A stretch of DNA of 64,000 nt from positions 92,366 through 156,365 of the forward strand of contig CAYOZJ010000001.1 of the NCBI GenBank assembly GCA_964408485.1. The letters run 5' to 3'. Of the stretch, positions 1-64,000 are shown one piece after another; the first letter of the stretch is position 1, and every line of letters begins with the position of its first letter. The notes below the pieces were generated by a model. That model was not told where the DNA came from. It did not search any database and was given only the letters and a program-made list of their open reading frames with translations. Source of the stretch: an uncultured Gammaproteobacteria bacterium (lineage in GTDB: Bacteria > Patescibacteriota > Microgenomatia > Levybacterales > UBA12049). Both the position numbers and the translations under genes were made by a program.

Positions 1-141
1 TGTATCCATAACAGGACCAACTGGAACAGTTGGATCTACTGGTGCAACTGGTGCTGGATCTGTTGGAACAGTTCCTGGCGTTGGAATTACTTGGTCCAAA
101 GGACCATTTGGTTGTGGCGTTGTTTGTGTATTATCATCCAT
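1..141 (-). CDS. Partial CDS, N-terminal fragment of a Pro/Thr-rich hypothetical protein. It runs off the window start. ATG at 141..139 on the minus strand.
   Basis: Minus-strand translation MDDNTQTTPQPNGPLDQVIPTPGTVPTDPAPVAPVDP... is open to the window edge. A perfect Shine-Dalgarno (AGGAGGTGA) lies 6 nt upstream. Confidence 0.4.
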   Translation of the reverse strand, partial: MDDNTQTTPQPNGPLDQVIPTPGTVPTDPAPVAPVDPTVPVGPVMDT

Positions 142-216
142 GACACTCACCTCCTCTCATTTTAAAAAATAGGTATACATCCATTAAATCGAAAAGTGAA
201 AGGGGTTGTCAATGTA

Positions 217-1557
217 TCAGTTTGCAGTTGTAACCGGAGTAGTATCTTGTCTCCTGTCCATACTGTAGAATTTAATTCTGTCTCCTCTAAATAGCAGGTT
301 AATTTCTCCTGTTGGGCCGTTACGATGCTTTGCAATAAGTAAATTAATAGGTAACGGTGATCCTGTTGCGTCTGGGTCTGCACGATACAAAAACATAACC
401 ACATCCGCATCCTGCTCGATTGCGCCGGATTCTCGAAGATCTGCAAGTTGTGGCTTTGCTTCCCCTCTATGCTCCACTGCACGAGAAAGCTGAGATAACG
501 CAAGGATTGGAATCTTTAACTCTCTTGCTAAATTCTTGAGTGATTGAGAAACAATAGAAACTTCCTGCACACGTGATTCTACTTTTCGTCCTGGGTTGAC
601 AAGCTGTAAATAGTCAACAACAATAAGTCCAACATTATGCTCTAACTGAAGCCTTCTGGCTTTTGTCCGCATTTCAGAAATAGTAATACCCGGTGTATCG
701 TCAATAAAAATTGGCGCATCAGCAAGTTGTCCCATGGCTTCGGATAACTTCGTAAAGTCCTGCTCTGACAATTTTCCTGTCTTTAATCTCCATGCATCAA
801 CATCTGCTTGACCAACAAGAAGTCTGTCAACCAATTCTTCTTGAGACATTTCTAAAGAAAAAATGCCAATTGGTGTTTTGTTATCTACTGCAATTTGCTG
901 TGCAATATTCATTGCCATTGCTGTTTTTCCTGTACCCGGGCGGGCCGCAAGAATAAGTAAGTTAGACGCCTGCATACCGGACAGCATATTATCTAAATCG
1001 GCAAACCCTGTCCTAACACCACGAAGTCCCTCTCCTTTTTTATGCAACTCATCAATTCTGTCAAAACTTGCTGCCAAGCTTTGTTTAATTGGAATAAAAC
1101 CTTTGGTAGTATTTCCCTGGGAAATAGAAAAAATACCAGATTCTGCTTTTTCTATTGTGTCACGCAATTCTCTTTCTTGATTAAATGAGTCTTCGGTAAT
1201 TTCTGCTGAGAGATGAATGAGACGCCTCTTTGTTGCACCGTCTTTAATAAGCCTCGCATATTGCTCAACATTACTTGCTGTTGGAACACTATTTACCAAC
1301 TCAGTAAGATACGCGCTTGTTATTCCGTCTGATGCTTTTAGCTTTTTAAGCTCTGATGAAAGAGTAACAATATCTATTGGACTTCTATTTTCATACAACG
1401 CAAGCATTGCATTAAAAATAGTGCCATTTTTATTGTCGTAAAAATCTCCTGGTCCTAAAATTTCTGACGCAATATTGATTGCATCTTTGTCTATAAGAAT
1501 TGCGCCCAAAACAGAAATTTCTGCTTCTAAATTATGTGGAGGAACTTTTGGTTTCAT
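217..1557 (-). CDS. dnaB: Replicative DNA helicase DnaB
   Basis: 446 aa. N-terminal DnaB motif NLEAEISVLGAIL, Walker A GARPGTGKTA, and RecA-like C-terminal motifs (IVVDYLQL, QLSR). Confidence 0.95.
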   Translation of the reverse strand: MKPKVPPHNLEAEISVLGAILIDKDAINIASEILGPGDFYDNKNGTIFNAMLALYENRSPIDIVTLSSELKKLKASDGITSAYLTELVNSVPTASNVEQYARLIKDGATKRRLIHLSAEITEDSFNQERELRDTIEKAESGIFSISQGNTTKGFIPIKQSLAASFDRIDELHKKGEGLRGVRTGFADLDNMLSGMQASNLLILAARPGTGKTAMAMNIAQQIAVDNKTPIGIFSLEMSQEELVDRLLVGQADVDAWRLKTGKLSEQDFTKLSEAMGQLADAPIFIDDTPGITISEMRTKARRLQLEHNVGLIVVDYLQLVNPGRKVESRVQEVSIVSQSLKNLARELKIPILALSQLSRAVEHRGEAKPQLADLRESGAIEQDADVVMFLYRADPDATGSPLPINLLIAKHRNGPTGEINLLFRGDRIKFYSMDRRQDTTPVTTAN

Positions 1558-1659
1558 ACAGGTTCAATCATAGTATACCAAACGATGTGAAAAGCAAGGG
1601 GAAAAAGATAATAAAAAAGACTTTACATTTCTTTTGATGTATTATATACTATAAGTTAT

Positions 1660-2028
1660 ATGTCGGCTGATATACCCGTAAATTGTTTTAGCTACGCAGT
1701 TGAGGAGGCACTACGTGAGGGAAAGGAAGAATTTATTGCTCCGGATGATATCGTGTATGTTCTTGGCAATCGCTTTGTACTTGTACAAAGCATAAATGAA
1801 GCAACTACGGCAGTTGCTATTGAATATCCCGATACCGCAGGGGATCCAAGAAGAGTTAAAGCGATTCATGCCGCAGCGATTGTACCGGGAACAACACTTG
1901 TTACAGAAAGACAACACGCTGGAGCAGATGTATGCCCTCCCAAGCCAATTGCTGAAGCAATGAAAGGATATCGATTTATTCGATATTATAGACCACGAGA
2001 ACTTCCACCGGTTAGCCCAAGAAGATAA
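1660..2028 (+). CDS. Hypothetical protein, 122 aa. A Cys9...His72 arrangement hints at a papain/NlpC-like fold, unconfirmed.
   Basis: ORF preceded by a TTTACA-17-TATACT promoter 9 nt from the ATG. No confident family match by eye. Confidence 0.35.
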   Translation: MSADIPVNCFSYAVEEALREGKEEFIAPDDIVYVLGNRFVLVQSINEATTAVAIEYPDTAGDPRRVKAIHAAAIVPGTTLVTERQHAGADVCPPKPIAEAMKGYRFIRYYRPRELPPVSPRR

Positions 2029-2530
2029 ATTCTGTTTCTTGGGGTAATTTATCTTTTGTTACAACGTATTTCCCAACAATTGCATGCGGCTTATCAAATG
2101 CTTTTGCATTCTCCTCTGCTTTTTCTCCAACAAATATAAGTACCCGCGCGTTAATTACTCCCATAACTGTTTGGCTAAGTACATCATTGGCAAAAAGCAC
2201 TGCAACATCATGTTCGTGCAATTTCTCTTTAAACATTACAGCAGAGGTTACATTGCCAACAAAAACAGCCATACCTTCCATAGTAACGGTATACATTACT
2301 TCTTCATCGATTTTAAATCCGGTAATTTTTGTCCCCTTCACTTCGTATTCGCCAGGTCCTTGAAAAATAATTCCTGATTCTTCTGTAAAAAATTCCTTTG
2401 ATTGCTCCGTACCCAATAGAAGGGATCCATCTGCTGGGGTTTTACTTTTCCCTGCTGGAAGATTGGTGACAAGCGTTACTTGTTTACCTTTTATTCTAAC
2501 GTTTGTAGGAGTTATGTATGAAATTTCCAT
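2012..2530 (-). CDS. MBL-fold metal-dependent hydrolase-like protein (Lactamase_B_3-like)
   Basis: 172 aa. Pattern resembles the small beta-lactamase-fold hydrolases common in streamlined genomes. 3' end overlaps the convergent upstream ORF by 17 nt. Confidence 0.45.
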   Translation of the reverse strand: MEISYITPTNVRIKGKQVTLVTNLPAGKSKTPADGSLLLGTEQSKEFFTEESGIIFQGPGEYEVKGTKITGFKIDEEVMYTVTMEGMAVFVGNVTSAVMFKEKLHEHDVAVLFANDVLSQTVMGVINARVLIFVGEKAEENAKAFDKPHAIVGKYVVTKDKLPQETEFIFLG

Positions 2531-2621
2531 TTTTCCATAGTATCAAACTACAATTGAATTGACAAGTCAACATGAGTATCGTATTATTCAATACACTTGA
2601 GCGTCCCCTGTCCTTTTTGTT

Positions 2622-3044
2622 ATGCGAATTGAGAAAATTATTTTAGCCGTGGCCGGAATTTTTGCAGGACTTTTTGTTGCGGGAATTGCATTTTACATTT
2701 ACCAAACAACCAAAACAATTTCGCCAAGTAGCATTAAGACTATTACATTGCAAAAACCCACACCTGCAGGAAATCTGGTCCCGCTTGTTATTTCTAGTCC
2801 GACCGATGAGAGTGTCATCACTTCACGGGTAGTGCAAATAAATGGCAAAACAAGCCCTCAGGCAACTGTTATTGTGACAACCGATGGAACAGATACGATT
2901 GTTAATCCAAGCAGTGATGGTAATTTTTCGCTCAGTATGACTGTTGATAGCGGCGAAGATAGACTAACCATTACTGCAATTATGCCTGACGGATCTGAGT
3001 CACAAAAGCAAATAACAATTAACGTAACAAGTGAAGATTTCTAA
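2622..3044 (+). CDS. Membrane-anchored exported protein with an Ig-like beta-rich domain, hypothetical
   Basis: N-terminal TM helix followed by a Thr/Ser/Val-rich beta-strand-like region. Confidence 0.45.
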   Translation: MRIEKIILAVAGIFAGLFVAGIAFYIYQTTKTISPSSIKTITLQKPTPAGNLVPLVISSPTDESVITSRVVQINGKTSPQATVIVTTDGTDTIVNPSSDGNFSLSMTVDSGEDRLTITAIMPDGSESQKQITINVTSEDF

Positions 3045-3071
3045 TACATTCGACAAGCTCAGTATACTATT

Positions 3072-3854
3072 ATGAAACGATATTTTTTTCTTTTATTTTT
3101 ACTTCTTACAATACTATTGTTGCCTAAGGTAAGTTGGGCTGCAACAACTCCAACCCCGATTAAATCGGGGCCGACCCCAACAGGTAATCAAATCGAACAA
3201 CAAATTAATAATTTAAAGGATAGAATTGCCAGTCGTGTTGCGCAATTAAATCTTGTTGAAAAAAAAGGATTTATCGGTAGCGTTACAGATATTTCTGAAA
3301 CGCAAATTACTATTCAGGATTTACAAGGTAACACACGAATTATTGACGTTGACGAGCTAACAAAATTCTCTTCTCCCTCTGCAAAATCCAGCTTTGGCAT
3401 TTCTGACATTGCGAAAGGTACAACAATTGGCGTAATTGGACTATACAATAAAGATTCCAGGCGCCTCTTGGCACGTTTTGTTGACGTTGTCCAATTACCA
3501 CAAATTTTCTCAGGAGGAATAGTAGGTATAGATAAAGATAACTTTACCTTTACTATGGCAACGGAAAAAAGCCAATCAGTAAATATCGACATTGAAAGTA
3601 TTACTAAAACAACAAGCTATACCAAAACAGATGGGTCTGTTAAAGCAGGATTCTCAAAATTAGCAATAGGACAACGAGTCTTGGTTATTGGTTTTCCAGA
3701 TGCGCGAAATAAAAACCTTACTATTGCATCACGTGTTATTGTTTTTCCTGACCTACCGGTAAATCCAAAAATTCCTCTTATTAATCCAACAGATCTTGCA
3801 CCAATTACGCCGTCCACAGGGAGCGGCAAAACACTGACCCCCATTAAAAAGTGA
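3072..3854 (+). CDS. Secreted hypothetical protein (signal peptide). Contains the PIKSGP palindrome insert.
   Basis: Signal peptide MKRYFFLLFLLLTILLLPKVSWA. Contains TPTPIKSGPTP encoded by the palindrome CCCCGATTAAATCGGGG at 3154-3170. Confidence 0.5.
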   Translation: MKRYFFLLFLLLTILLLPKVSWAATTPTPIKSGPTPTGNQIEQQINNLKDRIASRVAQLNLVEKKGFIGSVTDISETQITIQDLQGNTRIIDVDELTKFSSPSAKSSFGISDIAKGTTIGVIGLYNKDSRRLLARFVDVVQLPQIFSGGIVGIDKDNFTFTMATEKSQSVNIDIESITKTTSYTKTDGSVKAGFSKLAIGQRVLVIGFPDARNKNLTIASRVIVFPDLPVNPKIPLINPTDLAPITPSTGSGKTLTPIKK

Positions 3855-3957
3855 GCGTTAAGGGTATAGCGTCAAGCGTTAAGAAAGTTTTCTCTAAAAA
3901 ACTCATATTCTTTACCCTTCGCTTTACGCTTTCCCCTAGCTATGAGATAATAGCTCC

Positions 3958-5118
3958 ATGAAGTCCCGTCTTAACCATCTCCAGCAAATCATGTCAGCGG
4001 CAGCTGTCGATGGATTTCTTATCTCTTCAAGTAGTAATATTTTTTATCTGTCCGGATTTAATAGATTTTTAGAAGATCACGACGGATTTCTCCTTGTTAC
4101 CAAAAAGGATCACTATCTTATTACTAGTCCCCTCTATACAGAAGCAGTAAAAAAATTTACGCCAGATTTACAGATTCTGGAAACATCTCCTGATGCATGG
4201 TATGCGCAAATGGTAAAACAAGTTGCAGAAAAGCAAAATATAAAAGTGATTGGTTTTGAAGAAAAAGATTTACGTGTCGCAGAATTTTTTGATTTAGAGG
4301 AGCAGAAAATAGAACTAAAAAGCGTATCTCTACGCAACTTACGACTTCAAAAAGATGCTAAGGAAATTAGTGCAATTTCCAAAGCATGCATACTCACCGA
4401 TAAGGCGTTTGAGCATATTCTTCCATTTATTAAAGAAGGCGTAACCGAACTCGATTTAGCAAATAAGATGCAAGAATTTTTAAAGAAAAATAATTCCGAC
4501 ATGGGCTTTCCTGCGATAGTTGCTTTTGGCAGACACTCTGCTGTCCCCCACCATATGACGAGTGAGGAAAAGCTGATAAAAAACAGTTTTGTTTTATTTG
4601 ATTTTGGCGTAAAAGTAGATAGTTACCTCTCCGATATGAGTCGTACTGTTTTTTACGGTGTACCAAGTACTGGACAAATCAAATTATATGAAACAGTTAA
4701 AAAGTCCCAACAAGCAGCAATAGACTATATTGAAAAAAAGCTTCAAACTGTCATTCTGGGGAACGAGGAACGAGTGACACCAGAATCTCGTTCAAAGATA
4801 GATTCTGGACAAGCCAGAATGACGATACCCGACATTTTTACTAAAGACGTGGATGCTCTTTCCCGAAAAGTAATTGAAGACGCAAAATTTACAGCCTACC
4901 CTCACGCGCTAGGACATGGTATAGGACTCGAAGTCCATGAAGCGCCAACCCTCTCTTTGTATTCACCAGAGAAATTATTGGATGGAATGGTATTCACTCT
5001 TGAACCAGGAATCTACGAACCCTCAATGGGTGGAGTCAGAATTGAAGACATGTATGTAATCAGGAATCAGAAACTTGAACAATTGACTCACGCATCCAAA
5101 GAACTTATTGTAATATAG
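3958..5118 (+). CDS. pepP: Xaa-Pro aminopeptidase / M24 family metallopeptidase
   Basis: 386 aa. M24 metal-ligand motifs (HGIGLEVHEAP; C-terminal E...E). N-terminal creatinase-like domain. Confidence 0.85.
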   Translation: MKSRLNHLQQIMSAAAVDGFLISSSSNIFYLSGFNRFLEDHDGFLLVTKKDHYLITSPLYTEAVKKFTPDLQILETSPDAWYAQMVKQVAEKQNIKVIGFEEKDLRVAEFFDLEEQKIELKSVSLRNLRLQKDAKEISAISKACILTDKAFEHILPFIKEGVTELDLANKMQEFLKKNNSDMGFPAIVAFGRHSAVPHHMTSEEKLIKNSFVLFDFGVKVDSYLSDMSRTVFYGVPSTGQIKLYETVKKSQQAAIDYIEKKLQTVILGNEERVTPESRSKIDSGQARMTIPDIFTKDVDALSRKVIEDAKFTAYPHALGHGIGLEVHEAPTLSLYSPEKLLDGMVFTLEPGIYEPSMGGVRIEDMYVIRNQKLEQLTHASKELIVI

Positions 5119-5230
5119 TACCTTTGTTTTCCTCTACTAAAAATTCTTGAATTGTTATATTATTAAATTGTTATATTGTTTGAATAATTTTAGCAATTTA
5201 GCAATTCAACAATGTAGCAATGTATATCTT

Positions 5231-6232
5231 ATGCTCGAAGAATTCAAAAAACAATCCACCTTACTCAAAACCTTTCTTATTTTAGCATCCATTGCTCTCG
5301 GCATATATCTTTTTCAAATGCTCTGGGGAGTTTTGGGATTTTTCTCTGATGTACTGATTATCCTTTTTTCCGCTTGGATTGTTAGCTTTATTTTAGGACC
5401 AGCAGTAGGATTTTTAGAAAAGCGTCTTAAAATGCCAAAGATTGTTGCAGCACTTGTTGTGTATGTATTGTTTTTTGCGCTTTTTGCCGTTGCGATTATT
5501 AACTTTATTCCTGTTGTCACATCACAATATTTTGCTTTAGTTAAGGTACTACCAAAATATCAACATACCTTCCCTTATTATGTTAATCGTGCAACACAAG
5601 TTGCACTTACTACCGTTGGTAATTCTCTTACGCTTATCCCCGCAATTGGAAGCTTTTTTGTAGGACTTATTATGGTCCTTATTGCCTCCTTTTATTTTGT
5701 TGTTGATAAAGAGCGGATTAGTAAAGAAATATTTTTCCTTATCCCCAAAAAATATCATGATCAAGCATTGTATGTCCAAGAGCTTATCGATAACACGTTT
5801 GGGTCGTTTATTCGTGTGCAAATTATTTTTGGCATTATTGCAGGACTTGCAACGTGGTTGATTATGACAATTTTTGGTGTTGGCTTTGCTGCTTCCACTG
5901 CTCTTGTTGCTGGAATTTTAACAATTGTCCCTATTGTTGGCGGCCTTTTTGCACTTGTCCCCCCTGTTGCAATTGCTCTTCTTGCAGACCCATGGAAAGC
6001 ACTTTTTGTCTTAATCTCTCTTGTTGTCATGCAGCAAATAATATTCAATATTATCTTTCCCCGCGTTGTTGGTAATGCGCTAAAGCTACATCCTGTCGTT
6101 GTTATTTTTTCATTCTTTATTGGATATAAAATTGCAGGATCGTTTGGCGTTATTTTTGCCGTACCATTTATTGCTGTTATTTTTGTTATTCTCCACAGAC
6201 TCTCCCATCACTTCTTGGAAAAACAAGGCTAA
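5231..6232 (+). CDS. AI-2E family transporter (PerM/UPF0118)
   Basis: Multi-TM protein with the conserved AI-2E core. Start trimmed to the internal ATG (MLEEFKK...); the ORF-track start at 5147 is an extension. Confidence 0.8.
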   Translation: MLEEFKKQSTLLKTFLILASIALGIYLFQMLWGVLGFFSDVLIILFSAWIVSFILGPAVGFLEKRLKMPKIVAALVVYVLFFALFAVAIINFIPVVTSQYFALVKVLPKYQHTFPYYVNRATQVALTTVGNSLTLIPAIGSFFVGLIMVLIASFYFVVDKERISKEIFFLIPKKYHDQALYVQELIDNTFGSFIRVQIIFGIIAGLATWLIMTIFGVGFAASTALVAGILTIVPIVGGLFALVPPVAIALLADPWKALFVLISLVVMQQIIFNIIFPRVVGNALKLHPVVVIFSFFIGYKIAGSFGVIFAVPFIAVIFVILHRLSHHFLEKQG

Positions 6233-6284
6233 ATTTACCTCTTGACCCGATTTACTCCGATTAAATCGGAGTTAAAATCGGGGC

Positions 6285-6313
6285 TTGACTTTAGTTAAGT
6301 AAAGTACTATACT
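6285..6313 (+). promoter_or_regulatory. Sigma70-like promoter, TTGACT-17-TATACT
   Basis: Near-consensus -35/-10 with 17-nt spacer, 23 nt upstream of the ATG at 6337. Confidence 0.5.
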
Positions 6314-6336
6314 CTACACTAGAGTTAGTAATCTGT

Positions 6337-6657
6337 ATGGATTATTTGCATACGAAAGACACAAAAGAATTATTCAAAGCAATCTTACTTTTAAAAACAG
6401 AGGAAGATTGCAGACGATTCTTGCGAGACTTGCTCACCGAAGCAGAAATAAAAGAGTTTGCTAATCGGTGGAAAGTTGTTCGGATGTTGGATATTAAAAC
6501 GCCATACGAGACAATAACCAGCCAAACAGGCATGAGCAGCACAACAATTGCGCGAATTGCCAAATGGCTACACGGTAAAGTTGGAGGATATACATTTATG
6601 TTAAAACGAATAAAAAATGAAAAAGCAAGTCATCACGCTCCCCTAGCAGCGGCGTGA
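6337..6657 (+). CDS. TrpR-like YerC/YecD family DNA-binding protein
   Basis: 106 aa. A conserved YerC/YecD core (FLRDLLTEAEIKEFANRWKV...TGMSSTTIARIAKWL) with an HTH. Confidence 0.7.
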   Translation: MDYLHTKDTKELFKAILLLKTEEDCRRFLRDLLTEAEIKEFANRWKVVRMLDIKTPYETITSQTGMSSTTIARIAKWLHGKVGGYTFMLKRIKNEKASHHAPLAAA

Positions 6658-6679
6658 TTTGATGTGTTAGAAAAATAAA

Positions 6680-6705
6680 TCACCCGCCAGAGAGCGGGTT
6701 TTTTA
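6680..6705 (+). terminator. Rho-independent terminator
   Basis: Hairpin ACCCGC-CAGAGA-GCGGGT followed by TTTTTT, immediately downstream of the stop at 6657. Confidence 0.65.
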
Positions 6706-6727
6706 GTGATAATGGGAGCAAAAAAAT

Positions 6728-7876
6728 ATGAAAAAACAACAAGATTTAATAATTATTGGAGGAGGCATTATGGGCCTCATGACAGCGTATTTTGCTTCAC
6801 AGTTTGTGAAGAATATTACTGTGCTTGAAAAATTAACCATTGGTAATAAAGAGTCAGCATCATTTAGTTTTACGAGATCAATGCGTAGTGACTACTTAGA
6901 TCCTGAGTATTCCCGTCTTGCGTATGAATCACAACAGATCTGGAAGCAAATCCAAAAAAAGGTGAAAAAACAGTTTCTCTTTTCTTGCGGATGCATGAAT
7001 ATTGCCAAAAAATCTGTTACCCCTGATTTTGCTAACACATATGCGCAGATTGCATATAACAATGAGCTGTCCGTGAATCTCCCAACAAAAAAGTTCACAA
7101 AATCTACATTAAAAAAAGTTTTCCCTCAATTTAGTGCAGATATGGCTTGCCTTGATATCGAGGCAGGATTTTTGTATCAACCGGTAATCAATGAATTTAT
7201 TCTTAGAACTCTTCAGGAGAGAAACGTAACTATTATTGAAAACGTTACTACAGAAAAAATTGTAGACAAAGATAGTGTAACAATTACAACAAACAAAGGT
7301 ACCTTTATAGCAAAGAAATTAGTTATTACTGCTGCATTAGGAACAAATAATGTCATTCAAAAAATTCAAGGAAATACAATCCAATTCCCTATATATCCTG
7401 ATAAACCTCAGGAATGCAAATATATCTACATTCCAAAGCGATTGCAAAAATTATTCTCTCCTAAAAATTTTCCTGTTTTTGCTTATTTAGATGTAGGTAT
7501 TTACGGACACCCTATTTTTGATGCCAAGAAACAATGCATTAAAGTTGGATTTTATAATCCACCAGACGTATCAAAGAAATTGAATAAAAGAATAAATTCT
7601 ATTGATTCATTCATTACTGAATGCTTGCCGTTACTTAAAGATGCAAAAAGAGAGTTGGTAAAAGATGCTGATCAGTGCTCGTATGACTTGGTTAAAGACG
7701 ATAATTTTATTTTAGGTAAATTACCAAAGTTTAAAAATATTCTTGTTGGATGCGGATGGCGTGGAACAGGATATAAATATGCTCCTCTTATTGGAAAAAT
7801 TCTTATGCAAGAAGCGCTGCAAAAAGGAACTGTTTATAACATTACGCGTTTTTCGCCGGAAAGGTTTGCAAAATGA
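6728..7876 (+). CDS. FAD-dependent oxidoreductase of the sarcosine oxidase / N-methyltryptophan oxidase (MSOX) family
   Basis: N-terminal Rossmann FAD motif IIIGGGIMGLMTAYFAS. C-terminal block CGWRGTGYKYAPLIGKILMQ resembles MSOX GFSGHGFKF...G. Confidence 0.7.
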   Translation: MKKQQDLIIIGGGIMGLMTAYFASQFVKNITVLEKLTIGNKESASFSFTRSMRSDYLDPEYSRLAYESQQIWKQIQKKVKKQFLFSCGCMNIAKKSVTPDFANTYAQIAYNNELSVNLPTKKFTKSTLKKVFPQFSADMACLDIEAGFLYQPVINEFILRTLQERNVTIIENVTTEKIVDKDSVTITTNKGTFIAKKLVITAALGTNNVIQKIQGNTIQFPIYPDKPQECKYIYIPKRLQKLFSPKNFPVFAYLDVGIYGHPIFDAKKQCIKVGFYNPPDVSKKLNKRINSIDSFITECLPLLKDAKRELVKDADQCSYDLVKDDNFILGKLPKFKNILVGCGWRGTGYKYAPLIGKILMQEALQKGTVYNITRFSPERFAK

Positions 7877-8897
7877 AAAAAGGAATTCTTGAACGATTGC
7901 AAAAAGGGGTTGTTTTAGGGGCGGAAGGATATGTTTTTGAACTTGAATGCAGGGGGATATTAAAGCAGGTCCGTATGTACCTGAAGTGGTATTGGACGCA
8001 CCAAATGCAGTCAGAGAATTAAGCAATGAATTCCTGCGTGCTGGGGCAGAAGTAATTGTTGCACTTACCTACTACGCCAACAGAAATAAATTAAAAGATG
8101 TAGGACGGGAAGGAGATCTAGAGACATTAAATAGACAAGCAGTCAGAATTGCTAATCAGGTTGCCAAAAAAGGCAACGCGCTTGTTGCAGGAAATATCTG
8201 CAATACCTGGATGTACGATCCAAATGATAAAGAAAAAAGTGGCAAGGTTGTCAGGAAAATTTATCGCGAGCAACTACAATGGGCCATGCAGGAAGGAATA
8301 GATTTTGTTATCTCAGAAACAAATGATTACTTGGAAGAAGCGCTTATTGGACTACAGGAAATAAAACGCCTTGGTTTGCCTAGCATGGTTACCTTGGCTA
8401 CTATCCAAAAAGACAAAACAGCAGATGGATATGATTATATAGAAGCATGTAAAATTCTTGAAAAAAATGGAGCAGATATCGTTGGGCTTAACTGTGATAG
8501 AGGACCAGCAACCATGCTCCCCCTTTTGAAAAAAATTAGGAAAGCAGTAAAATGTTTTGTTGCTGCACAACCTGCACCATACCGAACAACACAGCAACAA
8601 TTTACTTTCGAATCACTCAAAAAAAATGGACAGCGCATTTTCCCTCTTGGACTCGATCCTTTTCTCCTTACTCGATTCGAAATGGCAGAATTTGCTAAAA
8701 AAGCAAAAGCAATCGGTATTAACTACATCGGCAGTTGCTGTGGAACAAACCCATCTATGACACGAGCCATGGCTGAGGCTTTGGGTCGAACGGTACCTGC
8801 AAGTAAATACTCGCCTGTTTTAGATTTACACCCTGTTATTGGCAATACTATTCAAACAGACAACAAAGAATTCATTGCAGATTGGAGAGATGACTAA
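7873..8897 (+). CDS. Betaine/homocysteine S-methyltransferase (BHMT-like, Pfam S-methyl_trans) with an apparent +1 frameshift at a G5 run (7951-7955)
   Basis: Frame A from the ATG at 7873 gives [28 protein letters not shown], which matches the BHMT N-terminus ([28 protein letters not shown]). Frame B from 7947 continues (Y/D)IKAGPYVPEVVLDAPNAVRE...QVAKKGNALVAGNICNT...NCDRG...IGSCCG, which also matches BHMT. The start overlaps the upstream gene as ATGA. Confidence 0.8.
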
Positions 8898-8898
8898 T

Positions 8899-9021
8899 AT
8901 GGAAATTGCACTCATTACTACCATTGTATTTTTTACTGTTAAAGGAATTATTTCTTTACTCGGAATTATCTGGGTTGGGAAAAAAGTTAAGAAATATATC
9001 AGAAGGGAAAATGAAAAATGA
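8899..9021 (+). CDS. Possible 40-aa single-TM micro-protein
   Basis: MEIALITTIVFFTVKGIISLLGIIWVGKKVKKYIRRENEK, one hydrophobic helix plus a basic tail. Weak evidence. Confidence 0.25.
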   Translation: MEIALITTIVFFTVKGIISLLGIIWVGKKVKKYIRRENEK

Positions 9022-9500
9022 AAAAGCAGACTGCCCAAACTTTTCCATTTGATTTAGAATTAATCTTAGGGGAACAAAGGGATAAATATGTGGACTTTAA
9101 TTTACCAATTTACAAAGTTTTTCGTGGTTGGGAAAGATTAAATCCGTATCTCGAACAAGATAACTATTTTGTTGTATTTGAGTCAAAAAGAAAAAGGTAC
9201 CCTTTCTTAGACCAATTACTCGATTTTGCAGATTACTTTGCATATCGGGAAGCAAAGAAGATGCCTGGATTCCGAGGGTACTACCGAGGTGAATTGGACA
9301 AAGAAACACACCTCTGCCGATCTTTTTGCGTTTGGGATAAAAAAGAATCTGCTAGGAATAGCGCAAGACAACCTAAACACAGGAAGGCAATGCTTATGAC
9401 AAAGGTTGCTTTTGACCTGTACAGAGTCAAAAGATATATTGTCCAAAAAAGAAAAGATAAAATCCTTTTCCAAGAATATATCCCGGAAAGGAGTAATTAA
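9018..9500 (+). CDS. Hypothetical protein, 160 aa, translationally coupled to hisS
   Basis: Stop/start overlap TAATG with hisS. AAGGAG Shine-Dalgarno for hisS lies inside its 3' end. Confidence 0.5.
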   Translation: MKKQTAQTFPFDLELILGEQRDKYVDFNLPIYKVFRGWERLNPYLEQDNYFVVFESKRKRYPFLDQLLDFADYFAYREAKKMPGFRGYYRGELDKETHLCRSFCVWDKKESARNSARQPKHRKAMLMTKVAFDLYRVKRYIVQKRKDKILFQEYIPERSN

Positions 9501-10753
9501 TGAAAACGAATAAGAATTCTGATATCATTACAAGTATGCAAGTACAAACACTAAAAGGATTCAGGGATTTTTTGGGAGCTGAAGCTCGAAAAAGAAAATA
9601 TGTTATGGACACTTTCAAAAGAGTGTTTGAGTCCTATGGATTTGAGCCACTTGAAACTCCTGTAATGGAATATGAGGAGATTCTTATGGGTAAATATGGT
9701 GAAGAGGGTGATAAATTAATGTATCGGTTTGAGGATAATGGGCAAAGACGTGTTGCACTTAGATACGACCAAACTGTTCCTAGTTCCCGATTTGTTGCAC
9801 AATACCTGAATACTCTTCCCATGCCTTTCAAGAGGTATCAAATGCAAAATGTATACCGCGCCGAGAATACACAAAAAGGACGGTATCGAGAGTTTTTACA
9901 ATGTGATATTGATATTTTTGGCATTGATTCTGCATTGGCAGATACAGAAATTATTCTTACCATGATAGCGAGTTATAAAGCGCTTGGTTTTAAGAATTTT
10001 AAGATTCTTCTTAACGACAGATCTAACTTTGAAGGACTTACTACAGAAACAATTATCGTAATTGATAAGCTTAAAAAAATTGGCGAGGACGGAGTCTGTC
10101 AAGAAATGGTTGATAAAGGAATTACGAAAACTAAAGAAGAAGCGTATAACTTACTCCAATCCGTGGTTGAAAAAAAACTAACAGAAAGACTAACTGAAGT
10201 GTTTGCTCTTCTTGAAAAAGAAGGAATCGATAAAGAGACTATTGTCTTCTCCCCTACTCTAGCTCGTGGACTTGATTACTACACAGGAATGATTATAGAA
10301 ATAGAAAGTCCTGATTATCCAGTTGGATCTCTCGCAGGGGGTGGACGATTTAATAATCTTATTGGCATGTTTGCAAACAAACAAATCCCAGCAGTTGGAA
10401 TTGCAGTTGGGTTTGATAGAACAATGGAAGCAATGGAAGCATTAGATTTATTTCCAAAAAATTTAAGCGAAGCATCAGCAAAAGTATTGGTAACAATCTT
10501 TAATAAAGAATTAGAAAAAAAATCATTGGAAATAAGTTCTCGCTTACGCTCGAACAATATAAATACTGAGGTCTACCTATCTGATTCTAAAATGGAAAAG
10601 CAGTTAAAATATGCTGATCAAAAAGGAATCCCGTATGTTGTGATTATTGGTCCAGAAGAACTAGATAAAAATGTTGTAACACTTAAGGATTTAAAAAATA
10701 GAACACAAGAACAAATGACTTTAGAAAACGTTATAAAAAAGCTTAATCAATAA
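9500..10753 (+). CDS. hisS: Histidine--tRNA ligase
   Basis: Class II aaRS motifs and HisRS signatures (GFRDFLG, RYDQTVP, QCDIDIFG, GGGRFNNL). C-terminal anticodon-binding domain. Confidence 0.95.
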   Translation: MKTNKNSDIITSMQVQTLKGFRDFLGAEARKRKYVMDTFKRVFESYGFEPLETPVMEYEEILMGKYGEEGDKLMYRFEDNGQRRVALRYDQTVPSSRFVAQYLNTLPMPFKRYQMQNVYRAENTQKGRYREFLQCDIDIFGIDSALADTEIILTMIASYKALGFKNFKILLNDRSNFEGLTTETIIVIDKLKKIGEDGVCQEMVDKGITKTKEEAYNLLQSVVEKKLTERLTEVFALLEKEGIDKETIVFSPTLARGLDYYTGMIIEIESPDYPVGSLAGGGRFNNLIGMFANKQIPAVGIAVGFDRTMEAMEALDLFPKNLSEASAKVLVTIFNKELEKKSLEISSRLRSNNINTEVYLSDSKMEKQLKYADQKGIPYVVIIGPEELDKNVVTLKDLKNRTQEQMTLENVIKKLNQ

Positions 10754-10798
10754 ATTCTGGATGCATCGCCTAAACGACTTACCAGAATGACCATGTCG

Positions 10799-11704
10799 TC
10801 ACTTCCCTATTAAAACAACTCCAACAAATGCAACAACTGCAGCAATAAGTTTTTTCCATAAATGGGATGTTTCTTTAAGTATAATAACAGCAAGTAAGAC
10901 GGTTAAAATAGTTGAAATTTGCGATATTGCAATGAGCTCTGCTGCATTTCGCGCAACTGCATAGGCTGAATAGATTGCAAACGCTGCTACTGCATATAAT
11001 GAAGAAAATAAAAACATTTTTAAAAAGGTTGGTCCATGGAAAAATTTTTTCATATGTTTTGTTGACTTTGGATAAATAATCCACGTAGCAAGAGCCGGCA
11101 GCAAGAATCCAAGCACTTCATATGAAGCAACATCACTGCCTCGGACAACATACGCATCATTGACAAATGCTATCCCTGTTGCTGCAGCGGCAATAAGTCC
11201 CCACCATGTCCCTTTATTAAATACAAATTTTCCTTCTCTATAACTCACCATCACAACGCTGAACAAAACAAGAAATGTACCAACAAATTGTAGAGGGAGA
11301 AAATGTTCGCCCAAAAAAGCGAATGCTGTAAAAATTGTCCAAAGCGATCGTGTCGCATACAAAATAATAAATTCAGATGCTTCGATGAAATGAATAGATT
11401 TAAACGAGAAGACTCCTGCAATAGTATATAGAATAATCATGACAATAAAGTTTGGCCAATAGTGAGCAATATTCGGCATATGAAAACCGGCAAACAAGGT
11501 ATAGATACCAATAATTATTGCGACTAAACCCTGGAATACAATGGAGTACGCAACAGGATCCGATTCATCATCTTTTAGAAGTATTTTTTGGACAAGTGTA
11601 GCTACAGCAACGCTCACCAAACTAATACTGACTAAGAATTGCCAGGAAGAAAAAGAGCCATGTTCTGATTGTACGGAAAAGTTATGAAAAAACACAAGAG
11701 ACAC
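10799..11704 (-). CDS. EamA/DMT family transporter
   Basis: Ten predicted TM helices in two EamA-like repeats. Confidence 0.75.
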   Translation of the reverse strand: MSLVFFHNFSVQSEHGSFSSWQFLVSISLVSVAVATLVQKILLKDDESDPVAYSIVFQGLVAIIIGIYTLFAGFHMPNIAHYWPNFIVMIILYTIAGVFSFKSIHFIEASEFIILYATRSLWTIFTAFAFLGEHFLPLQFVGTFLVLFSVVMVSYREGKFVFNKGTWWGLIAAAATGIAFVNDAYVVRGSDVASYEVLGFLLPALATWIIYPKSTKHMKKFFHGPTFLKMFLFSSLYAVAAFAIYSAYAVARNAAELIAISQISTILTVLLAVIILKETSHLWKKLIAAVVAFVGVVLIGK

Positions 11705-11749
11705 TTCCCTCTTGCGTAGTATTAAGAAATGCTTTCATAATAGATTTAT

Positions 11750-11818
11750 CGTCATTGCGAGCAAAACGCGAAGCAATCTTATAAGATCGCCACGGGAATT
11801 CCTGTTCCCTCGCGATGA
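11750..11818. repeat. Intergenic copy of the ~70-bp palindromic element (TIR GTCATTGCGAG...CTCGCGATGAC)
   Basis: Same terminal inverted repeats as the in-frame copies inside nadE, nadD and dnaX. Confidence 0.7.
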
Positions 11819-11822
11819 CAAA

Positions 11823-11861
11823 AAGAGATCCTTCGACTCTGTTTCACTTCGCTCAGGATGA
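11823..11861. repeat. Short repeat of the family GAGATCCTTCG...GCTCAGGATGAC
   Basis: Related copies at 43975-44008, 48205-48232, 60555-60625 and 63003-63032, plus a hairpin variant at 58490-58545. Confidence 0.65.
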
Positions 11862-11870
11862 CAACAGTAT

Positions 11871-12779
11871 ATGAAAAAGGCGAAACTTGGAATTCTTGCT
11901 CTTATCGTTGCAACTATTATCTGGGGAGCTGGTGCGCCAATTTTTAAATGGGCGCTTGTTGGAATTGCTCCCGAGCTCTTGGCATTTTTCCGTTTTGTCA
12001 TTCCGGTTATTCTTTTACTACCGTTTGCAAAGCATATCCAAAAAGTAAGACCTAAAGATTTGCCATTTATGCTAAGTCTTGGGATTGTTAATTGTGTTTT
12101 TAACATAGGACTCTATTTCTTAGGCCTATCTTTTGCACCAAGCATTAATCAATCAATTATTGCTTGCGCTGGACCTATTTTTATTATTATTGGATCCAGT
12201 ATTTTCCTTAAAGACAGGGCAACAAAGAAAATTTTGCTTGGTAATATTATTGGTCTGACTGGTGTCTTATTTATTGTTTTTCAACCAGTCAGAGGAATTA
12301 GTACACCCCTCGCACTTTTAGGCAATACACTTTTTATTCTATCTACTTTTTCCGCATCTATGGGTACCATACTGTCGCGAAAATTGGCTGAGCGCTATAA
12401 CCCGATAACGCTTATTTTCTGGAGCTTTTTAGTTGCAAGCATCTGCATGTCTCCATTTTTCTTTCATTCCCTTGCCAACAACACACTCATGAGTAGCATC
12501 AACACAAGAAGCCTGGTTGGCATCTTTTTTGGAGGGATTTTCTCTTCATTTACAGCATACTTATTATTCTATTTCGGGCTTCATTACATAAAGGCATCAG
12601 AAATCACCATTTTTACCTATATTGACCCTGTGGTAACTGTCCTTATTGCAGCTCCTCTTCTTCATGAATATCCTAATCTCATCTTTATTTTGGGCGCATT
12701 TTTGGTCTTTTTTGGCATTTTTGTGGCTGAAGGACGCATTCATTACCATCCGATACACAAGCTTTTTACCAAAGCTTGA
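11871..12779 (+). CDS. EamA/DMT family transporter (divergent paralogue of the upstream gene)
   Basis: Ten TM helices and EamA repeats. Divergently arranged with 10799..11704. Confidence 0.75.
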   Translation: MKKAKLGILALIVATIIWGAGAPIFKWALVGIAPELLAFFRFVIPVILLLPFAKHIQKVRPKDLPFMLSLGIVNCVFNIGLYFLGLSFAPSINQSIIACAGPIFIIIGSSIFLKDRATKKILLGNIIGLTGVLFIVFQPVRGISTPLALLGNTLFILSTFSASMGTILSRKLAERYNPITLIFWSFLVASICMSPFFFHSLANNTLMSSINTRSLVGIFFGGIFSSFTAYLLFYFGLHYIKASEITIFTYIDPVVTVLIAAPLLHEYPNLIFILGAFLVFFGIFVAEGRIHYHPIHKLFTKA

Positions 12780-12830
12780 ATTTCTAATTTCTAATTCCTA
12801 ATTTTTAATCAATTCCCAAATTTTCAATAC
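12780..12830. repeat. Partial copy of the TAATTAGGT-arm intergenic element
   Basis: TTTCTAATTTCTAATTCCTAATTTTTAATCAATTCCCAAATTTTCAATAC is near-identical to the left half of the element at 53375-53500. Confidence 0.55.
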
Positions 12831-12858
12831 AAAATAGCCTATATCGTAACGTAAGTAA

Positions 12859-13012
12859 AGGCCATGCGAACCGAAATAAAACTGAATCAAAAGTTGCTTG
12901 TGTGCATTATGATATCAGACTGGTAAGCAACTTTTGCTTAGCGAAGTTGGAATGGCTGTTGAAACCTAGAAAACCAAACTAAGCGTCATGTTTTATTTTG
13001 GTAAACATGGCC
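12859..13012. other. Structured intergenic element (candidate sRNA or MITE) with nested perfect stems
   Basis: Outer 10-bp inverted repeat AAAGGCCATG/CATGGCCTTT encloses an inner perfect 12-bp stem CAAAAGTTGCTT/AAGCAACTTTTG with a 24-nt loop. Sits just upstream of the rpmE promoter. Confidence 0.35.
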
Positions 13013-13027
13013 TTTTAGCCTTAATTA

Positions 13028-13056
13028 TTGCCTTTTCCACCTCTTTTTGCTATACT
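13028..13056 (+). promoter_or_regulatory. Sigma70-like promoter TTGCCT-17-TATACT, 7 nt upstream of the rpmE ATG
   Basis: Consensus spacing. Implies a leaderless or near-leaderless rpmE mRNA. Confidence 0.5.
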
Positions 13057-13063
13057 ATTACCT

Positions 13064-13363
13064 ATGAAACAAGGAATTCACCCACAATTTTTCCAAGCAA
13101 CCGTAACATGCTCTTCTTGTGGTACAAAATTTACCATAGGCTCAACTCAAGAAACATTCCATATTGAGCTTTGCTCTCATTGCCACCCATTCTACACAGG
13201 CGAAGAGAGATTTGTTGATACAGCATCCAAAATTGATAAGTTTAATAAAGCCAGAGATTTGGCACAGCAAATTAAAGCTAAAATGGTTGCTAAGAAAGAA
13301 GAGCAAGTACGAAAAGATAACGCTCCAAAGACACTAGCTGAAATGCTTGCTGCAGCAAAGTAG
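13064..13363 (+). CDS. rpmE: 50S ribosomal protein L31
   Basis: MKQGIHPQF..CSSCG...CSHCHPFYTG matches the L31 CxxC...CxxC signature. Lys-rich C-terminal extension. Confidence 0.85.
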   Translation: MKQGIHPQFFQATVTCSSCGTKFTIGSTQETFHIELCSHCHPFYTGEERFVDTASKIDKFNKARDLAQQIKAKMVAKKEEQVRKDNAPKTLAEMLAAAK

Positions 13364-13462
13364 CAGTCCTCATTTAACCTCGCAGTATGCCGTATGAATC
13401 ATGCAATACGCAATGTTATAATAAGCATAATTCATGTTGCATAGTGCATAATTCATAAACTT

Positions 13463-14371
13463 ATGGAAGACTACCGACTTGTACAAATTAAAGAGCTCGA
13501 AGATAAAATTGCCGAGACACAAAAACTCCTGGGAGACCCTGATATGGCTGAAATGGCACAGGATGAAATTAATCAATTAGAGCAAGAGAAAGCTGCTATC
13601 GAAGAAACAATGAAGCCTGAGCCAATTGAAGACACTCTCAACGAACGGAATGTTATTTTGGAGGTAAATGGCGCAGCAGGAGGAGAAGAGGCTAAGATTT
13701 GGGCAGATGAGTTGCTTCGTATGTACCAACGCTATGCAATCGAACATGGCTTTAAGGTTGAAGGCGTAGACGAAAATGTTATTACTATTTCGGGACACAA
13801 TGCATTTGGAACCTTTAAATACGAAGCAGGCGTCCATAGAGTGCAAAGAATCCCAGAGACCGAGAAAAAAGGCAGACTCCACACATCCACAGCAACTATT
13901 TATATTCTTCCAGAGCTGGAAGATATTGATTTACATATTGATCCACAAGATGTCACCTTTGAAGCATTTAGAGCAGGCGGACACGGTGGACAAAATGTCA
14001 ACAAAGTGAGTACTGCAGTACGACTTAAGCATATCCCTAGTGGCATTGTTGTAGTGAGTCGATCTGAAAGATTTCAAGGACAAAACAGAGAGATTGCCAT
14101 GGAAATGCTCAGAGCCAAACTCTGGGAAAAAGCACTGGAAGAGCAAAATGCAGAAGTTGGAGCACTTCGTTCAACCCAAGTTGGACGTGGCATGCGAAGT
14201 GAAAAAATCAGGACATATAATTTTCCGCAAGATAGACTAACAGATCATAGACTTGGTGAATCCTGGCATAATCTGCCAATACGTATGGAGGGACAAATTG
14301 ATGACATTATTAAAGACATGCAAAAGCTAGAAACCCAAGACGCCCTCCCCCCTACTTCCAATGAAGAATAA
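13463..14371 (+). CDS. prfA: Peptide chain release factor 1
   Basis: GGQ motif ([11 protein letters not shown]) and a PET tripeptide in the RF1 PxT position ([13 protein letters not shown]). Confidence 0.9.
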
Positions 14372-15352
14372 TCAGGAGTTTTGTAGTATTCTAATTTTCT
14401 TAAAGTTTTTGCCTATTTCATTCAAGCCGTCTATTTGAATATCTTCGAAATCAAACTTCGCTTCTTCTAACTGCTTTGGACTAAGCACCAATTCCGCAAA
14501 TGAATCTCCTTCTTTTTGCAATGCTCCCACTCCTGCCCAAAATTTTGCGTATGATCTCTTTGTACTGCCTGTTACAATAAGTCCATCATATTTCCCAGGA
14601 CATGTTGGAATAAGTCGTGGATCTTCCAAATATTTTAAAAGTGTAGGTGTATTAAAAATTGCTTGATGCTCCCATTCTACTTTCTCCATCCACTGCGAAT
14701 CGCTATCTTGATTTGGTCGAAGCTTTACATTTAACTGCGTTGCTAATTTCATCTTCTCATCCATTTCTGGATATTTACCGTTATTCTTCTTAAGTAATTC
14801 TTGTTTGGCTACTTCCAGTTCTTGATCGTATTCTGAAAGATCTTTAAATTCCTCTGCATGACGTCTATAGGTAACAGTTACGCCGTTAGGAATATACTGC
14901 TTAAGAAAACCAAGCATTTTTCTAAAACTTTCGGAATATTTATCTGTTTCACTGCGGGGAACGTTATTAAGAGACTCTATAGAAACGTCTTGTGAGTAAT
15001 AATCAAACCGCGCACCGTATTCATACACAGAAGCAATCCCCTTCATCCATTCAAGAAAGTAGGTTGCGCTAAATAATTCTGCCCAGTCAACTTCTGGTGC
15101 TTCATCAAACCGCCATAATTTATTTCCACCAAACAAGCTACTAATTGTAATGGGTTGCTTTTCTTCCACTGCCAAGTGAATTGCCTTTTTTGCAATGGCA
15201 ACAATCAGATCGTCAGCTTTAAGTTTTCTGAATTTTTTAGACATGACCTTTGCGTAGATAGCATCTTCTAGTGGAGTGCTACCAATGTCTTCCTCTTTTA
15301 CTGGCTCTTTCAGATGCTTAAGTGTAGATAGAATATATTCTTTAGGTGTCAT
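14372..15352 (-). CDS. Hypothetical protein, 326 aa, acidic and cytoplasmic
   Basis: Long ORF with no recognisable motifs. Convergent with prfA; the two stop codons abut. Confidence 0.45.
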   Translation of the reverse strand: MTPKEYILSTLKHLKEPVKEEDIGSTPLEDAIYAKVMSKKFRKLKADDLIVAIAKKAIHLAVEEKQPITISSLFGGNKLWRFDEAPEVDWAELFSATYFLEWMKGIASVYEYGARFDYYSQDVSIESLNNVPRSETDKYSESFRKMLGFLKQYIPNGVTVTYRRHAEEFKDLSEYDQELEVAKQELLKKNNGKYPEMDEKMKLATQLNVKLRPNQDSDSQWMEKVEWEHQAIFNTPTLLKYLEDPRLIPTCPGKYDGLIVTGSTKRSYAKFWAGVGALQKEGDSFAELVLSPKQLEEAKFDFEDIQIDGLNEIGKNFKKIRILQNS

Positions 15353-15473
15353 TTTGGAGATGCGGGGAGGAATTAAACCTCCGTCTTTTGTCTTGCGGAC
15401 AAACGCCTTAACACTTGACTACCGCATCACAAGCATTATACCAAGAATATAGCTATTTGCCCATAAAAGATTT

Positions 15474-16673
15474 TTGTGTAACAATTATTTCATGCCCATC
15501 CTTAAGCATCCGAAATTCCCCATAGCGCTATTTGTCCCCCGTCTTCTTACTGTTTTGCTTTTGCTCACAGTAGGAGTAGGAATTATTTTGGGTGTTAGGT
15601 TTTATCAGGAAAACCAAAACAAAAATTCTTTATCTAAACAATTACAGCTCACGCAAAAAGAATTAACTGCTCTTAAAAATGTTGACCAGTATAAAAGAAA
15701 TAATGATCTGCAAACAACAATCTCTGCTATTCAAAAAACATTTTCCCAAACAGTAGATAGCTATCAAGATTTAGTAGATCTCAAACCAAACCTTAAAGAC
15801 TCATCCGATTTTGACACTCTCTTTGCACAGGTTTTAAAGTATCTTTCAGATAAAAATTATGCGTCAGGAGCTGCAAGCTTGGACAAGCTGAATAAACAAA
15901 TTACTGCAGAAAAAGCAAAAATAGCAGCAGCTTCTATCCCATCAGTCCCACAAAATGCTCCTGCAAATAATGCAGCTCCGGGAAATGGATACAGTCGACA
16001 ATCTGTCTCAACACCGAATGGTAATTTTGTTGTCGATATTATTGCCGGAGACATAGGATCGACTCGTGTTGTTGTTGATACTGCTAGTGATGGAGATTGC
16101 GGAAATAATTGCCCAACCCTTCCCCTCTCTACCTATGTAAGTAGGAGCGGCGCATATGCAGGAATTAATGGATCATTTTTTTGTCCTACAGAATATCCAT
16201 CATGTGCGGGCAAAACAGGATCTTTTGATTTGCTTGTAATGAATAAAAATAAAGTCTACTTCAACTCATCTAATAACGTATACAGTACTAATCCTGCAGT
16301 GATTTTTGGCAGCGGATTTGTTCGTTTTGTTGGGCAAGCGTTGCAATGGGGACGAGACACAGGTGTTGATGGAGTACTATCTAATTTCCCTATGCTTGTG
16401 TCAGGAGGAGGAGTTGTTTTCTCAGGAAGTGATGATCCAAAATTTGGCAGTAAGGGAGCACGAGGATTTGTTGCCAATAAAGGTAATACGGTCTATATTG
16501 GTGATGTTTATAACGCAACCATGTCAGACAGCGCAGTTGTTATGAAGGCATTGGGAATGGATAATGCAATGAATTTAGACGAAGGTGGATCTACAGCACT
16601 TATGTTTAATGGAAGTTACTTAGCAGGACCCGGAAGAAACATTCCAAATGCAATTTTATTTTTACATAGGTAG
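15474..16673 (+). CDS. Phosphodiester glycosidase family protein (NAGPA-like), membrane-anchored
   Basis: N-terminal TM helix. C-terminal DEGGSTAL...GPGRNIPNAI block is typical of the phosphodiester glycosidase domain. Confidence 0.5.
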   Translation: MCNNYFMPILKHPKFPIALFVPRLLTVLLLLTVGVGIILGVRFYQENQNKNSLSKQLQLTQKELTALKNVDQYKRNNDLQTTISAIQKTFSQTVDSYQDLVDLKPNLKDSSDFDTLFAQVLKYLSDKNYASGAASLDKLNKQITAEKAKIAAASIPSVPQNAPANNAAPGNGYSRQSVSTPNGNFVVDIIAGDIGSTRVVVDTASDGDCGNNCPTLPLSTYVSRSGAYAGINGSFFCPTEYPSCAGKTGSFDLLVMNKNKVYFNSSNNVYSTNPAVIFGSGFVRFVGQALQWGRDTGVDGVLSNFPMLVSGGGVVFSGSDDPKFGSKGARGFVANKGNTVYIGDVYNATMSDSAVVMKALGMDNAMNLDEGGSTALMFNGSYLAGPGRNIPNAILFLHR

Positions 16674-16674
16674 A

Positions 16675-16938
16675 TTAATGAGTGTGTGCTGCTTGTTCTA
16701 ATTTGATAATTCTTTCCGTGTGATCTTGAATATCGTGTTTTATAAAATCCTGATCTTCTCTCATTTGCTCTAGTGACGAAAAATATTTATCCATTCTCGT
16801 TAGCACTTCGTCCTTATATTCATCAAACTTTTCAAGTAAAAAATTTGTCTGATGCTCCAATGCGTTTTTAAGCTTACTTTCTGTTACAATCGGATCGAGA
16901 ACTTTATTCTTCATATTTTTACTATAATGAAGAACCAC
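16675..16938 (-). CDS. Hypothetical coiled-coil protein
   Basis: Charged, helical composition. Confidence 0.35.
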   Translation of the reverse strand: MVLHYSKNMKNKVLDPIVTESKLKNALEHQTNFLLEKFDEYKDEVLTRMDKYFSSLEQMREDQDFIKHDIQDHTERIIKLEQAAHTH

Positions 16939-16956
16939 TAGTCTGTCAACAAAACC

Positions 16957-17343
16957 TTAGAACAGATTCATTCTATTGAATGCCCAGAGAATAATAATTC
17001 CCAATGCTAAGGAAATAAATGAATACGAAACAAGTGGTGTCGCATCAAAAATGCCTGTTAAACCCCGCCATACCAAAACAACACCTGCAGTAATGATAAG
17101 AGGAAATAGCAATTTGTGATGTTTGGCTTTGGTAATAAGATTTTGCTGTACCATACTAATGGATTCAACCTTTTCAAATTGTTCTTCCACTTCTTTTCCT
17201 TCTTTCTCCTCAACAACTACCTGCTCTAGGATAACATTCTGCTTTTCTGCTAAATCTTTTTGCTGATCAATAACCGTATCAACTTTACTCAGAAGCTCTT
17301 CTACTTTTTTATCTACTTTTTGGGCAATTTTTGGATCATCCAT
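16957..17343 (-). CDS. Hypothetical protein with C-terminal TM anchor
   Basis: Acidic coiled-coil N-terminus and two C-terminal hydrophobic helices. Confidence 0.4.
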   Translation of the reverse strand: MDDPKIAQKVDKKVEELLSKVDTVIDQQKDLAEKQNVILEQVVVEEKEGKEVEEQFEKVESISMVQQNLITKAKHHKLLFPLIITAGVVLVWRGLTGIFDATPLVSYSFISLALGIIILWAFNRMNLF

Positions 17344-17405
17344 GTAGTATCTAGGATATCTAATTTTGAGGGTATTTGCAAGAAATGATAATTATAATGG
17401 AGGTT

Positions 17406-17720
17406 TTATACATTGGGCTCGTGCACAATTCTTATACGACGTCCATCCTGATCAGTACCAGATGCTTCCTGTTTGTCAAATGATGTTCGCCTATTACCAA
17501 GTCCATTCCCTCTTGCATATCCTCTTCCATCAGTGTCACGGACTGAGATCTTATCTAACATTTCTGTCCCACTAGTAACCTGTCCTACTTTTTTACCATC
17601 AATATAAAGAGTTGTTTTTAATTGAGGATACACAGAAACATGATCCAATCGAGGATAACCCCATGGACGAGCGTTGTGTCCTGAAGCAACTTTTCTATTT
17701 GGCATATTTCTTTCTACCAT
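17406..17720 (-). CDS. Small basic Gly/Arg-rich hypothetical protein
   Basis: 104-aa ORF, disordered composition. Confidence 0.3.
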   Translation of the reverse strand: MVERNMPNRKVASGHNARPWGYPRLDHVSVYPQLKTTLYIDGKKVGQVTSGTEMLDKISVRDTDGRGYARGNGLGNRRTSFDKQEASGTDQDGRRIRIVHEPNV

Positions 17721-17877
17721 GGAGATATTTTAGCACTATATACCCTTTTGTGCTTGACTAAATTTTGACTGGATCCTGACTGTAATTCTGTAAGGAACTT
17801 ACTAGATAGCTTGAGCGGAGGCGAAAACATATACAGCAGAATTTCCTGGTATCACGAAGTGATAAATTCTACTAATT

Positions 17878-18597
17878 TTATCTGTGGTCTTTATACTGTT
17901 GGTGAAGAGGCTTGTGGCGGACAACTTCGGAAACAAAGTTAAATCCATATTTTGCAGCTGTTCGCAACACTCCTTCTGCTTCTATTCTTCGTCCGGAGCT
18001 ATCTACCAAAGACCTGCGGAGGAATTTTACTTTACCGATTTTATGAAGTCTCCTGGCAATATCGGTATCTTCGCCGTAAAACTCGATATTTTGGTCAAAT
18101 CCACCAATTTTTAGAAGTACAGACCGCTTGGCGACAAAATTTGCCCCTAAAATCATATATTGCATAAGCAGCTTGTATGTTGGGTATGCGAGAAAATTCC
18201 ACCACGACCAAACCAAAACGCGCTTCCACTTGGACACATCATACAGATTATACGGCGCAGACAGACATACCAGCCTCGGATTTTTTTCAAATTCCCTAAG
18301 TACGCGATGAAACCATCCGGGCTTTACATGGGTATCTGCATCAATATAGGCAACCAAATCCCCTTTTGCAGCCATAAGTCCTGCCTGACGAGCACGGGTA
18401 AGTCCCTTTCTTTTTTCGTGAACAACTTTTACTCCCTTGTATTTTTTAGCTATTGTCGAGGTCTTATCTGTTGAGGCATTATCGACAACAATAATTTCAA
18501 AAATATCATCTCCTGCCTGAGTGATGAGCTCTTCCAAACACGCACCAATATATTTTTCTTCATTGTAGGCTGGAATGACAACAGACAATTTCATCAT
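17878..18597 (-). CDS. Family 2 glycosyltransferase
   Basis: MKLSVVIPAYNEE...VVDNASTDKT...DAD motif. Start trimmed from the ORF-track extension, which would overlap the NUDIX gene. Confidence 0.8.
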   Translation of the reverse strand: MMKLSVVIPAYNEEKYIGACLEELITQAGDDIFEIIVVDNASTDKTSTIAKKYKGVKVVHEKRKGLTRARQAGLMAAKGDLVAYIDADTHVKPGWFHRVLREFEKNPRLVCLSAPYNLYDVSKWKRVLVWSWWNFLAYPTYKLLMQYMILGANFVAKRSVLLKIGGFDQNIEFYGEDTDIARRLHKIGKVKFLRRSLVDSSGRRIEAEGVLRTAAKYGFNFVSEVVRHKPLHQQYKDHR

Positions 18598-18622
18598 ATA
18601 TTCATTATAGCAAAGTGCGCAT

Positions 18623-19138
18623 CTATAAACCCAATTCCTTAGCAAAGTAACGTTTTAAAGCAATCACCATAATAGGGTGAAGTCTGTCTTTTTCTTCATC
18701 AATCATACGACGCATTACTTCCCAACTAACAAACTGAACAGCATCCACTTCTTCCGTATGCTCCTCTATTGGTCCATCAAAAACAGTTGTATATATCTTA
18801 TAAATAACAGGAGCGCCTGATTGCTCTACATGTGCTCCTTCACCGCGAAAGATAAAATCTTTTTCTTCAAATATAACGCCAATTTCTTCTTTTCCCTCTC
18901 TTACCAACCCTTTTTGATATGATTCCCCTTTTCTCACATGTCCTCCAAAAGAAAATGACCAATGAGAAGGATAGGCGCTTTTGCTGGCTGAGCGAAGTTG
19001 AAGAAGTATTTCTCCTCCCTCATTGGAAAGCATACAGACGACTACATGATGCCTAAGCTTTTCTTGATGGACTTTTTCATATGAAGCGCTACCTATAACT
19101 TCATCTTTCTCGTTGATAATATCTAATATTTCTCTCAT
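18623..19138 (-). CDS. NUDIX hydrolase
   Basis: Nudix box GGHVRKGESYQKGLVREGKEEIG. Confidence 0.8.
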   Translation of the reverse strand: MREILDIINEKDEVIGSASYEKVHQEKLRHHVVVCMLSNEGGEILLQLRSASKSAYPSHWSFSFGGHVRKGESYQKGLVREGKEEIGVIFEEKDFIFRGEGAHVEQSGAPVIYKIYTTVFDGPIEEHTEEVDAVQFVSWEVMRRMIDEEKDRLHPIMVIALKRYFAKELGL

Positions 19139-19274
19139 AGTTCTCGACTTCCCGACTCGGTACTAGTGCTCGATTCAGCATTTTCCTCGCCGAGGTGGCG
19201 TTCGCCAAACTGTCGCACACGTTCGCTCGAACAATAAACCTTTCTTTACGCTTTACGCTTTACCATTTACGCTT

Positions 19275-20159
19275 TTAAAATTCTCCCACAAAACTAATTT
19301 CTGGTTCCATTTCTAAACGCAGCTGGTCTCGTACAGTCTGGATTACTAAAGTAATAAGTGCTCTTACATCCGCTGCGGTAGCATTCCCTAAATTCACAAT
19401 AAAATTTGCGTGAGTCAGAGAAATCTGAGCACCTCCAATTATTTTTCCTTTAAGTCCTACTTTTTCAATAAGTCTCCCTGCCCCATACCCTTCTATTTTT
19501 TTAAAAATTGACCCTGCACTGCATTGTGTGGCATTTTTGGGATGTTTTTCTGCTCTCCATGCAACATTGTCATCAATTGTCTTTTGGATTGTTTCTTTCG
19601 TACTTGGTGTCAGACGAAATGTTGCTGATAAAACAATATCGCCACTAGTATGCAAAATGCTTTTATCGTATTCAAATGCAAAATAACCTTTTGTTACAAT
19701 ATCTGTCGTGCCATCTTTAAAAAGGAGACTTGCGCTATCCAAAATATCGGCAATATAGAGTGTTTTACTTCTATCAGGACTTAAAAAATGAAGATTTTGC
19801 CATAGCGCACCTCCAACGGTTGATGGAATCCCAGCAAAATGCTCGAGTCCTGAAAGACTCTGCTCTTTTGAAGCTTCAATTAAATTTTCTATTGTCGCGC
19901 CTGATTGAGCAATGAGAAGATTCCCAGCAAACTCATATTCTTTTGCTTCATTTTTAATTACTAGTCCTCGAAACCCTTTATCACTCACCAAAATATTTGC
20001 ACCACTTCCAAGAACAAAAACTTGTTGGTTATTCTTTTTAGCGAAGGAAAGCGCCTCTTTTAACTCGTCTAGTGTAGTTGTTGTGACAAAATAATCTGCA
20101 GGACCACCAATGTGAAATGTTGTGTATTGGGCAAGAGGAATATTTTGCTGCATTTGCAT
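19275..20159 (-). CDS. murB: UDP-N-acetylenolpyruvoylglucosamine reductase
   Basis: FAD-binding PCMH domain at the N-terminus (TTFHIGGPADYF...VLGSGANIL). Conserved MurB C-terminal domain. Confidence 0.9.
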   Translation of the reverse strand: MQMQQNIPLAQYTTFHIGGPADYFVTTTTLDELKEALSFAKKNNQQVFVLGSGANILVSDKGFRGLVIKNEAKEYEFAGNLLIAQSGATIENLIEASKEQSLSGLEHFAGIPSTVGGALWQNLHFLSPDRSKTLYIADILDSASLLFKDGTTDIVTKGYFAFEYDKSILHTSGDIVLSATFRLTPSTKETIQKTIDDNVAWRAEKHPKNATQCSAGSIFKKIEGYGAGRLIEKVGLKGKIIGGAQISLTHANFIVNLGNATAADVRALITLVIQTVRDQLRLEMEPEISFVGEF

Positions 20160-20196
20160 AGGAGTATTATCTCACACACACAGAAGGATTTACAGC

Positions 20197-22725
20197 TTAT
20201 TGGTCAGGAGTTGTTGTATTGTTAGTTTCATTTGTAAGATCGTACGCATTCTCCATACGCTTTGCAATGTGTTGTAAATTAAAAGGCAAACTATATAACC
20301 CTAAGTCATATATATCTTCAGCAGAAAGTTCTTGATTAGTTTCTAGCTTGGCATGTAAGCTCTGCACCCTCTTAAGAGCCTCTTCCCTATTTCCAAAAAG
20401 CTGTTCTATTCTTTCCTGCGGAAATGCATTCGGCACCTGTTGATTGAGATTGGTAAAATAATTGCCAATTTGCGGGACTGCATCGGGATACTGCTGATAC
20501 ATACTACTAACTTGTCCAAAAAGGTTTCTCACCAACCTTGCTTGATGAGTCGGATGAACAGTTGCTTCGTACACGTATGAAAAAAGTGTATTTGGCCCAT
20601 GATACGAAGACTCTAACTGATTGAAAGAAAATTGCGAAAGAGTATTATCTTCTCTCACCCGCGCAATAAAGGAATTTGGAATCATATTATACAATATACT
20701 AGAACGTGAGTCTGTTTCTCCAATAGTAAATAAACCTAATTCTCCACGATTGTCTGTTACTTCAAAATGCTCAATATCTTCGTTAAGAGAAATTGGACTC
20801 ATAAGCGACGGGTCAACAACAGCAAAGTCGCCCTCTCGGCGTGGTAACGTACCTTCAGAGACAGGTGTTTTAGTTGGATCATCCAATTGTTCAAAAAGAC
20901 TTGTAAGTGTTATGGATTTGGGTAATTCCACAACTTCTGGCATTGCTGCAGTAGCTTGCTCAACAACTTCTTGCTCGACAACTGGAGCTTCGACTTGCAT
21001 CGGAAGTATTATTTCCTCTCCCTTAAGCATTTCCATGACCTTTTTAATATCAACACTATGTCCTAAAAATTCAATTTGGCGAATTTGCTCGGGAGTAAGA
21101 GTAAGTGGATCTATTTTCAGAACTTCTTCCAATGCTTTTCTTCTTTCAGGCCATACAGCGAGAGTCTGCTCGGTGTTAACTGTATAAGGAAAAAGTTCGT
21201 CTACAACTACCTCTTCATTAATGGTTGGCTCAACGGAATCAATAGCAACAAGCCTATTAGGAGTAGATACATCATGAAGTATTGCTTGTTCTTTTTGAAT
21301 AAATGGAACAAGTTGTTCTTCAATAAAATCCTGCTCCTCTGAAGAGAGATTTTCTTGCAACCCCGCATATTCTCTATGAAACTGTTGTTGAAAGGCAATC
21401 TGTATTACCTGACCCTCTTCATTATTATTTCCGATCAGTTGTGGTTCTATAACTTGCAAATCATGAAATGCAAATTGCCTTAATGAGTCTGGTGTTTGAG
21501 CTTCAAAAAATTCTTGAAGAAGCTGTGGATTAACCTCATGAACACGCAGAATTGTCTCCCCTATTTGTTGATAAAGCATTGCTTGCTCTTCGGGGCTTTC
21601 TGCAGATGCAGCAGCTAAAGCAAATGTACCAGAGTCATTGTCGGTTAATGCTTCTGCATTTTTAAAACGCTTATTTTCTTCTAAAACACGGGCTGGTGGA
21701 AAAACTTCCTCATTGGGGAAGAGATGTTCTCCATCAGGTTCAAGAACAAAGAAATTTTTACGAAGCTGTAATTCTTTTAGTTGCTCAAATGTAAGATTTT
21801 GCGCAAAATCCACAGGAACACCTTTTTCTAGCCAATAAGGATTGCCAGGTTGTGCAGGTGGTTGAAGACGTGCTAAAACATCTTTCACATTATGAGGCTT
21901 CCCTTTTTCTAATGCCTGCGGTCTTTCAGCTTGTTCTCTATGCTTCTGCAACCATTCCCATGCAGTGCTCTCGTCTTCATTCAATGTTGCGTCAGGTGTG
22001 ACTTGCTCTAATGCTTGCTGATCATGTAATGCTCGGGTTTTTGCAACAAGGAGAGCACCCAGTGCATGCTGCGCTTTCTCACCTGCAACTTGCAAAAGAG
22101 GAGCAACTCTTTGAAGATTATCAATAATTTTTTCAGGATCTCCATTACTTTCTCGACTTGCTGCCTCGACCAGAGTATCAATAAGCTTTTTTGTATCATT
22201 TCCGCTTTTGTCTGTAGGACTTAGGTAAGTAGCATAGAAAATAAGCATACGAGCAAAATCATTGTCGATACTTTCCTGAGATAAGGGACGTTCGCCTCCT
22301 ATAGCCTGCAAGTCATTATTTATAGTGGCTATAAGAGAAATTACTTTTGGGTCCTGTAATTCTTGTTGTGTTTGGTCTATTGACCCATGGAGACCAACAG
22401 CCTGCAATATATGTATAACATCTATGTCTGTTTGCTTAGCAACCCACTGACGAATTCCAGGTTTTTCTCTATCTCCTGCAATCCATGTAATCAATTCTTG
22501 CCCAAAATTTAACTTTTTCCCCTGGGATTGTTGTTCTTGCCAATACCCATCCCTATCTGAAAGGGATCCTCCCTGAAAAGCAGCAAGTACATCTGCAGGA
22601 ATGTCTTGACCAAGTGGATGAGATCCTTCTTGCGTAAGAATTCTCTTACTCACGTTTACAGAGTATCGAGAAAGTAAAAGTCGACGTTTCTTCTCCTCTT
22701 CAGGAGTACGTCTTCGTTCAATCAT
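20197..22725 (-). CDS. Large acidic hypothetical protein, 842 aa, no TM and no recognisable domain
   Basis: Uninterrupted 2.5-kb ORF rich in E/Q/L. Co-oriented between ctpA and murB with two small P/G-rich ORFs upstream. Confidence 0.55.
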   Translation of the reverse strand: MIERRRTPEEEKKRRLLLSRYSVNVSKRILTQEGSHPLGQDIPADVLAAFQGGSLSDRDGYWQEQQSQGKKLNFGQELITWIAGDREKPGIRQWVAKQTDIDVIHILQAVGLHGSIDQTQQELQDPKVISLIATINNDLQAIGGERPLSQESIDNDFARMLIFYATYLSPTDKSGNDTKKLIDTLVEAASRESNGDPEKIIDNLQRVAPLLQVAGEKAQHALGALLVAKTRALHDQQALEQVTPDATLNEDESTAWEWLQKHREQAERPQALEKGKPHNVKDVLARLQPPAQPGNPYWLEKGVPVDFAQNLTFEQLKELQLRKNFFVLEPDGEHLFPNEEVFPPARVLEENKRFKNAEALTDNDSGTFALAAASAESPEEQAMLYQQIGETILRVHEVNPQLLQEFFEAQTPDSLRQFAFHDLQVIEPQLIGNNNEEGQVIQIAFQQQFHREYAGLQENLSSEEQDFIEEQLVPFIQKEQAILHDVSTPNRLVAIDSVEPTINEEVVVDELFPYTVNTEQTLAVWPERRKALEEVLKIDPLTLTPEQIRQIEFLGHSVDIKKVMEMLKGEEIILPMQVEAPVVEQEVVEQATAAMPEVVELPKSITLTSLFEQLDDPTKTPVSEGTLPRREGDFAVVDPSLMSPISLNEDIEHFEVTDNRGELGLFTIGETDSRSSILYNMIPNSFIARVREDNTLSQFSFNQLESSYHGPNTLFSYVYEATVHPTHQARLVRNLFGQVSSMYQQYPDAVPQIGNYFTNLNQQVPNAFPQERIEQLFGNREEALKRVQSLHAKLETNQELSAEDIYDLGLYSLPFNLQHIAKRMENAYDLTNETNNTTTPDQ

Positions 22726-22774
22726 ACTATTTTTAGTGTACTAAGAATTGGAGAAAATGAAAAGGAAGAAGAAA

Positions 22775-23137
22775 CTATTTGCCCTGACCTTGAGGACCAC
22801 TTTGTCCCCCCGAACGATCCTGTAAACCAATTGGTCGCCCAGGCTGAGTTCCCGGCATGTCACTTAATTTTTTAAGTTTACTCGGAGGTACAGACGAAAG
22901 TGGTTGCGTCACTCTCTCTTCTTCATCAAGACCTATTCCGCCAATGCTTCCTCTTACTGTTGGGCGAACACCAGAATCACCAGGAAACTGAACGCGGTCA
23001 TATGGCCTTGTATCTCCTAGTTGATGTGTGACAATTGGAACACTTGGATTTGTCTCTGCTGAATCTGCTGGATTTGTACCTGTTTTATTCAATTGTTCAA
23101 TTCTATCAGGTCTAACAGAATCTCCATTGTCTATCAT
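22775..23137 (-). CDS. Pro/Gly-rich low-complexity hypothetical protein
   Basis: 120-aa ORF in operon-like arrangement. Confidence 0.35.
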   Translation of the reverse strand: MIDNGDSVRPDRIEQLNKTGTNPADSAETNPSVPIVTHQLGDTRPYDRVQFPGDSGVRPTVRGSIGGIGLDEEERVTQPLSSVPPSKLKKLSDMPGTQPGRPIGLQDRSGGQSGPQGQGK

Positions 23138-23180
23138 AATCTAACTTAATCAAATTCCTATAAGCTTTGCAAGAGGAAAC

Positions 23181-23498
23181 TTATTTACCCCCACCATTGG
23201 TTGGCTTTTCGCCACCAGAAGTATTAGAACCCGCAGATCCCTTATCTTTAAATTGAGGTCTAAGAATTTTTGCTTTTGTAAGAGGAGTTGTCGGCTTACT
23301 TTGTAACTGTTCTAGAAAATAGTCACCATCTGTATTAAGAGGAGCATTTCGAGGAGCGGTAAGATCTGGAGCGCCGGGGTTATTTGGTATTCCCTTTACG
23401 GAAGGCTTCTCTGGATACTCAGGATCAGGGGCACCTCCTTCAAAAAGATCAGTTGGGCGTTCAGGCATATTACCTTCATTCATATCACCAGCATACAA
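23181..23498 (-). CDS. Pro/Gly-rich low-complexity hypothetical protein
   Basis: 105-aa ORF in operon-like arrangement. Confidence 0.35.
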   Translation of the reverse strand: MYAGDMNEGNMPERPTDLFEGGAPDPEYPEKPSVKGIPNNPGAPDLTAPRNAPLNTDGDYFLEQLQSKPTTPLTKAKILRPQFKDKGSAGSNTSGGEKPTNGGGK

Positions 23499-23522
23499 AG
23501 AACTTTTTTAAGAGTCAAGACT

Positions 23523-24797
23523 CTACTGTAGCACTGTTTGAATTGCTTTTTCTAGCTGCGTGTCATGTGTTGGATCTTTATCGTCCAGACTCACTTGCAC
23601 ATCTGGCGTAAGGCCTATTCCATTTACTCCCTTACCAACCCATGTACCATTTGGTGTAAGCCATTTGGCAATTGTTACATGAAGTCCTGCTCCTCCACCC
23701 AAATCCAATGCTTCTTGTACTGTCCCTTTTCCAAAAGATACTTCTCCTACCAACTTTGCCCGCTTGTTGTCTCGAAGAGCACCACTCACAATCTCTGCAG
23801 CAGATGCTGAGCCTTTATTAATAAGGACTACGAGTGGGACTTTGTTTACCAATAGACCGTTCCGCGTAACAGAGAGTGTTGTTCTGTTACCACTTGCCTC
23901 TTCTTCCATAACAACTGGTGTTCCTTGAGACAAGAATTCTCCTGCAATAAATGTTGCATCAGTTAAGTATCCTCCAGGATTATTACGAAGGTCTAAAATA
24001 ATTCCCTTTACTGTCCCATCTTTTACTTTTCCACTAAGTGAATTCACTAAATTCTGCCAATCAACATTGGTATTATCTCCAAACTGTGAAAGTCTTAGAT
24101 ACATAACAGACGTATCTGCAAGTGGGCTGTCTTTCAGATTAATCGCATCAACATCTTTTACTTTCTTTACCCATCCTGCAACACTTTTTACGGTAATCGT
24201 GTCACGAGTTATATTCATTGTTACAGGTGACTTTGCATCTTTGTGTAAAATACCAAGCGCTACACTGCTTCCTTTTGGTCCACGGATAGTATTAACTGCC
24301 TTATCCAGTGTCCACCCATCCGTTGACATATCATTAACACTTACAATCATATCCCCTGCCTTTATCCCTGACTTTTGCGCAGGACTCCCATCCAGAGGCG
24401 CTACAATAACAATTTTTCCATCTTTTAGTCCCAATTCTGCTCCAATACCACTAAATTGTCCTGCCATTTGTTGTTGAAAAGATGTTTGCTGAGCTGGTGG
24501 AAGAAAAAGTGTATAGGGATCACCAACAGACGCAACCATTCCAGAAATTGCACCATACAGCAATTTTTGCGGATCAACTGCTTTTTGGTCGTAGTAATTG
24601 CTCGTTAACTTAGCCCAAACATTCCAGAATAAATTAAAGTCCACCAAAGACGCATTGCTTGGCGGCTCTTTATTAACAACAGTAATATTTGGTTTGTAAT
24701 TCTTCCAATCAAGATTTACTTTCGCTGTACCCACATAAAATCCAATTAAAAATACGATAAGAAGAATAACAAGGTAACGAATTTTTCCTGGGGTCAT
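23523..24797 (-). CDS. ctpA: C-terminal processing peptidase (S41 family, tail-specific protease)
   Basis: N-terminal TM anchor, PDZ domain (GDMIVSVND) and S41 catalytic region (GSASAAEIVSGALRD...K). Confidence 0.9.
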   Translation of the reverse strand: MTPGKIRYLVILLIVFLIGFYVGTAKVNLDWKNYKPNITVVNKEPPSNASLVDFNLFWNVWAKLTSNYYDQKAVDPQKLLYGAISGMVASVGDPYTLFLPPAQQTSFQQQMAGQFSGIGAELGLKDGKIVIVAPLDGSPAQKSGIKAGDMIVSVNDMSTDGWTLDKAVNTIRGPKGSSVALGILHKDAKSPVTMNITRDTITVKSVAGWVKKVKDVDAINLKDSPLADTSVMYLRLSQFGDNTNVDWQNLVNSLSGKVKDGTVKGIILDLRNNPGGYLTDATFIAGEFLSQGTPVVMEEEASGNRTTLSVTRNGLLVNKVPLVVLINKGSASAAEIVSGALRDNKRAKLVGEVSFGKGTVQEALDLGGGAGLHVTIAKWLTPNGTWVGKGVNGIGLTPDVQVSLDDKDPTHDTQLEKAIQTVLQ

Positions 24798-24927
24798 AAA
24801 GAACAGTTTACTAGAGTTTTAAAAGAGTGTCCAGGAGAAAATTGAAGAAAATTACTGCGACTTCGCGCTAGCGAAGAATAAAGATAACTAAACTCCTATG
24901 CAGCAAGACAAGGATTTATCCTTTGTC

Positions 24928-25176
24928 TTATACTCGTAAAACAAAAGGAAGAAGGGCTAAATGTCTTGCATGTTTAACTGCAGTAGTGACTCTTCTTTGA
25001 TGAAGTGCACAAAGACCTGTGCGTGCACCACTAATAATCTTGCCTCGCTCGGTAATATATTTTTCGAGTGACTTACTATCCAAGAAATTTGGATTAGTCC
25101 CATCTTTACAGAAAGGGCAATTTCTTGGCACTACTATTTTCTTCATTTTTGATCGTGATTGTTGTTTTTTTGGCAT
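24928..25176 (-). CDS. rpsR: 30S ribosomal protein S18
   Basis: KYITERGKII..RTGLCA..QRRVTTAVKHARHLALLP matches the S18 core. Confidence 0.85.
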   Translation of the reverse strand: MPKKQQSRSKMKKIVVPRNCPFCKDGTNPNFLDSKSLEKYITERGKIISGARTGLCALHQRRVTTAVKHARHLALLPFVLRV

Positions 25177-25189
25177 ATAATTTTACTCC

Positions 25190-25705
25190 TTAAAACGGTA
25201 TATCATCTGCAACGTCATCTGCGCTCATTCCCTGATCTTGTGCTGAGCTTGCCGAAGCATCTGCTTCTTTTTTTACTTCTTTTACTTTTGGCGTTGGCGC
25301 TTCTGTCACTTGCCCTGAGCTAGCCGAACGGGTTGGTTCTACAGAACTTTCAAAATTCCCAGTTCCCTCACGTCTACTATCCAAAACCATCATATCATCG
25401 ATGACGATTTCTGTTGAGTCTTTTTCTACGCCGTCTTTATTCGTATACTTCCTATACGCAATTCTACCCTCAACATATACTTTTCGTCCTTTTGAAAGTA
25501 ACTGGCTACACAGCTCGCCCAACTTATTCCAGGCAACGATTTTATGAAACTCTGTCTCCTCTTTCTTCTCACCTGTATCAGTTGTCCAACTTCTATTGGT
25601 TGCTAAACCAAATGTGGCAACTGCTGTCCCTGTTGGTGTATATCGCAATTCCGGATCTCGTGTTAAATTTCCAATCAACTGTACGCGATTTAAACTTCGT
25701 GCCAT
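25190..25705 (-). CDS. ssb: Single-stranded DNA-binding protein
   Basis: OB-fold N-terminus (VQLIGNLTRDPELRYTPTG), disordered linker, acidic tail ending DDIPF. Confidence 0.92.
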   Translation of the reverse strand: MARSLNRVQLIGNLTRDPELRYTPTGTAVATFGLATNRSWTTDTGEKKEETEFHKIVAWNKLGELCSQLLSKGRKVYVEGRIAYRKYTNKDGVEKDSTEIVIDDMMVLDSRREGTGNFESSVEPTRSASSGQVTEAPTPKVKEVKKEADASASSAQDQGMSADDVADDIPF

Positions 25706-25789
25706 AAGTAATTATTTATTTATTATTTATTAACGAGTTTTGCGAGTTAACGGGTTTCTCAACTCATTAACGCGTTAACCCATTAATAG

Positions 25790-26062
25790 CTAATTAGATC
25801 GTAATACCAACTGCCTTAGGATTTCATCATTTTCCATAAGTTTTCGCTCAAAATCGGAAGGCATTGTCTCTGCCTCAACTGTTAACTCATAAAAATGCCC
25901 TGAAAGCTCGTGCTTAATTTTATATGCTAAAGCCTTACTTCCTAAATCTTCCTCTTTTGTGATTTTTACGCCTTTCAGAAGGTCTTTTACCCATCCAACG
26001 GTTTTCTTGCGAGCATCATCAGACCCAGTTTTAACAACCAAAACAACTTGATAACTTCTCAT
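25790..26062 (-). CDS. rpsF: 30S ribosomal protein S6
   Basis: MRSYQVVLVV... with S6 fold signature. Sits in the conserved rpsF-ssb-rpsR order. Confidence 0.85.
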   Translation of the reverse strand: MRSYQVVLVVKTGSDDARKKTVGWVKDLLKGVKITKEEDLGSKALAYKIKHELSGHFYELTVEAETMPSDFERKLMENDEILRQLVLRSN

Positions 26063-26124
26063 GTTGTCCTATTTTACTCAATTTTGAGGCACAAAACAAG
26101 AGGCAGGTTACTAAAACCATTACC

Positions 26125-26153
26125 TTGACAGAAGAAAAACTTTCCATTACATT
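26125..26153 (+). promoter_or_regulatory. Sigma70 promoter TTGACA-17-TACATT, 6 nt upstream of the ATG at 26160
   Basis: Consensus -35 at 26125-26130. Effectively leaderless. Confidence 0.5.
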
Positions 26154-26159
26154 CTAGTC

Positions 26160-26444
26160 ATGGCAGCAGACAGAGAGACAGATATACAACAGGCGGTTGA
26201 GCAATGGCTTATTGAAACAAGACGTCTCAGAGCTCCAAAAGCTCCAGGGAAAACACACGAGGCTTGGTTAGCTCCAACAGAAACTGTAGTAGAGCCACCA
26301 CAAGCAACTCCCCCAGTTGGTGCTCCCTCACTTCACCCAGACAGATATTTTAGAGATTCCACCGGTCTAAGACATATAGACAATCCGTCTCCGCGAGGAT
26401 CAAGTCGGGTGAGAGGTCCCCGCGAACGTGGCAACAGAAGCTAA
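26160..26444 (+). CDS. Small basic/Pro-rich disordered hypothetical protein
   Basis: 94-aa ORF with its own consensus promoter. Composition is locally GC-richer. Confidence 0.35.
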   Translation: MAADRETDIQQAVEQWLIETRRLRAPKAPGKTHEAWLAPTETVVEPPQATPPVGAPSLHPDRYFRDSTGLRHIDNPSPRGSSRVRGPRERGNRS

Positions 26445-26451
26445 AAGTCTC

Positions 26452-26480
26452 TTGACATAACTACGCTGATTCTGTACAAA
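26452..26480 (+). promoter_or_regulatory. Sigma70 promoter TTGACA-17-TACAAA, 8 nt upstream of the ATG at 26489
   Basis: Consensus -35 at 26452-26457. Confidence 0.5.
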
Positions 26481-26488
26481 TAGTAGCT

Positions 26489-26791
26489 ATGGGAAAACAC
26501 AAGAAAGGTAGCCCTGCAACAAGTAAGCTCGCAAAAGACCATGCATACTCCGATACAAGGGATGCTCCTCGTCTTCACTCTAATAGACTAGGCAAACGTC
26601 CTCCAGAAACCGACATGTCTCAGGAGGGAGAAAGCAATGACTCAACAAAAAGAGAAACACCAGGTTTGCGATTTGTACAAGCACCACCAATAACAAGAAG
26701 ACCATCGTCTATTAGACCAAAGCCTGAAACAGAAAGAAGTGCGTACAAAGATATGGTAGATGAGTGGAATGGGAATAAGGAAGAAAAATAA
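26489..26791 (+). CDS. Small basic disordered hypothetical protein
   Basis: 100-aa ORF with its own promoter. Confidence 0.35.
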   Translation: MGKHKKGSPATSKLAKDHAYSDTRDAPRLHSNRLGKRPPETDMSQEGESNDSTKRETPGLRFVQAPPITRRPSSIRPKPETERSAYKDMVDEWNGNKEEK

Positions 26792-26796
26792 AAAAA

Positions 26797-27942
26797 TTAG
26801 CTCCCTATTTTAAATTCAACTACGTCGCCGTCTTTCATTATGTAATCTTTTCCTTCGAGCCGTGCTTTTCCTTTTTCTCTAGACCCCTTCCAACCATTTT
26901 GATCAACAAAGTCCTCATACCCAACAACTTCTGCTTTAATAAATTTCTTTATAAAATCTGTATGAATCTCCCCTGCTGCTTCTGGCGCACTACTTCCTTT
27001 TCGTATTGTCCAAGCCCGCACTTCTTTTTCCCCACAAGTCAAAAAACTTATTAGACCTAACTGCGTATAGGCTTTTTGTATCAAACGCTCTAAGCCCGAC
27101 GCGCTAAGCCCTAAGCCGGCAAGGTATTCTTTTTGCTCATCATCCGAAAGACCTGCTAATTCAGATTCAATTTGCGCACAGATGACAACAATATTGTCTA
27201 CCCCAATGTCATTCCCGCGCAGGCGGGAATCTAGGGAACTGGATCCCTGATCGGAGTCAGGGATGACAGCAGAAAGTAATGAACGATACTCTCTCGTTAC
27301 TTTTTCAATTCCTTCAGGATTATATTGTGATTCACTCACGTTTAGGACAACTAACTCAGGCTTTGAGCTTAGCAGGAATAGCTCTCTTATTGCTTCCCTT
27401 TCTTCCTCGCTAAGATCCATTGCCCTCACCGGTACCCCTTGTTCTAATAGCTTTTGGACTTTCTCATGATTTGCGTTTTTTACTTTGCGATTTACATTCT
27501 GCAGAGTCTGCAGGTCAGCAAGCATAAGCTCAGTATTAATGACTTCATAGTCAGATTTTGGATCTACAGCACCTTCCTTAATAACATTCTCGTCTTCAAA
27601 CGCTCTGACAACATGCGCAACAACCGACACTTCTTTAATGTGCCCTAGGAATTTATTGCCAAGTCCTGCTCCCTCTGATGCACCTTTCACAAGTCCTGCA
27701 ATATCGACAAATTCAACAGTTGCAGGCTTGAGTGGTGGCAATTCACTCATCTTTTCTTCTTCTTTGGTAATCTCAGCAAGCTTGTTAAGTCGCGGATCTG
27801 GCACGGCAACAATCCCTACATTTGGCTCAATAGTTGCAAAAGGATAATTTGCAGCTAACGCTTGCTGCTTTTTAAGAAGCGCATTAAACAATGTAGATTT
27901 TCCTACATTCGGAAGACCGACAATCCCAACACTCAAGTTCAT
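26797..27942 (-). CDS. ychF: Ribosome-binding ATPase YchF (Obg-family GTPase)
   Basis: G1 motif GIVGLPNVGKSTLFNAL. TGS domain C-terminus (DFIKKFIKAEVVGYEDF...VVEFK). Carries an in-frame 60-bp repeat insert. Confidence 0.92.
   Translation of the reverse strand: MNLSVGIVGLPNVGKSTLFNALLKKQQALAANYPFATIEPNVGIVAVPDPRLNKLAEITKEEEKMSELPPLKPATVEFVDIAGLVKGASEGAGLGNKFLGHIKEVSVVAHVVRAFEDENVIKEGAVDPKSDYEVINTELMLADLQTLQNVNRKVKNANHEKVQKLLEQGVPVRAMDLSEEEREAIRELFLLSSKPELVVLNVSESQYNPEGIEKVTREYRSLLSAVIPDSDQGSSSLDSRLRGNDIGVDNIVVICAQIESELAGLSDDEQKEYLAGLGLSASGLERLIQKAYTQLGLISFLTCGEKEVRAWTIRKGSSAPEAAGEIHTDFIKKFIKAEVVGYEDFVDQNGWKGSREKGKARLEGKDYIMKDGDVVEFKIGS
27208..27267. repeat. In-frame 60-bp hairpin-rich insert within ychF (TIR GTCATTCCC...GGGATGAC)
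   Basis: Encodes DSDQGSSSLDSRLRGNDIGV on the minus strand. Contains hairpins CCCGCGCAGGCGGG and CCCTGATCGGAGTCAGGG. The termini are inverted repeats related to the other GATGAC-ended elements. Confidence 0.7.
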
Positions 27943-27956
27943 AGAGGAATTATAGA

Positions 27957-28265
27957 TTAGTTGTCTTTACTTTGGTATACCCAAGCTTCTTTTCCACTTA
28001 ATAACACAACCTTTGCTCTTTTATAGGCAGACTCATACACATCAATTTTTGCTAACTCTTCTGAAGTAACAGAAAGAATCTTTCCTTCAATAGTCCCCTC
28101 TCCCTCAGAAATAATAGGATATGTTTTGCCATCAACTTTAATAGTCGATTTACTGAATCCAGGTAATGCGTCTGGTACGCCGCTAACAAACCGGCCAATA
28201 ATACGCTGCTGAACTTCCGGAATTAGTAATGTTCCATAACTAAAAATTTGCTCTGATGGATTCAT
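27957..28265 (-). CDS. Gamma-glutamylcyclotransferase-like (GGCT/AIG2 family) protein
   Basis: N-terminal FSYGTLL motif and a conserved Glu region typical of AIG2/GGCT folds. Confidence 0.6.
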   Translation of the reverse strand: MNPSEQIFSYGTLLIPEVQQRIIGRFVSGVPDALPGFSKSTIKVDGKTYPIISEGEGTIEGKILSVTSEELAKIDVYESAYKRAKVVLLSGKEAWVYQSKDN

Positions 28266-28309
28266 GAGGCTAATTATAGCAGAAGATTGTTTTCTGTTAT
28301 ACTTTTTCT

Positions 28310-28696
28310 ATGGTTACTCCTTTAGATAAAGCACGAGAGCTTATTCTCAAACAATCTACACCTGAGGACGCAAAGAAAAAAATTGAACTATTAAAAAATA
28401 TTTCTGAGGAAGAATTACAAGAAGCGCTTATTCAATATTTTGACACTGCCGAACCCTTGGCATATTCAGGAAACGTACAAGCAATTAGCACCATGCTTCG
28501 AGTACTCGAACATTTTGGAGATAAGTCTCATGATCGAATGCTTCTTCACTATATTGCGCAGGCTGCAGCAAATAACGCTCTCTCAGAACTGAAGTCTGAA
28601 TCTCATCCACATCATGTAAATATGGTTACAGCTCTAACTCTTATTTCCGAGGCTTTTGCCGATGCAGACCAGATAAATGATAGTAAGACTTCTTAG
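28310..28696 (+). CDS. Hypothetical protein, 128 aa, helical
   Basis: ORF only. Confidence 0.35.
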   Translation: MVTPLDKARELILKQSTPEDAKKKIELLKNISEEELQEALIQYFDTAEPLAYSGNVQAISTMLRVLEHFGDKSHDRMLLHYIAQAAANNALSELKSESHPHHVNMVTALTLISEAFADADQINDSKTS

Positions 28697-28733
28697 ATAA
28701 CTTGCAGGACTACTTATCCTTTAGGGGAAAGCC

Positions 28734-30560
28734 CTAGCGCACAGGGCTTCCTGGATTAAACGAGATTGTTGGAGTAGCTGTTGGTTTTGTTGTCGGTGTT
28801 GGCGTAATAGTAGGAATAGATGTAGGAATGGGAGTTATGGTAGCAGTAACAGTTGAAACAGATGTTGGTACAATAACTGTTGGTGTTGCAGAAAGTGTTT
28901 GAGTAATTTGTGCAACAGCTGCACTAGCAGAAACATTAGAAAGCCTCGTTATAGAATATGGAGGTAATTGTAGAAGAGTTGGTGGCACTTGACCTGAAAT
29001 ACTTGTTGTCAAAAATGAACTATCTCCTGTTGAAAGAGCTGAGGGAGTTGCGCTTAATTGATTATAAAATTGGGCATTCAGATTTGGAGACAATGAAATT
29101 GTATACGCTGTTGATGAAAGATTGAAAATAATTGCTTGCTTGTATTGTCCACCAGAGAAAAGATACCCAACAAGAGATGGAAAACTGCCAGCGCGTCCAG
29201 AAAGCTGTGGATTGGATGAAAACTGAAGAGAAGCAAATGTTTTTTGTCCATACATCCCTCTCATTACTTCAGTCAAAACAAGTCCTGCAGAACTTAATCC
29301 ATCTTGAATAGTTGTTGGAGCATTTGTACAACCGCTTCGATGGGTATATGCGTCTGTTGTCTTAAAAATGAGTGAAAAATTTGCATTTGCCCATAACGTA
29401 TAGTTAGTAGCTAAATTAATTCTACTGTCAGAAAGCATGCTTGTCAGGAATATTCCATCAAAAAGGCCACTTCCCCAACTTCCATCAATAGCATTATACG
29501 GATCGGAGTAGTTGTATTCTGTAAACCAAAACTTTCCATTTCCCCATGTTTGTAATTGATTCAAAAATGGTTTAATTCCATTTTTCTCATAAAGATATGC
29601 TTGACTCAATAAATCTTTTACACCCTGATCTGTCTGAAGATGTGCATATTCTGATTGCTGCTTCTGGCAATATGTTGTGCCTGTTACTGCCATATTCGGC
29701 GCGGGATATGGATGAATCGTGAGATAATAATTTTTTCCTTTGAGTGCTGTAATAAGCTGGCTATTCCATGTACTATTCGTCCCAAAAACTGCATTTACTC
29801 CCACCTGAACTGTACCATCCCATGCATGAATTCCGTCAATCCATCGCTTGGCAATATTTCCATACGAAGTACCACTTGGAAAAATGCATGTTTCATCTGG
29901 ACTAGAGTTTGGTTGATTTTTATATACCTCATTCCCAAGTTCTACATATTTTACCGATATTCCCATTTGTCTTGCAGCTTTCAGGAAATTTAGTTGATCG
30001 GTTAACACACTTTGCCATTTGCTATCCCATACTTCATTGCATTTCAGATTTATTCCATTGGTTGGTGTAATAAGATTTAATACAAAGATAGGAGTCCCAT
30101 GTGTTTTATCAACCATAGTCTTAAGATCGGTGAGTGTTTGGGTGTAATGAGTGAGATAATATGGATACCCATTTACATACGTCGAACTATATTTTGGTCC
30201 ATGAAGATTCCAGAAAGTTCCATCGTGCCAATTATAATAATTAGCCACTCCCGATGGAAAACGAAAAACAGTTGGTAAGAGATTTCCCAGATTTTGTCCA
30301 AGTGTCCCACCAAGACGTGAGGGATCAATACCATCTATATCTACTCCTGCAAAAGGACCATGAAGCGAAGATTGACTACCAATGCTTACAGAAATTGTAC
30401 CCGTTGATGCTCCTAGTACATTTGACTTAGTCAATATAAGCACTCCAATTAGTACTATGGCCATAAGAAGTGAAAAAGAAATACCAATATATTTAAGATT
30501 AAAAAATGATTTATGCTTCTTATGCCTTACAACCTTTTTAACAACTTTCTTTTTCTTCAC
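28734..30560 (-). CDS. Membrane-anchored exported putative glycoside hydrolase (clan GH-A-like TIM barrel) with a Thr/Pro-rich C-terminal tail
   Basis: Basic N-terminus plus TM helix. VELGNEVY resembles the NEP acid/base motif of clan A glycosidases. C-terminal TPT/IPT repeats. Confidence 0.4.
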   Translation of the reverse strand: MKKKKVVKKVVRHKKHKSFFNLKYIGISFSLLMAIVLIGVLILTKSNVLGASTGTISVSIGSQSSLHGPFAGVDIDGIDPSRLGGTLGQNLGNLLPTVFRFPSGVANYYNWHDGTFWNLHGPKYSSTYVNGYPYYLTHYTQTLTDLKTMVDKTHGTPIFVLNLITPTNGINLKCNEVWDSKWQSVLTDQLNFLKAARQMGISVKYVELGNEVYKNQPNSSPDETCIFPSGTSYGNIAKRWIDGIHAWDGTVQVGVNAVFGTNSTWNSQLITALKGKNYYLTIHPYPAPNMAVTGTTYCQKQQSEYAHLQTDQGVKDLLSQAYLYEKNGIKPFLNQLQTWGNGKFWFTEYNYSDPYNAIDGSWGSGLFDGIFLTSMLSDSRINLATNYTLWANANFSLIFKTTDAYTHRSGCTNAPTTIQDGLSSAGLVLTEVMRGMYGQKTFASLQFSSNPQLSGRAGSFPSLVGYLFSGGQYKQAIIFNLSSTAYTISLSPNLNAQFYNQLSATPSALSTGDSSFLTTSISGQVPPTLLQLPPYSITRLSNVSASAAVAQITQTLSATPTVIVPTSVSTVTATITPIPTSIPTITPTPTTKPTATPTISFNPGSPVR

Positions 30561-30650
30561 ATAAGTAGTGTGAGGTATTTATTTTTTTTCGTCAAGGACT
30601 GAGAAGCTTATGAAGATAAAAGTGATAAAAAAGAATAATTTTTAAAAAAC

Positions 30651-31589
30651 CTATAAAATACTTATTACTACTTTCCCTCTGGGGTGAATATCTTCTTGAT
30701 ACGTAAATGCTTCTTTTGCTTGATCTAATGGATACACTTTATCTACTTGGATTTTTATATGTCCTTCGTCAACTAATTTTGCCAATTCTATTAGTCTTTT
30801 TGTTGTTGTCCGTGTCTGTTGACCAATACTTGTAATGCCCAATTCTTTTGCTTTTTCAGGATTGACTTGCCCAAGCATTGATACAATGATTCCTCCCTTT
30901 TTCAAAACACCAAGAGATTTCTCTCCAGTCTCTCCACCAACCGTATCAAAGACAGCATCCATATCTTTAACGATTGTTTCAAAATGCTGTGTTTTGTAAT
31001 CTATAACTTCATCTGCTCCAAGACCTTTAACAAAATCTATATCTTCTGTCTTAACTGTTGTCACAACATATGCACCCAGAGATTTTGCTAACTGAATTGC
31101 TGTACTCCCAATTCCCCCTGCTCCTCCATGAATGAGAATTTTTTGTCCAGATGAGAGATGCATTTCTTCAGTGAGTGCCTGCAATGCGCTTACGCCAACC
31201 AAAGGTAATGCAGCTGCTTCTGTCCAATTTGCTTTGGCAGGTTTTTTGGCTATACTGGTAATTGGCGCTAAAACGTATTCTGCCATAGATCCACTTCCTC
31301 CTCCTAAAATAATTGCACTGCCATAGACTTCATCTCCTTTAGCAAATTCTGCAACACCATCAAGTACTTCGGTAACTACTCCTGCAAAATCTCCACCCAA
31401 AGTTACGGGAAATTGGAGGGGTACATTTTTAGAAAGCATACCTTCTGAGATTTTCCAATCAATTGCATTAATACCTGCTGCATGGACTTGGACTACAATT
31501 TTACCTTCTGTTGCTTGAGACATGGGAGCATTGGGATTTACCTGAATAACATCAGGCTTTCCGTAGGAATTAATCTGCACTGCTTTCAT
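30651..31589 (-). CDS. NADPH:quinone oxidoreductase / zinc-type alcohol dehydrogenase-like (MDR superfamily)
   Basis: GroES-like N-terminus and Rossmann GGAGGIGS motif. Confidence 0.85.
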   Translation of the reverse strand: MKAVQINSYGKPDVIQVNPNAPMSQATEGKIVVQVHAAGINAIDWKISEGMLSKNVPLQFPVTLGGDFAGVVTEVLDGVAEFAKGDEVYGSAIILGGGSGSMAEYVLAPITSIAKKPAKANWTEAAALPLVGVSALQALTEEMHLSSGQKILIHGGAGGIGSTAIQLAKSLGAYVVTTVKTEDIDFVKGLGADEVIDYKTQHFETIVKDMDAVFDTVGGETGEKSLGVLKKGGIIVSMLGQVNPEKAKELGITSIGQQTRTTTKRLIELAKLVDEGHIKIQVDKVYPLDQAKEAFTYQEDIHPRGKVVISIL

Positions 31590-31658
31590 ACAAACAGCAT
31601 AGCACTATTTATTAAAATCAGTAAAGTAGTTACAAAAAATAAAGTAAGAGAAGTAAAT

Positions 31659-32315
31659 TTAACCTATATGAGCAGATTTTGCTATTATATTTGCGAGCAA
31701 GTTTATACCTAAATCTTTACCTAATCCCAATGCAAAAATAGTCCATTTTTTAATTGTTTCCCAATTCGGATTTCCTTTCTCTATTTCTTCTTGTATTTTT
31801 CTTATTTCTCTTACAATTTCTTCTTTATTTTCTTCGTCAGATTTCTCTATGCTTTCTATAAGAACATTAAAATTACTTACATTATACTTAACAGCAACAT
31901 TATTTTTATTTTCATTAACCTGTATTATTTGGAACAGTGTGTCCTTTTTCTCAAACACAGGAGGTTTCTCTTCTAGAATACTTCCGTCTGTATAACCTTT
32001 TTTAACGGCATTTAATATTCCTATGCCTTGCTTAAGATTATGTTCTGTTGAATTAGATCCACAATTATGCTCAAATTCTTTAACATACGTACTGTGATTT
32101 CCTAAAAAATTCTTGAGATTTGCTAACGATTCCATTCTCCAACTTGGATATAAGTCACTATTCACAGTTGTGAAGTATACAATTTGTGGTTTACTTGCAG
32201 AAAAAGGATCGTATGAATAATCATGTTGCTCATAAGACTCATGCATGACCAAACTCTGCCCTTCACCAATAAGGGTTTCTAACTTATTGACTCTTTCTTG
32301 CTTAGATAAAAGCAT
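31659..32315 (-). CDS. Hypothetical protein, 218 aa
   Basis: ORF only. Acidic Lys/Glu-rich C-terminus. Confidence 0.35.
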   Translation of the reverse strand: MLLSKQERVNKLETLIGEGQSLVMHESYEQHDYSYDPFSASKPQIVYFTTVNSDLYPSWRMESLANLKNFLGNHSTYVKEFEHNCGSNSTEHNLKQGIGILNAVKKGYTDGSILEEKPPVFEKKDTLFQIIQVNENKNNVAVKYNVSNFNVLIESIEKSDEENKEEIVREIRKIQEEIEKGNPNWETIKKWTIFALGLGKDLGINLLANIIAKSAHIG

Positions 32316-32334
32316 AAAAAATTATATTAGAATG

Positions 32335-32697
32335 TTATATCGCAAAATTAAAATACTTACTTTCTCCATAATCATATAAAGAAATTGCATTTCCACTTAC
32401 TGCTCCAGAAAAATGTTTTCCCGTATGATAATCGTAACCATCAAAAGTATTTTGATTAATCGCTAAGTTTATGTATGCACTATTTCCGTAGTGATAAAGC
32501 GAAAAGGTTCCGTTTGATCCAGAACCAGAGATATGTTTTTGGAGAACATAATCAAAAACAGCTATACTCTCCTCTTCCACATTACCATTGATGCTGAGAT
32601 GCTTTGACTGAGAATAATCGTAAACAGCGGAAACGTTTTGCTTAGATATAATTCTTGCTGCAATATATGCAACAGCGTATCTTGTATGTGTTTTCAT
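32335..32697 (-). CDS. Small tandem-repeat protein with three ~35-aa YDY...SG.SGN..SLY.YG.S.Y.N.AI repeats
   Basis: Internal repeats are visible in translation: VYDYSQSKHLSINGNV / VFDYVLQKHISGSGSNGTFSLYHYGNSAYINLAIN / YDYHTGKHFSGAVSGNAISLYDYGESKYFNFAI. Confidence 0.4.
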   Translation of the reverse strand: MKTHTRYAVAYIAARIISKQNVSAVYDYSQSKHLSINGNVEEESIAVFDYVLQKHISGSGSNGTFSLYHYGNSAYINLAINQNTFDGYDYHTGKHFSGAVSGNAISLYDYGESKYFNFAI

Positions 32698-32861
32698 ATT
32701 TTCACCTCCTTTCTTAGAGTTAAAAAAAGGGTAAATGAGTTATTCGTGGGTGTAGCTGATCTGAGGTGGGCAGATAGTTTCTTCACGTAGCTCTCGCCTA
32801 AAGAACAGCATAAACATATCAAACTATGCAAGAAAAATCAACATATGAAAGTTTTATAGGA

Positions 32862-33353
32862 TTATTTTTTATTCCTCAGTAGCACAAAATGGTCAACTTT
32901 TTCACCTCCCAAATGTTTTACTATTTTTTCAATATTTTTTATAAGGGTTTCGTTAGTTTTTATATTGTGCAGATATCTATTAATTTCTTTTTGACGAGAA
33001 GGAGGATATTTTTCAAAAGTGTCTTTTGCTTTCTTATTTTGCGCTAATGCTTTTTGAAGAAGCGGATGTATAGATACTTCGCGAGAAGATTTATCTACAA
33101 AAATTTCAAACTCTGCCCTATCACCTACTTTTACTTTTGTTGCTTTTACCATTATCCCATTTACATATAATCTCCATGCACCCTGATACTTTATTAAAGT
33201 CTGCACAAAATCTTTTCCATTAATTTTTCCAATGACCGGAATTGGACCACGATCTTTACCAAAAGATTTAAATAATTCGGAAAGAACTTTTTCCGGAAGT
33301 AAAACATAAGGATTTACGCCAATAATTTCAATTTCTGCAGAAAAAGTAAGCAT
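32862..33353 (-). CDS. DUF1905 / YdeI-OmpD-associated family protein
   Basis: N-terminal DUF1905-like beta region (PYVLLP...GKINGKDFVQTLIKYQGAWRLYVN) and C-terminal YdeI-like helical region (PPSRQKEINRYL). Confidence 0.6.
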   Translation of the reverse strand: MLTFSAEIEIIGVNPYVLLPEKVLSELFKSFGKDRGPIPVIGKINGKDFVQTLIKYQGAWRLYVNGIMVKATKVKVGDRAEFEIFVDKSSREVSIHPLLQKALAQNKKAKDTFEKYPPSRQKEINRYLHNIKTNETLIKNIEKIVKHLGGEKVDHFVLLRNKK

Positions 33354-33356
33354 TTC

Positions 33357-33977
33357 TTATTTGGATTTATTTAACTTTGCAAGAAAAAGAAGCGTGTTAC
33401 CTACTAAAAATGCTCCTACCAAAATCCCTAGTGTCCATTCCCCTACTCCTCTATACCCAACAATAGTTGGATTAAGGAAAGGATACGGATACCAATGCAC
33501 AAATACTCCACGAAAAAGTGTATACACAACAAATGTCAAAGGAAATATAAGCCACATTGCAACGCTTTTCCATGTATACGTCTTTATTGGAAACACAACC
33601 CACCCAACAACTACCGCAATTGGCATAAGCCCGTGAAGGACCAGCGTTATCCATTCAACGTCTGTTGTTAATTGCTTGCCTCCATGCAAAATTGTCCAGT
33701 ACACAATGCCTGTTATGCACATATATAAAACAGCAGGACCATAACAGTTTTGAATAAACATGTTCTTTTTCAGAGTTTTTAAAGGAGATGCTCCAAGAGT
33801 AAGAAAAACTACAGTAATGAGTATATTGCTAAGAATTGTGAAATAACTAAAGTAATCAACAATAACAGTAAGTGACAATAATAATGCAACCCCAAGCGCA
33901 AGTAAATTAATGAGTCCGAAGAGTAAAAAATACCATCGCATATACTCAGCATAGAGCAAATCTTCTTGTGAATGCAA
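33357..33977 (-). CDS. Integral membrane protein (possibly Pr6Pr family)
   Basis: Six predicted TM helices. HWYPYPFLNP motif. Confidence 0.45.
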   Translation of the reverse strand: MHSQEDLLYAEYMRWYFLLFGLINLLALGVALLLSLTVIVDYFSYFTILSNILITVVFLTLGASPLKTLKKNMFIQNCYGPAVLYMCITGIVYWTILHGGKQLTTDVEWITLVLHGLMPIAVVVGWVVFPIKTYTWKSVAMWLIFPLTFVVYTLFRGVFVHWYPYPFLNPTIVGYRGVGEWTLGILVGAFLVGNTLLFLAKLNKSK

Positions 33978-34000
33978 TGGATTTGTGAAATAGTAACAGT

Positions 34001-34873
34001 ATGAAGAAAGTTTGGCTCACTGTCATTGCAGTTTTGCTTCTTCTTATTGCAGGACTTGTTTTTTACAAACTCCATATCCAACCCAAACCTGCAGACCTTT
34101 CCAAAACACCAGAGACTGCTCTTCTTGCACAAGTTGCCCTTTGGTATCCATCTGCCGGCTGGTCTTCTCCAAAGATAGATAAACAAACAACACTATACGG
34201 CTCCTTTACTGGAGAAAGTATGCAGGCAACGATAAAAAGCGATAAAGCATTTATGGAGCATTACGAAAATGCAGATACGCTCAAGCAAATGGGATTTTTG
34301 CCTGATACCAATCTTTCTGCAGATGGACCAGGGTCGTCTAGTTGGGGATATTCCAATATAACAAGTAACTCCAAACAATTAATTATTTTTTCGTACCGCA
34401 CCAAGCCAACCAATACTAATCCCAACGAACCTGCTCAATTTACCTGCCCTTGTGATAAAACAATTTCTGTTTTTGTAAGTCTCTCCTCTACCCCAACACA
34501 AGCTACTCACGTTAGCACAACGCCAACCCTGAGTTCCTCCGGTTCAACCGGAGTTCAATCGGGGCCAACACTTGCCAATCCTGCATCGGTCAACTGCACC
34601 AACAAAGGCGGAACCTTACTTATTAAAAAGCGCGGAGACGGCGGTGAATATGGACTATGTGATTTTGGTGATAATATGCAATGCGAAGAATGGGCTCTTT
34701 TCCGAGGAGATTGCCCAGTTGGAGGCAGAAAAACAACAGGATTTGATACGATCGATCAAAAATACTGTGCGTGGCTTGGAGGATCTACCTATGCTGTAGA
34801 AAATGCTACATGCCAATTACCCAACGGCCACAATTGCCTAGATACAGATTTGTATAACGGGACGTGTCAGTAA
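34001..34873 (+). CDS. Exported protein with tandem C-terminal DUF333 (putative hemolysin-like) domains
   Basis: NPASVNCTNKGGTLLIKKRGDGGEYGLCDFGDNMQCEEWALFRGDC matches the DUF333 consensus (NPASVYC..GG......G..Y..C.F.DG..CEEWA..RGEC). A second degenerate copy follows. Confidence 0.65.
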   Translation: MKKVWLTVIAVLLLLIAGLVFYKLHIQPKPADLSKTPETALLAQVALWYPSAGWSSPKIDKQTTLYGSFTGESMQATIKSDKAFMEHYENADTLKQMGFLPDTNLSADGPGSSSWGYSNITSNSKQLIIFSYRTKPTNTNPNEPAQFTCPCDKTISVFVSLSSTPTQATHVSTTPTLSSSGSTGVQSGPTLANPASVNCTNKGGTLLIKKRGDGGEYGLCDFGDNMQCEEWALFRGDCPVGGRKTTGFDTIDQKYCAWLGGSTYAVENATCQLPNGHNCLDTDLYNGTCQ

Positions 34874-34874
34874 A

Positions 34875-35603
34875 TTACTTCGTTAGTTTAAATGTAGAAA
34901 GAAATAGTGCAAAATTATTCAATTCCTCAGGCGTTGTGTAGCTATTAGAAATCATATAAATATTTCCATTTGATTTTACATATACTCGATGCTGCTTGTA
35001 TGTACCTGTTGCCACCTCAATAGTCAGGGCTGATTGTCCATTTACTATCGTATCAGGAAGTTTGGTAAATGTTGCTCCTCCACTTGTTGTACTCTGACCA
35101 TTTTGCATTGTTGAGAAAAGATTTATGAAGTCACTAGACATATAGTTGTAGACTGCAATATCTTTTGCATTAAACGTGTCAGAGATAACTGCTGTAAGAA
35201 AGGTTGGCAGTACAGGTTCGTTACTAGGCGTTTTAAAATCCACATAATGGTAATACGTATTGTCCTCATGGGTCGTGAGAGCAGATGGATACTTAACGCT
35301 GTATCCGTATTTATCATTTGTATATGTTGACCAGCTTGCTGTTGGATCTGGAGTTGGTGTTGCTGTTGGGACTAGGGTAACAATGGGCTTTGCAGATTGC
35401 TGCATAGAGGAATTGCTTTGTTTGGTTCCTAAATAGTATCCTCCACAACCAACTCCAGCAATAAGAATAACAACTACAAGAGCAAGAAGGATTTTATTAA
35501 ATGTATTTCCTGATTTTTTCTCTGGAGCTGTTGGTTGTTGTGCAACAATAACAGGCTGTTGTGCTATCGATTGTGACACTGGTTGATTAGGTAATGGATC
35601 CAT
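34875..35603 (-). CDS. Membrane-anchored exported hypothetical protein
   Basis: Gln/Pro-rich N-terminus, a TM helix, then a beta-rich domain. Confidence 0.4.
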   Translation of the reverse strand: MDPLPNQPVSQSIAQQPVIVAQQPTAPEKKSGNTFNKILLALVVVILIAGVGCGGYYLGTKQSNSSMQQSAKPIVTLVPTATPTPDPTASWSTYTNDKYGYSVKYPSALTTHEDNTYYHYVDFKTPSNEPVLPTFLTAVISDTFNAKDIAVYNYMSSDFINLFSTMQNGQSTTSGGATFTKLPDTIVNGQSALTIEVATGTYKQHRVYVKSNGNIYMISNSYTTPEELNNFALFLSTFKLTK

Positions 35604-35621
35604 AAGATAAGTATAGCAAAT

Positions 35622-36275
35622 TTACTCTTCAAACTTCTGTTTCACTATTTCTTCAACTTCTTTGAATGAATTTGCTACCGCATCTGCCTTTTCAGTCTGC
35701 AAGTACCCTTCCCGAAGAAGCGGTGTAAATCCAATAACAAAAGCGCCAGTAGCATTTGCTGACTTAATTCCATTATTGGAATCTTCAAGAATAATTGTTG
35801 TCTCTGGTACAACACCAAGATCCTTCATTGCGTGAAGATATCCTTCAGGACTTGGCTTTGATAAGAGTCCTTCTTCATTGAGTGAAATTGTATAATCAAA
35901 AAGCGTTTTATCCTCTATTTTATCCAAAACCATTTGTATCCATGACCTGCGAGACGAACTAACAATACCAACAATAAATCCTAAATTCTTAAGGGAGGAA
36001 ATAAGATCTTTTAATCCGTCTGTTATAACTGCTTTTTCATACATTTTTTCCGCCTGAACGTCATATTGATGATAGTATTCATTAAGGTCCATTGAAAAAC
36101 CATGCGCTTTTGCAATTGCGTATTCATGATCAAGACTTGTTCCGGTCGTATCCCCCATTGCATCAACAATCTTGTCTCCATAGAGTTTTCTAGCAAAATC
36201 TGCACCGTAAGTTTGCCACTTTTTTTCACTATCAACAATAACCCCATCCAAATCAAAGAGAAATGCGCGTTTCAT
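35622..36275 (-). CDS. HAD-IA family hydrolase (beta-phosphoglucomutase-like)
   Basis: Motif I FLFDLDGVIVDS, motif II S/T, C-terminal EDSNNGI...D. Confidence 0.85.
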   Translation of the reverse strand: MKRAFLFDLDGVIVDSEKKWQTYGADFARKLYGDKIVDAMGDTTGTSLDHEYAIAKAHGFSMDLNEYYHQYDVQAEKMYEKAVITDGLKDLISSLKNLGFIVGIVSSSRRSWIQMVLDKIEDKTLFDYTISLNEEGLLSKPSPEGYLHAMKDLGVVPETTIILEDSNNGIKSANATGAFVIGFTPLLREGYLQTEKADAVANSFKEVEEIVKQKFEE

Positions 36276-36296
36276 GGAGTAATTATACCAAACGTA

Positions 36297-36971
36297 TTAT
36301 AAAGAAGCTTTTTCTACTTCAGAAAGTTTTTTTCGGTGAAACACATTGTTTAGAATAACTATTCCAACCACGATAAAAATCCATGAGAGCGGAGCAAGAA
36401 CCGGATGAATAGAGATAAGTGGAATAGACATCGTAAAAACAACCGGCGCAATGAGCATTCGCATTGTATAGTAACGAATATCTCTCTCGCTCATGTGCGT
36501 ATCTACCAATCTATTATGATGACTAGCATACACCCAAATGGCTGCTAAAAAATAACCCACAACTGCCAAGCTTGCACTATAAAACACCACGATAACAGGT
36601 GTCATAAAGAAATCTCCATACAAATCAACAGGAAATGGTAAAAAGGATAAAAAGATAAGAAATACTAAATTCAACCACACAAGAGAACCGTTATACTTTT
36701 TAACCATACTAAAAATAGCATGATGGTTAAGCCAATAGTACCCAATAACAAGAAAGCTAATAATATTTGCTAAATATTGCGGCCAAAGTATAGTAAATGC
36801 AGATAAAAATTGTGTACTTACTTGTTGTCTAACAATTTGGGGTAAGTCAATTTTTAACACAAGGAGTGTTGCAGCAAAAGCAAAAACAGCATCGGAAAAT
36901 CCTAATACCCTGTCTTCGCTAATAAGATTTCCTACTTCACCGGCAATCTTTTTCTCCTCTTTGTCTTCCAT
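36297..36971 (-). CDS. TMEM175/DUF1211 family potassium channel-like membrane protein
   Basis: Signature RVLGFSDAVFAFAATLLVLKI in TM1 and a six-TM architecture. Confidence 0.7.
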   Translation of the reverse strand: MEDKEEKKIAGEVGNLISEDRVLGFSDAVFAFAATLLVLKIDLPQIVRQQVSTQFLSAFTILWPQYLANIISFLVIGYYWLNHHAIFSMVKKYNGSLVWLNLVFLIFLSFLPFPVDLYGDFFMTPVIVVFYSASLAVVGYFLAAIWVYASHHNRLVDTHMSERDIRYYTMRMLIAPVVFTMSIPLISIHPVLAPLSWIFIVVGIVILNNVFHRKKLSEVEKASL

Positions 36972-37021
36972 GAATTTAGTATAGCATTAACCCTTCGACC
37001 TAGCTCAGGGTTTCGCTTCGC

Positions 37022-38206
37022 TCAAAATGCAGTTTCTTTTGGCTCGACATGACTAATAACCCGAAGAGACAAGAAGTAACAAACAAGCACTAATACACTT
37101 CCAACAAGAAATGGCAAAGGTACAGAAATTGTAGCGACAATTCCTCCCAAGATGGGACCAACAATCATACCAATACTTTGATATGACGCATTAAGTCCCA
37201 TGATAGATCCTTGAGATTTAGCATCTGCTTCCTGCGAGAGAATTGCTGGAATAAGCGTCTGCGCAACGCTATTCACAAATCCCAGAAGAAGTGATATAGC
37301 AACAAACAAATACAATGAGTGTGCAAAAAACATCGCAAAGAAAACAATTGCGGTAAAAAGAAAGCTAAGAGAAAATGCTTTCTTCATACCAAACATTTTA
37401 GAGAATCTCTGAACAAGAAACGTCTGAGAAATAAGCCCAACGATTCCAAAAAGTGTAAAAAGGATTGCATTTTGCTGGGAGGTGACTTTTAGAATATTAA
37501 TGGTGAAGGGCTGAAATCCATAAATAATTGCGCACGAAAATGCAAGGAAGTAAATAAGTGAAATGATAAATGTTGCTCCAAGATTTGGGTCAAATAATGT
37601 ATGCCACAAATGAGAAAAATCGAATAACGACTTCTTCTCTACCTCACCCATATGCTTGTTGGTCTCTGGCAAGTAAAGAGCTGTCAAAACAATTGCAAGA
37701 ATAGTAATTGCCGCTGCGATAAGGAAAGGGACACTCAGGCCAAACCCAACAGTGAGCGCTGAAATTGCAGGACCAAAGACAAATCCAAAGCTAAAAGCCG
37801 CACCGACCAAACCAAATGCTTTTGGCCTTTCTTGTGGCTCTGTCGAATCAGAAATAACTGCAAAAGCAACAGGAATATTACCTGCAGTAATTCCGTCCAA
37901 CATTCGTGCTAAAAAGAGAAATAGTGCATTTGGCGCAAATGCCATAAGGAGAAATGACAATGCTGTACCGGTAATAGATATAAGGAGCAACGGCTTTCTT
38001 CCATATTTATCAGATAGTCTCCCAATAATTGGTGTTGAAATAAATTGGCAAATCGAAAATGACGCAAATAATAATCCATTTTGAAAATCCGATAACCCAA
38101 AATGCTTTGAGTAAGAATACAAAATAGGAATAACAATGCCATAACCAAGCATATTCACGAGTGCAATGAGTGCAATAATTAAAAAGTTGCGGTTTTTGTG
38201 TAACAT
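37022..38206 (-). CDS. MFS transporter
   Basis: 12 TM helices. MFS motif GRLSDKYGRKP between TM2 and TM3. Confidence 0.85.
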   Translation of the reverse strand: MLHKNRNFLIIALIALVNMLGYGIVIPILYSYSKHFGLSDFQNGLLFASFSICQFISTPIIGRLSDKYGRKPLLLISITGTALSFLLMAFAPNALFLFLARMLDGITAGNIPVAFAVISDSTEPQERPKAFGLVGAAFSFGFVFGPAISALTVGFGLSVPFLIAAAITILAIVLTALYLPETNKHMGEVEKKSLFDFSHLWHTLFDPNLGATFIISLIYFLAFSCAIIYGFQPFTINILKVTSQQNAILFTLFGIVGLISQTFLVQRFSKMFGMKKAFSLSFLFTAIVFFAMFFAHSLYLFVAISLLLGFVNSVAQTLIPAILSQEADAKSQGSIMGLNASYQSIGMIVGPILGGIVATISVPLPFLVGSVLVLVCYFLSLRVISHVEPKETAF

Positions 38207-38343
38207 GTATAGCCCATTGTATCAACACACCAAAGACCAAACAACCCAGCAAATTTGCTACGGGCTATTTGACTGCTTCTTTGCAACACAAAGCATAACG
38301 ATACATTTCCTTAACAGCAAATCTAAGCATTTATGCCTTAGAT

Positions 38344-38769
38344 TTGACAGATGATTGTATCCATGATTTGATGAATATAATGCATCTTCCTGAAAGGACT
38401 AAACAAATTATTCTCGCCTGTGTTGTTAGTATTGTTGTTGTCGGACTTGGGCTTTTTGCATCAACCCAATCAGTTACCTATTCCGGCACTCTTCCCTGCG
38501 CTGACTGTGTCGGCATCAAGACAACGCTTACTCTTTACGCCAATCAGACCTACCAATTAAAGTCTCTTTATATCGATAAGGGAGCGCCATTTACCGAAAA
38601 AGGGTCATGGCAAGAAGAGTGGAAAAATAATATGCAGGTGTATGTACTAAAAAGTAACGGAATGCCTAGTTATTACCAAATCATTACCTCAACGACAATA
38701 AAAATGCTTGATGGAGATGGCAATCAAATTCAGGCGCCTTTTAACCAGATACTCAGACGCGTAGATTAG
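38344..38769 (+). CDS. NlpE N-terminal domain (copper-resistance lipoprotein-like) protein
   Basis: YSGTLPCADCVGIKTTLTLYANQTYQL matches the NlpE_N CXXC region. N-terminal TM/signal anchor. Confidence 0.65.
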   Translation: MTDDCIHDLMNIMHLPERTKQIILACVVSIVVVGLGLFASTQSVTYSGTLPCADCVGIKTTLTLYANQTYQLKSLYIDKGAPFTEKGSWQEEWKNNMQVYVLKSNGMPSYYQIITSTTIKMLDGDGNQIQAPFNQILRRVD

Positions 38770-39140
38770 TGAACTACTTTTTGTGCGTGGTTTTTTATCT
38801 TCGTAAGTAATTCTTCCATATCAAATGGTTTTGCAATATAGTCATCAAAGACAGCACGAGCTGCATTTTTCTTAATTTCACTATTTGCTGAGACTAAAAT
38901 AACAGGAAGATTTTTCATTTCCTTATTTCTTCTAATTTCATTGCATACATCAACCCCATTTACTCCCGACATCCACAAGTCGAGAAGAAGTAAGTCTGGC
39001 TTAGTGTCTCGTATCCGTGAAATAACCTTCTTCCCTTCTCTCACCACATCAACATCGTAATCTGCAATTTGTAACATAAGTTGTATTGCATCAAGAATGC
39101 CCTGGTCGTCATCTGCAATAAGGATTTTCGGTTTTACCAT
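38766..39140 (-). CDS. Stand-alone response regulator receiver domain (CheY-like)
   Basis: ILIADDD...D52-like LLLLDLWMSG...K. No output domain. Confidence 0.85.
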   Translation of the reverse strand: MVKPKILIADDDQGILDAIQLMLQIADYDVDVVREGKKVISRIRDTKPDLLLLDLWMSGVNGVDVCNEIRRNKEMKNLPVILVSANSEIKKNAARAVFDDYIAKPFDMEELLTKIKNHAQKVVH

Positions 39141-39181
39141 GGCTATAAGTGTAAAGTATACGTATAAGAATCATGTAAGAA

Positions 39182-41104
39182 TTACATTATTCTTCTTTTC
39201 TGGATAGGAACGCTCATGTGAAATGTTGAGCCTTTTCCTTCACTACTGTCTACCCAAATTTCTCCACCTAACCGCTTCATAATTTCGCTAGAGATATACA
39301 ACCCTAGCCCAAGACCGGGGAATGTTTCTGTACTTGGTCCGCTTACCCTAAAAAATTGCCTAAAGACACTTTTTTGTTTTTTCTTTGGTATCCCAATGCC
39401 AAAATCTCTAACAGCAATTTCTACACTGGATTTCTTTACCTTTGCAGTTATGATAATTTCTTTTGCATTTGGTGAGTACTTAATTGCATTAGAGAGGAGA
39501 TTAATGATAACTTGCTCAGTCCTCTCTTTGTCTCCATATACTTCTCTTTTAATATTTCCCTGAAGTACAATTTCATGTTTTTCTGTTGTTAACTGCATTG
39601 ACTCAACAGTATCTCGAAGCATGCTATCAAAATCAAAAAAATCAACATTTAATGGAAGCTGCCCTGATTGCATTTTTGTAATATCAAGCAAATCGCCAAT
39701 CAAATTAGTAAGCTTGGTTAGCTGTCCATTCATTTTATCTAAAAGCTGTAAGGATTTTTCATCCCCTCGACGCTGCGCAAAAACGTGTAATACGTGAGTA
39801 AATCCCTTAAGCGATGTGAGAGGCGTTTTTAGCTCATGCGATGCGGTTGCAATAAAGTTATCTTTTTGTTTTTCTAATTCTTTCTGTCCTGTGATATCTC
39901 GAGTAATATTGGAAACCCCAATGACCTCACCCTTATTATTCGTAACAGGAGAAATACTCATCGAGACAGGAATAGTTTGCTTATTCTTTTTTAACCGCAA
40001 TGTTTCTATGTGTTCTATGCTTTTCCCTTTACCAATTTGTTGAATAATTTCCCCTTCTTGTTGACGTAAATTTTTCGGAATAATAAGATTAATGGACTGC
40101 CCAACAGCCTCTTTACTTGTGTATCCGAGAAGTTTCTCCGCACCTTTATTCCATGTTGTAATAATTCCTTCCAATGTTTTACCCATAATTGCATCTTCTG
40201 ACGATTCAACAAGCGCAGCTAAACGGTACTTTGCTTCCTCCTCCTGCTTTTTTTCAGTAATGTCATCTATCGTGGAAACAGCAGCAATAATCTGATTTTT
40301 GGCATTTTTAATTGGCGCAGCACTGACACGAAGAAAAACGTGCTTTTTGTCTTTCCTCACATATTCTATTTCTTCAGAGCTAATTGTTTCACCTTTCGTC
40401 AGAGCCCTCGTAATTGGCCAATCTTTTGCCTCCAAAAATAGATTTCCCCGCAAAGCACTCGAAGACTTACCATCCTTTCGCAAGCTTGTTTTTATTTCCT
40501 TTCCCAAAAAAGAAATCAGCTGCTTATTTCCTTCTACTCTTCTTTTCTTATCTACAATGAGTACCCCTATGGGCAACTGCTGCATAATCGCAGAAAGTCG
40601 TCTCTCATTTTCCTCGGCTAGTATACGTGCTTCCATTTCTCGACCTATCAAAATGTCTATTGCGTGCTTAAGATACGCAATGACTGTAGACATACCAAGA
40701 TATACAATTCCCAGAAGGATTGTTGTTTGAATCCCTGAATACAGTTGACTTCCTGAGTACTGCTTGGAAAGAATAATAAAGAGGTAATACAACACTGTCA
40801 TTCCAACGGTAGTAAAGCCTCCCACAAAAGCATCGCGAAAAGAAAAATACAGAATAAGCGTGATAGACATTACGATAACAATGCCACTGTATAAACCGTT
40901 GTTATGAAGAATAAAAAAGGATAAAACTTCAATAGCAATGAATACAATAAGACTTACTAAAAACGGGAAACCAAATGAGTACCTTTGCACACCTAATCTA
41001 CTAAATGGATTGATGTAATAGGAAAAATTTCGCAAAAGCGATTTGTGTAATTTTTCTTCTATTCGCTGTTCTATTCTATTAAGAAGGGTCACGTGAGCCA
41101 GCAA
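39182..41104 (-). CDS. Sensor histidine kinase with membrane N-terminus and PAS domains
   Basis: H-box HELKTPLTSL, N/G1/G2 boxes (NLLSNAIKY, DFGIGIP, GLGLGLYIS). About 5 N-terminal TM helices and two PAS-like segments. Confidence 0.9.
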   Translation of the reverse strand: MLAHVTLLNRIEQRIEEKLHKSLLRNFSYYINPFSRLGVQRYSFGFPFLVSLIVFIAIEVLSFFILHNNGLYSGIVIVMSITLILYFSFRDAFVGGFTTVGMTVLYYLFIILSKQYSGSQLYSGIQTTILLGIVYLGMSTVIAYLKHAIDILIGREMEARILAEENERRLSAIMQQLPIGVLIVDKKRRVEGNKQLISFLGKEIKTSLRKDGKSSSALRGNLFLEAKDWPITRALTKGETISSEEIEYVRKDKKHVFLRVSAAPIKNAKNQIIAAVSTIDDITEKKQEEEAKYRLAALVESSEDAIMGKTLEGIITTWNKGAEKLLGYTSKEAVGQSINLIIPKNLRQQEGEIIQQIGKGKSIEHIETLRLKKNKQTIPVSMSISPVTNNKGEVIGVSNITRDITGQKELEKQKDNFIATASHELKTPLTSLKGFTHVLHVFAQRRGDEKSLQLLDKMNGQLTKLTNLIGDLLDITKMQSGQLPLNVDFFDFDSMLRDTVESMQLTTEKHEIVLQGNIKREVYGDKERTEQVIINLLSNAIKYSPNAKEIIITAKVKKSSVEIAVRDFGIGIPKKKQKSVFRQFFRVSGPSTETFPGLGLGLYISSEIMKRLGGEIWVDSSEGKGSTFHMSVPIQKRRIM

Positions 41105-41128
41105 ATTATAGCATATGTATGCAAGAAG

Positions 41129-42658
41129 TTAGACAAATCCTGGAAAGAAATCTTTCTTTATGTGGAATTGAGAAATACCAATTTCCTTAAGCGTTTTTTC
41201 AAATCCCACAACCATACCATGTGGACCGGACAGATAAAAGAGTCTCTCTGTAAAATCTGGAATTTCTTTTCGTATCATATCAGGAGTAATTCTCCCAACC
41301 TGCCCTTTCCAATTTTTTGGCACACTGTCTATATCGGTAAGTGTGTAGATTGTTTTTACTCCAATTTTTTCGCCAATTTGGAAAACATTTTTATACATTA
41401 TTTCCGAATCCGCTTTATTGGAATACATAAGGATAATATCTCGCTTTTCGTCACTATCTATACAATATTTAATCATGCTTCTGAAAGGTGTTATTCCTAT
41501 ACCACCGGCTATAAAGACAAGCTTTTTCTCTAACGACTTTGGCAATGTAAACTCACCACCAAGACTTCCCACTGTAATACTGTCTTTGTCTGAGAGATGG
41601 TGCAAAGCGCGCTTAAAACTACTCCCATTTTCATAAAATTTTACTCCCAAATGAATTGCATTTTCTGTTGGAGAAGATGCAACAGTAAAATACCGCCTGT
41701 TTCCCCTGCTGTCAGTGCTCGGGTGCTTAAGTGTCCACTCCATGTATTGTCCTGGCATAAAGTGAAGCTTTTCTTGAGACGCAAAAACAAATTCCACTTC
41801 GTCTGCACCATATTGTGTTTTTTCTTTCAAATGCAACAGAAGCTTTTGTTTAGGACTTACAATATACGAAAAAATATTTGCAACAACTAATGTTAGCTCT
41901 GGTGAAGAATAAAAAGCGCCAACATGGATATGTGGATCAATAAGCAAAACAACTATTGTCCCGTATACTACTTGTAACAATTTTGTTGGTGGAGATGTAA
42001 GTGGTTCTGTTAACATAACAGTTGCAAAAAATACAATTGCAGAATCTAAGAAAAGTGAAGTAACACTGCTATACATAGGTGTCCCCTGCCAAATTGCAAA
42101 GAGAATAGTTATACCAATAACTCCGAGAAGAAATACAGAAATAAGAATAACTTTTTGAAGTTTTTTAAGGATAAGAAATCCGCCAATAGCGACAAACGGC
42201 AACATAACCGCAGTTCCAATCCACCAACTTGCATATCTCCCTAAAATAAATGCTGTTAAAACAACAGCAATTGCCGCGGGATTAAAAAGATGCTTTTTTT
42301 TGATTGCTAAAATATATTTTGACGCCATGGCAAAAACGCCAGCAAAAATAAAAAATGGAATATCCCTGACAGAAGTCATGGGAGTAATAATAAAAGTGAG
42401 AATAAGTGCGGTAATGTATACAGATTCTACATTCGTTGGCGCTTTAAAAAGGAATGCAAGTATCTTATTGCTTATCCAACAAACAATTGTCAAGAAAAGT
42501 GAAGAAAGTATGAGCGCACCTGGTGAGTAGGAGAGTAATCCACCATATGAAAGGATTGCTGCACACGCTACCCAACCAATTAAAACATACAGCACTACAC
42601 GGTACATGGTAATTCTGTCTAAAAAATTATCTAAAAGATTCAACATAAAAATCGTCAT
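41129..42658 (-). CDS. Fusion protein: RnfD/NqrB-like polytopic membrane domain plus C-terminal FNR-like FAD/NAD(P)-binding oxidoreductase domain
   Basis: N-terminus has KHLFNPAAIAVVL and MLTEPLTSPP, resembling the RnfD/NqrB FNPA and TDPVT motifs. C-terminus has FNR motifs RRYFTVASSP (RxYS), GGIGITP and SGPHGMV. Confidence 0.65.
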   Translation of the reverse strand: MTIFMLNLLDNFLDRITMYRVVLYVLIGWVACAAILSYGGLLSYSPGALILSSLFLTIVCWISNKILAFLFKAPTNVESVYITALILTFIITPMTSVRDIPFFIFAGVFAMASKYILAIKKKHLFNPAAIAVVLTAFILGRYASWWIGTAVMLPFVAIGGFLILKKLQKVILISVFLLGVIGITILFAIWQGTPMYSSVTSLFLDSAIVFFATVMLTEPLTSPPTKLLQVVYGTIVVLLIDPHIHVGAFYSSPELTLVVANIFSYIVSPKQKLLLHLKEKTQYGADEVEFVFASQEKLHFMPGQYMEWTLKHPSTDSRGNRRYFTVASSPTENAIHLGVKFYENGSSFKRALHHLSDKDSITVGSLGGEFTLPKSLEKKLVFIAGGIGITPFRSMIKYCIDSDEKRDIILMYSNKADSEIMYKNVFQIGEKIGVKTIYTLTDIDSVPKNWKGQVGRITPDMIRKEIPDFTERLFYLSGPHGMVVGFEKTLKEIGISQFHIKKDFFPGFV

Positions 42659-42725
42659 TCTGGCTTGTCCAGAATCTGATCATACAGAAAGATCCTGGAT
42701 GCGCTCCGCTTACCAGGATGACAGT

Positions 42726-43469
42726 TTAAACAACATATTTCTCAAATCCACTTGTCATGGTTGCAATACCATTCGTATCTATCATATATCCTTCAAGTCC
42801 CTTTTGTCTTTCAAGAAATTGTACGCTCATTTTCTGCATAGCAAAACAAGCAGTTGCAAACCTGTCTGCTTCATAAATATTTGGACCTATTACTGTCAAA
42901 CTAACGATAGTTTGTAACGGAGCACTCGGTGCAAAAGGATTATACACATGTTGGCCACGTACATATGTGCCAGTTGTTGCAATACCTTCTGTTGCCAAGC
43001 AAACACGTTTGATAATTTCTGATTGATTGAATGGATTTCTTATCCCAACTGTCCATTTTTCTCCTTTTCCATTTTCCCCTGCTACTTGTATATCCCCTCC
43101 CGCATCAATAAAAAAGTTTTTAAATCCATCACGTGTTAGTTGCTGTGCAGCTTGCCAAATTGCCCATCCTTTAACCATACCTGATGGATCAATGAGTCCA
43201 TTTAATTTTTTAATATCAAAGTAACCATTTGTTTCTTGCTTAGTCAGTTCTGATAAATGTAAAACTTCTTTCATTTCTTTTGAAAGATCTTTTTCCTTTA
43301 TTTCGTGACGGTTAAGCTTTGAGATTTCGCTATTTTCTTTATAGGTGCTAAATCTGTTATCTATTTCTTGAAAATAGGCAAAGATTGCATCGATATCTTT
43401 TTGAGATGCTTTTCTATCAACAATCTCAACGGTTATGGGCATACCCATGAGAAGTCTTGTCTCATGCAT
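42726..43469 (-). CDS. apbE: FAD:protein FMN transferase (ApbE family)
   Basis: RLLMGMPITVEIV N-terminus, IDAGGDIQVAG motif and the conserved ApbE C-terminal Mg/FAD-binding region. Confidence 0.8.
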   Translation of the reverse strand: MHETRLLMGMPITVEIVDRKASQKDIDAIFAYFQEIDNRFSTYKENSEISKLNRHEIKEKDLSKEMKEVLHLSELTKQETNGYFDIKKLNGLIDPSGMVKGWAIWQAAQQLTRDGFKNFFIDAGGDIQVAGENGKGEKWTVGIRNPFNQSEIIKRVCLATEGIATTGTYVRGQHVYNPFAPSAPLQTIVSLTVIGPNIYEADRFATACFAMQKMSVQFLERQKGLEGYMIDTNGIATMTSGFEKYVV

Positions 43470-43475
43470 AGAAGA

Positions 43476-43922
43476 TTAATTTGCTTGTGCTAAGGCGGAT
43501 GCTAAAGATTTTTGAAACGCTTCTGTATCTTGTGTTGCACCACTGACAATGTCTACCTGAGAACTTTGTACAGCAATCGCCTCCTGCTTAAGAAGAGGTT
43601 TTGCAAAATCAGTTACTTCCTGTGTATGTCCAAATCCCTCTCCAGGCATCTGAAGGAAAATAACATCAGTCAATTTTCCCCCACTAATTACTGCTTTTAC
43701 CTGAATTGGTCCATATCCCCTGTCTGCCTGCACTGTGTTGCCTGTATACGTACCGTCCTTATACGTTGTCGAACTAGAAGAAGGGGTTGGTGTATTCCCA
43801 GAAGAGTTACCAGGTGTTGGAGTCGGAGTCCCCATCATATCTTGATCACCTTTTTTCAAATAAAAGAATGCGCCACCACCAATAATAAGTAAGATAACAG
43901 CAGCAAGTAAAACTTTTTTCAT
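43476..43922 (-). CDS. FMN-binding domain (FMN_bind, NqrC/RnfG-like) exported protein with SGAT flavinylation motif
   Basis: Signal anchor, a Thr/Pro/Ser linker, then YKDGTYTG...GGKLTDV...VDIVSGATQDTEAF. The Thr in SGAT is the canonical ApbE flavinylation site. Confidence 0.75.
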   Translation of the reverse strand: MKKVLLAAVILLIIGGGAFFYLKKGDQDMMGTPTPTPGNSSGNTPTPSSSSTTYKDGTYTGNTVQADRGYGPIQVKAVISGGKLTDVIFLQMPGEGFGHTQEVTDFAKPLLKQEAIAVQSSQVDIVSGATQDTEAFQKSLASALAQAN

Positions 43923-44033
43923 GTTGTTCCATTATTCTAAAAATCCTTTATGAATGCAAGATGAAAAATGAAGATGAGATCCTTCGTTATCGCTCAGGAT
44001 GACAAAAGAATTTTAAAATTATAAATCCTTTTG

Positions 44034-44495
44034 TCAATTTTGACTTTGCGTCATTCCATTAGGAAGAGTTTGTGATTGGGATTGACTATCACTATCTTGA
44101 TTTTGTGACTGACTGCCTTGTGAATTAGAACTACTTTGTGATTGATAATACCAAACAGTCGGTTGAGTTGTATATGTTGTTGTAGTTGTCGTTGTTGTCG
44201 TATTTACTCCACCTTTTGTTGTGCTTCCTTTTTGAAAGGACGGTGTTGGCCCCGATTTAATCGGGGTTGGTGTTGGAGTTGATGCAACAAATCCATATGG
44301 TGTTGGTGTTGGGGAAATTGTTGGAAAAGATGAAGGCTGTGTTACTACTGGCTTTTTATTAAAAAATAATCCTCGAATAACAAAAAATAGGATAAATATA
44401 ACAACGATTACTGCCACAATTCCTAAGATAAGTCGTCCGCGTGATCCTTCTTCTTCCATGACCGGTAGTATAGCACTTCCGAGGCTAATTGACAA
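44034..44495 (-). CDS. Membrane-anchored Thr/Ser/Gln-rich low-complexity protein. Contains the PIKSGP palindrome insert.
   Basis: TM helix plus a TPTPTPIKSGPTPS segment encoded by CCCCGATTTAATCGGGG (44250-44266). Poly-Thr and SQSQ repeats. Confidence 0.4.
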   Translation of the reverse strand: MSISLGSAILPVMEEEGSRGRLILGIVAVIVVIFILFFVIRGLFFNKKPVVTQPSSFPTISPTPTPYGFVASTPTPTPIKSGPTPSFQKGSTTKGGVNTTTTTTTTTYTTQPTVWYYQSQSSSNSQGSQSQNQDSDSQSQSQTLPNGMTQSQN

Positions 44496-44524
44496 TATAG
44501 GACGCTCCAGGACTAGTTTTGAGG

Positions 44525-44929
44525 CTATTTTTTACTTTCAGGCTGGAGAAGACCAAAGATATTTCCTTCTGTATCCAGACACATTGCATTCATTCCAACG
44601 CCTGGAATATTTTGAGGTTGGCTTGTCGACTTACCCCCATTCGCTTTTACTTTTTCTAAAATGTCTGTCAAGTTTTCTACCTGAATTGTGCAGACATACC
44701 CATTACTTGCCTCGCCACGCGGTACTGCTCCTTTCCCTTTTCGTGGAAATAACCCACCATTAATTCCGCCACCTGGTTTGTTACTTCCCCATTCAGGCGC
44801 CCCAGTACTTACCATCCAATATTCTTGATCTCCCCACTGTTTTAATTCCCATCCAAAAACAGATTCATAAAACTTCTTTGCGCGAGCTGGGTCATCTGCT
44901 TGAATTTCAAAGTGAACAACAAGATTCAT
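44525..44929 (-). CDS. VOC family (glyoxalase/bleomycin-resistance fold) protein
   Basis: HFEIQADDPARAKKFYESVFGW N-terminus with the typical VOC beta-alpha-beta-beta-beta pattern. Confidence 0.65.
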   Translation of the reverse strand: MNLVVHFEIQADDPARAKKFYESVFGWELKQWGDQEYWMVSTGAPEWGSNKPGGGINGGLFPRKGKGAVPRGEASNGYVCTIQVENLTDILEKVKANGGKSTSQPQNIPGVGMNAMCLDTEGNIFGLLQPESKK

Positions 44930-44967
44930 TATTTTTTACTGTATACTACTTTTAGGGAATTTTCAAT

Positions 44968-45555
44968 ATGAATATACTACAAATTTTAGGAATCTCTGCG
45001 GGAATTATTAGCACAATCGGAGGAATCCCCTACATCATAGATATTTTCAAACGAAAAACAAAACCCGAGCGCGCAACATGGTTTATTTGGTCAATACTTG
45101 GAGGAATTGCATTTTTCTCGCAACTTGCAAAAGGAGCAACAAACTCTTTATGGATTACAGGATTTGAATCTGTTGGCCAGGTTATTATTTTCATATTGTC
45201 CCTGCGATATGGATACGGAAAATTTAAGAAAAAAGATGGCATTACCCTTTTTATTGCACTGATAGGACTTATTATTTGGTTTGTAACCAAAGAAGCAGTA
45301 TACGCGCTCTACATTATTATGACAATAGATTTTATTGGATCTATTTTAACTATTCAAAAGTCATACCAGGATCCAGAAAGTGAAACACTCAGCACATGGG
45401 TGCTATCAACTATCGCAGGATTTCTATCAATTCTATCTGTAGGGAAATTAAATATTTTTCTCTTAAGTTATCCTGTATTTATATTTGTCATAAATGGGAC
45501 AATAGCTCTGGCAGTTATTTTTGGAAGGAAAAATCAAAAAAAAATTAAGAAGTAG
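44968..45555 (+). CDS. Integral membrane protein, hypothetical (~6 TM)
   Basis: Hydrophobic helices throughout. Confidence 0.45.
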   Translation: MNILQILGISAGIISTIGGIPYIIDIFKRKTKPERATWFIWSILGGIAFFSQLAKGATNSLWITGFESVGQVIIFILSLRYGYGKFKKKDGITLFIALIGLIIWFVTKEAVYALYIIMTIDFIGSILTIQKSYQDPESETLSTWVLSTIAGFLSILSVGKLNIFLLSYPVFIFVINGTIALAVIFGRKNQKKIKK

Positions 45556-45783
45556 ACTTATCTTGTTTGTGTGTTCTAATTAATCCTTCTTGTATAAGTG
45601 ATGCTATTACTTCTTGTGCTTGAGCCTGAGTTATTCCACCTAAAACTTGTGTATTAGGATCTATTATTTTTCTCATTCTCCTCTCCACTTTTCTCCTACC
45701 CCTTTCTGGTTTTGGTGGAAACTGAACAACTTCTCCAGTCATAAAGGTATTATAGGATAAATTTTCTCTTGTGTCGAGCAGGT

Positions 45784-46338
45784 TCAATGTGCAGAAGATG
45801 AAGCAGTAGGAGCTGCTGTTGGCGACCCTGTATACGTAAATGTCCTCGTAAGGGTTTTCTGATCCGAGCTAACAGTGCTATTTACCCGCAAGTTAAATTG
45901 CACTTGTCCACTTGGCAAATTATAGAGACACGGGCTAGAGTTACCAAAATCAGACCATGCCCCTCCATTAATTCGATACGACCACACAACCGAACAATAC
46001 GTTGCGTCTGAGTATTGAATTGTTATACAGACTGGATTATCACTCACGCTGTCCCCTTCTTGCGGAGATGTAATACTAATAGGTCCTACTGTTTTTTGGC
46101 ATGACGGAGAAGATGTTGGCTGATTAGATGCATTTTGCGGAACAATAATAACCTGAGGTGATGGAGAAGCAGAAGGTGTTACCGCTTTATTTTGATGAGT
46201 AAGACTTGTCCAATTAAGGATAATTGCTGTAACAAGAACAGGAATAGAAAGAATACCAATCAACCAATCTAAATGTATTTTTTGAAGTCGCACTCTGGCA
46301 AACCTCTGCCAAGCTCGTTGCATTTTTGCAATATTCAT
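45784..46338 (-). CDS. Membrane-anchored exported hypothetical protein
   Basis: TM helix near the N-terminus, then a Ser/Thr/Pro-rich and Cys-containing ectodomain. Confidence 0.4.
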   Translation of the reverse strand: MNIAKMQRAWQRFARVRLQKIHLDWLIGILSIPVLVTAIILNWTSLTHQNKAVTPSASPSPQVIIVPQNASNQPTSSPSCQKTVGPISITSPQEGDSVSDNPVCITIQYSDATYCSVVWSYRINGGAWSDFGNSSPCLYNLPSGQVQFNLRVNSTVSSDQKTLTRTFTYTGSPTAAPTASSSAH

Positions 46339-46401
46339 ACCTAATTCTTAGTATATATCTTAAATACAAACTTGGAAACCCTTAAGAAAACTATTCGAAG
46401 A

Positions 46402-47022
46402 TTAGTATCCGGTTGGAGCACCATATTGTTGCATCATTTGCTTTACTTGCTCTTGAGACATACCTGTTGGAGCACCGGACGGCATTGCTTTCATCATTTC
46501 AGACATATCGGTAAATTTTACGTCAGTTGGAGGTACAAAAAGCTCATCATCAACTACTGCGACCTTACAGGAATCCTTGAATTTTTCAAGCATAGAGAGT
46601 GCATTTGAGCCTTGATTTTGCGCAGATTCCGTTGACTTCACTGCCGAACTCGTTGGCATAGGAGTAACCGTAATGCTGGGAATAGTCATAACACTTCCTG
46701 TTTTACTGCTTACCTGCCAAAAATAGATTTTTTTGTCCTTCATTATCATGCTTTGTGCATCAGGCTTTTGTGGGTTGGTATCTACGCGTACTGCTCCTGA
46801 CTTTATGTAGGCTGTTGTTGCTGTCCCATTGTCTGCAGTAAATTGACACTGCAAAGAAAGATTGCGTGTTAACGCATCTTGAATAGTATTAAAAACTCCC
46901 CCGTGCTCTTCTCCGGCCATACTCGGTGATTTCACACTATGTGCAAATTTATAATATGCAAGACTACCTGCAGCAATGAGGAGTAAAACAATAACCAGAA
47001 GTCCCCACATCCACTTTTTCAT
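46402..47022 (-). CDS. Secreted hypothetical protein
   Basis: Signal peptide MKKWMWGLLVIVLLLIAAGSLA. Confidence 0.45.
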   Translation of the reverse strand: MKKWMWGLLVIVLLLIAAGSLAYYKFAHSVKSPSMAGEEHGGVFNTIQDALTRNLSLQCQFTADNGTATTAYIKSGAVRVDTNPQKPDAQSMIMKDKKIYFWQVSSKTGSVMTIPSITVTPMPTSSAVKSTESAQNQGSNALSMLEKFKDSCKVAVVDDELFVPPTDVKFTDMSEMMKAMPSGAPTGMSQEQVKQMMQQYGAPTGY

Positions 47023-47082
47023 TTCATAATGAGCGTAGTAAAATTTTTATTCCTTGTCAATACATGCTACACTTTTATTGTC

Positions 47083-47385
47083 ATGGAAGAATCAACATCT
47101 CGAAAAAAAGAAATTCTAGAACTTCGTTACGAAGTACTTCGGAAAAGAAAAGAAATCATGCCAAGTATTTGGCTTTTTATTGGACTTTTGTGGGGACTTC
47201 TTCTTAATTTGTTAGCCAATATTATTCACGATATGTTTAAGTCGCTCAATTACTGGCTGTATGTAGAAATAGTTTTTGGACTTACTGTCTTAACACTCAT
47301 TATCTTTTTGTGGTTTTTAAATAAATATTATTTTGCCCCAATAGAAAAAGATCGTGAAGAGATTAGAAAATTAGAAGAATTGTAA
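47083..47385 (+). CDS. Small membrane protein, hypothetical
   Basis: Two predicted TM helices. Start trimmed to MEESTS. Confidence 0.3.
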   Translation: MEESTSRKKEILELRYEVLRKRKEIMPSIWLFIGLLWGLLLNLLANIIHDMFKSLNYWLYVEIVFGLTVLTLIIFLWFLNKYYFAPIEKDREEIRKLEEL

Positions 47386-47386
47386 C

Positions 47387-48037
47387 CTACTTATCGTCGA
47401 AGATATGAGACGTTGACATTATTACTGCACCAACTGTCACTCCATTACTATCTTTAACTGGTACTACTACTTCATCTACTCCTGCTGGATAATCTGGACT
47501 TTTTTCTGTAAATCGTCTTGGCTTGCCGTCTTTTATGGTCTGTAAATCTGCATTTCCACCATTGGTATACATTTTCCCAACATTTGCAGGAAGTGTATCT
47601 GCCAAAACAAATTGATGCGTATCTTCGACAACAATGTCACGTCCTGTTTGGTGAGATAAAAGTGAAACTAGTTTTTGCAGACTCTCTTTATCTGTCCACA
47701 ACACCTTTCCTGTGGGTACATTTACAATAGTTGTTGCAAGCATCTGAGCATCCTCTGTTGCATCTGCTCCAATATATTGCTGCTTACTTGCCATTGCCGC
47801 TTGCTGAGCAAAGAAATACATTGCACCCTTTAACTTTTCATGCTTGAATACTAAAACAACTACAGCCAAAACCAAAACAACGCAAAAAAGAAGAACAACT
47901 GCATTAAGAAAAATATGAAGCTCTGGTCCAACCTTCTTTATAACTTTGTGTAACATTATATATCTATCATGCACACAAATATTTTTATCTGTCAAGGGCT
48001 TCTTGGTTCTTATTCGCCAATCTGCTGTTTTGTGCAT
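47387..48037 (-). CDS. Membrane-anchored hypothetical protein
   Basis: One TM helix (residues ~45-65) followed by a soluble domain. Confidence 0.4.
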   Translation of the reverse strand: MHKTADWRIRTKKPLTDKNICVHDRYIMLHKVIKKVGPELHIFLNAVVLLFCVVLVLAVVVLVFKHEKLKGAMYFFAQQAAMASKQQYIGADATEDAQMLATTIVNVPTGKVLWTDKESLQKLVSLLSHQTGRDIVVEDTHQFVLADTLPANVGKMYTNGGNADLQTIKDGKPRRFTEKSPDYPAGVDEVVVPVKDSNGVTVGAVIMSTSHIFDDK

Positions 48038-48226
48038 GAAGAGTGAATAAATGACTCAGGGGGATTCCTCGCAAACTTGTCGAGGAAGGGGTGAAATCCC
48101 CCGAGGAATGAGTGAACGATGAAAGCACAAAACGAGGCTTGGCAGGAGGCTTTGGTACTTTCGCCGGAACGAAAGTACGGAAAAAGAAAATTATTTAAGT
48201 CTTTATATCCTTCGACTCTGCTCAGG

Positions 48227-48640
48227 ATGACAAAATATACTGTTTTAGATATAATCATACCCATGACAATTGATGAAATTAGACATGCATTTGGGGGCAG
48301 GTTGGTTGGGACAAAGATTCTGAAAGAAAATGTTTGCGAGGTTGTTGCCCTTCTTCCCCAGGATTTACAGGAATATGTAACAGAATATGTGTGGTTTGTG
48401 GGATCTATGGAGGATGCATGGGGATACACCTTTACCGGCAATGATCTAGCAGACCAACATTTAATTTTCTTGGGCGACGATCTACTCCGAGAGGACAAAG
48501 ATCAAATTCACTGGTCTATTGCTCATGAAATAGGACATGTTGTCCTAGGACACAAAAATAATATTTTTGTAAAACAAAGTAAGGTTGCTATTGGTCATCA
48601 GGAAGAAGAAGCAGATGAATTTGCCAGTAAGTACGCGTAA
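48227..48640 (+). CDS. ImmA/IrrE family (DUF955/COG2856) zinc metallopeptidase-like protein
   Basis: HEIGHVVLGH followed by E..EADEFASKYA matches HExxH...E..A..FA. Start trimmed to the ATG inside the upstream repeat copy (MTKYTVLD...). Confidence 0.55.
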   Translation: MTKYTVLDIIIPMTIDEIRHAFGGRLVGTKILKENVCEVVALLPQDLQEYVTEYVWFVGSMEDAWGYTFTGNDLADQHLIFLGDDLLREDKDQIHWSIAHEIGHVVLGHKNNIFVKQSKVAIGHQEEEADEFASKYA

Positions 48641-48641
48641 C

Positions 48642-49484
48642 TTATTTCCTTATTCGCACATCCTGAACATTCCCCGTAAAAGTCTCTTTTCTTTGCACTT
48701 CTAATCGTTTTCTCTCTCCTCTTCCTCGTAATCGATCCAACGCATTTTGTATGCCAAAATTCTTAATTCCTCGAAACGCTGCAAGAAAATGATGTGATGA
48801 TATACTTTCTTCCATATACGCGCGAGATGCTGCGCTTTTTCTATCTTTTCCGCCAACACCTGAAGACATAACTTGATTGTATCCTTCTCGAAGCTGAGAA
48901 AACTGGGGTTTTTCTTCCTGTGTAATTGGTTGTTGATCTCTCGGCACTTGTTGTAACATTCTTTGTGATTGAAAACGCTCCATTTTTGCAAGTCCTTCTG
49001 CCGAACTTCCTTCTTCAGAAAGCGTAATTGCCTGATTGAATGCGGTAATAGCATCTGCTAAAAAAATCGGATTACCGGTAAGAGAAAATATCGCTATATT
49101 CAGCTTTCCTTCATCGCGTTTCATTTCTGGGGGCAAGTGGTAGGGATCTTCTCTGTCAAGCGTTTGCAGCTGACTATCGTAACGTATTCTTTCCTGAAAA
49201 GGATCATATTTGTTACGGATTACCTCAGCGGCTCTCGCAAAGTTTTCTGCAGCTTTATTACCATTCTCTTGCCTATTTCCTTGACTTGTCTCACTAACTG
49301 TCTCATCTCTCCATAATTTTGCTTTATCTCGCAGTATTGTCGGGTCTTCTGCTGCAATGGAACTTATTGCACCATGCTCCTTGGCTAGACGAATTGCCTC
49401 TGAATAATCTCCTGTTTTATTTCCCTCAAGTCGCGCCTCTTCTGCCTTTTGCAACTCTTCTGATATATCAGATTGTTCGTTCAT
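48642..49484 (-). CDS. Hypothetical protein, 280 aa
   Basis: ORF only. Confidence 0.4.
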   Translation of the reverse strand: MNEQSDISEELQKAEEARLEGNKTGDYSEAIRLAKEHGAISSIAAEDPTILRDKAKLWRDETVSETSQGNRQENGNKAAENFARAAEVIRNKYDPFQERIRYDSQLQTLDREDPYHLPPEMKRDEGKLNIAIFSLTGNPIFLADAITAFNQAITLSEEGSSAEGLAKMERFQSQRMLQQVPRDQQPITQEEKPQFSQLREGYNQVMSSGVGGKDRKSAASRAYMEESISSHHFLAAFRGIKNFGIQNALDRLRGRGERKRLEVQRKETFTGNVQDVRIRK

Positions 49485-49561
49485 AGCTATAATTTAATAC
49501 AATATATGAAAACAATCAAATTCTCTTGTCCATCTCTTAAAAATTCTTTATACTATTCTTC

Positions 49562-49849
49562 ATGACCAAATCACAGCAATATTTTCAAGATATGGTGGAA
49601 AATCATAAAGATCTTTTTGATGCATTTAAAGTGGTTCATGACCAATATGTGCTAGACGCTAAAAAATACCAACAGCAATTAAACGAACTCGGAGAAGACG
49701 TATTAAAAATTATTCGTCGTTATGAAAATATGCTCTGCTCAGAGTCAGAGGGTGGAAAATTTGGTAAATTTAGCAGTAAAACAGCAGATAAATTCTGGGA
49801 ATATGTGCGTGGATTTCTTCCAAAAATTGATTCAGTAGGTCTTAAGTAA
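49562..49849 (+). CDS. Hypothetical protein, 95 aa
   Basis: ORF only. Confidence 0.3.
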   Translation: MTKSQQYFQDMVENHKDLFDAFKVVHDQYVLDAKKYQQQLNELGEDVLKIIRRYENMLCSESEGGKFGKFSSKTADKFWEYVRGFLPKIDSVGLK

Positions 49850-50155
49850 ATATATTGTTCGAATGCAGTGAGAACTAAAACTTCTCGCTTTGCTCGAAGA
49901 ATAAATATTTTACTTTTGTACAGATTGGCTTTTCTCCAACTGAACCGGAGTCGGGGTTGGAGTAATTGAAGATAAAACAGTCAGATATTTTTGATTAAAA
50001 AGCATACCTGCATAAAACGCAACTCCTAAGAAAGCCAAAACAAGAAGAAGGGCTAGCATTTTAGAAAACGCAGTAACTTTGGTAAGTGATTTAGGAAGTT
50101 TGACCATACATCTACTTTCCTACAAAAACCAGAAAAAATCAAGTCGATTTCGTGC

Positions 50156-50184
50156 TTGACAGATAATAAAGGGCTCTCTATAAT
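50156..50184 (+). promoter_or_regulatory. Sigma70 promoter TTGACA-17-TATAAT, 7 nt upstream of the ATG at 50192
   Basis: Perfect consensus hexamers. The ORF-track TTG start is actually the -35 box. Confidence 0.6.
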
Positions 50185-50191
50185 TTTGGCC

Positions 50192-50485
50192 ATGAGACAC
50201 ACTTTAGAAGTAAGCGAGCCAGGAGGAGCAAGAATCTGGACAAATGAAGGCACACCAATCACTTATGGTGCAGAAACTCGCGACGGAGTGGTCGGAGACG
50301 AAGTCCCCCTAAGAACCGTTGGAGTTGCTTCTGCAAGAATCCATGGAAGCTTAGAGTATAAAAGGATTGCTCGGCCACATTTTGGTGAAGAACCTACAAG
50401 AACACGAAATAGAGCTGGTCATTATGTTACTCAAACGCTGGCAGATGCAATCGTTGCAGCTCATAATACAAGAAAAAACTCATAA
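50192..50485 (+). CDS. Small basic hypothetical protein, paralogue A
   Basis: MRHTLEVSEPGG...TYGAETRDGVV...VGVASARIHGSL, homologous to the downstream gene. Confidence 0.4.
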   Translation: MRHTLEVSEPGGARIWTNEGTPITYGAETRDGVVGDEVPLRTVGVASARIHGSLEYKRIARPHFGEEPTRTRNRAGHYVTQTLADAIVAAHNTRKNS

Positions 50486-50515
50486 CACTTCTAAAAAAAT
50501 CATCCAATTTCGTGC

Positions 50516-50545
50516 TTGACAAGTAATATAGGTCTAATTTATAAT
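50516..50545 (+). promoter_or_regulatory. Duplicated sigma70 promoter TTGACA-18-TATAAT, 6 nt upstream of the ATG at 50552
   Basis: The upstream context ATTTCGTGCTTGACA is shared with the promoter at 50156. Confidence 0.6.
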
Positions 50546-50551
50546 TTGACT

Positions 50552-50788
50552 ATGGCTGACAGAATTCGCTCAAATTCAGGTTCAGAAATTATAAGAGACA
50601 CTGATTCTTACACGTATGGTGCAGTCTCAGAAAGGGTAGTTATTTTTGGTTTTTCACAAAGGGATGTAGCAAGTGCTCGTGCGAGAGTTAGAAAAGAGCT
50701 AGATGAAGATAAGGCTATTGATGAGCAGGCACAAATTCTCGCTAGACGCGGGTTACGTATGATGGAAGAAAGAAATCAATGGAATTAG
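50552..50788 (+). CDS. Small basic hypothetical protein, paralogue B
   Basis: MADRIRSNSGSE...TYGAVSERVVI...DVASARARVRKEL aligns with paralogue A. Confidence 0.4.
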   Translation: MADRIRSNSGSEIIRDTDSYTYGAVSERVVIFGFSQRDVASARARVRKELDEDKAIDEQAQILARRGLRMMEERNQWN

Positions 50789-50790
50789 TT

Positions 50791-51126
50791 TCATAACCCC
50801 AAATTTGAATAGCTATTCATCTGATTTTGTACTCCCTGCAAAAATGCTCCCATTGTCCACAATGTTAGGATAACTGCCAGAATAGTCAAAACTAAAGCTA
50901 TCCATCCAATTCTTTTTGCTTTTGAATCACTGGATCTAAGATATTTCCATGTCCAGATAAGTCCAAGTGGCGGAAGAAAAAAACTAACAAAGTAAATCCA
51001 GACCTGCTTCCCTGTCCCAATAGTTGGCGTGTGATTTGTCAATTTTGCACCACAATGACTACAAAATGTATCATCAGGAGCAGTTATGCTTCCGCAATTT
51101 GGACAGATAAATTGAGAATTATCCAT
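50791..51126 (-). CDS. Zinc-ribbon domain membrane protein
   Basis: CPNCG...CSHCG zinc ribbon followed by two TM helices. Confidence 0.5.
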   Translation of the reverse strand: MDNSQFICPNCGSITAPDDTFCSHCGAKLTNHTPTIGTGKQVWIYFVSFFLPPLGLIWTWKYLRSSDSKAKRIGWIALVLTILAVILTLWTMGAFLQGVQNQMNSYSNLGL

Positions 51127-51244
51127 AATGTATTCTCCCTGAGCGATTCATTCTTCTTCGAGTGAGTCCGAAGGATGAATCGAGAAGTTTTGTTCTAAAC
51201 TTATTTAAAGTTCTCGACTCATTTTATTCGCTCGAACAAGAATA

Positions 51245-52645
51245 TTATTTTTTATTTACCCTCGGACCATCTTTACCGTCCATAACATCAAAGCCTAAGT
51301 CGCTTATTTTCTTTCTCAGCTCGTCAGATGCCTTATAATCCCCTGCTTTTCGAAAAGTCTCTCTTTCTTTGAGTAAGTCCTCAACATTCTTTGGTATCTT
51401 TACGCTTTCCGCTTTACGCTTTCCGCTTGCGAGGCCTAAGCCTAAAATGCGATCCATTTCCAAAAGCGTTGCCTTTTTTTCGCCAGGATTAATAATGCGC
51501 TTTGTCATATCCCACACAATACTCAATGCTTTTGCTGTATTTAAGTCGTCGTTAAGAGCTTCCATAAATTGCTCTATCCAAAAAAGATTTGGTGAAGCAG
51601 TAGGATCATTGGTAATATGAGATCGTAATTTCTTAAGACTACTTGCTGCAGCGTCCAAACTTTCCCAGGTAAAATTCATTTCTTGTCTATAATGCGTTTG
51701 TAAATATAAATAACGAAGGCTGAGTGGGTCATACCCTTTTGCAACAACATCCTCCACTGTATAAAAATTACCCAATGACTTACTCATTTTCTGACCTCCA
51801 ACAACCAGAAAATTATGGTGCACCCAGTAATTAACAAATTTCTTGCCCGTTGCAGCCTCAGATTGCGCTATTTCATTTGAATGATGAATTGCAATATGAT
51901 CGATTCCACCTGTGTGAATATCGAGCGTTGGCCCAAGCGCTTTCATGGACATTGCACTACATTCTATATGCCACCCTGGGAAACCCACTCCCCACGGACT
52001 ATCCCATTCCATTTGACGCTTTCCTTGCCCTGAGCCTGCCGAAGGGTCATCTTTGGGAGAAAACTTCCAAAGAGCAAAATCACTAGCATTTTTTTTGCCT
52101 TCAATAAAATCTACTCGTGCTCCTTTTTGCAATTCATCTGGATTTTGCCTGGACAATGCAAAGTAATTTTTAAATTTTGATGTATCAAAATAAATTCCAT
52201 CAGACAAACGGTATGTATATCCTTTCTCTTCTAATTCCTGCACTAATTTAATTTGTTCTTTAATATAATCTGTTGCATGCATGAGATCTTTAGGTAAATC
52301 TATATTAAGCAACTTGCATGAATCTTTAAACTGCTCTTCAAACATTTTTGCAACATCCCACACAGACTTACCAAATTTCTTCGCACCTTTTTCCATTTTA
52401 TCCTCCCCTGTGTCACTATCACTTACTAAGTGACCAACATCGGTAATATTCATTACATGGTGTACTGAATACCCATTTGCTTCCAAAACCCGAATAAGGA
52501 TATCGTCCCAAACGTAACGCCTCATATGCCCAATATGCTGATAGTCATAGACTGTTGGCCCGCAAGAATACATAGCCACTTGTAGTGGCTTTAGTGACTT
52601 AAATTCCTCAACGCTTCTTGTTAATGTGTTATAAATTCGTAACAT
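51245..52645 (-). CDS. cysS: Cysteine--tRNA ligase
   Basis: HIGH (HIGHMRRYV) and KMSKS motifs, and Zn-binding Cys residues. Class I aaRS. Confidence 0.95.
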   Translation of the reverse strand: MLRIYNTLTRSVEEFKSLKPLQVAMYSCGPTVYDYQHIGHMRRYVWDDILIRVLEANGYSVHHVMNITDVGHLVSDSDTGEDKMEKGAKKFGKSVWDVAKMFEEQFKDSCKLLNIDLPKDLMHATDYIKEQIKLVQELEEKGYTYRLSDGIYFDTSKFKNYFALSRQNPDELQKGARVDFIEGKKNASDFALWKFSPKDDPSAGSGQGKRQMEWDSPWGVGFPGWHIECSAMSMKALGPTLDIHTGGIDHIAIHHSNEIAQSEAATGKKFVNYWVHHNFLVVGGQKMSKSLGNFYTVEDVVAKGYDPLSLRYLYLQTHYRQEMNFTWESLDAAASSLKKLRSHITNDPTASPNLFWIEQFMEALNDDLNTAKALSIVWDMTKRIINPGEKKATLLEMDRILGLGLASGKRKAESVKIPKNVEDLLKERETFRKAGDYKASDELRKKISDLGFDVMDGKDGPRVNKK

Positions 52646-52728
52646 AGTTTTTTTGAATTATGAATAATGAATTATGCAGTATGCTTTCTTAGGTGCTTTA
52701 TTCATATTGCATATTGCCTATCGCAATA

Positions 52729-53316
52729 TTACCCTATTCCTCCTCCTTTATTTTCTGTTGCGCGCTGTGCTTTTAGCAAATTATCATCTTGTTGTTTTTT
52801 CTCTTCTTTTTTCTGCATATCTTGGAATTTTTCCTCCTGCTTATCTTGCTCTTTTTCGTTATTTTCAACGACAGTCTTTCTGTCTCGTCCTTCTGCTTTT
52901 GCTAAAAAGTCCTGATAATACTCTTGGTGAAGACTCCTAAGTTCTTGCTCGATTTTCTGAATCTTTTCTATATCCTCTGGCGACTTACTCCCAGGATCTG
53001 CAACCAATTGTTGACCTGCTTTTGTAAGCATTTGCGGAGCTTGACCTTGTCCTTGTTGCTTTTGCTTACCACCAGCTGCATCCGGACTAAATAAGTCTCC
53101 TCCTTGTAGCGTATTTGCCCCGATTGAATCGGGGTTAAATGATCCATTTTGGGGCTGCTGCTTAGGAGGAGTAAAACTACCACTTATCCCGCCGCTTCCT
53201 TTTACTTGACCTGCTACAGATTTAGTAAAGTCAGCAATTGTCCCACCAATTGCCTGTTTTGTATTTGCTGTTAAATCCTCTAATGCTTCACCAAATCCAT
53301 TTGATCCATCTGACAT
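52729..53316 (-). CDS. Gln/Lys/Glu-rich low-complexity hypothetical protein. Contains a palindrome variant.
   Basis: Encodes NPDSIGAN from CCCCGATTCAATCGGGG (53118-53134). Confidence 0.35.
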   Translation of the reverse strand: MSDGSNGFGEALEDLTANTKQAIGGTIADFTKSVAGQVKGSGGISGSFTPPKQQPQNGSFNPDSIGANTLQGGDLFSPDAAGGKQKQQGQGQAPQMLTKAGQQLVADPGSKSPEDIEKIQKIEQELRSLHQEYYQDFLAKAEGRDRKTVVENNEKEQDKQEEKFQDMQKKEEKKQQDDNLLKAQRATENKGGGIG

Positions 53317-53374
53317 ATTGAGTCTAGTTTAACACAGAATGAGACCAATATCATTGTCGTTTGTAAAATCGATG

Positions 53375-53500
53375 AAAAATTTCTAATTTCTAATTACCTA
53401 ATTAACCTAAAGAAATCCCAAATTCCAATTTCTAACATTTTGTCATTGGTGCTTTTTTAGAAATTAGGGTAATTAGGTAAATTAGGTTAATTTTCTTTAA
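53375..53500. repeat. Intergenic ~120-bp element with TAATTAGGT-rich inverted-repeat arms
   Basis: Arms CTAATTACCTAATTAACCTAA / TTAGGGTAATTAGGTAAATTAGGTTAATT. Its core is homologous, in inverted orientation, to the element at 57437-57555. Confidence 0.65.
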
Positions 53501-54308
53501 TGTAAGGCACATGATGTTTAAAGTTATTTTTATCAACAAATCCTAAGACTTTTTTAACGATCTTTTCATCAATTCCTGATGCAACAATTTCTCCATTCGT
53601 CATCCCTTCATCAAACGCACGGTACAAAATTTTGTCTGCTTCTGCATAAGAAAATCCAAATTCATTTTCATCTGCTTGCGAATCCCAGAGCCCTGCAGAA
53701 GGAGCTTTTTCTACAATTTCTTTCGGCACACCTAAATATTTTGCCATTTCCCATACCTGCGTCTTATACAACCCTCGTATTGGCTCAATATCTGATGCCT
53801 CATCTCCAAAACGTGTAAAGTACCCTAAATAGTGCTCACTCTTATTTTCTGTCCCAACTACGAGTGCTTCCAGCTGCTTTGCCAAATCAAATAGATAAAT
53901 CATGCGGACACGTGCCATCATATTGCCTTTGCGCACAGCAAATATGTCATTGCGAGGAGCTTGCGACGCGGCAATCTCTTCATTTGTATTAGATTGCTTC
54001 GTTTCACTCGCAATGACGTCAACTGCACTTTTAATATCCCTCACAAAAATATGATCTTCTTTAAGACCAGCAGCCTCCACTACCATTTGTCCATGCTGGG
54101 AAGACTTTTGACTCATTTCCCCATAGGGCAAAAGTACGGCATAGACATTTTCTTTTCCTAATGCCTTTACTGCCAAGAAAAGTGATGTTGCACTATCCAC
54201 TCCACCTGACACAGCAAGAATAACACGGGAAAAACCCGCAGTTACTACTGTTTGACGAATCCAGGCAATAATCTCCTCTGATTTATTTTTGTAATCAAGA
54301 TCGTTCAT
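53487..54308 (-). CDS. nadE: NH3-dependent NAD+ synthetase, carrying an in-frame repeat insert
   Basis: PP-loop SGGVDSA and the conserved NadE core. 24-aa insert VIASETKQSNTNEEIAASQAPRND. Confidence 0.9.
   Translation of the reverse strand: MNDLDYKNKSEEIIAWIRQTVVTAGFSRVILAVSGGVDSATSLFLAVKALGKENVYAVLLPYGEMSQKSSQHGQMVVEAAGLKEDHIFVRDIKSAVDVIASETKQSNTNEEIAASQAPRNDIFAVRKGNMMARVRMIYLFDLAKQLEALVVGTENKSEHYLGYFTRFGDEASDIEPIRGLYKTQVWEMAKYLGVPKEIVEKAPSAGLWDSQADENEFGFSYAEADKILYRAFDEGMTNGEIVASGIDEKIVKKVLGFVDKNNFKHHVPYIKEN
53946..54017. repeat. 72-bp palindromic element in-frame within nadE
   Basis: TIR GTCATTGCGAG/CTCGCAATGAC. Internal sequence is identical to the copy in nadD and ~90% identical to the copy in dnaX. 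Confidence 0.85.
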
Positions 54309-54358
54309 TGTTAAATGATTAAATTCTTAAATTATTAGCAATATAGCAATTTAGCAAT

Positions 54359-54994
54359 TTAAGAATATAGCTTGTGCTCTATTATATACTTTTCTACACT
54401 TTCAGGCACAAGTCCTGTGATTGATTGACGATCTTTGATTAGATCCCGAATCCGTGTTGCACTATCTTCGAGTGGCACATAATTTGGATCTGTAATAACC
54501 GTTGCATTGCTGGGTGCATTTTCTACAGAAGAGCCTTTGCGAGCAACGACAAGAAAATGTACTTCTTTAAGAAGCTCTTCCCAGTGTGTCCACTTGTGAA
54601 ATACATTCATATTGTCTGACCCCACAACAAAAACAAACTCATGCTCTGGGTATTTCTGACGTAATCTTCGAACAACGGCTATTGTTTCTGTCGCTCCTCC
54701 TATTTCTACTGGTGTCATATCCACCTTCAAAGTGTCATTGCGAGGAGCTTGCGACGCGGCAATCTCTTCATTTGTATTAGATTGCTTCGCTTTGCTCGCA
54801 ATGACGGAAGAAATTGCCAACTCAGCCATTGCTTTTCTGTCTTTTGCAGATGCAACAATTGGCCGCCATTGATGCTGATTCTCTACGCTAAGCCATACCT
54901 CATCTGCCAAACCAATTTTAAGAACCTCTTTTGCAACAGCCAAGTGACCATTATGGATAGGGTCAAATCGTCCACCAAAAATCGCGACCTTCAT
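54359..54994 (-). CDS. nadD: Nicotinate-nucleotide adenylyltransferase, carrying an in-frame repeat insert
   Basis: MKVAIFGGRFDPIHNGH (the HxGH nucleotidyltransferase motif). Insert IASKAKQSNTNEEIAASQAPRND. Start trimmed to MKVAIF. Confidence 0.85.
   Translation of the reverse strand: MKVAIFGGRFDPIHNGHLAVAKEVLKIGLADEVWLSVENQHQWRPIVASAKDRKAMAELAISSVIASKAKQSNTNEEIAASQAPRNDTLKVDMTPVEIGGATETIAVVRRLRQKYPEHEFVFVVGSDNMNVFHKWTHWEELLKEVHFLVVARKGSSVENAPSNATVITDPNYVPLEDSATRIRDLIKDRQSITGLVPESVEKYIIEHKLYS
54734..54805. repeat. 72-bp palindromic element in-frame within nadD
   Basis: Same TIRs and core as 53946-54017. Confidence 0.85.
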
Positions 54995-55182
54995 GAGGAG
55001 TATTTTAGTATTATTGTTCGAGCTTGTCGAGAACTTATTAGGAGAAAAACCGATATCGAATGATACTTGGCCACATCCACCGTATGTTCGCACTTAGCTT
55101 TTCAATACTATTCGTATACGCCTCGTGCCAACATTATTGGTGGATTATGTACTATTTATACTTTAGCTATGGAACATAAAAA

Positions 55183-55207
55183 AACTCCCTTTCAGGAGTT
55201 CTTTAAT
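55183..55207 (-). terminator. Rho-independent terminator on the minus strand
   Basis: Minus-strand hairpin AACTCC-TGAAAG-GGAGTT followed by TTTTTTT, downstream of the 55221..56168 gene. Confidence 0.55.
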
Positions 55208-55220
55208 CCAATCTTAAATC

Positions 55221-56168
55221 TTATCTAATAAATCCAGGTGAAGTTGGTTTTCTTCTTGATCTTCCTACACCATTTCCACCATTATCTGCTACAGGTTCAT
55301 CTGTACCAACCATATGATCATACAGACCCAAAACTCTTACAGTCTGCTCTACAATATTTGCCTCTCGAGGCTGTGTATTTCTTCCATTAGATACCCTTGG
55401 ATCTCGAGGAGTTAAAGGTTGAGATGCATCTCGTTGTGCTGGCTGTCTATCCCCATTTCTTGCTGCTCTTACAACCTCTTCCACTGTCTGCCTACTAGGT
55501 GCACCTGTAAACTGTTCTACTGCCGATCCCTTCACTCTTTCATGGGTATTTACTATTTGATGGGCAAGGGCTGCTGTTGCTTTATTCGCAAGATATGTTT
55601 TTGCAAATCTCCATGGATGTACCTTACCCTTTGCATCAACTGCAGCATCTGCTGCTGCTCGCAAGCTGGATTCTGCTTCAATTTGCGCACGCTCTGCATC
55701 AGACAAGGCTGCTTGTTCTGCGTGCATTCGTTGTCCAGCAACGTCTGCAACAGCTCTTGGATGAATACCATGTCGGAAAATAGCTCCCTGTGTGGCGTCA
55801 CTGTGTGCACCAAGTGTTTTAGCCCATCCCTCCACTTGTTCTGCTCGCTCTGCAACTTCTCCTGCTACATCAAATAGCATTTCTTCTACCCCTTCTACTC
55901 CTCTATCACGAACTGTTCTTACTAATCCACCAACTAATGCTCCAAAGAAATTCTCTCTTTGTGGAACATATGACTCTGGTGCTTGTACAGGTTCTACTGC
56001 TCGTTGCTGTGGTTGTGGCTGTCTTGGTGCTCTTCCACCTCTTACTGAAGGCATATCACTTGCTTCAACACCAGGATATACTGGATCTTGTTGTCTTTCT
56101 GGTCTTGCAAGTGGAACTCGTGGTGCTCCCTTTGCTCTACTTCTATCTCTTTGTTCTGCTTTTCCCAT
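55221..56168 (-). CDS. Ala/Arg/Glu/Gln-rich hypothetical protein, 315 aa, compositionally atypical for this genome
   Basis: Long ORF driven by a perfect consensus promoter; the antisense plus-strand ORFs are Cys-rich junk. Confidence 0.5.
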   Translation of the reverse strand: MGKAEQRDRSRAKGAPRVPLARPERQQDPVYPGVEASDMPSVRGGRAPRQPQPQQRAVEPVQAPESYVPQRENFFGALVGGLVRTVRDRGVEGVEEMLFDVAGEVAERAEQVEGWAKTLGAHSDATQGAIFRHGIHPRAVADVAGQRMHAEQAALSDAERAQIEAESSLRAAADAAVDAKGKVHPWRFAKTYLANKATAALAHQIVNTHERVKGSAVEQFTGAPSRQTVEEVVRAARNGDRQPAQRDASQPLTPRDPRVSNGRNTQPREANIVEQTVRVLGLYDHMVGTDEPVADNGGNGVGRSRRKPTSPGFIR

Positions 56169-56180
56169 ATTATTGTTGTC

Positions 56181-56209
56181 ATTATAAATATACTATATTA
56201 AGTTGTCAA
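56181..56209 (-). promoter_or_regulatory. Perfect sigma70 promoter TTGACA-17-TATAAT on the minus strand, 12 nt upstream of the ATG at 56168
   Basis: -35 is the reverse complement of 56204-56209; -10 is the reverse complement of 56181-56186. Confidence 0.6.
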
Positions 56210-56350
56210 TAGGGTATTTTTATCTTCTTTATATTTGATATTGTAAGAGAATGATATATTTATGCAGTCTATACACTCTTTTATTAAAAATCACTATTTA
56301 GCCCTATAACCTTCAGTTATGAGATAATTTCTAAATTCCACTTTCCCCTC

Positions 56351-56379
56351 TTGACAAGACCGTACTACTGCTATTATTA
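56351..56379 (+). promoter_or_regulatory. Sigma70 promoter TTGACA-17-TTATTA, ~9 nt upstream of the ATG at 56389. Divergent partner of the minus-strand promoter.
   Basis: Consensus -35 with an AT-rich -10. Confidence 0.5.
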
Positions 56380-56388
56380 TGCGGGTAT

Positions 56389-56805
56389 ATGTCAATCGCA
56401 GTAAAACCAGGTACATCGGCTCGAATAAGAAGAGGGAGAGGAATCACTATTCCTACTGATATTAGTATTTCAGTTGAAGGTATTAAAACAACTGCGGTAG
56501 AACCATCTACTCAGACTGCTTCAGAACCTCGAAAAGGAAGAGCTGCAAAGCGCCTTGATTTAGCTTCTTTGGATCCGCAGATCTCAGTGGGACTTGTTGG
56601 TCATAGAGAAACATATCCAGCAGGTGTATTAAATCGTAGAAAAGCTACTGATAGTCCTGTGGCAAGGGAACCTCGCCAAAACGAAGAACCTCGTGTAGAC
56701 AAGGTAGTAACACCAAAAAGAAAACATGGAACACCAGGTACAGATTTGGGTGATGTAAAACTTCCTGATTGGGTTTTGAGAGAAGCTCATTTGCCACGTT
56801 CTTAA
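56389..56805 (+). CDS. Small basic disordered hypothetical protein, 138 aa
   Basis: Arg/Lys/Pro/Thr-rich ORF with its own promoter. Confidence 0.4.
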   Translation: MSIAVKPGTSARIRRGRGITIPTDISISVEGIKTTAVEPSTQTASEPRKGRAAKRLDLASLDPQISVGLVGHRETYPAGVLNRRKATDSPVAREPRQNEEPRVDKVVTPKRKHGTPGTDLGDVKLPDWVLREAHLPRS

Positions 56806-56831
56806 TTCATTTTCAGAATCATTGACTATAC

Positions 56832-57437
56832 TTATACTTCGCTTCTTCCTTCCATTGCACGTTGTAATGTAACTTCATCTGCGTACTCTAAATCTGCACC
56901 TACTGGCAAACCTCGACCTATACGAGTAATTCGCAGTTCGTGGTTCATAGTTCGTAGTTGTTTGGAGATATACATTGCCGTTGCTTCCCCTTCCATCGTT
57001 GGATTGGTTGCTAAGATAACTTCCTTGACCTCGTCATTATCCTTAAGCCTTTCAAAAAGCTTTCCTACATATATCTCATCTGGACCTAAATTATTTAATG
57101 GATCAATTCTGCCATGAAGCACGTGATAGATTCCCCTGTATTTGCCTGATTTTTCTAACGCCAAGACATCTAATGGCTGCTCAACAACGCAAATAGTACT
57201 GTGATCCCGTTGATTATCACTACAAATTGAGCAAGGGTCTGTCTCGTCAATGGACATACAGATAGAGCAAAGCTTGGTACCCGTTTTAAGACCCGTTAGC
57301 GCATTGGCAAAATTATCGAGCTCGGGTTGGGGTACATGAAGCAGATAAAACGTAAGACGCTGAGCTGATTTTGGCCCTACACCGGGTAATTTTTCAAAAG
57401 ACTCAATAAGAGACTGAACAGCTTTGGGTATACGCAT
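56832..57437 (-). CDS. recR: Recombination protein RecR
   Basis: HhH (LPGVGPKSAQRL), C4 zinc finger (C..C...C..C) and Toprim domain. Confidence 0.92.
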   Translation of the reverse strand: MRIPKAVQSLIESFEKLPGVGPKSAQRLTFYLLHVPQPELDNFANALTGLKTGTKLCSICMSIDETDPCSICSDNQRDHSTICVVEQPLDVLALEKSGKYRGIYHVLHGRIDPLNNLGPDEIYVGKLFERLKDNDEVKEVILATNPTMEGEATAMYISKQLRTMNHELRITRIGRGLPVGADLEYADEVTLQRAMEGRSEV

Positions 57438-57555
57438 AATGAATTGACCTAATTACTCTAATTGATCTAATTAACCTAATCAAGCACCAATTTAAAAATT
57501 TTGTCATTAGGATTTCTTTAGAATAATTAGAAATTAGGTGAATTAGGTTAATTGT
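57437..57555. repeat. Intergenic ~120-bp element with TAATTAGGT-rich inverted-repeat arms (second full copy)
   Basis: Arms CCTAATTACTCTAATTGATCTAATTAACCTAAT / ATTAGAAATTAGGTGAATTAGGTTAATTG. Core GCACCAAT...TTTTGTCATT..GGATTTCTTTAG is shared with the 53375-53500 copy. Confidence 0.65.
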
Positions 57556-58451
57556 ATTGCCTCTGCTAACAGTGACGCTACAGATAAAACAGTGAGTTTG
57601 GAAAACAACTTTTCCTTAGGTAAAACAACCGTGTCTGTTACAAAAACACTAGAGATAAAAGACTTTTCAAGAGCGCTTGGTGCATCTTCGGAAAAGATTG
57701 CATGCGTTGCCATAACAATTACTTCTGTTATACCATGGCTTTTAAGAAAATCACTGCCTAAGATAATTGTCTTACCTGATGAAATAAGGTCATCCACCAT
57801 AATTGCCCGTTTTTTACCTTTAATTGACCCTTCTTTAACACCTGTTATTTTTACTTCCCCTGTTTCTAGATCCCTATCCTTTTCCAAGGCAACATATGGC
57901 ATATCATCTAAAAGCTCTGAAAGTTTTTTGATTCTGGCTATGCCTCCCATGTCTGGAGAAACAAGCACCGTATCTTCGGTATTCCAATTATTTTTTCTTA
58001 TTTCCTCAGCAAAAAGAGGCAGAGCACTCACATGCTTAACTGGAATATGAAAAAGGCTAGGAATTCTAATAGAATGCATATCCACACTAACCAACTTGTC
58101 TATTCCTAAATTTTCTAATATGCGGATAACTACTTCCAACGATACTGCTTCCCCATCTCGAAAAATATGGTCTTGTCTCTGGTATCCAAAATACGGGACA
58201 ACTGCAGTAACAAACTCTGCACCGCTGCGCTTTAGCGCGTCTATAAGGAAGAATAATTCCATATAGTTAGTATCAACAGGAGGATATGCAGACTGAACCA
58301 CCACGACAGAATCACTAACAACTGCTTCATTTACCCTAACTCGCCTTTCCCCATCTGGGAAAATATGTTGGTCAACTGGTAACTCCTTTACACCTAAAAC
58401 CTTACCCATTTTCTGGGCTAAGTCCTGACTTGCTGTGCCACCAAAGAGTTT
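57543..58451 (-). CDS. prs: Ribose-phosphate pyrophosphokinase
   Basis: MKLFGGTASQDLAQKMGK N-terminus and a PRPP-binding loop (MVDDLISSGKT). Start trimmed to MKLF. Confidence 0.9.
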   Translation of the reverse strand, partial: KLFGGTASQDLAQKMGKVLGVKELPVDQHIFPDGERRVRVNEAVVSDSVVVVQSAYPPVDTNYMELFFLIDALKRSGAEFVTAVVPYFGYQRQDHIFRDGEAVSLEVVIRILENLGIDKLVSVDMHSIRIPSLFHIPVKHVSALPLFAEEIRKNNWNTEDTVLVSPDMGGIARIKKLSELLDDMPYVALEKDRDLETGEVKITGVKEGSIKGKKRAIMVDDLISSGKTIILGSDFLKSHGITEVIVMATHAIFSEDAPSALEKSFISSVFVTDTVVLPKEKLFSKLTVLSVASLLAEAIQLT

Positions 58452-58533
58452 CATATGTAAAACAAATTTCCTTCGACGCACTACGTTTGCTCAGGAAAAA
58501 TTTATCCCTGAGCGAAGTCGAAGGGTCTCCAAT

Positions 58534-58815
58534 TTACTGTCCTCCCATAAGGCCTCCTAAGCCTCCTCCCATTTGAGAAAGTTTTTTGGCTGCGATTTCT
58601 TGAGATTTTTTAATTGCTTCATTGATACAATCTTTAACATCGTTGTCAGACCTACCATTGGTATTAATACTTACAACTTTCTGGTCTCCTGTCATAACAA
58701 CAGTAACTCCTGATTTTTCAACGGTTATTTGCTCAGCTTGCAACGCTTTTTGAATTTGCATTGCCTGATCTCGCATTTTCTTTAAATCTCCTAATTGTTG
58801 AAATGGATTTAACAT
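58534..58815 (-). CDS. ybaB: Nucleoid-associated protein YbaB/EbfC
   Basis: 93 aa with the conserved YbaB core and a Gly-rich C-terminus. Sits in the canonical dnaX-ybaB-recR order. Confidence 0.85.
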   Translation of the reverse strand: MLNPFQQLGDLKKMRDQAMQIQKALQAEQITVEKSGVTVVMTGDQKVVSINTNGRSDNDVKDCINEAIKKSQEIAAKKLSQMGGGLGGLMGGQ

Positions 58816-58956
58816 ATATCTTACATCACCCCACCTTCTGTTTTAAATGTCATTCTAAATTTTATTCAAAATCTATTCAAAAAATATATTGCTACATTGC
58901 TAAATTGCTAAATGACTAAAGACAACAATTTAATAATTTAAGAATATAACAATTAT

Positions 58957-60453
58957 TTACTTCTTTAATTCTACCACCACACGAAGCTGTTTGCCAGTTA
59001 TCTCCCGTACTACTTTTTCTAGAATCTCAACTATTTGTGCTTCTCCAAGTTTTTCTTTATGAAATGCGTATGCTGTCTGGAGTACCAACTGAGTATCGGT
59101 AAGAGATTTTACCGTGCAACCTCTGAGTACTCCTGCAACAGAATGATTGTAAGGCTTTACCTTATAAATAAGATTCTCAAGCAAAACGCTCGTATCTTTA
59201 ATATCTTTTGGTAAATCTGTTTGAGTACTTGTTGACTCCTCCTTTTTGGGAGCAACCGGCTTTACACCGCTTAATACTTGCTTTACTTTAAGATTCTGCT
59301 CTTTTTTAAGCATGTCTTTCATGGTATTCCGGTCATTGTGAGGAGCTAAAGGCGACGCGGCAATCTCTTTATCCGTATTAGATTGCTTCGTTTCACTCGC
59401 AATGACAGCGCCTTGCTGACACCACACAACCACAGCTAATTCTAAAGGAAGGGATGGAATAGGGGCATATTTGGTACCTTGATACGCCTCCTCAAATAAG
59501 GGAATGAGTATTTGCATATCTGAAAGAGAAATTTTTATATCGCCCGTGCTATTTGTATTTCCTATTTCCCTTAGTAGTCTCTTATGCAAGTCTGACAAAA
59601 TTTGATAGAGGAAGAATTTTACATCTGTTCCTTCTTCAACAACTTGACTGACTACCTGAAGCGTAGCCTTTGCATCTTTTTTAAGAAAGTTTTCCATAAA
59701 ATCATGAAGATGAGGAAGAATATTCGTTGTTTTAAATGAAGTTTCAAAAACCTCTTTCGTAATCTTTTTTCCATTTGATAATGCAACAACTTCTTCTAAA
59801 ATTTTGGTTGTATCTCTGTATCCCCCATCTCCCATTTCTGCTATTAACCCAAGCGCTTCATCATCTATATCTATTTTTTCCTCTTTTACAATTCTTTTTA
59901 ATGCATGAGTTAGCTCTTCTTTGCTTGCTCTATTTAGAGAAATATGAAAACATCTGGAGATAATGGTTGCGGGGACTTTTTGCGGCTCTGTTGTTGCAAA
60001 AATAAAAACCACATGTGCTGGGGGCTCTTCAATTGTCTTAAGAAGTGCATTAAATGCTTCGTTGGTAAGCATATGCACTTCATCGATAATATAAACTTTT
60101 TTCCGACTAGCGCTTGGTGCTAGATTAACCCGTTCGCGAAGCTCTCTAATTTCATCGATGCCTCTATTGGATGCACCGTCAATTTCCAAAACATCAATGT
60201 TTGATCCATTGGTAATACTTACACATTGGTCACACTCATTACATGGTTCTATACCGTTACGCTTAGAACTTGTACAGTTGAGGACTTTGGCAATGATTCT
60301 GGCAGTTGATGTCTTCCCAAGTCCCTTGGGACCGGTAAATAGAAAGGCATGAGGGATTTCTTTTTGAGACAAAACTGCTGTTAGGGTCTCTCTGAGCTTT
60401 GGACTATCTAACTCTGCAATTGTTTGGGGACGGTATTTTCTGTAGTAAACCAT
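58957..60453 (-). CDS. dnaX: DNA polymerase III subunit gamma/tau, carrying an in-frame repeat insert
   Basis: AAA+ Walker A GPKGLGKTS, zinc module CNECDQC, SRC/sensor motifs. Insert VIASETKQSNTDKEIAASPLAPHNDRN between domain III and the C-terminus. Confidence 0.92.
   Translation of the reverse strand: MVYYRKYRPQTIAELDSPKLRETLTAVLSQKEIPHAFLFTGPKGLGKTSTARIIAKVLNCTSSKRNGIEPCNECDQCVSITNGSNIDVLEIDGASNRGIDEIRELRERVNLAPSASRKKVYIIDEVHMLTNEAFNALLKTIEEPPAHVVFIFATTEPQKVPATIISRCFHISLNRASKEELTHALKRIVKEEKIDIDDEALGLIAEMGDGGYRDTTKILEEVVALSNGKKITKEVFETSFKTTNILPHLHDFMENFLKKDAKATLQVVSQVVEEGTDVKFFLYQILSDLHKRLLREIGNTNSTGDIKISLSDMQILIPLFEEAYQGTKYAPIPSLPLELAVVVWCQQGAVIASETKQSNTDKEIAASPLAPHNDRNTMKDMLKKEQNLKVKQVLSGVKPVAPKKEESTSTQTDLPKDIKDTSVLLENLIYKVKPYNHSVAGVLRGCTVKSLTDTQLVLQTAYAFHKEKLGEAQIVEILEKVVREITGKQLRVVVELKK
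59332..59406. repeat. 75-bp palindromic element in-frame within dnaX
   Basis: TIR GTCATTGTGAG/CTCGCAATGAC. About 90% identical to the nadE and nadD copies. Confidence 0.85.
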
Positions 60454-60682
60454 AGTAATTTGTCATTCTGGGTTTTTCATTTTGTCATCCCGGACTTGAT
60501 CCGGGATCCACTCCTTTTTCTGGATTCCTGCTTTCGCAGGAATGACGCTTAATGAGATCCTTCACTCGACTCAGTATTTGCTTCACCGAAACGGCACACT
60601 TCGTTCAGGATGACAGAGACGAAGCATGATTTAGGATACTACAAAAGGAGGGGTATTAAAAGATTGCAAAGTGTATCGAAAA
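60454..60682. repeat. Cluster of at least four hairpin/MITE-like repeat units upstream of dnaX
   Basis: TTGTCATTCTGGG; TTGTCATCCCGGACTTGATCCGGGAT hairpin; ATTCCTGCTTTCGCAGGAATGAC hairpin; GAGATCCTTC...TTCAGGATGACAGAGACGAAG hairpin. Confidence 0.65.
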
Positions 60683-60994
60683 TTAGGTTCTCGGGGAATT
60701 AGGTCTTTGTCTTGAGCCAGAAGTTCGTCTTTTTGGTCTTGCTGCATCATATCCCCTAGCAATAGCCGCATCTACAGCAGCAACATCAAATGGTTGACCA
60801 GCATCTTGATATGCGGCCTCTGCTGCATATCGTGCTTCCCAAAGGCGCTTTGAACTTTCAACTGCTTCCTGACCCGCTCTCCGAGCAGCAGGCGTATTTC
60901 TTATCCCAACCTTGTTAAATCTTCTATGCCATCTTTCTGAAGCTTCCGCAGCTTCCGTGAGTCTTTCTAATGCGCCTTCAACCATAGAATGCAC
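60683..60994 (-). CDS. Ala/Arg-rich small hypothetical protein, 103 aa
   Basis: ORF in an operon-like array downstream of ybeY. Confidence 0.35.
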   Translation of the reverse strand: MHSMVEGALERLTEAAEASERWHRRFNKVGIRNTPAARRAGQEAVESSKRLWEARYAAEAAYQDAGQPFDVAAVDAAIARGYDAARPKRRTSGSRQRPNSPRT

Positions 60995-61039
60995 TATAAC
61001 AGATTTTTATGGGATGTCAAGAAAAAAAGCGTAACGGAG

Positions 61040-61255
61040 TTAATGAAGAGTAGCATTTCTCGCCCGAGCACGTGCCTGATGTACTCTACTATGTGCAACT
61101 TCGACGGGAACACCTTCTCTTTCCACGTTCGCAAATGCACTATGAAATGTTATCTTTGCTAAAGAATGACCAGGTCCTTTCGGTTTCCAGCCTACTGCTG
61201 CATTTTCTAATTTTCCCAATGCCTCTTCCTGTTCGGGACTTAGTTCAAAATTCAT
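61040..61255 (-). CDS. Small hypothetical protein, 71 aa
   Basis: ORF only. Confidence 0.3.
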   Translation of the reverse strand: MNFELSPEQEEALGKLENAAVGWKPKGPGHSLAKITFHSAFANVEREGVPVEVAHSRVHQARARARNATLH

Positions 61256-61301
61256 ACCGGATTATTATATAACTCTTACATGAGGTTTCAAGAGGAATCT
61301 T

Positions 61302-61595
61302 TTATACCACGTTTTTGAGTAACGATGTGTATCTTCTTTTCCACTCTGTATATTCTTTCTGCGCAGTGATTCCTGAATACATCCACTCCCTTGCTACACC
61401 CACCGGAATAACACCAATATCAACCTTTCTTTGGAGAGCTTGCTGTCTATTTCTCATTATAGCGTTGTGATGCTTTCTTAAGGGGTCAGAGGTGGGCATT
61501 TCACGCGTTTGCTCCCAATGTCTACCAAACTCAAATGCTTCGCGTTGAAGTTGAGAACCTATTTCGTAAGCCAATAATCTATAATTTGCTACCAT
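61302..61595 (-). CDS. Small hypothetical protein, 97 aa, start overlapping the ybeY stop
   Basis: 4-nt overlap with ybeY suggests translational coupling. Confidence 0.4.
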   Translation of the reverse strand: MVANYRLLAYEIGSQLQREAFEFGRHWEQTREMPTSDPLRKHHNAIMRNRQQALQRKVDIGVIPVGVAREWMYSGITAQKEYTEWKRRYTSLLKNVV

Positions 61596-61598
61596 AAG

Positions 61599-61985
61599 TT
61601 ATTCGTGGTGGATTCCAAGAAGATGATTCATACCATGCTCAACAAGCATATCCATGCGGTCGTCTACTAATTCTTCTTCCCTTGCTGCTTCGGTAATAAG
61701 CACAGGATACGAAATAACAATGTCACCTAAGCGTAATTTGTCTGTTGGCAGCACTGTTGCCTCACCTTCTGAGAGAGAAAAGCTAAGAATATTTCGCGTT
61801 TTATCCTCGCCTTTGTATTTACGGGACAATTCACGCATTTTGCGATCTCCAACAATGGCAAGAGATACTTCAACCGGTCCTGAGACATTTTGCTCACGAA
61901 TTACCTTTTCAACGGCTTTTTTAATGCGCTTGCGATTGACTTTGTATCTACTTTCTACAAAAAGTAAGACAGTGACGTCATTCAT
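61599..61985 (-). CDS. ybeY: Endoribonuclease YbeY (rRNA maturation factor)
   Basis: C-terminal H..H.....H zinc motif HGMNHLLGIHHE. Start overlaps the rpsU stop. Confidence 0.7.
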   Translation of the reverse strand: MNDVTVLLFVESRYKVNRKRIKKAVEKVIREQNVSGPVEVSLAIVGDRKMRELSRKYKGEDKTRNILSFSLSEGEATVLPTDKLRLGDIVISYPVLITEAAREEELVDDRMDMLVEHGMNHLLGIHHE

Positions 61986-62188
61986 TATATTGTTGGTTGC
62001 AGGGATCTTTTCAGAAGTCTGGCTTTTCTTTTATCTTGCTTCTTCTGGGCACGAGCCGCAGATGGCTTTAGGTAAAATTGGCGTCTTTTTGCTTCCTGAA
62101 CAATACCGGCATCTTGTACTTTTCTGGTAAAATCGCGAATAACTTTGTCATCGCTATCACCTGGTTTTTTCTTAACAATTAATGTCAT
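61985..62188 (-). CDS. rpsU: 30S ribosomal protein S21
   Basis: MTLIVKKKPGDSDDKVIRDFTRKVQDAGIV..KRRQFYLKPS...RKAR resembles S21. Start trimmed to MTLIV. Confidence 0.8.
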   Translation of the reverse strand: MTLIVKKKPGDSDDKVIRDFTRKVQDAGIVQEAKRRQFYLKPSAARAQKKQDKRKARLLKRSLQPTI

Positions 62189-62371
62189 AAATATTACACC
62201 TCCCCCGTTAGATAGTCCCGTTAGGACATCTAACGGGGCCACATGAGATGTCTCAAGACTATCTCATTGTGGCTAAAATCTATCCTTTTTGAAGCTTGAA
62301 TTGCCTTATTATAGCATATGAATGTGGAAAACTAAACGTTCTTAACGCTTGACGCTTTACCCTTTGCGCTT

Positions 62372-62695
62372 TTATACTGCTTTTCCCATTGGTCCCATTA
62401 AATGGACATGAAAATGATCGATTTGCTGTCCCCCTCCACCATTTGTTGAAAGCCTAAATCCTGTCTCAACAAGATTAAATTCTCTTACCATGTTTTGGGC
62501 AACCTCACGGATTTTGTTCCAAATCATTTCCTCATCCAATGCTAAAAGATCGATAAAATGCTTTTTGGGGACAATAAGTAAATGTGTTGGCTTAAGTGGA
62601 TGAGTATCTGGGAAAACCATAATATCCTCGTCTTCGTAGGTAAAATCTTTTGGTTCTATGTGGTTGGCTATTTTGCAAAAAATACAGTCATCCAT
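62372..62695 (-). CDS. HIT family (histidine triad) hydrolase
   Basis: C-terminal HFHVHLMGP histidine-triad motif. Confidence 0.85.
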   Translation of the reverse strand: MDDCIFCKIANHIEPKDFTYEDEDIMVFPDTHPLKPTHLLIVPKKHFIDLLALDEEMIWNKIREVAQNMVREFNLVETGFRLSTNGGGGQQIDHFHVHLMGPMGKAV

Positions 62696-62816
62696 AAGTA
62701 ATTTTTCCCTTTTTCTCTCCTTCTCCTTTCAGGAGAAGGTTGGGATGAGGTTCGCTGATTTTCTGCTCCTCAACCTCACCCTGGCCCTCTCCTCGCAGGA
62801 GAGGGAAATAATATGG
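62696..62816. repeat. Paired intergenic hairpin repeats
   Basis: CTCCTTCTCCTTTCAGGAGAAGG and CCCTCTCCTCGCAGGAGAGGG, related to the CGCAGG-loop hairpins in ychF and at 60520. Confidence 0.5.
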
Positions 62817-63770
62817 TCAAGTCTTTTCCAAGACTTTTACGATTTCGTCTAGACTCAATCGTGTTGGAACCATTTTGGGATTTTTTGGTGTACCATTTAA
62901 AAGCATTTTATTAGACACGTGTAAAAACCATGTTGCCTCAGGATCCATTTTTTCAAGCTGATCTCTTACTAAAGACAAATTAATATCAGGGACATTGTCA
63001 AACAAATGAGATCCTTCGCTTCGCTCAGGATGACGAGGGGGTGCGGGCACTGCTTTTATACGCACATACCCTTTTCGTGGATCGCGTCTTATAACCACTA
63101 CATATCCCATCTTTTGCGCAAGCTTAATAACGCTATCGTTAATTGTTTCTAGCGCAAGTCCTTTTCCCCATTTTGTTGTAAATTCTCTGCCTTTGTCTAT
63201 TTCTTTCTCTGCCCAAATGCGACTTTCAAATCTCTTAAGCATTGCGTCTAAAATCTCCATTCCCCAGCTTACAAAAAATTCGTCATTATCTGGATGGAGT
63301 CCTTTCATTCCCTCTAGAATTCCATATAGACTAAATTCATGAATATCAGATCCTGCATCTGGCCAAAAAATCTCCTGAAAATGATCAAGACTTACAATAT
63401 AACTAACAATGCGCTCCATGGCAGCAATTTTATCTTCTCTTTTGCCATCTGACGTTGTTGCGTGAAGCGCTGGATTTTCTTTAACAACATACTCCCAGCA
63501 TCTACTTGTACTGCAAATATTGGTGTCATAAATTTGATGATGATCAAGAGGTGTAAGACCAGTATCGACGTGGATTATTTTGGTATCGTCTGACTCAACA
63601 ATGATTTGTGTATCTGCTTCTTTTTCTTTTCGCAAAACTCGTGGACTTCTCTGTCCTGCTGGGACAAATTCTACTTTTGCATTATCCCATCCAGGTAAAA
63701 ATCTTTTAAGAATCCAGACCGATCCAATGGCATCCCAATCAGGAGATGCGTGTGCAATGATAACGTGCAT
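62817..63770 (-). CDS. DHH family phosphoesterase (NrnA-like nanoRNase/pAp phosphatase), with an in-frame short repeat insert
   Basis: Motif I HASPDWDAIGS and motif III IIHVDTGLTPLDHH. The repeat GAGATCCTTCGCTTCGCTCAGGATGAC (63003-63032) encodes PERSEGS inside the ORF. Confidence 0.75.
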   Translation of the reverse strand: MHVIIAHASPDWDAIGSVWILKRFLPGWDNAKVEFVPAGQRSPRVLRKEKEADTQIIVESDDTKIIHVDTGLTPLDHHQIYDTNICSTSRCWEYVVKENPALHATTSDGKREDKIAAMERIVSYIVSLDHFQEIFWPDAGSDIHEFSLYGILEGMKGLHPDNDEFFVSWGMEILDAMLKRFESRIWAEKEIDKGREFTTKWGKGLALETINDSVIKLAQKMGYVVVIRRDPRKGYVRIKAVPAPPRHPERSEGSHLFDNVPDINLSLVRDQLEKMDPEATWFLHVSNKMLLNGTPKNPKMVPTRLSLDEIVKVLEKT

Positions 63771-63822
63771 AGAGGTAGTATAGCGATTTTAGAAATGAAT
63801 TAAAAGACAATACGTAAAATTA

Positions 63823-64000
63823 TCAAGAAGAACGCTGTGGTGTCTGAGGTTGTACTTTTGAATTGGGTTGAACTTTTCTCATAGCTCGTTTTCTATTTCT
63901 TCTATGTTGGTCTATTTCATCTATTCTTTCCCCAAAATCCTGCATTTGCTCTATATCACCTCTTAACGTAGGTTCGGGTCCTGCAACAGGATACAAACGC
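63823..64000 (-). CDS. Partial CDS (C-terminal end) of a hypothetical protein running off the window end
   Basis: Minus-strand frame ...GDIEQMQDFGERIDEIDQHRRNRKRAMRKVQPNSKVQPQTPQRSS* is open to the window edge. Confidence 0.3.
   Translation of the reverse strand, partial: RLYPVAGPEPTLRGDIEQMQDFGERIDEIDQHRRNRKRAMRKVQPNSKVQPQTPQRSS

Follow-up and report, generated by a model that had tools for sequence, protein, structure and literature searches.

A 60-bp pair of NTS-type hairpin units inserted in frame in the ychF gene of a Patescibacterium

SsnA is a GIY-YIG nuclease whose single-stranded DNA (ssDNA) target is the Neisseria Transformation Sequence (NTS); the activities shown for it are cutting of ssDNA and limitation of transformation, not movement of repeats (PMC11893778). 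The positions decisive for its activity are the 3 nt upstream, for cleavage, and the C after the palindrome, for binding, and Ssn enzymes are sequence-specific (PMC11893778). The link between NTS/SRM hairpins and Ssn nucleases dates only from 2025. The 21-mer ATTCCCGCGCAGGCGGGAATC had been described by Bertels and Rainey as a Neisseria REP and assigned to a Group 2 RAYT. Among repeats within coding sequences, the RPEs of Rickettsia measure ~150 bp and form ten families within that genus (review PMC10969869). Here, we compare these systems with a 60-bp segment of the gene for the conserved ATPase YchF in an uncultured ultra-small bacterium and with related hairpin units in the 64-kb stretch of DNA analyzed (hereafter, the window).

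Hairpin units in ychF and elsewhere in the window

The product of the window ychF gene matched Escherichia coli YchF (8kie; E = 3e-96) and contained the Pfam domains PF01926 (MMR_HSR1), PF06071 (YchF-GTPase_C), and PF02824 (TGS). The motifs G1 GLPNVGKST, G3 DIAGL, and G4 NVSE and the C-terminal TGS domain were all found, and the combination of a G domain with an NxxE G4 motif, an inserted helical domain, and a C-terminal TGS domain places the protein in the YchF/OLA1 family. The features of the locus are as follows.

26797-27942, minus strand: ychF, intact, 381 aa
27207-27234, plus strand: unit A, TGTCATTCCCGCGCAGGCGGGAATCTAG
27208-27267: hairpin pair, 60 bp, exactly GTCAT...ATGAC, codon-aligned and translated as residues 226-245, VIPDSDQGSSSLDSRLRGND
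27235-27238: GGAA spacer, 4 bases separating the two full units
27239-27268, minus strand: unit B, reading TGTCATCCCTGACTCCGATCAGGGATCCAG
27268-27270, minus strand: extra codon GCT (Ala225), adjoining the pair

The segment consists of two GTCAT-hairpin-ATC units arranged tail to tail. Unit A shares 27 of 28 bases with the NTS consensus CGTCATTCCCGCGMAVGCGGGAATCYRG, and the palindrome at its core (27211-27230), ATTCCC-N8-GGGAAT, is of the dRS3 type. Unit B has the stem ATCCCTGA/TCAGGGAT and differs from the common B form (CCCCGA/TCGGGG) in one compensated stem pair. Judged by their sequences, unit A is essentially an NTS and unit B a second hairpin type that is its common partner; in the commonest A-B form found elsewhere, which measures 54 bp, the two units overlap on CCATGG.

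The two hairpins of the pair are ATTCCCGC-gcag-GCGGGAAT and ATCCCTGA-tcggag-TCAGGGAT. Folding of the pair as ssDNA gave -17.8 kcal/mol (z = -4.3), with none of 200 shuffles as stable, and the two hairpins, with their stems ATTCCCGC and ATCCCTGA, formed separately. Each half of the pair occurs once in the window, where the expected number of matches is 0, and the A-B pair is single-copy within these 64 kb. No target-site duplication was evident at the 8 junctions inspected.

The published, degenerate SRM pattern, HGTCWYN(0-2)YYVSBRHN(0-5)WNVSBRGN(0-2)RNCYNB, had two matches in the window (unit A and a unit at 60483-60511), compared with 0.03 expected. Unit B matched neither CGTCATTCCCGCGMAVGCGGGAATCYRG, with up to one mismatch allowed, nor the strict SRM pattern; it misses the latter because of its compensated stem pair, and the version of unit B in the orthologue P0002 passes. 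Both units of the insert show a hairpin-forming palindrome with GTC upstream and a C directly after it, as SRMs do. Besides unit B, most other unit families of the window also gave no match to the published pattern.

In total, 13 GTCAT-hairpin-C units were counted in the window, as against 0.59 in dinucleotide shuffles. The units outside ychF are listed below.

4802-4823, minus strand: single unit gtcATTCTGGcttgtCCAGAATc, read in frame as DSGQARMT within a Peptidase_M24 gene (3958-5118)
11751-11777, plus strand: single unit gtcATTGCgagcaaaacgcgaaGCAATc, at the end of a 123-aa ORF without a Pfam match
42654-42722: 69-bp inverted pair of ATTCTGG and ATCCTGG units, only within a 103-aa ORF without a Pfam match
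43979-44003, minus strand: single unit gtcATCCTgagcgataacgaAGGATc, inside no ORF of at least 50 aa in the ORF scan
48207-48231, minus strand: single unit gtcATCCTgagcagagtcgaAGGATa, without the C following the palindrome
53945-54018: inverted pair of ~72 bp, GTCATTGCGAG family, located in frame within the gene for NAD synthase (53487-54308)
54733-54806: pair belonging to the GTCATTGCGAG family, located in frame within a cytidylyltransferase-like (nadD-type) gene (54359-55093)
59334-59407: diverged copy of the GTCATTGCGAG family, 77% identity, in frame in dnaX (58957-60453)
60484-60546: intergenic inverted pair of 63 bp, made of a ATCCCGGA and a ATTCCTGC unit and lying immediately upstream of dnaX; the first of the two units fits the SRM pattern
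63011-63034, minus strand: single unit gtcATCCTgagcgaagcgaAGGATc, read in frame as HPERSEGS within a 317-aa ORF (62817-63770)

At least six ORFs of the window contain in-frame units; five of them scored above the Pfam threshold, and the sixth, the 317-aa ORF, had only a weak, sub-threshold DHH match (22.7 bits, with a cut-off of 28.1). The upstream GTC and downstream C are kept in all unit families of the window except in the copy at 48207-48231.

These data bear out the preliminary description in placing an in-frame, codon-aligned insert of 60 bp at 27208-27267 of ychF and in assigning it two internal hairpins, which are longer than described there. The link that it drew to the other repeat families of the window also holds, since all of them share the plan GTC + AT-palindrome-AT + C. 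Its peptide, DSDQGSSSLDSRLRGNDIGV, covered the right region with a shift of 3 residues relative to VIPDSDQGSSSLDSRLRGND. The proposed inverted termini, GTCATTCCC and GGGATGAC, match imperfectly, as reverse-complementing the second gives GTCATCCC, which is shorter by a base; the ends are inverted in that the 5' GTCAT heads of opposed units lie there, but they are not classical terminal inverted repeats.

The YchF loop is colonised repeatedly and in both orientations

The insert is a derived gain in YchF. Most of the 120 orthologues compared were empty at the site, with lengths of 365-367 aa and the sequence LLG[IV][DE]KEK. The top 120 hits included no homologue named Levybacteria. The YchF structures of E. 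coli, Haemophilus influenzae, and Thermus also lack the segment, the connection in the window protein being 22-24 residues longer. Alignment with the empty orthologue P0009 (76% identity) showed a single 21-aa gap, exactly at the insert, and the lengths balance as 381 = 365 + 21 - 5, where the 5 residues reflect a shorter helical domain. Because the Ala225 codon next to the pair is also missing from empty orthologues, the net gain in YchF is 63 bp, or 21 aa. The 60-bp pair is free of stop codons in only one of its six frames, which is the frame used by ychF.

In the structural model of YchF, residues 230-247 had pLDDT values below 50 and lay between a helix (209-224) and a strand (251-254). 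The insert is thus predicted to form a low-confidence, disordered surface loop in the G domain, after its final helix and ahead of the strand that precedes G5. A tryptic peptide reporting on it would be SLLSAVIPDSDQGSSSLDSR. The preliminary description had anticipated orthologues of about 363 aa without the insert and had suggested mapping the insertion site on the structure; it had also named conservation of the insert in distant YchF homologues as the observation that would contradict it, and the insert is absent from these and from most close orthologues.

The same loop is colonised repeatedly. At least 5 extra residues, from several unit families, were present at this site in 33 of the 120 orthologues, at a second site in 10, and at a third in 4. 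The A-B pair itself occupies the site in four orthologues and in both orientations, reading A then B in P0002 and P0047, and B then A in the window protein and P0019. Variants of the pair at the site include a compensated stem change (P0001 versus P0002), a decayed copy, and an enlarged loop. The peptide encoded by the insert was not conserved, even between orthologues with 75-80% identity. In a neighbor-joining (NJ) tree, filled and empty forms of YchF were interspersed, and empty forms were sisters of filled ones across the tree; as this NJ tree is rough, the number of independent insertions is uncertain. Candidate microhomology between the empty site (GGGATAGAT / GGAATAGAT) and the 3' halves of the units was considered a possible match too weak to claim.

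Ssn-like GIY-YIG genes and the spread of A-B pairs

Small Ssn-like genes typically carry units of this type on both flanks. In a Patescibacteria genome (L010), a 101-aa GIY-YIG gene (PF01541) lies amid A and B units. Across 80 metagenome loci encoding relatives of the L010 protein, the nearest upstream unit was forward, at ~10-35 bp, and the nearest downstream unit reverse, at ~7-45 bp; strict forward/reverse flanks were found at 24 of the 67 evaluable loci. By eye, the stems of such forward/reverse pairs differed between the two sides in roughly half of the cases. The stem types flanking these genes were ATTCCCGC, ATCCCCGC, ATTCCTGC, ATTCTGGC, and ATCCCGGA, all of which except ATCCCCGC also occur in the window, and neither ATTGC nor ATCCT family units were found beside the Ssn genes sampled. 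The L010 protein had no relative of solved structure by sequence, and its NCBIfam search returned no specific family, only a sub-threshold match to group I intron endonucleases. Motif and tblastn searches of the 64-kb window and of a relative's 21-kb locus detected neither an Ssn-like nor a Y1-transposase gene, the RAYT tblastn query serving as a screen only.

The exact window pair had no match in the GTDB representative genomes. The relaxed pattern A-N(0-25)-B was matched by 96 stretches in GTDB genomes that belong to several phyla, among them Patescibacteria, Proteobacteria, and Omnitrophota, and these pairs keep the B stems and the CA..CTG spacers. One Roizmanbacteria genome had at least 10 copies of the pair, and A-B-like pairs were also present in a Rickettsia MAG. 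The relaxed pattern was absent from viral contigs, so that there is no sign of phage carriage. Of 82 distinct pairs, 22 lay inside long ORFs; by Pfam, the pair-bearing ORFs included those for ribosomal protein L1 and a class I aminoacyl-tRNA synthetase, as well as two GluRS genes that carry the pair in the same linker between domains. A further one, judged by eye from its sequence, appears to be SecA. The proportion of pairs whose length is a multiple of three (46/99) was a mild enrichment confounded by the family of one genome and was not used as evidence.

Origin of the insert and comparison with known systems

The 60 bp are probably a selfish, Ssn-related hairpin pair, that is, a non-autonomous, MITE-like element tolerated in a permissive loop of YchF. 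The pair has the geometry of the units on either side of small Ssn-type GIY-YIG genes, minus the gene, which makes a non-autonomous, MITE-like derivative its best reading. Such a pair would be moved in trans by an enzyme encoded elsewhere: an Ssn-type nuclease may recognize each unit as ssDNA and nick each strand directly 5' of GTCAT, which could start copying or transfer of the pair. The hotspot in YchF may reflect tolerance of the loop, possibly together with a target preference. The insert survives because it adds whole codons, because the frame used is the only one without stops, and because it lies in a disordered surface loop, and YchF probably keeps its function despite the 21 extra residues. 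A single mobilization mechanism for all families of the window, as the preliminary description proposed, is plausible; since Ssn enzymes are sequence-specific, several families would probably need several cognate enzymes.

Alternatively, the pair could be a REPIN, consisting of two inverted REPs mobilized by a RAYT, which is an IS200/IS605-type Y1 HUH transposase. The inverted-pair geometry fits this model, the identical ATTCCCGCGCAGGCGGGAATC repeat in Neisseria has been proposed to be of this kind (Bertels and Rainey), and a Y1-transposase-like ORF (PNHIH ... YIHRNP) lies ~2 kb from an A-B pair in another Patescibacteria genome (L046). However, the stems of A and B differ and yield two separate hairpins rather than a single long one, the window has no RAYT, and that Y1-like ORF was the only one in ~0.7 Mb of pair-bearing loci, whereas GIY-YIG genes are tightly and orientedly flanked by these units. 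We therefore regard a REPIN as unlikely. The REPIN and Ssn models are not mutually exclusive.

Somewhat less likely is a single old insertion in YchF, followed by in-place inversion at the GTCAT/ATGAC heads, gene conversion from other copies, and occasional precise deletion. This history would agree with the left junction LL-S-x|GTCAT, common to P0001, P0002, and P0003 despite their different elements or orientations, with the occurrence of the same A-B pair in both orientations, and with the GTCAT heads common to all families, which offer possible microhomology. Against it, the empty orthologues keep the LLG[IV][DE]KEK of distant relatives and are sisters of filled ones throughout the tree, and the junctions of single units, such as ILKQVQDD, are shifted by a few bases. 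Moreover, the window gene retains IGVDN to the right of the element, resembling G[IV]DK of the empty site, as expected of a simple insertion.

A functional loop specific to this lineage of YchF, maintained by selection on the peptide or on an mRNA structure and only incidentally similar to repeats, is very improbable. The open frame in an intact gene and the maintenance of the hairpin stems, including the compensated pair between P0001 and P0002, could be read in this way, but the peptide is unconserved among close orthologues, the site is either empty or occupied by elements of unrelated families, these DNA units recur across phyla in intergenic DNA and in genes unrelated to ychF, and the model predicts disorder. 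Nor did the insert show an Rfam match or a terminator-like site, the single Rfam match in the window being a tRNA elsewhere. An assembly or binning artefact is scarcely conceivable: although the contig is metagenome-assembled and repeats can misjoin, an independent Logan assembly of run SRR9179560 contains an identical 3.4-kb stretch with ychF identical base for base, the reading frame runs on at both sides, and comparable inserts occupy this site in dozens of orthologues that come from other samples.

Beyond the selfish Ssn-related pair in this gene, we tentatively suggest, while considering it somewhat less than an even chance, that tail-to-tail Ssn-related pairs are true mobile miniature elements and a main route of loop gain for proteins of ultra-small (CPR) and some other bacteria, that they repeatedly enter the same permissive loops of essential proteins in either orientation, and that they spread between phyla with small GIY-YIG genes. 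If they are mobile in this way, the three hotspots of YchF and their dozens of gains would provide a series of empty, filled, flipped, and decayed sites for working out the insertion chemistry. In any case, NTS-type units, like RPEs, serve as coding inserts within essential genes of reduced genomes, and the present data offer a testable link between the GIY-YIG ssDNA nuclease family and MITE-like spread. They also help to explain low-complexity peptides such as VIPAQAGI, DSRLRGND, and VIASEAKQS, which clutter databases and alignments of uncultured bacteria, and the inserts mark permissive loops of conserved proteins.

Among the known systems, bacterial MITEs (Correia, ERIC, and BOX) resemble the element in being short, lacking coding capacity, having inverted ends, and being sometimes fused in frame to host ORFs, and the unit-ssn-unit arrangement would correspond to their gene-carrying relative. 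The inverted ends of the element are, however, only the GTCAT heads of 5-8 nt, without a clear target-site duplication, and its presumed enzyme is a GIY-YIG nuclease rather than a DDE transposase. With REPINs, it shares an inverted pair of short hairpins, with units A (plus) and B (minus) within 60 bp (limit <130 bp), and the Neisseria REPIN core is the 21-mer of unit A. Its arms are neither near-identical nor able to fold together as one long hairpin, the window holds one copy of it and no RAYT, and REPINs are typically extragenic. RPEs are similarly small palindromic repeats found in frame in many unrelated housekeeping genes at fold-compatible places (PMC10969869), and the window units, too, are inserted in frame in unrelated genes at fold-compatible sites. 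The description of ~150 bp does not fit the present element, which measures 60 bp, is built of NTS-type units, and occurs across phyla, and the recurrent use of one loop among orthologues, in both orientations, is shown here.

The NTS/dRS3/SRM repeats with SsnA (PMC11893778) are alike in the 27 of 28 bases of unit A, the SRM fit, the hairpin core, the GTC before it, and the C after it. That paper describes clusters of units around genes, does not use the terms intragenic, ORF, or MITE, and reports that ssnA is flanked by units on both sides; relatives of the Patescibacterial single-domain GIY-YIG protein are flanked in this way here. No ssn gene is visible within the 64 kb of the window; in contrast to the NTS/SsnA system, the units here form a tail-to-tail pair with unlike stems, located in frame inside a coding sequence of a Patescibacterium host.

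The ychF segment is an insertion

In the window, ychF carries a 60-bp segment formed by two hairpin repeat units, A and B (the pair A-B).

Features of ychF and its insert
26797–27942, minus strand: ychF, intact, 381 aa; Pfam MMR_HSR1, YchF-GTPase_C, and TGS
27208–27267: insert, 60 bp, exactly GTCAT to ATGAC, codon-aligned
27207–27234, plus strand: unit A, TGTCATTCCCGCGCAGGCGGGAATCTAG
27239–27268, minus strand: unit B, the second hairpin type

The window YchF matched YchF of E. coli (8kie; E = 3e-96), H. influenzae (1jal; 9e-95), and Thermus (2dby; 5e-92). Alignments to three bacterial YchF structures broke at query residue 208–210 and resumed at 245–251, the connection at the insert site being 22–24 residues longer in the window protein. 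The best 120 homologues were all Patescibacteria-type YchF (66–100% identity), several of them named Levybacteria and most of 365–367 aa, with Y-x-x-L-L-G-[IV]-[DE]-K-E-K preceding the VVICAQ strand. Comparison with P0009, an orthologue with an empty site (76% identity), showed a single 21-aa gap at the insert site and a helical domain 5 residues shorter in the window protein (381 = 365 + 21 - 5); at the DNA level, the gain comprised the 60-bp element and one codon, GCT. The structures and most close orthologues lack the segment; it is not conserved in distant YchF, and its reading as a gained insert in the preliminary description was upheld. The whole 3.4-kb stretch around ychF was identical in an independent Logan assembly, so the insert is not an assembly artefact.

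The insert encodes residues 226–245, VIPDSDQGSSSLDSRLRGND; the peptide proposed previously covered the right region, shifted by three residues. Both hairpins named in the preliminary description exist and extend further than stated there: ATTCCCGC-gcag-GCGGGAAT and ATCCCTGA-tcggag-TCAGGGAT. As single-stranded DNA, the insert folded into two separate hairpins (-17.8 kcal/mol; z = -4.3), more stably than any of 200 shuffles. Its "inverted termini" are imperfect and correspond to the GTCAT heads of the two units, which point in opposite directions. The 60-mer has a single stop-free frame among its six, and this is the frame used in ychF, the outcome expected from a selection filter.

The AlphaFold2 model of the window YchF (mean pLDDT 82, pTM 0.81) placed the insert in a G-domain loop between helix 209–224 and strand 251–254, with pLDDT < 50 across residues 230–247; the insert is tolerated in this predicted disordered loop. 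Judging from the Ras-like fold, the loop presumably sits at the strand end opposite the G5 nucleotide contact. On the minus strand, the ychF stop codon is closely followed by an unusually G+C-rich region (26160–26791) that contains two plus-strand ORFs of 94 and 100 aa, which are low-complexity, Pro/Arg/Ser-rich, and doubtful as genes.

The insert belongs to the NTS/SRM class

The two units lie tail to tail and share the architecture GTC + AT-palindrome-AT + C. Unit A matched the Neisseria Transformation Sequence (NTS; CGTCATTCCCGCGMAVGCGGGAATCYRG), which contains the dRS3 palindrome, at 27 of 28 positions, and the degenerate Ssn-related motif (SRM) pattern fitted it; in the work of Bertels and Rainey, its 21-mer is the Neisseria REP/REPIN. 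SsnA, a 94-aa GIY-YIG protein, binds the NTS hairpin only as single-stranded DNA and cuts a few nucleotides upstream, cutting being governed by the three bases before the palindrome and binding by the C after it (PMC11893778). These critical positions are those common to the window unit families. The window contains 13 units of this type, against 0.59 expected from dinucleotide shuffles; five inverted pairs besides that in ychF are included in this count. Perfect 27-nt reverse-complement copies of an ATTCTGG unit with its flanks occur at 4800–4826, where the copy is read in frame within the M24 peptidase gene, and at 42651–42677, where it forms the first unit of a 69-bp pair; identity of 100% between the two points to recent copying.

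Other small repeats were also seen in the window. AT-rich intergenic arrays of TAGCAAT(T/A)T-like heptamers, direct and inverted (5139–5230, 54335–54376, and 58878–58957), lie just beyond where the M24 peptidase gene and dnaX end, and between nadE and the nadD-like gene. The heptamer TTTACGC/TTGACGC forms short arrays at four places (19243–19274, 51397–51428, and 62340–62371, with an inverted copy at 3854–3914), one of them inside a 466-aa ORF.

Scanning one genome per GTDB species with the pattern A-N(0-25)-GATCCC-N12-GGGATGAC yielded 96 stretches; the A-B pair is a recurrent composite. Its hosts include Patescibacteria (Roizman-, Davies-, Gottesman-, Lipton-, Andersen-, and Saccharibacteria, WWE3, and others) as well as Coxiellaceae, Lysobacterales, Rhodoferax, Comamonas, Rickettsia, Omnitrophota, Margulisbacteria, and others; one Roizmanbacteria genome held at least 10 copies. 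Unit B stems were conserved among the pairs, most commonly as GATCCCCGATCGG[GA]GTCGGGGATGAC, and spacers typically started with CA and ended with CTG. In the shortest common form (54 bp), the two units overlap on CCATGG.

The YchF loop was colonised repeatedly

At least five extra residues were present at the insert site in 33 of the 120 YchF orthologues, with further insertion sites after residue 62 (10/120) and residue 119 (4/120). Peptides at the insert site derive from several unit families (VIANEVKQS...AASQAPRND, DSGQARMT, ILKQVQDD, RLPSVAQDD, and VISSSSEKS). With the hotspot columns excluded, a neighbour-joining tree showed filled and empty forms intermingled, a pattern that favours many separate gains at a site empty in the ancestor, their number being uncertain given the rough tree. 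Four orthologues carry the A-B pair: the window gene and P0019, in the order B then A, with the A loop enlarged in P0019; and P0002 (80% identical) and P0047, in the opposite orientation, A then B. The P0002 pair is the canonical 54-bp form, with a compensated pair in its B stem relative to the window (CCCCGA/TCGGGG vs CCCTGA/TCAGGG), and the P0047 pair shows three changes that break the hairpins. Inversion or gene conversion in place could account for part of this variety. Separately, a CTTGCCCTGAGC..GCCGAAG repeat, translated as SASSGQ or SAGSGQ, occurs at 25237–25259 and 25309–25331 in ssb (25190–25705) and at 52024–52046 in the 466-aa ORF (51245–52645); the same peptide type, ASSGQAP/AGSGQ, fills the post-residue-119 hotspot in the four YchF orthologues with extra residues there.

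Five window genes with Pfam matches above threshold carry in-frame units or pairs (Peptidase_M24, NAD synthase, nadD-type, dnaX, and ychF), as does a 317-aa ORF with a sub-threshold DHH match. Across the GTDB loci, 22 of 82 distinct pairs lay well inside long open frames (13/38 in Patescibacteria, 9/44 elsewhere). Pfam-confirmed genes among them encode a class I aminoacyl-tRNA synthetase, two GluRS, and ribosomal protein L1; two further ORFs resemble SecA and a penicillin-binding protein by eye. In both GluRS genes (L024 and L035, from different Patescibacteria lineages), the pair lies in the linker that joins the catalytic domain to the anticodon-binding domain, with orientation or frame differing between the two. 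The linker is another shared insertion hotspot, the second example after the YchF loop. A further hairpin family, GCCCCGATT-N-AATCGGGG(C/T), without a GTCAT head (3145–3178, 44242–44275, 34543–34571, and 53111–53139), is in frame as TPTPIKSGPTP or similar in ORFs 3072–3854, 44034–44495, 34001–34873, and 52729–53316, and could form its own class of coding palindrome.

Ssn-type genes, mechanism, and related systems

A Patescibacteria genome, L010, encodes a 101-aa GIY-YIG ORF (PF01541, E = 9e-16) within a small array of A and B units, with a forward A unit upstream and a reverse B unit after the stop codon. The NIME-like array (L010 1700–2320) reads pair, single B unit, degenerate hairpin, pair, ssn, reverse B unit, and A remnant, and a unit's ATGAC supplies an upstream in-frame ATG to ssn. 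With this protein as query, 80 metagenome loci were retrieved, 67 of them evaluable for flanking units. The nearest upstream unit was usually forward, 10–35 bp from the start, and the nearest downstream unit usually reverse, 7–45 bp past the stop; flanks were strictly forward/reverse at 24 of the 67. Stems differed between sides in roughly half of these forward/reverse pairs, as judged by eye, and included ATTCCCGC, ATCCCCGC, ATTCCTGC, ATTCTGGC, and ATCCCGGA, all also present in the window except ATCCCCGC. No unit of the ATTGC or ATCCT family was observed next to the sampled Ssn-like genes, and no Ssn-like GIY-YIG gene was found within the 64-kb window. Given these forward/reverse flanks, the insert has the unit-ssn-unit geometry with the gene missing. 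Identity of about 70% across distant phyla fits horizontal spread of this candidate Ssn-like family. L046, from the same Patescibacteria genome as the Ssn-like gene, has a Y1-transposase-like ORF (PNHIHFLV ... YIHRNPLE; about 2000–2600, minus strand) with a GTCATCCT unit just past its 3' end.

Since A and B are oppositely directed, each strand would present one unit to an Ssn-type enzyme, which would nick just outside each pair end in single-stranded or extruded DNA, after which the pair might be copied elsewhere by strand displacement or repair. In gene-dense genomes, surviving intragenic copies would be those adding whole codons, without stops, in a permissive loop. The demonstrated role of Ssn is limiting transformation, not moving repeats (PMC11893778), and the main rival is movement of the pair by a RAYT-based route. 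No target-site duplication was seen.

Our literature searches turned up no account of such inserts in Patescibacteria, and the terms "intragenic", "ORF", and "MITE" gave no hits in the Ssn study (PMC11893778). The closest known systems are NTS/SRM-Ssn, REPINs, and Rickettsia palindromic elements (RPE). Unit A passes both sequence tests of NTS/SRM, whereas the ychF pair lacks the near-identical arms of a REPIN. RPE are the classic example of selfish palindromes inserted in frame; the ychF pair is alike in behaviour, although it differs from the described RPE size.

Follow-up and report, generated by a model that had tools for sequence, protein, structure and literature searches.

What function could be served, in an organism of the Patescibacteria, by a small FMN-binding protein (FMN_bind), a flavin transferase (ApbE) and an RnfD/NqrB-like membrane protein fused to an NAD(P)H-oxidizing module of the FNR type? 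These bacteria are commonly considered to have no respiratory chains. The three genes, referred to below as the cassette, lie in the 64-kb stretch of DNA analyzed here (the window), and with good probability they make up a member of the "Nqr/Rnf-like" class of membrane redox systems associated with flavinylation, located in what is probably a Patescibacteria (CPR) chromosome.

Gene Content and Orientation

A preliminary description of the locus recognized five co-oriented ORFs between positions 38766 and 43922, and all five were found there, each with Pfam support. Since all of them are on the minus strand, the order of transcription is FMN_bind (43476-43922; 148 aa; Pfam FMN_bind, 29.4 bits), ApbE (42726-43469; 247 aa), the fusion gene (41129-42658; 509 aa), a gene of a polytopic PAS histidine kinase (39182-41104; 640 aa; Pfam PAS, HisKA and HATPase_c) and a stand-alone receiver gene (38766-39140; 124 aa; Response_reg, 91.6 bits, residues 6-116). 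The kinase and the receiver, described earlier as coming first, are thus transcribed last, and the Thr/Ser-rich protein and VOC enzyme genes that had been placed downstream of the cassette sit upstream of it. Profile searches returned FMN_bind, ApbE, FAD_binding_6 and NAD_binding_1; NQR2_RnfD_RnfE (PF03116) remained below its cut-off.

The Fusion Protein

The membrane domain of the fusion protein (residues 1-270; 41849-42658, minus strand) contains the RnfD/NqrB-type motifs HLFNPAA (residues 123-129) and LTEPLT (residues 216-221), is linked to RnfD by sequence comparison and has RnfD/NqrB as its best matches in the structural search, which also relates its fold to the ammonium (Amt) and urea channels. 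The proposed RnfD/NqrB likeness of this polytopic domain is therefore borne out by motifs and fold, but not by the Pfam profile (19.0 bits against a cut-off of 27.7). The predicted topology comprises 10 transmembrane helices with both termini in the cytoplasm and a shortened, outward-facing loop (residues 140-152). From the FNPA motif to the GGVWLL helix there are 33 residues, versus 109 in E. coli RsxD, where this segment bears SQAT with T187; in other words, the domain has lost the outer loop of ~76 residues that carries the flavinylated Thr of RnfD/NqrB, and no [ST]GA[ST] motif was found in the fusion protein. The flavinylation motif that was to be looked for in the membrane domain is thus absent together with its loop, and the view of this domain as a flavin-carrying equivalent of NqrB is not supported.

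The only invariant histidine of the membrane domain is H123, so heme ligation is not to be expected; on these grounds, and given the RnfD/NqrB structural matches, we rejected a ferric-reductase/NOX heme domain. The NOX/ferric-reductase-FNR fusions (SpNOX, 8qq7) do share the general design, a membrane conduit followed by a C-terminal cytoplasmic NAD(P)H-oxidizing FNR domain, but their conduit is a six-helix bis-heme one with two heme-ligating His pairs.

The FNR-type FAD/NAD(P)H-binding module (residues 273-509; 41129-41842, minus strand) is placed in the cytoplasm by the topology prediction, as anticipated. It is recognized by NAD_binding_1 (PF00175; 52.3 bits, cut-off 22, residues 382-484) and FAD_binding_6 (25.0 bits), while NAD_binding_6 (17.7 bits) is below its cut-off. 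The reported motifs GGxGxxP and SGPxxM are present as GGIGITP (residues 385-391) and SGPHGM (residues 477-482), but RxYS is not: the actual residues are RYFT, a variant of the R-x-[YF]-[ST] type. The module had been likened to NqrF devoid of its 2Fe-2S part. Its FNR nature agrees with this, as does the failure to find a 2Fe-2S ferredoxin domain on the fusion protein; the resemblance to NqrF itself does not hold, because the models of Hmp, GbcB, PaaE and Fre give 87-65 bits and that of nqrF only 39 bits (cut-off 295; residues 352-503 covered). Judging from these sequence comparisons, the FNR domain is of a generic type, no nearer to NqrF than to Hmp, BenC or Fre.

FMN_bind and Its Flavin Transferase

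The FMN_bind protein starts with MKK, continues with a hydrophobic anchor (approximately residues 4-21) and a Pro/Thr/Ser-rich linker (approximately residues 30-53) and ends with a compact FMN-binding domain (residues 55-146). The SGAT acceptor motif noticed previously occupies residues 127-130 and corresponds in the alignment to TGAT of E. coli RsxG; its Thr130 (codon ACA, 43533-43535, minus strand), in the context D-I-V-S-G-A-T, is the predicted FMN-phosphoryl acceptor. The column of Thr130 is nearly invariant among the homologues, which keep both the [ST]GA[ST] motif and the N-terminal anchor. With its minimal domain of ~90 aa the protein is nearer to its closest solved structures, 8p2a (E-value 1.2e-13) and 3o6u, than to RnfG. 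The MKK start and the excess of Lys and Arg before the hydrophobic helix over those after it indicate an N-in, C-out orientation, and the FMN_bind domain is accordingly predicted to lie outside the cell, as the preliminary description had supposed.

The identification of the second gene product as an ApbE flavin transferase is well founded (PF02424, 134.7 bits). Alignments with the solved ApbE proteins of E. coli and V. cholerae (4xgw and 6nxi) retain the K-G-W position, the His position (QHVYNP vs. SHIIDP) and the D...T position (EADRFAT vs. TADGLAT), which we take to be the residues of the FAD and Mg sites. Bacterial ApbE proteins typically have a lipoprotein or secretion signal at the N-terminus, although cytosolic exceptions exist. 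The cassette ApbE has neither a signal peptide nor a lipobox nor a transmembrane segment, and its longest possible ORF starts MHETRLLMGMPITVE, which leaves just 7 residues ahead of the first strand that is conserved. The missing signal peptide had been passed over in the earlier description. An export signal or hydrophobic segment was sought on the ApbE proteins of ~60 cassette loci and was absent from every one of them; in the database, the nearest 120 relatives range from 238 to 269 aa in length. This combination of an ApbE of ~247 aa without an export signal and an FMN_bind partner with an N-in anchor is the new element of our analysis.

Conservation of the Cassette and the Place of the Two-Component Genes

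Conservation was assessed in the best 80 loci from a scan of species-representative genomes. A full-length fusion ORF is present in 78 of these, and the order FMN_bind-ApbE-fusion is kept in about 58, which belong to five or more phyla; the same order was recovered with ApbE as the starting query. Since this order recurs in most of the best 80 loci, the arrangement is not due to chance. The membrane domain occurs almost solely inside proteins of ~500 aa, and its family comprises 350 clusters at 50% identity (E ≤ 1e-30). Homologues from Ktedonobacteria are 51-53% identical to the fusion protein of the window. Clustering of the neighbors in the best 80 loci revealed no universal acceptor, partner gene or reductase next to the cassette. 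Those which recur are MacB-type ABC proteins (21 loci), HlyD-type adaptors (12 loci) and kinases and regulators (19 and 15 loci); VIT1, MsrA and MsrB are rarer, with 3-4 loci each.

The module had been called two-component-regulated, and the kinase and receiver could indeed be a functional part of it, either controlling the cassette or, in the case of the PAS kinase, sensing its redox state and signaling via the receiver. The five genes have one orientation, the gaps are short (24 nt from the fusion gene to the kinase gene and 41 nt from the kinase gene to the receiver gene) and there is no convincing terminator between them (6 intra-operon matches against 4.1 by chance, i.e., no excess). The kinase and receiver genes are probably co-transcribed with the cassette here. 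Orthologues of both are found in the same neighborhood of the closest relative, locus L083, and Mesorhizobium, Spirochaetota and some Patescibacteria also have two-component genes next to the cassette. However, just 12 of the best 80 loci have a two-component gene at a distance of 300 bp or less, and its side, its strand and the type of response regulator vary among them; the neighboring kinases match mostly across the generic kinase core (E-values of about 1e-27). In L083 two unrelated genes, one of them on the opposite strand, separate the kinase and receiver genes from the cassette. Moreover, Pfam detects no DNA-binding or other output domain on the receiver, which hence cannot regulate transcription directly. 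A functional role of these genes in the module is thus unlikely, and a conserved two-component partner was rejected on the counts in the best 80 loci and on the detachment in L083. The kinase is a lineage neighbor outside the conserved cassette, and neither it nor the receiver is among the components that define the system.

Relation to Known Systems

The locus adds no new kind of system and is a member of the described Nqr/Rnf-like family. Directly upstream of the fusion gene it has both FMN_bind (PF04205) with SGAT and ApbE; such clusters are defined by an FMN_bind protein with [S/T]GA[S/T], by an ApbE or by the two together. The published Nqr/Rnf-like complex (Meheust, 2021, eLife; Huang, 2024, mSystems) consists of the same anchored FMN_bind, ApbE and NqrB/RnfD-PF00175 fusion, with a membrane domain that lacks the flavinylated Thr there as well as here; the host groups agree, CPR included, and the modeled representative is that of Ktedonobacter racemifer. 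The member in the window differs in its sub-cut-off PF03116 score and in the kinase and receiver genes directly downstream. These accounts count 127 clusters, and both the identical architecture and the hypothesis of its function are already given there (PMC8238504; PMC11334425). We found no experimental test of any family member in the literature.

Compared with RNF (8ahx, 7zc6), the cassette is devoid of RnfA, RnfB and RnfE, its D-like domain has no covalent FMN loop, and RnfC, with its FMN and two [4Fe-4S] clusters, is replaced by the fused FNR module; none of RnfA, RnfB, RnfC and RnfE was found in the cassette, either here or in the best 80 related loci. Compared with Na+-NQR (7xk3), NqrA, NqrD, NqrE and the 2Fe-2S ferredoxin domain are missing, and the fusion protein has neither the N-terminal quinone-site helices nor the Thr-bound FMN of NqrB. 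The flavin-based extracellular electron transfer of Listeria (Ndh2, EetA/B, DmkA, PplA, FmnB) likewise combines an ApbE-family transferase with a small tethered FMN_bind protein as the outer carrier, and NADH would be the ultimate donor in both cases. In Listeria, however, the membrane step is made by Ndh2 and the demethylmenaquinone pool, whereas the cassette has one membrane-spanning polypeptide; and FmnB is an exported lipoprotein fed by an FAD exporter, in contrast to the signal-less ApbE of the cassette.

Proposed Electron Transfer and Its Alternatives

Of the two activities suggested for the module initially, extracytoplasmic electron transfer is the one we favor. NAD(P)H should be oxidized by the cytoplasmic FNR module on its FAD, and the electrons would enter the 10-helix RnfD/NqrB-fold domain, which, in spite of the loss of its own covalent FMN loop, probably still binds a single flavin non-covalently toward its cytoplasmic side, at a site that we assume to be the riboflavin site of RnfD/NqrB (cofactor positions as in PMC12174285). 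From there they could pass to the FMN attached by ApbE to Thr130 of the membrane-tethered FMN_bind protein, presumably docked on the outer face at the former place of the lost loop, and from the tethered flavoprotein to an extracytoplasmic acceptor. Such a module would resemble that half of RNF which lies on the NAD side (C-D-G), operating in the outward direction and with RnfC exchanged for a generic FNR. A conduit of this kind, leading from NAD(P)H to the outside in one polypeptide, would rank among the few membrane redox devices of Patescibacteria and might serve for the regeneration of NAD(P)+ or the reduction of extracellular iron or other extracellular compounds. With its hundreds of clusters at 50% identity the family is widely distributed, and a part list of no more than three genes makes it attractive for reconstitution.

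The simple form of this model does not account for a predicted cytoplasmic location of ApbE when the substrate domain is predicted outside. The accessible parts of the Nqr/Rnf-like accounts (PMC8238504; PMC11334425) contain no mention of the absent export signal, which, being consistent, presents a concrete and testable difficulty for the current model. We tentatively consider, as a possibility and not as the expected case, that throughout the family the compact signal-less ApbE works in the cytoplasm, translationally coupled to its partners, and flavinylates FMN_bind before its domain crosses the membrane, or else that the domain never leaves the cytoplasm. Were flavinylation cytoplasmic, the picture of "extracytosolic flavinylation" would be inapplicable to Nqr/Rnf-like systems; were FMN attached before translocation, an external flavoprotein could be built without a known FAD exporter, in CPR as well.

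The same facts could be taken further, to flavin chemistry that is cytoplasmic altogether: FMN_bind, flavinylated inside by the leaderless ApbE, would shuttle electrons from the FAD of the FNR module to the inner flavin site, and the vacated outer FMN pocket would reduce an extracellular flavin, quinone or metal chelate. The lack of export signals in all of the ~60 loci, the length of 238-269 aa of the close ApbE relatives and the absence of the outer covalent-FMN loop are compatible with this, and cytoplasmic ApbE enzymes acting on cytoplasmic substrates are known (PMC12052999). Against it stand the N-in, C-out orientation indicated for FMN_bind, the long Pro/Thr/Ser/Ala linkers of the FMN_bind proteins, which are typical of exported proteins, and a published AlphaFold-multimer model that puts FMN_bind on the outer face (PMC11334425); we regard such a scheme as quite improbable.

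As to ion pumping, the other activity suggested initially, a minimal redox-driven pump would use electron transfer through the NqrB/RnfD-like domain to export Na+ or H+. Na+ translocation by NQR has been proposed to proceed via NqrB, coupled to the reduction of its FMN (PMC12174285), and the channel-related membrane fold fits such a role. Yet coupling in NQR/RNF needs the NqrD/E (RnfA/E) switch and a movement of NqrC between two partners (PMC12174285), whereas NqrD/E (RnfA/E) equivalents are absent from the cassette, E. coli RsxA/B/C/E/G queries gave nothing at E ≤ 10 across the window by phmmer (a weak, single-sequence test), and the B/D subunit is devoid of its covalent FMN. The pumping part of the earlier reading is thus without support, and we consider it very unlikely. 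It is hardly credible that the membrane domain works chiefly in transport, as its Amt/urea-channel-like fold might suggest, with the FNR module reducing the imported substrate, for example a ferric chelate or a flavin, in the manner of siderophore-interacting reductases or Fre.

Possible Transcription Signals and the Leader

Transcription of the cassette is likely to start from a sigma-70-like promoter candidate, TTGACA-16-TAAAAT (44010-44037, minus strand), which matches the consensus in 11 of 12 positions, is the best such match in the region and lies 88 nt 5' of the FMN_bind start codon. Promoter-like sites are not in excess across the region (18 observed vs. 22.5 expected by chance), and it is by position and quality alone that this candidate is suggestive. 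An FMN riboswitch or another structured leader was rejected: Rfam gave no match at the gathering score in the window and, at E ≤ 1, a single weak and irrelevant sRNA match within 38600-44700, and the 5' leader of the cassette is no more stable than its shuffled versions (z = -0.05). FMN_bind and ApbE share a reading frame here, with TAA and two codons between them, which brought up the idea of a read-through fusion. In other loci the two genes are 2, 4 or 6 nt apart or overlap by 4 nt; on account of this varying spacing the read-through fusion was rejected, and the shared frame is a coincidence.

Gene organization and family of the cassette

Five closely packed genes, all on the minus strand according to the ORF listing, constitute the locus. 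In the order of transcription they encode an FMN_bind protein (43922..43476, 148 aa), ApbE (43469..42726, 247 aa), a membrane/FNR fusion protein (42658..41129, 509 aa), a PAS histidine kinase (41104..39182, 640 aa) and a stand-alone receiver (39140..38766, 124 aa), separated by 6, 67, 24 and 41 nt. The coordinates and domain calls of the preliminary description agree for all five genes with the ORF listing and Pfam; however, it had the kinase and receiver come first, and a Thr/Ser-rich protein and a VOC enzyme downstream, whereas on the minus strand the former are transcribed last and the latter lie upstream.

The first three genes (the cassette) are an instance of what Meheust et al. (2021; PMC8238504) named the "NQR/RNF-like" system and Huang et al. 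(2024; PMC11334425) the "Nqr/Rnf-like complex". The former authors defined the system by a PF03116+PF00175 fusion within a flavinylation gene cluster and counted 127 such clusters, chiefly in Actinobacteria and CPR; the latter modelled the pair from Ktedonobacter racemifer. Our literature search found no experimental study of any Nqr/Rnf-like member. The interpretation of these genes as a redox module in the preliminary description was largely right and is already published as a hypothesis, but its regulatory and ion-pump elements are unsupported.

Just upstream of FMN_bind lies the top promoter-like match of this strand (TTGACA-16-TAAAAT, 11/12, 44037-44010, minus strand), and inside the five-gene cluster no terminator-like match rises above chance. 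The leader between this site and the FMN_bind start has nothing special in its fold (z = -0.05). It contains a 28-nt sequence, GTCATCCTGAGCGATAACGAAGGATCTC (43976-44003, minus strand), which occurs in a single copy in the window and which we take to resemble short repeats of other genomes.

Membrane/FNR fusion protein

The FNR module of the fusion is recognized by Pfam (NAD_binding_1, 52.3 bits; FAD_binding_6, 25.0 bits) and appears generic, the NCBIfam models Hmp, GbcB, PaaE and Fre giving 87-65 bits vs 39 bits for nqrF. As to the membrane domain, NQR2_RnfD_RnfE reaches only 19.0 bits, under the Pfam cut-off of 27.7; a PDB search with a profile of 15 homologues gave RnfD as the sole match (E 0.015), and hhalign related the domain to RsxD, the E. 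coli RnfD, with 85.5% probability over residues 158-262. Taken alone, this sequence evidence of likeness to RnfD/NqrB is weak.

RsxD has FNPA at 121, the Thr of its flavinylation motif SQAT at 187 and the next conserved helix, GGVWLL, from 230, a span of 109 residues from FNPA to the helix, whereas the same span in the window protein, from FNPA at 125 to the matching helix (IGGFLIL) at 158, is 33 residues, and no [ST]GA[ST] motif occurs anywhere in the fusion. Relative to RsxD, the window protein is therefore short of ~76 residues, the covalent-FMN site among them. Over 32 homologues, K+R amount to 7.1 in the predicted inner loops vs 0.7 in the outer ones, which fits ten transmembrane helices with both ends inside, and therefore a cytoplasmic FNR module; by the same counts residues 140-152, which form the shortened loop, face outward. 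The loss of the loop agrees with Huang et al. (2024; PMC11334425), who report that the threonine shared by NqrB and RnfD is absent from the Nqr/Rnf-like membrane subunit. The earlier view of the fusion as a B-equivalent flavin carrier is to be corrected accordingly: the link to RnfD/NqrB is retained, the covalent-FMN site is not.

FMN_bind subunit and ApbE

The FMN_bind protein (Pfam, 29.4 bits) begins with MKK, followed by a hydrophobic helix, a Pro/Thr/Ser linker and a domain of ~90 residues ending in DIVSGAT (Thr130), whose SGAT aligns with the TGAT of RsxG, the E. coli RnfG. Its nearest solved structures are 8p2a (E 1.2e-13), a domain of a multi-flavinylated protein, and 3o6u, C. perfringens CPE2226; NqrC and RnfG are absent among these matches. 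Among 57 homologues, 2-3 K/R are typically packed into 3-4 residues of the N-terminal flank, as against mostly 0-2 in the 15 residues that follow the helix, and this excess before the helix indicates an orientation with the N-terminus inside and the domain outside. A few N-termini look Tat-like, e.g., IRRFFLS in locus L015 and FRRTAA in L059. In some relatives a tandem pair of FMN_bind genes precedes the cassette (L083, 4210-5226; L004, 6955-7955), and in L003 and L084 no ApbE gene intervenes between FMN_bind and the fusion.

ApbE is typically an exported lipoprotein. The window enzyme (Pfam, 134.7 bits) aligns to the E. coli and V. cholerae enzymes of solved structure with the K-G-W, His and D...T positions kept; it is compact, ~50 internal residues being absent in the alignment to V. 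cholerae ApbE, and starts directly at the first conserved strand. In none of the cassettes examined does ApbE leave room for a signal peptide. In at least 35 loci even the longest possible ORF aligns with the window ApbE from its own residue 1-3 onward, while the N-terminal extensions of longer ORFs have no signal-peptide-like hydrophobic stretch (maximal 15-residue hydropathy at most 0.6 in close homologues; the overall top value, 1.46, belongs to distant L065). The less closely related Saccharibacteria and Actinobacteria ApbEs (285-324 aa) mostly begin at the conserved F-x-A-I-G-T strand or a few residues before it. The 120 closest database relatives, with gene calls from independent pipelines, are 238-269 aa long, and some are named "lipoprotein" by homology despite this length. 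The transferase is predicted to be cytoplasmic, yet its acceptor, FMN_bind, is predicted to be exported.

Cytosolic ApbEs are known, but their substrates are cytosolic too (PMC12052999). Possibly, FMN_bind is flavinylated before export, an option in line with the activity of a truncated ApbE in the E. coli cytoplasm (PMC12052999) and with the few Tat-like N-termini of FMN_bind. The FMN_bind domain might instead stay inside the cell, or ApbE might be exported by a hypothetical route. The missing export signal is not mentioned in the accessible portions of Meheust et al. (2021; PMC8238504) or Huang et al. (2024; PMC11334425), and against these portions it seems to be a new point and our sole lead beyond the literature. 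In the former paper, a signal peptide or lipobox was required in at least one target gene, and CPR were stated to be under-represented; this filter may partly explain both the low count of clusters and that statement.

Proposed electron path

RnfD/NqrB bind riboflavin towards the cytoplasm and covalent FMN towards the periplasm, ~8 A apart (PMC12174285), and the most economical path here would therefore run from FAD via an inner flavin to Thr130-FMN. NAD(P)H would reduce the FAD of the FNR module, which would pass electrons to a non-covalent flavin inside the membrane domain; this inner flavin would reduce the Thr130-FMN of the tethered FMN_bind, filling the vacated outer site, and Thr130-FMN would in turn reduce an external acceptor. 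Our analysis shows the fold and topology, the loss of the loop and the conservation of the cassette, while the inner flavin, the docking of FMN_bind, the direction of electron flow and the acceptor are what we infer. Huang et al. (2024; PMC11334425) also considered that the small subunit may, with its covalent FMN, sample the flavin site of its membrane partner.

Distribution and neighborhood of the cassette

A scan of species-representative genomes was evaluated for its best 80 loci, 78 of them with a full-length fusion ORF. The hosts belong to many Patescibacteria classes, Ktedonobacteria and other Chloroflexota, Spirochaetota, and Mesorhizobium, Kaistia, Methylocapsa and Phyllobacterium; more distant are Actinobacteria (Agreia, Herbiconiux, Arthrobacter). 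In ~58 of these 80 loci the genes stand in the order FMN_bind-ApbE-fusion, a stop codon frequently overlapping the next start, and the reverse route, starting from ApbE homologues, recovered the same cassette. The membrane domain alone yields 1437 clusters at 50% identity with E <= 0.001 and 350 with E <= 1e-30; most of the best 150 are ~500 aa long, i.e., of the fused form.

No generally conserved acceptor or partner gene stands beside the cassette among the best 80 loci. The commonest non-cassette neighbors there, two-component genes aside, are MacB-type ABC ATPase/permease genes (21/80) and HlyD-type adaptor genes (12/80), within ~5-6 kb of the fusion. VIT1 iron-transporter genes, matching the iron link reported by Meheust et al. 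(2021; PMC8238504), occur in four Mesorhizobium loci, and MsrA and MsrB in three loci each. In two Patescibacteria-type loci (L085, 1-1817; L086, 1624-4008) the gene for a DAO-type flavoprotein of ~800 aa with a fused Rieske domain, followed by that of a cold-shock protein, lies just upstream of the cassette; the flavoprotein may be a redox partner, or its position may merely reflect synteny within the lineage. In the window, a DAO protein of 382 aa is encoded at a great distance from the cassette (6728-7876).

The kinase contains PAS, HisKA and HATPase_c, and the receiver Response_reg (91.6 bits) with no DNA-binding domain detected by Pfam. A kinase or receiver gene lies <=300 bp from the cassette in 12 of the best 80 loci and <=2 kb away in 16; its side and strand, like the type of regulator, differ between loci, and most of these kinases match that of the window over the generic kinase core only. 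In L083, the closest relative (fusion 65% identical, synteny over the whole neighborhood), the orthologous kinase (53-69% identity) and receiver (54%) are parted from the cassette by two unrelated genes, for a 185-aa exported protein and, on the opposite strand, a glycosyltransferase (7567-9609, between fusion and kinase). L083 further carries, upstream of its VOC gene, an inserted gene for a Y1-type transposase (2290-2964), and these insertions show that the neighborhood was rearranged around an intact three-gene core. Owing to this sparse and variable linkage, the detachment in L083 and the receiver's domain content, two-component regulation is unsupported as a property of the system, while a functional link confined to the present lineage is possible but not likely.

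Genomic surroundings

The cassette is surrounded by housekeeping genes (DnaB, HisRS, CysRS, DnaX, YchF) and by large ORFs without family match, including 20197-22725 (minus strand, 842 aa) and 28734-30560 (minus strand, 608 aa), both without Pfam match at E <= 1e-5. As the nearest relatives of the cassette proteins carry the names Patescibacteria, Levyibacteriota or Woesebacteria, the source DNA is probably a CPR chromosome.

Directly upstream of the cassette are encoded a low-complexity, membrane-anchored Thr/Ser/Gln-rich protein (44034-44495, minus strand; 57% identity in L083) and a VOC/glyoxalase-fold protein (44525-44929, minus strand; 74%), syntenic in L083 but without family-wide conservation, another VOC gene being found only in L014. 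Positions 45784-48037 (minus strand) encode three proteins, exported or membrane-bound, of 184, 206 and 216 aa, which have 61-74% identity and identical order in L083; the largest has an sCache_3_2 domain, the other two no family match. A plus-strand gene at 38344-38769 converges on the receiver gene, with a 4-nt overlap at the stop of the latter; its 141-aa product contains a CADC motif and, N-terminally, an NlpE domain (87.4 bits). E. coli NlpE is a lipoprotein sensing envelope stress and copper. Finally, a homologue of TMEM175-family (endo/lysosomal-type) potassium channels (36297-36971, minus strand, 92.7 bits) adjoins MFS transporter and HAD hydrolase genes.

Follow-up and report, generated by a model that had tools for sequence, protein, structure and literature searches.

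Two small genes behind duplicated promoters

The window, by which we mean the whole 64,000-nucleotide stretch of DNA that was analysed, carries on its plus strand two adjacent short open reading frames, each preceded by a promoter of its own. Gene 1 (50192..50485) would encode p97, an arginine-rich orphan of 97 amino acids with a pI of 9.4, and gene 2 (50552..50788) would encode p78, an arginine-rich orphan of 78 amino acids with a pI of 6.3. The -35 boxes of the two promoters, P1 and P2, are TTGACA at 50156-50161 and 50516-50521, and the -10 boxes are TATAAT at 50179..50184 and 50540..50545 (all on the plus strand), leaving spacers of 17 and 18 nt. Both promoters match the consensus at 12/12 positions, lie 360 nt apart, and, by their hexamers and 16-18 nt spacing, classify as predicted sigma70/SigA-type housekeeping promoters. 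The ATG of gene 1, at 50192, follows its -10 box after 7 nt (TTTGGCC) and that of gene 2, at 50552, after 6 nt (TTGACT). An earlier note on this DNA had described these boxes, spacers, and distances of 6-7 nt to the ATGs and had put the proteins at about 97 and 78 amino acids; all of this was confirmed, the lengths being exactly 97 and 78 and the NCBI and Logan gene calls using the same ATGs.

It is certain that the promoter has been duplicated. An exact 15-nt repeat, ATTTCGTGCTTGACA, which includes the -35 box, occurs at 50147..50161 and 50507..50521 on the plus strand and at no other position in the 64-kb window; the earlier note was right in seeing duplicate promoters in a shared block at 50151-50184 and 50511-50545, and the exact 15-mer begins 4 nt before the starts that it gave. 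In a local alignment, 44/55 positions of the upstream regions of the two copies are identical (~80%), and the identity spans an A-tract, 9/9 bases directly before the -35 box, and part of the spacer. The A-tract lies at 50133..50138, within the block aligned between the copies and some 54-59 nt before the position where gene 1 is predicted to start, and has its counterpart upstream of P2 at 50493..50499 (both plus strand); each tract could possibly represent a UP-like element. The pattern TTGACA-N16-19-TATAAT was observed 3 times in the 64 kb against an expectation of 0.12, a count reached in 0/100 shuffled sequences, and it was matched 6 times in the other fetched loci combined, the window's own sequence being excluded. 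A promoter scan of JGI metagenomes returned one match (L082), which we judged to be at chance level, its context being unrelated and its ATG lying 15 nt past the -10 box; in IMG/VR the promoter pattern had no match.

We take the window to be part of the chromosome of a Patescibacteria (CPR) bacterium. It has a GC content of ~38% and contains housekeeping genes including cysS, recR, nadE, a nadD-like gene, and tRNA-Cys. The best matches of its CysS, at 60-70% identity, come from metagenome-assembled genomes labelled Patescibacteria, Paceibacterota, and Levyibacteriota, together with some unreliably labelled records, and Gottesmanbacteria CysS is about 52% identical; the closest genome available for comparison had at most 70% CysS identity. 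A single other contig carries the locus, and it is identical over 3,624 nt.

Leaderless gene starts across the window and related genomes

Gene 1 and gene 2 both start with AUG, and no Shine-Dalgarno sequence intervenes between this codon and the -10 box. We compared this layout with that of 60 long open reading frames of the window, taking as a -10 box any TAnnnT box with at least 4/6 matches to TATAAT before the first ATG. The distance from the end of the box to the ATG was 6 nt in 11/60 genes, 7 nt in 5/60, and 5-8 nt in 19/60, where 0.87 of the 60 window genes would be expected at each spacing by chance, and Shine-Dalgarno-like 4-mers were found near background level before the window's genes. 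The same peak at 6 nt is seen again in loci of related Patescibacteria (5/18 genes in L002, 5/22 in L005, and 5/25 in L007) and is absent from the Desulfatitalea and Ignavibacteria control loci. Because the spacing is enriched across both the window and related genomes, the leaderless layout is the norm of the organism. On these grounds of geometry and sequence context, leaderless expression of gene 1 and gene 2 is a well-supported prediction; the earlier suggestion of a leaderless start stands, although such a start is no peculiarity of the locus. What distinguishes gene 1 and gene 2 from the host's standard starts is the perfect -35/-10 pair: most leaderless -10 boxes in the window have a TGn extension (e.g., tGCTATACT) and a weak -35 box, whereas P1 and P2 have a perfect -35.

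The layout resembles several known systems. In the excerpted descriptions of GeneMarkS-2 group C, which includes Actinobacteria and Deinococcus-Thermus, the Pribnow box lies 6-8 nt from the gene start and the first genes of operons are leaderless (PMC6028130, PMC3898074), and here likewise a -10 box 6-7 nt before the AUG, without a Shine-Dalgarno sequence, is frequent in the genome. The difference is that the genome here belongs to low-GC Patescibacteria, which are not among the group C examples named in those excerpts (PMC6028130, PMC3898074). The leaderless small proteins of mycobacteria are also translated from short open reading frames with an AUG at the 5' end, and many of them are unannotated or lineage-specific, but they were demonstrated by ribosome profiling and proteomics, while the pair in the window is known from sequence (PMC4633059); the pair also differs from them in that two copies stand in tandem and the promoter is duplicated. 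The lambda cI mRNA transcribed from PRM offers a further parallel, since its 5' end is the A of the AUG and it undergoes 70S-type initiation without a leader; however, PRM is a weak, regulated promoter belonging to a phage switch, whereas P1 and P2 are consensus promoters with no evident operator (PMC10491246). A limited literature search found no paper on leaderless gene starts in CPR/Patescibacteria, and one may exist.

Relationship between p97 and p78

The similarity of the two proteins is slight, and 'clearly homologous', as the earlier note had it, is an overstatement. BLASTP yields no alignment of p97 with p78 at E<=100, phmmer within the window's own set of open reading frames gives E=9.9, and the Smith-Waterman score is 36 against 23.1±4.1 for shuffled sequences (p about 0.01), with a collinear alignment that follows the pattern RI..N.G..I...TYGA...VV...R.V..A.AR. 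The coding DNA is unalignable apart from one stretch: the TYGA codons of gene 1, CACTTATGGTGCAG at 50260..50273 (plus strand), match CACGTATGGTGCAG at 50611-50624 in gene 2 at 13/14 nt, in the same frame and collinearly, with an offset of 9 nt relative to the ATGs.

These observations bear on how much of the unit was copied. It is conceivable, though rather unlikely, that only the promoter (~55 nt) was placed, by duplication or gene conversion, before two unrelated small genes that are not paralogues. Such an event would account for the BLASTP and phmmer results and for a promoter that is 80% identical before coding sequences that otherwise cannot be aligned, as better conservation of the promoter than of the coding sequence is also what a separately copied promoter before an unrelated gene would leave; moreover, arginine-rich open reading frames that are unrelated to each other in sequence stand behind strong promoters at other places in the window. 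It would not account for the in-frame match of 13/14 nt, which codon shuffles equal with p=0.013 anywhere in the genes and with p=0.002 within ±30 nt of collinearity, nor for the rank of p97-p78 as the highest-scoring of 91 pairs of comparable arginine-rich open reading frames in the window (z=3.3). The distance from ATG to ATG, exactly 360 nt, and the alignment of both N-termini, in register, to one beta-hairpin segment of a repeat protein likewise argue against it.

Duplication of the whole promoter-plus-gene cassette is therefore a plausible reading of the collinear DNA similarity, which includes non-coding flank (44/55 upstream positions and the exact 15-mer) as well as the 13/14-nt coding match. 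The earlier note had claimed such a duplication outright; the claim is secure for the promoter part and, for the complete cassette, plausible with marginal statistics. That the promoter is more conserved than the coding sequence points to selection acting on this block, to gene conversion, or to proteins that evolve very fast. A third paralogue was sought in p138 (56389-56805), which has the N-terminal sequence 'ARIRRGRGITI', and was rejected, as neither phmmer nor Smith-Waterman comparison supported it.

A variable slot between conserved genes

To the left, the pair is bordered by a conserved gene for a protein of 95 amino acids (49562..49849, plus strand; 51-57% identity in L002, L003, and L005), which itself has a leaderless layout, TTGTCC-17-TATACT followed by 7 nt to the ATG. 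To the right lies a conserved gene for a zinc-ribbon membrane protein (50791..51126, minus strand), convergent with gene 2 and adjoining cysS. Both border genes are kept beside cysS in L002, L003, and L005. In L005, they are separated by 9 nt; in L003, the slot between them measures ~1 kb and holds a membrane-anchored protein and a 111-aa protein; and in L002, it measures ~2 kb and holds two enzyme-sized open reading frames. The inserts of L002 and L003 are unrelated to the two small genes of the window, where the slot contains gene 1, gene 2, and an uncertain open reading frame of 65 amino acids (49910..50107, minus strand) that is divergent from P1, has one hydrophobic helix and a codon score of 0.162, and is absent from public gene calls. 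With the slot empty in L005 and filled with other content in L002 and L003, the cassette evidently occupies a variable slot.

Variable slots invite the thought that both units are accessory genes delivered by a mobile element or phage, as a moron-like unit or a toxin-antitoxin or defence pair, and are not native to the chromosome; we consider this unlikely. The different cargo of the slot in related genomes is in keeping with such an origin, and so is the unusual amino-acid composition of the two orphans. Autonomous strong promoters, as found here, are typical of phage early genes, and a gene for an ImmA/IrrE-like (M78) metalloprotease lies 1.5 kb from the pair. However, GC3 and codon usage are native, no matches were found in PHROGs, PADLOC, IMG/VR, or GenBank phages, and no integrase, flanking repeats, or tRNA was found at the slot. 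A usual toxin-antitoxin operon has a single promoter, whereas each gene here has its own; this arrangement, together with the lack of Pfam or PADLOC domains, also led us to reject a type II toxin-antitoxin pair. Phage morons are autonomous units of promoter, gene, and terminator set between conserved genes. The window pair is like them in that each small gene comes with a strong promoter of its own and the flanking genes are direct neighbours in one relative (L005), and unlike them in its chromosomal setting, native codon usage, and lack of a terminator and of phage homologues; no phage or prophage neighbours were seen around the pair.

Coding status and properties of the proteins

Both open reading frames are very probably coding, judged from their composition and context. 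Using codon-usage log-odds trained on 51 long open reading frames of the window, the in-frame scores are 0.199 for gene 1 and 0.221 for gene 2, close to those of chunks of real genes (0.208±0.083) and far above the 95th percentile of off-frame sequence (-0.003), and in both cases the five other frames all score near zero or lower. GC3 is 0.26-0.27 in the two genes, compared with 0.285 for the genome, and GC1 and GC2 are high. In shuffled sequence, an ATG begins an open frame of 97 or more codons with probability 0.002 and one of 78 or more with probability 0.009, which gives a joint chance of ~2e-5.

It could be supposed instead that neither frame is translated: the promoters would then serve small RNAs or be relics, and the open frames would be accidental. 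The lack of homologues for either frame and the very low confidence of the structure model of p97 lend this some colour, yet we regard it as improbable: the codon scores are gene-typical in one frame only, GC1 and GC2 stand well above GC3, two such open frames would rarely arise together, and the ATGs lie at exactly the spacing of the genome's leaderless genes. Nor is there a sign of functional RNA, as neither transcript has excess RNA structure (fold z-scores of 0.10 and -0.28) or a match in Rfam. We also considered that the frames might be remnants of a gene for a repeat protein with a 360-nt period and set this aside, since perfect promoters and correctly spaced ATGs would be unexpected in coding relics. 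Finally, starts at the upstream TTGs, giving the longest open reading frames (109 and 90 amino acids) on leadered transcripts from promoters further upstream, are very unlikely, because the TTG at 50156 and that at 50516 each open a perfect -35 hexamer (as the earlier note had pointed out), no Shine-Dalgarno site precedes them, no comparable promoter lies further upstream, and public gene calls choose the ATGs.

The two proteins are rich in arginine and poor in lysine (R 0.11-0.15, K 0.02-0.03). Of the properties that had been ascribed to both, basic character applies to p97 (pI 9.4) and not to p78 (pI 6.3), and predicted disorder was overstated: the single-sequence AlphaFold model of p97 is uninformative (pLDDT 36), and p78 is not simply disordered, its model (pLDDT 73.5) showing a beta-hairpin near the N-terminus (residues 2-16) and a long helix (36-77) predicted with pLDDT >90. 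In a Foldseek search of the PDB, the p78 model had no match at E<=0.001, that to VapB being non-significant (E=4.7).

The homology search that the earlier note had proposed for a family of about 90 amino acids was run, and both proteins matched nothing beyond themselves. Among 5.8 billion protein clusters, there were only self-matches; Pfam, PHROGs, PADLOC, NCBIfam, and PDB sequences gave no match to p97 or p78; a tblastn search of 80 cysS-region loci from other genomes found nothing for either; and no homologues were found in IMG/VR or among GenBank phages. A profile search of 1.84 billion representatives recovered, besides p97 and p78, only two giant repeat proteins, whose matches fall on one hairpin of Calx-beta or PPC repeats. 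We rejected these as homologues because the hits are repeat-summed artefacts of 14-25-residue matches with pairwise E>=0.018; a Calx-beta identity was likewise discarded, there being no Pfam match and the profile match to P0003 adding up 13 weak matches, each of 14-25 residues, to one hairpin of a 16-fold repeat. A possible bacteriocin double-glycine leader in p97 (PGG at residues 10-12) was judged, on inspection only, to be too short and off-consensus, and no C39 transporter was seen among the neighbouring genes scanned. The best explanation is that both proteins are lineage-specific, cytoplasmic, and without a known domain. As to function, we would guess, with low confidence, that the proteins are strongly expressed and have an accessory role in binding or regulation, akin to that of moron-type accessory genes.

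Expression and origin of the pair

Taken together, we favour a reading, with a probability of about 0.6, in which two small genes lie side by side, each transcribed on its own, with a duplicated consensus promoter, a leaderless start, and an origin by tandem duplication. From the geometry of the promoters, RNA polymerase would start at the A of each ATG and produce an mRNA without a 5' leader, and the ribosome would bind the 5'-terminal AUG directly, without a Shine-Dalgarno sequence. No terminator-like hairpin was found between gene 1 and gene 2, and on a read-through transcript the AUG of gene 2 would be internal and unmarked, whereas transcription from its own promoter would render that AUG 5'-terminal. 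With no terminator between the genes and no ribosome-binding site at gene 2, efficient translation of gene 2 would therefore be expected only from transcripts of its own promoter. If the promoter doubles as the signal for translation start in this way, a duplicated gene would have to carry its promoter with it.

The most likely origin is a tandem duplication of a promoter-plus-gene cassette of ~360 nt within the variable slot, after which the coding parts would have diverged fast while the promoter was kept. The pair is thus probably a promoter-plus-gene unit, itself probably duplicated, whose architecture is a known one and whose layout is ordinary for the lineage. A self-contained expression unit of ~45 nt may also explain why tandem genes in this genome have promoters of their own; a second tandem pair on the minus strand (61040-61255 and 60683-60985) likewise has one promoter per gene. 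For annotation, it follows that what a longest-ORF rule takes for a start may, in this lineage, be a promoter box, and a leaderless model is advisable for start calling. With consensus promoters and probably strongly expressed products, the two genes would be an obvious place to begin in metaproteomics or in building tools for heterologous expression in CPR.

Other strong promoters and arginine-rich open reading frames

Promoters of comparable strength elsewhere in the window have a similar arrangement. Nine of the 11 window promoters that score at least 11/12 are followed by an ATG after 6-12 nt, the two exceptions being one with a 34-nt leader and one without an open reading frame. The reading frames behind strong promoters are mostly arginine-rich orphans (p97, p78, p315, p138, p100, p71, and p65b), and as a set they have high GC1 and GC2 and low GC3. 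The median R/(R+K) is 0.72 for open reading frames whose promoter scores at least 11, against ~0.31 for the rest (Mann-Whitney p=0.0003). No Pfam domains were found in the set, p315 being an orphan like the others, and no mutual similarity among its members was significant, with p97-p78 as the top pair.

These genes might form a lineage-specific class of arginine-rich, fast-evolving orphans, each with its own maximal-strength promoter and a leaderless mRNA, lodged in variable slots between the housekeeping genes of Patescibacteria, although we think it doubtful that such a class exists. If it does, the promoter alone would supply both start signals, which could make duplication, shuffling, and even the de novo birth of small proteins unusually easy, and the proteins could be abundant effectors of an episymbiotic lifestyle or of conflict with phages. 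As a separate observation, recR and the nadD-like gene, direct neighbours in L002, have p315 and p138 between them in the window.

Predicted leaderless gene starts in the window and in related loci

A predicted leaderless layout, as read from the spacing between promoter and start codon, is the norm for gene starts in the window and in related Patescibacteria loci. Exactly 6 nt separate the end of the -10 box from the ATG in 11 of 60 window genes, against 0.87 expected, while Shine-Dalgarno motifs in the window genes occur at about background level. The majority of these promoters combine a TGn-extended -10 box (tGCTATACT) with a weak -35 box. The 6-nt peak recurs in the related loci L002, L005, L006, L007, L009, and L017 and is absent from two non-CPR control loci. 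Among the papers searched, none described a leaderless norm for CPR.

A metalloprotease-like gene of the ImmA/IrrE type (M78, HExxH) lies at 48119-48640 (+), and its product has weak matches to CapP, RmrA, and a phage metalloprotease. An 11/12 promoter, ATGACA-17-TATAAT, lies inside the gene at 48227-48255, and because it stands 7 nt upstream of an internal ATG at 48263, the real start may be 48263 (giving 125 aa) rather than 48119.

Strong promoters and arginine-rich orphan genes

The best consensus promoters of the window precede arginine-rich, lysine-poor ORFs without a Pfam domain. These ORFs have high GC1 and GC2 and low GC3, and R/(R+K) is associated with promoter score (matches out of 12 to the consensus) among the window ORFs (Mann-Whitney p=0.0003). 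Strong-promoter arginine-rich ORFs lie at 1660-2028 (+), 26160-26444 (+), 45545-45742 (-), 55221-56168 (-), 56389-56805 (+; p138), 60683-60985 (-), and 61040-61255 (-). Comparison of the strong-promoter arginine-rich ORFs among themselves revealed no significant sequence similarity, and a search for homologues of the orphan p315 found none anywhere.

Another tandem pair of small genes, encoding 71 and 100 aa and arranged as in p97/p78 (the tandem arginine-rich orphans), is found at 60683-61255 (-). Each gene of this pair has one 11/12 promoter whose -10 box is followed by the ATG after 7-8 nt, and the 54-nt intergenic gap is filled by the second promoter.

At 55093-56832, the divergent orphans p315 and p138 sit between recR and a nadD-like gene. 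In the related locus L002, recR adjoins the nadD-like gene with no p315/p138 between them. From this gene order, 55093-56832 is a second variable slot, occupied by strong-promoter orphans.

Neighbors and partial resemblances of p97 and p78

Divergent from P1, the promoter of p97, is a 65-aa ORF (49910-50107, -) with a single hydrophobic helix and a moderate codon score (0.162). It is omitted from public gene calls and has a possible AGGA Shine-Dalgarno site instead of a leaderless promoter. On the p78 side lies a gene for a zinc-ribbon membrane protein (50791-51126, -), conserved at 36-52% identity in relatives; gene calling missed it in the Logan contig, and the protein collection holds no exact copy of its product.

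Residues 4-28 of p97 and 5-27 of p78 are similar, in the same register, to the last Calx-beta-repeat beta-hairpin (…LSNPSNATISDNSGSATIKDTD…) of a repeat protein 2,883 aa long. No single match reaches significance, but as a pattern they are consistent with the predicted hairpin of p78.

A scan of metagenomes for TTTCGTGCTTGACA-N16-19-TATAATTT returned a single match, at 48-85 (-) of a 1.5-kb contig (L082), where the adjoining gene encodes a DedA-like membrane protein and 15 nt separate the -10 box from the ATG; this match is probably due to chance. Within the window, the gap between two minus-strand genes at 17344-17877 contains a 104-aa arginine-rich ORF (17406-17720, -) and, on the plus strand at 17750-17759, a -35-like box (GTGCTTGACT) similar to the block upstream of P1 and P2 (the p78 promoter). 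The 3' part of cysS carries a 14-nt perfect tandem duplication, two copies of CTTTACGCTTTCCG at 51398-51425, across which the reading frame stays open.
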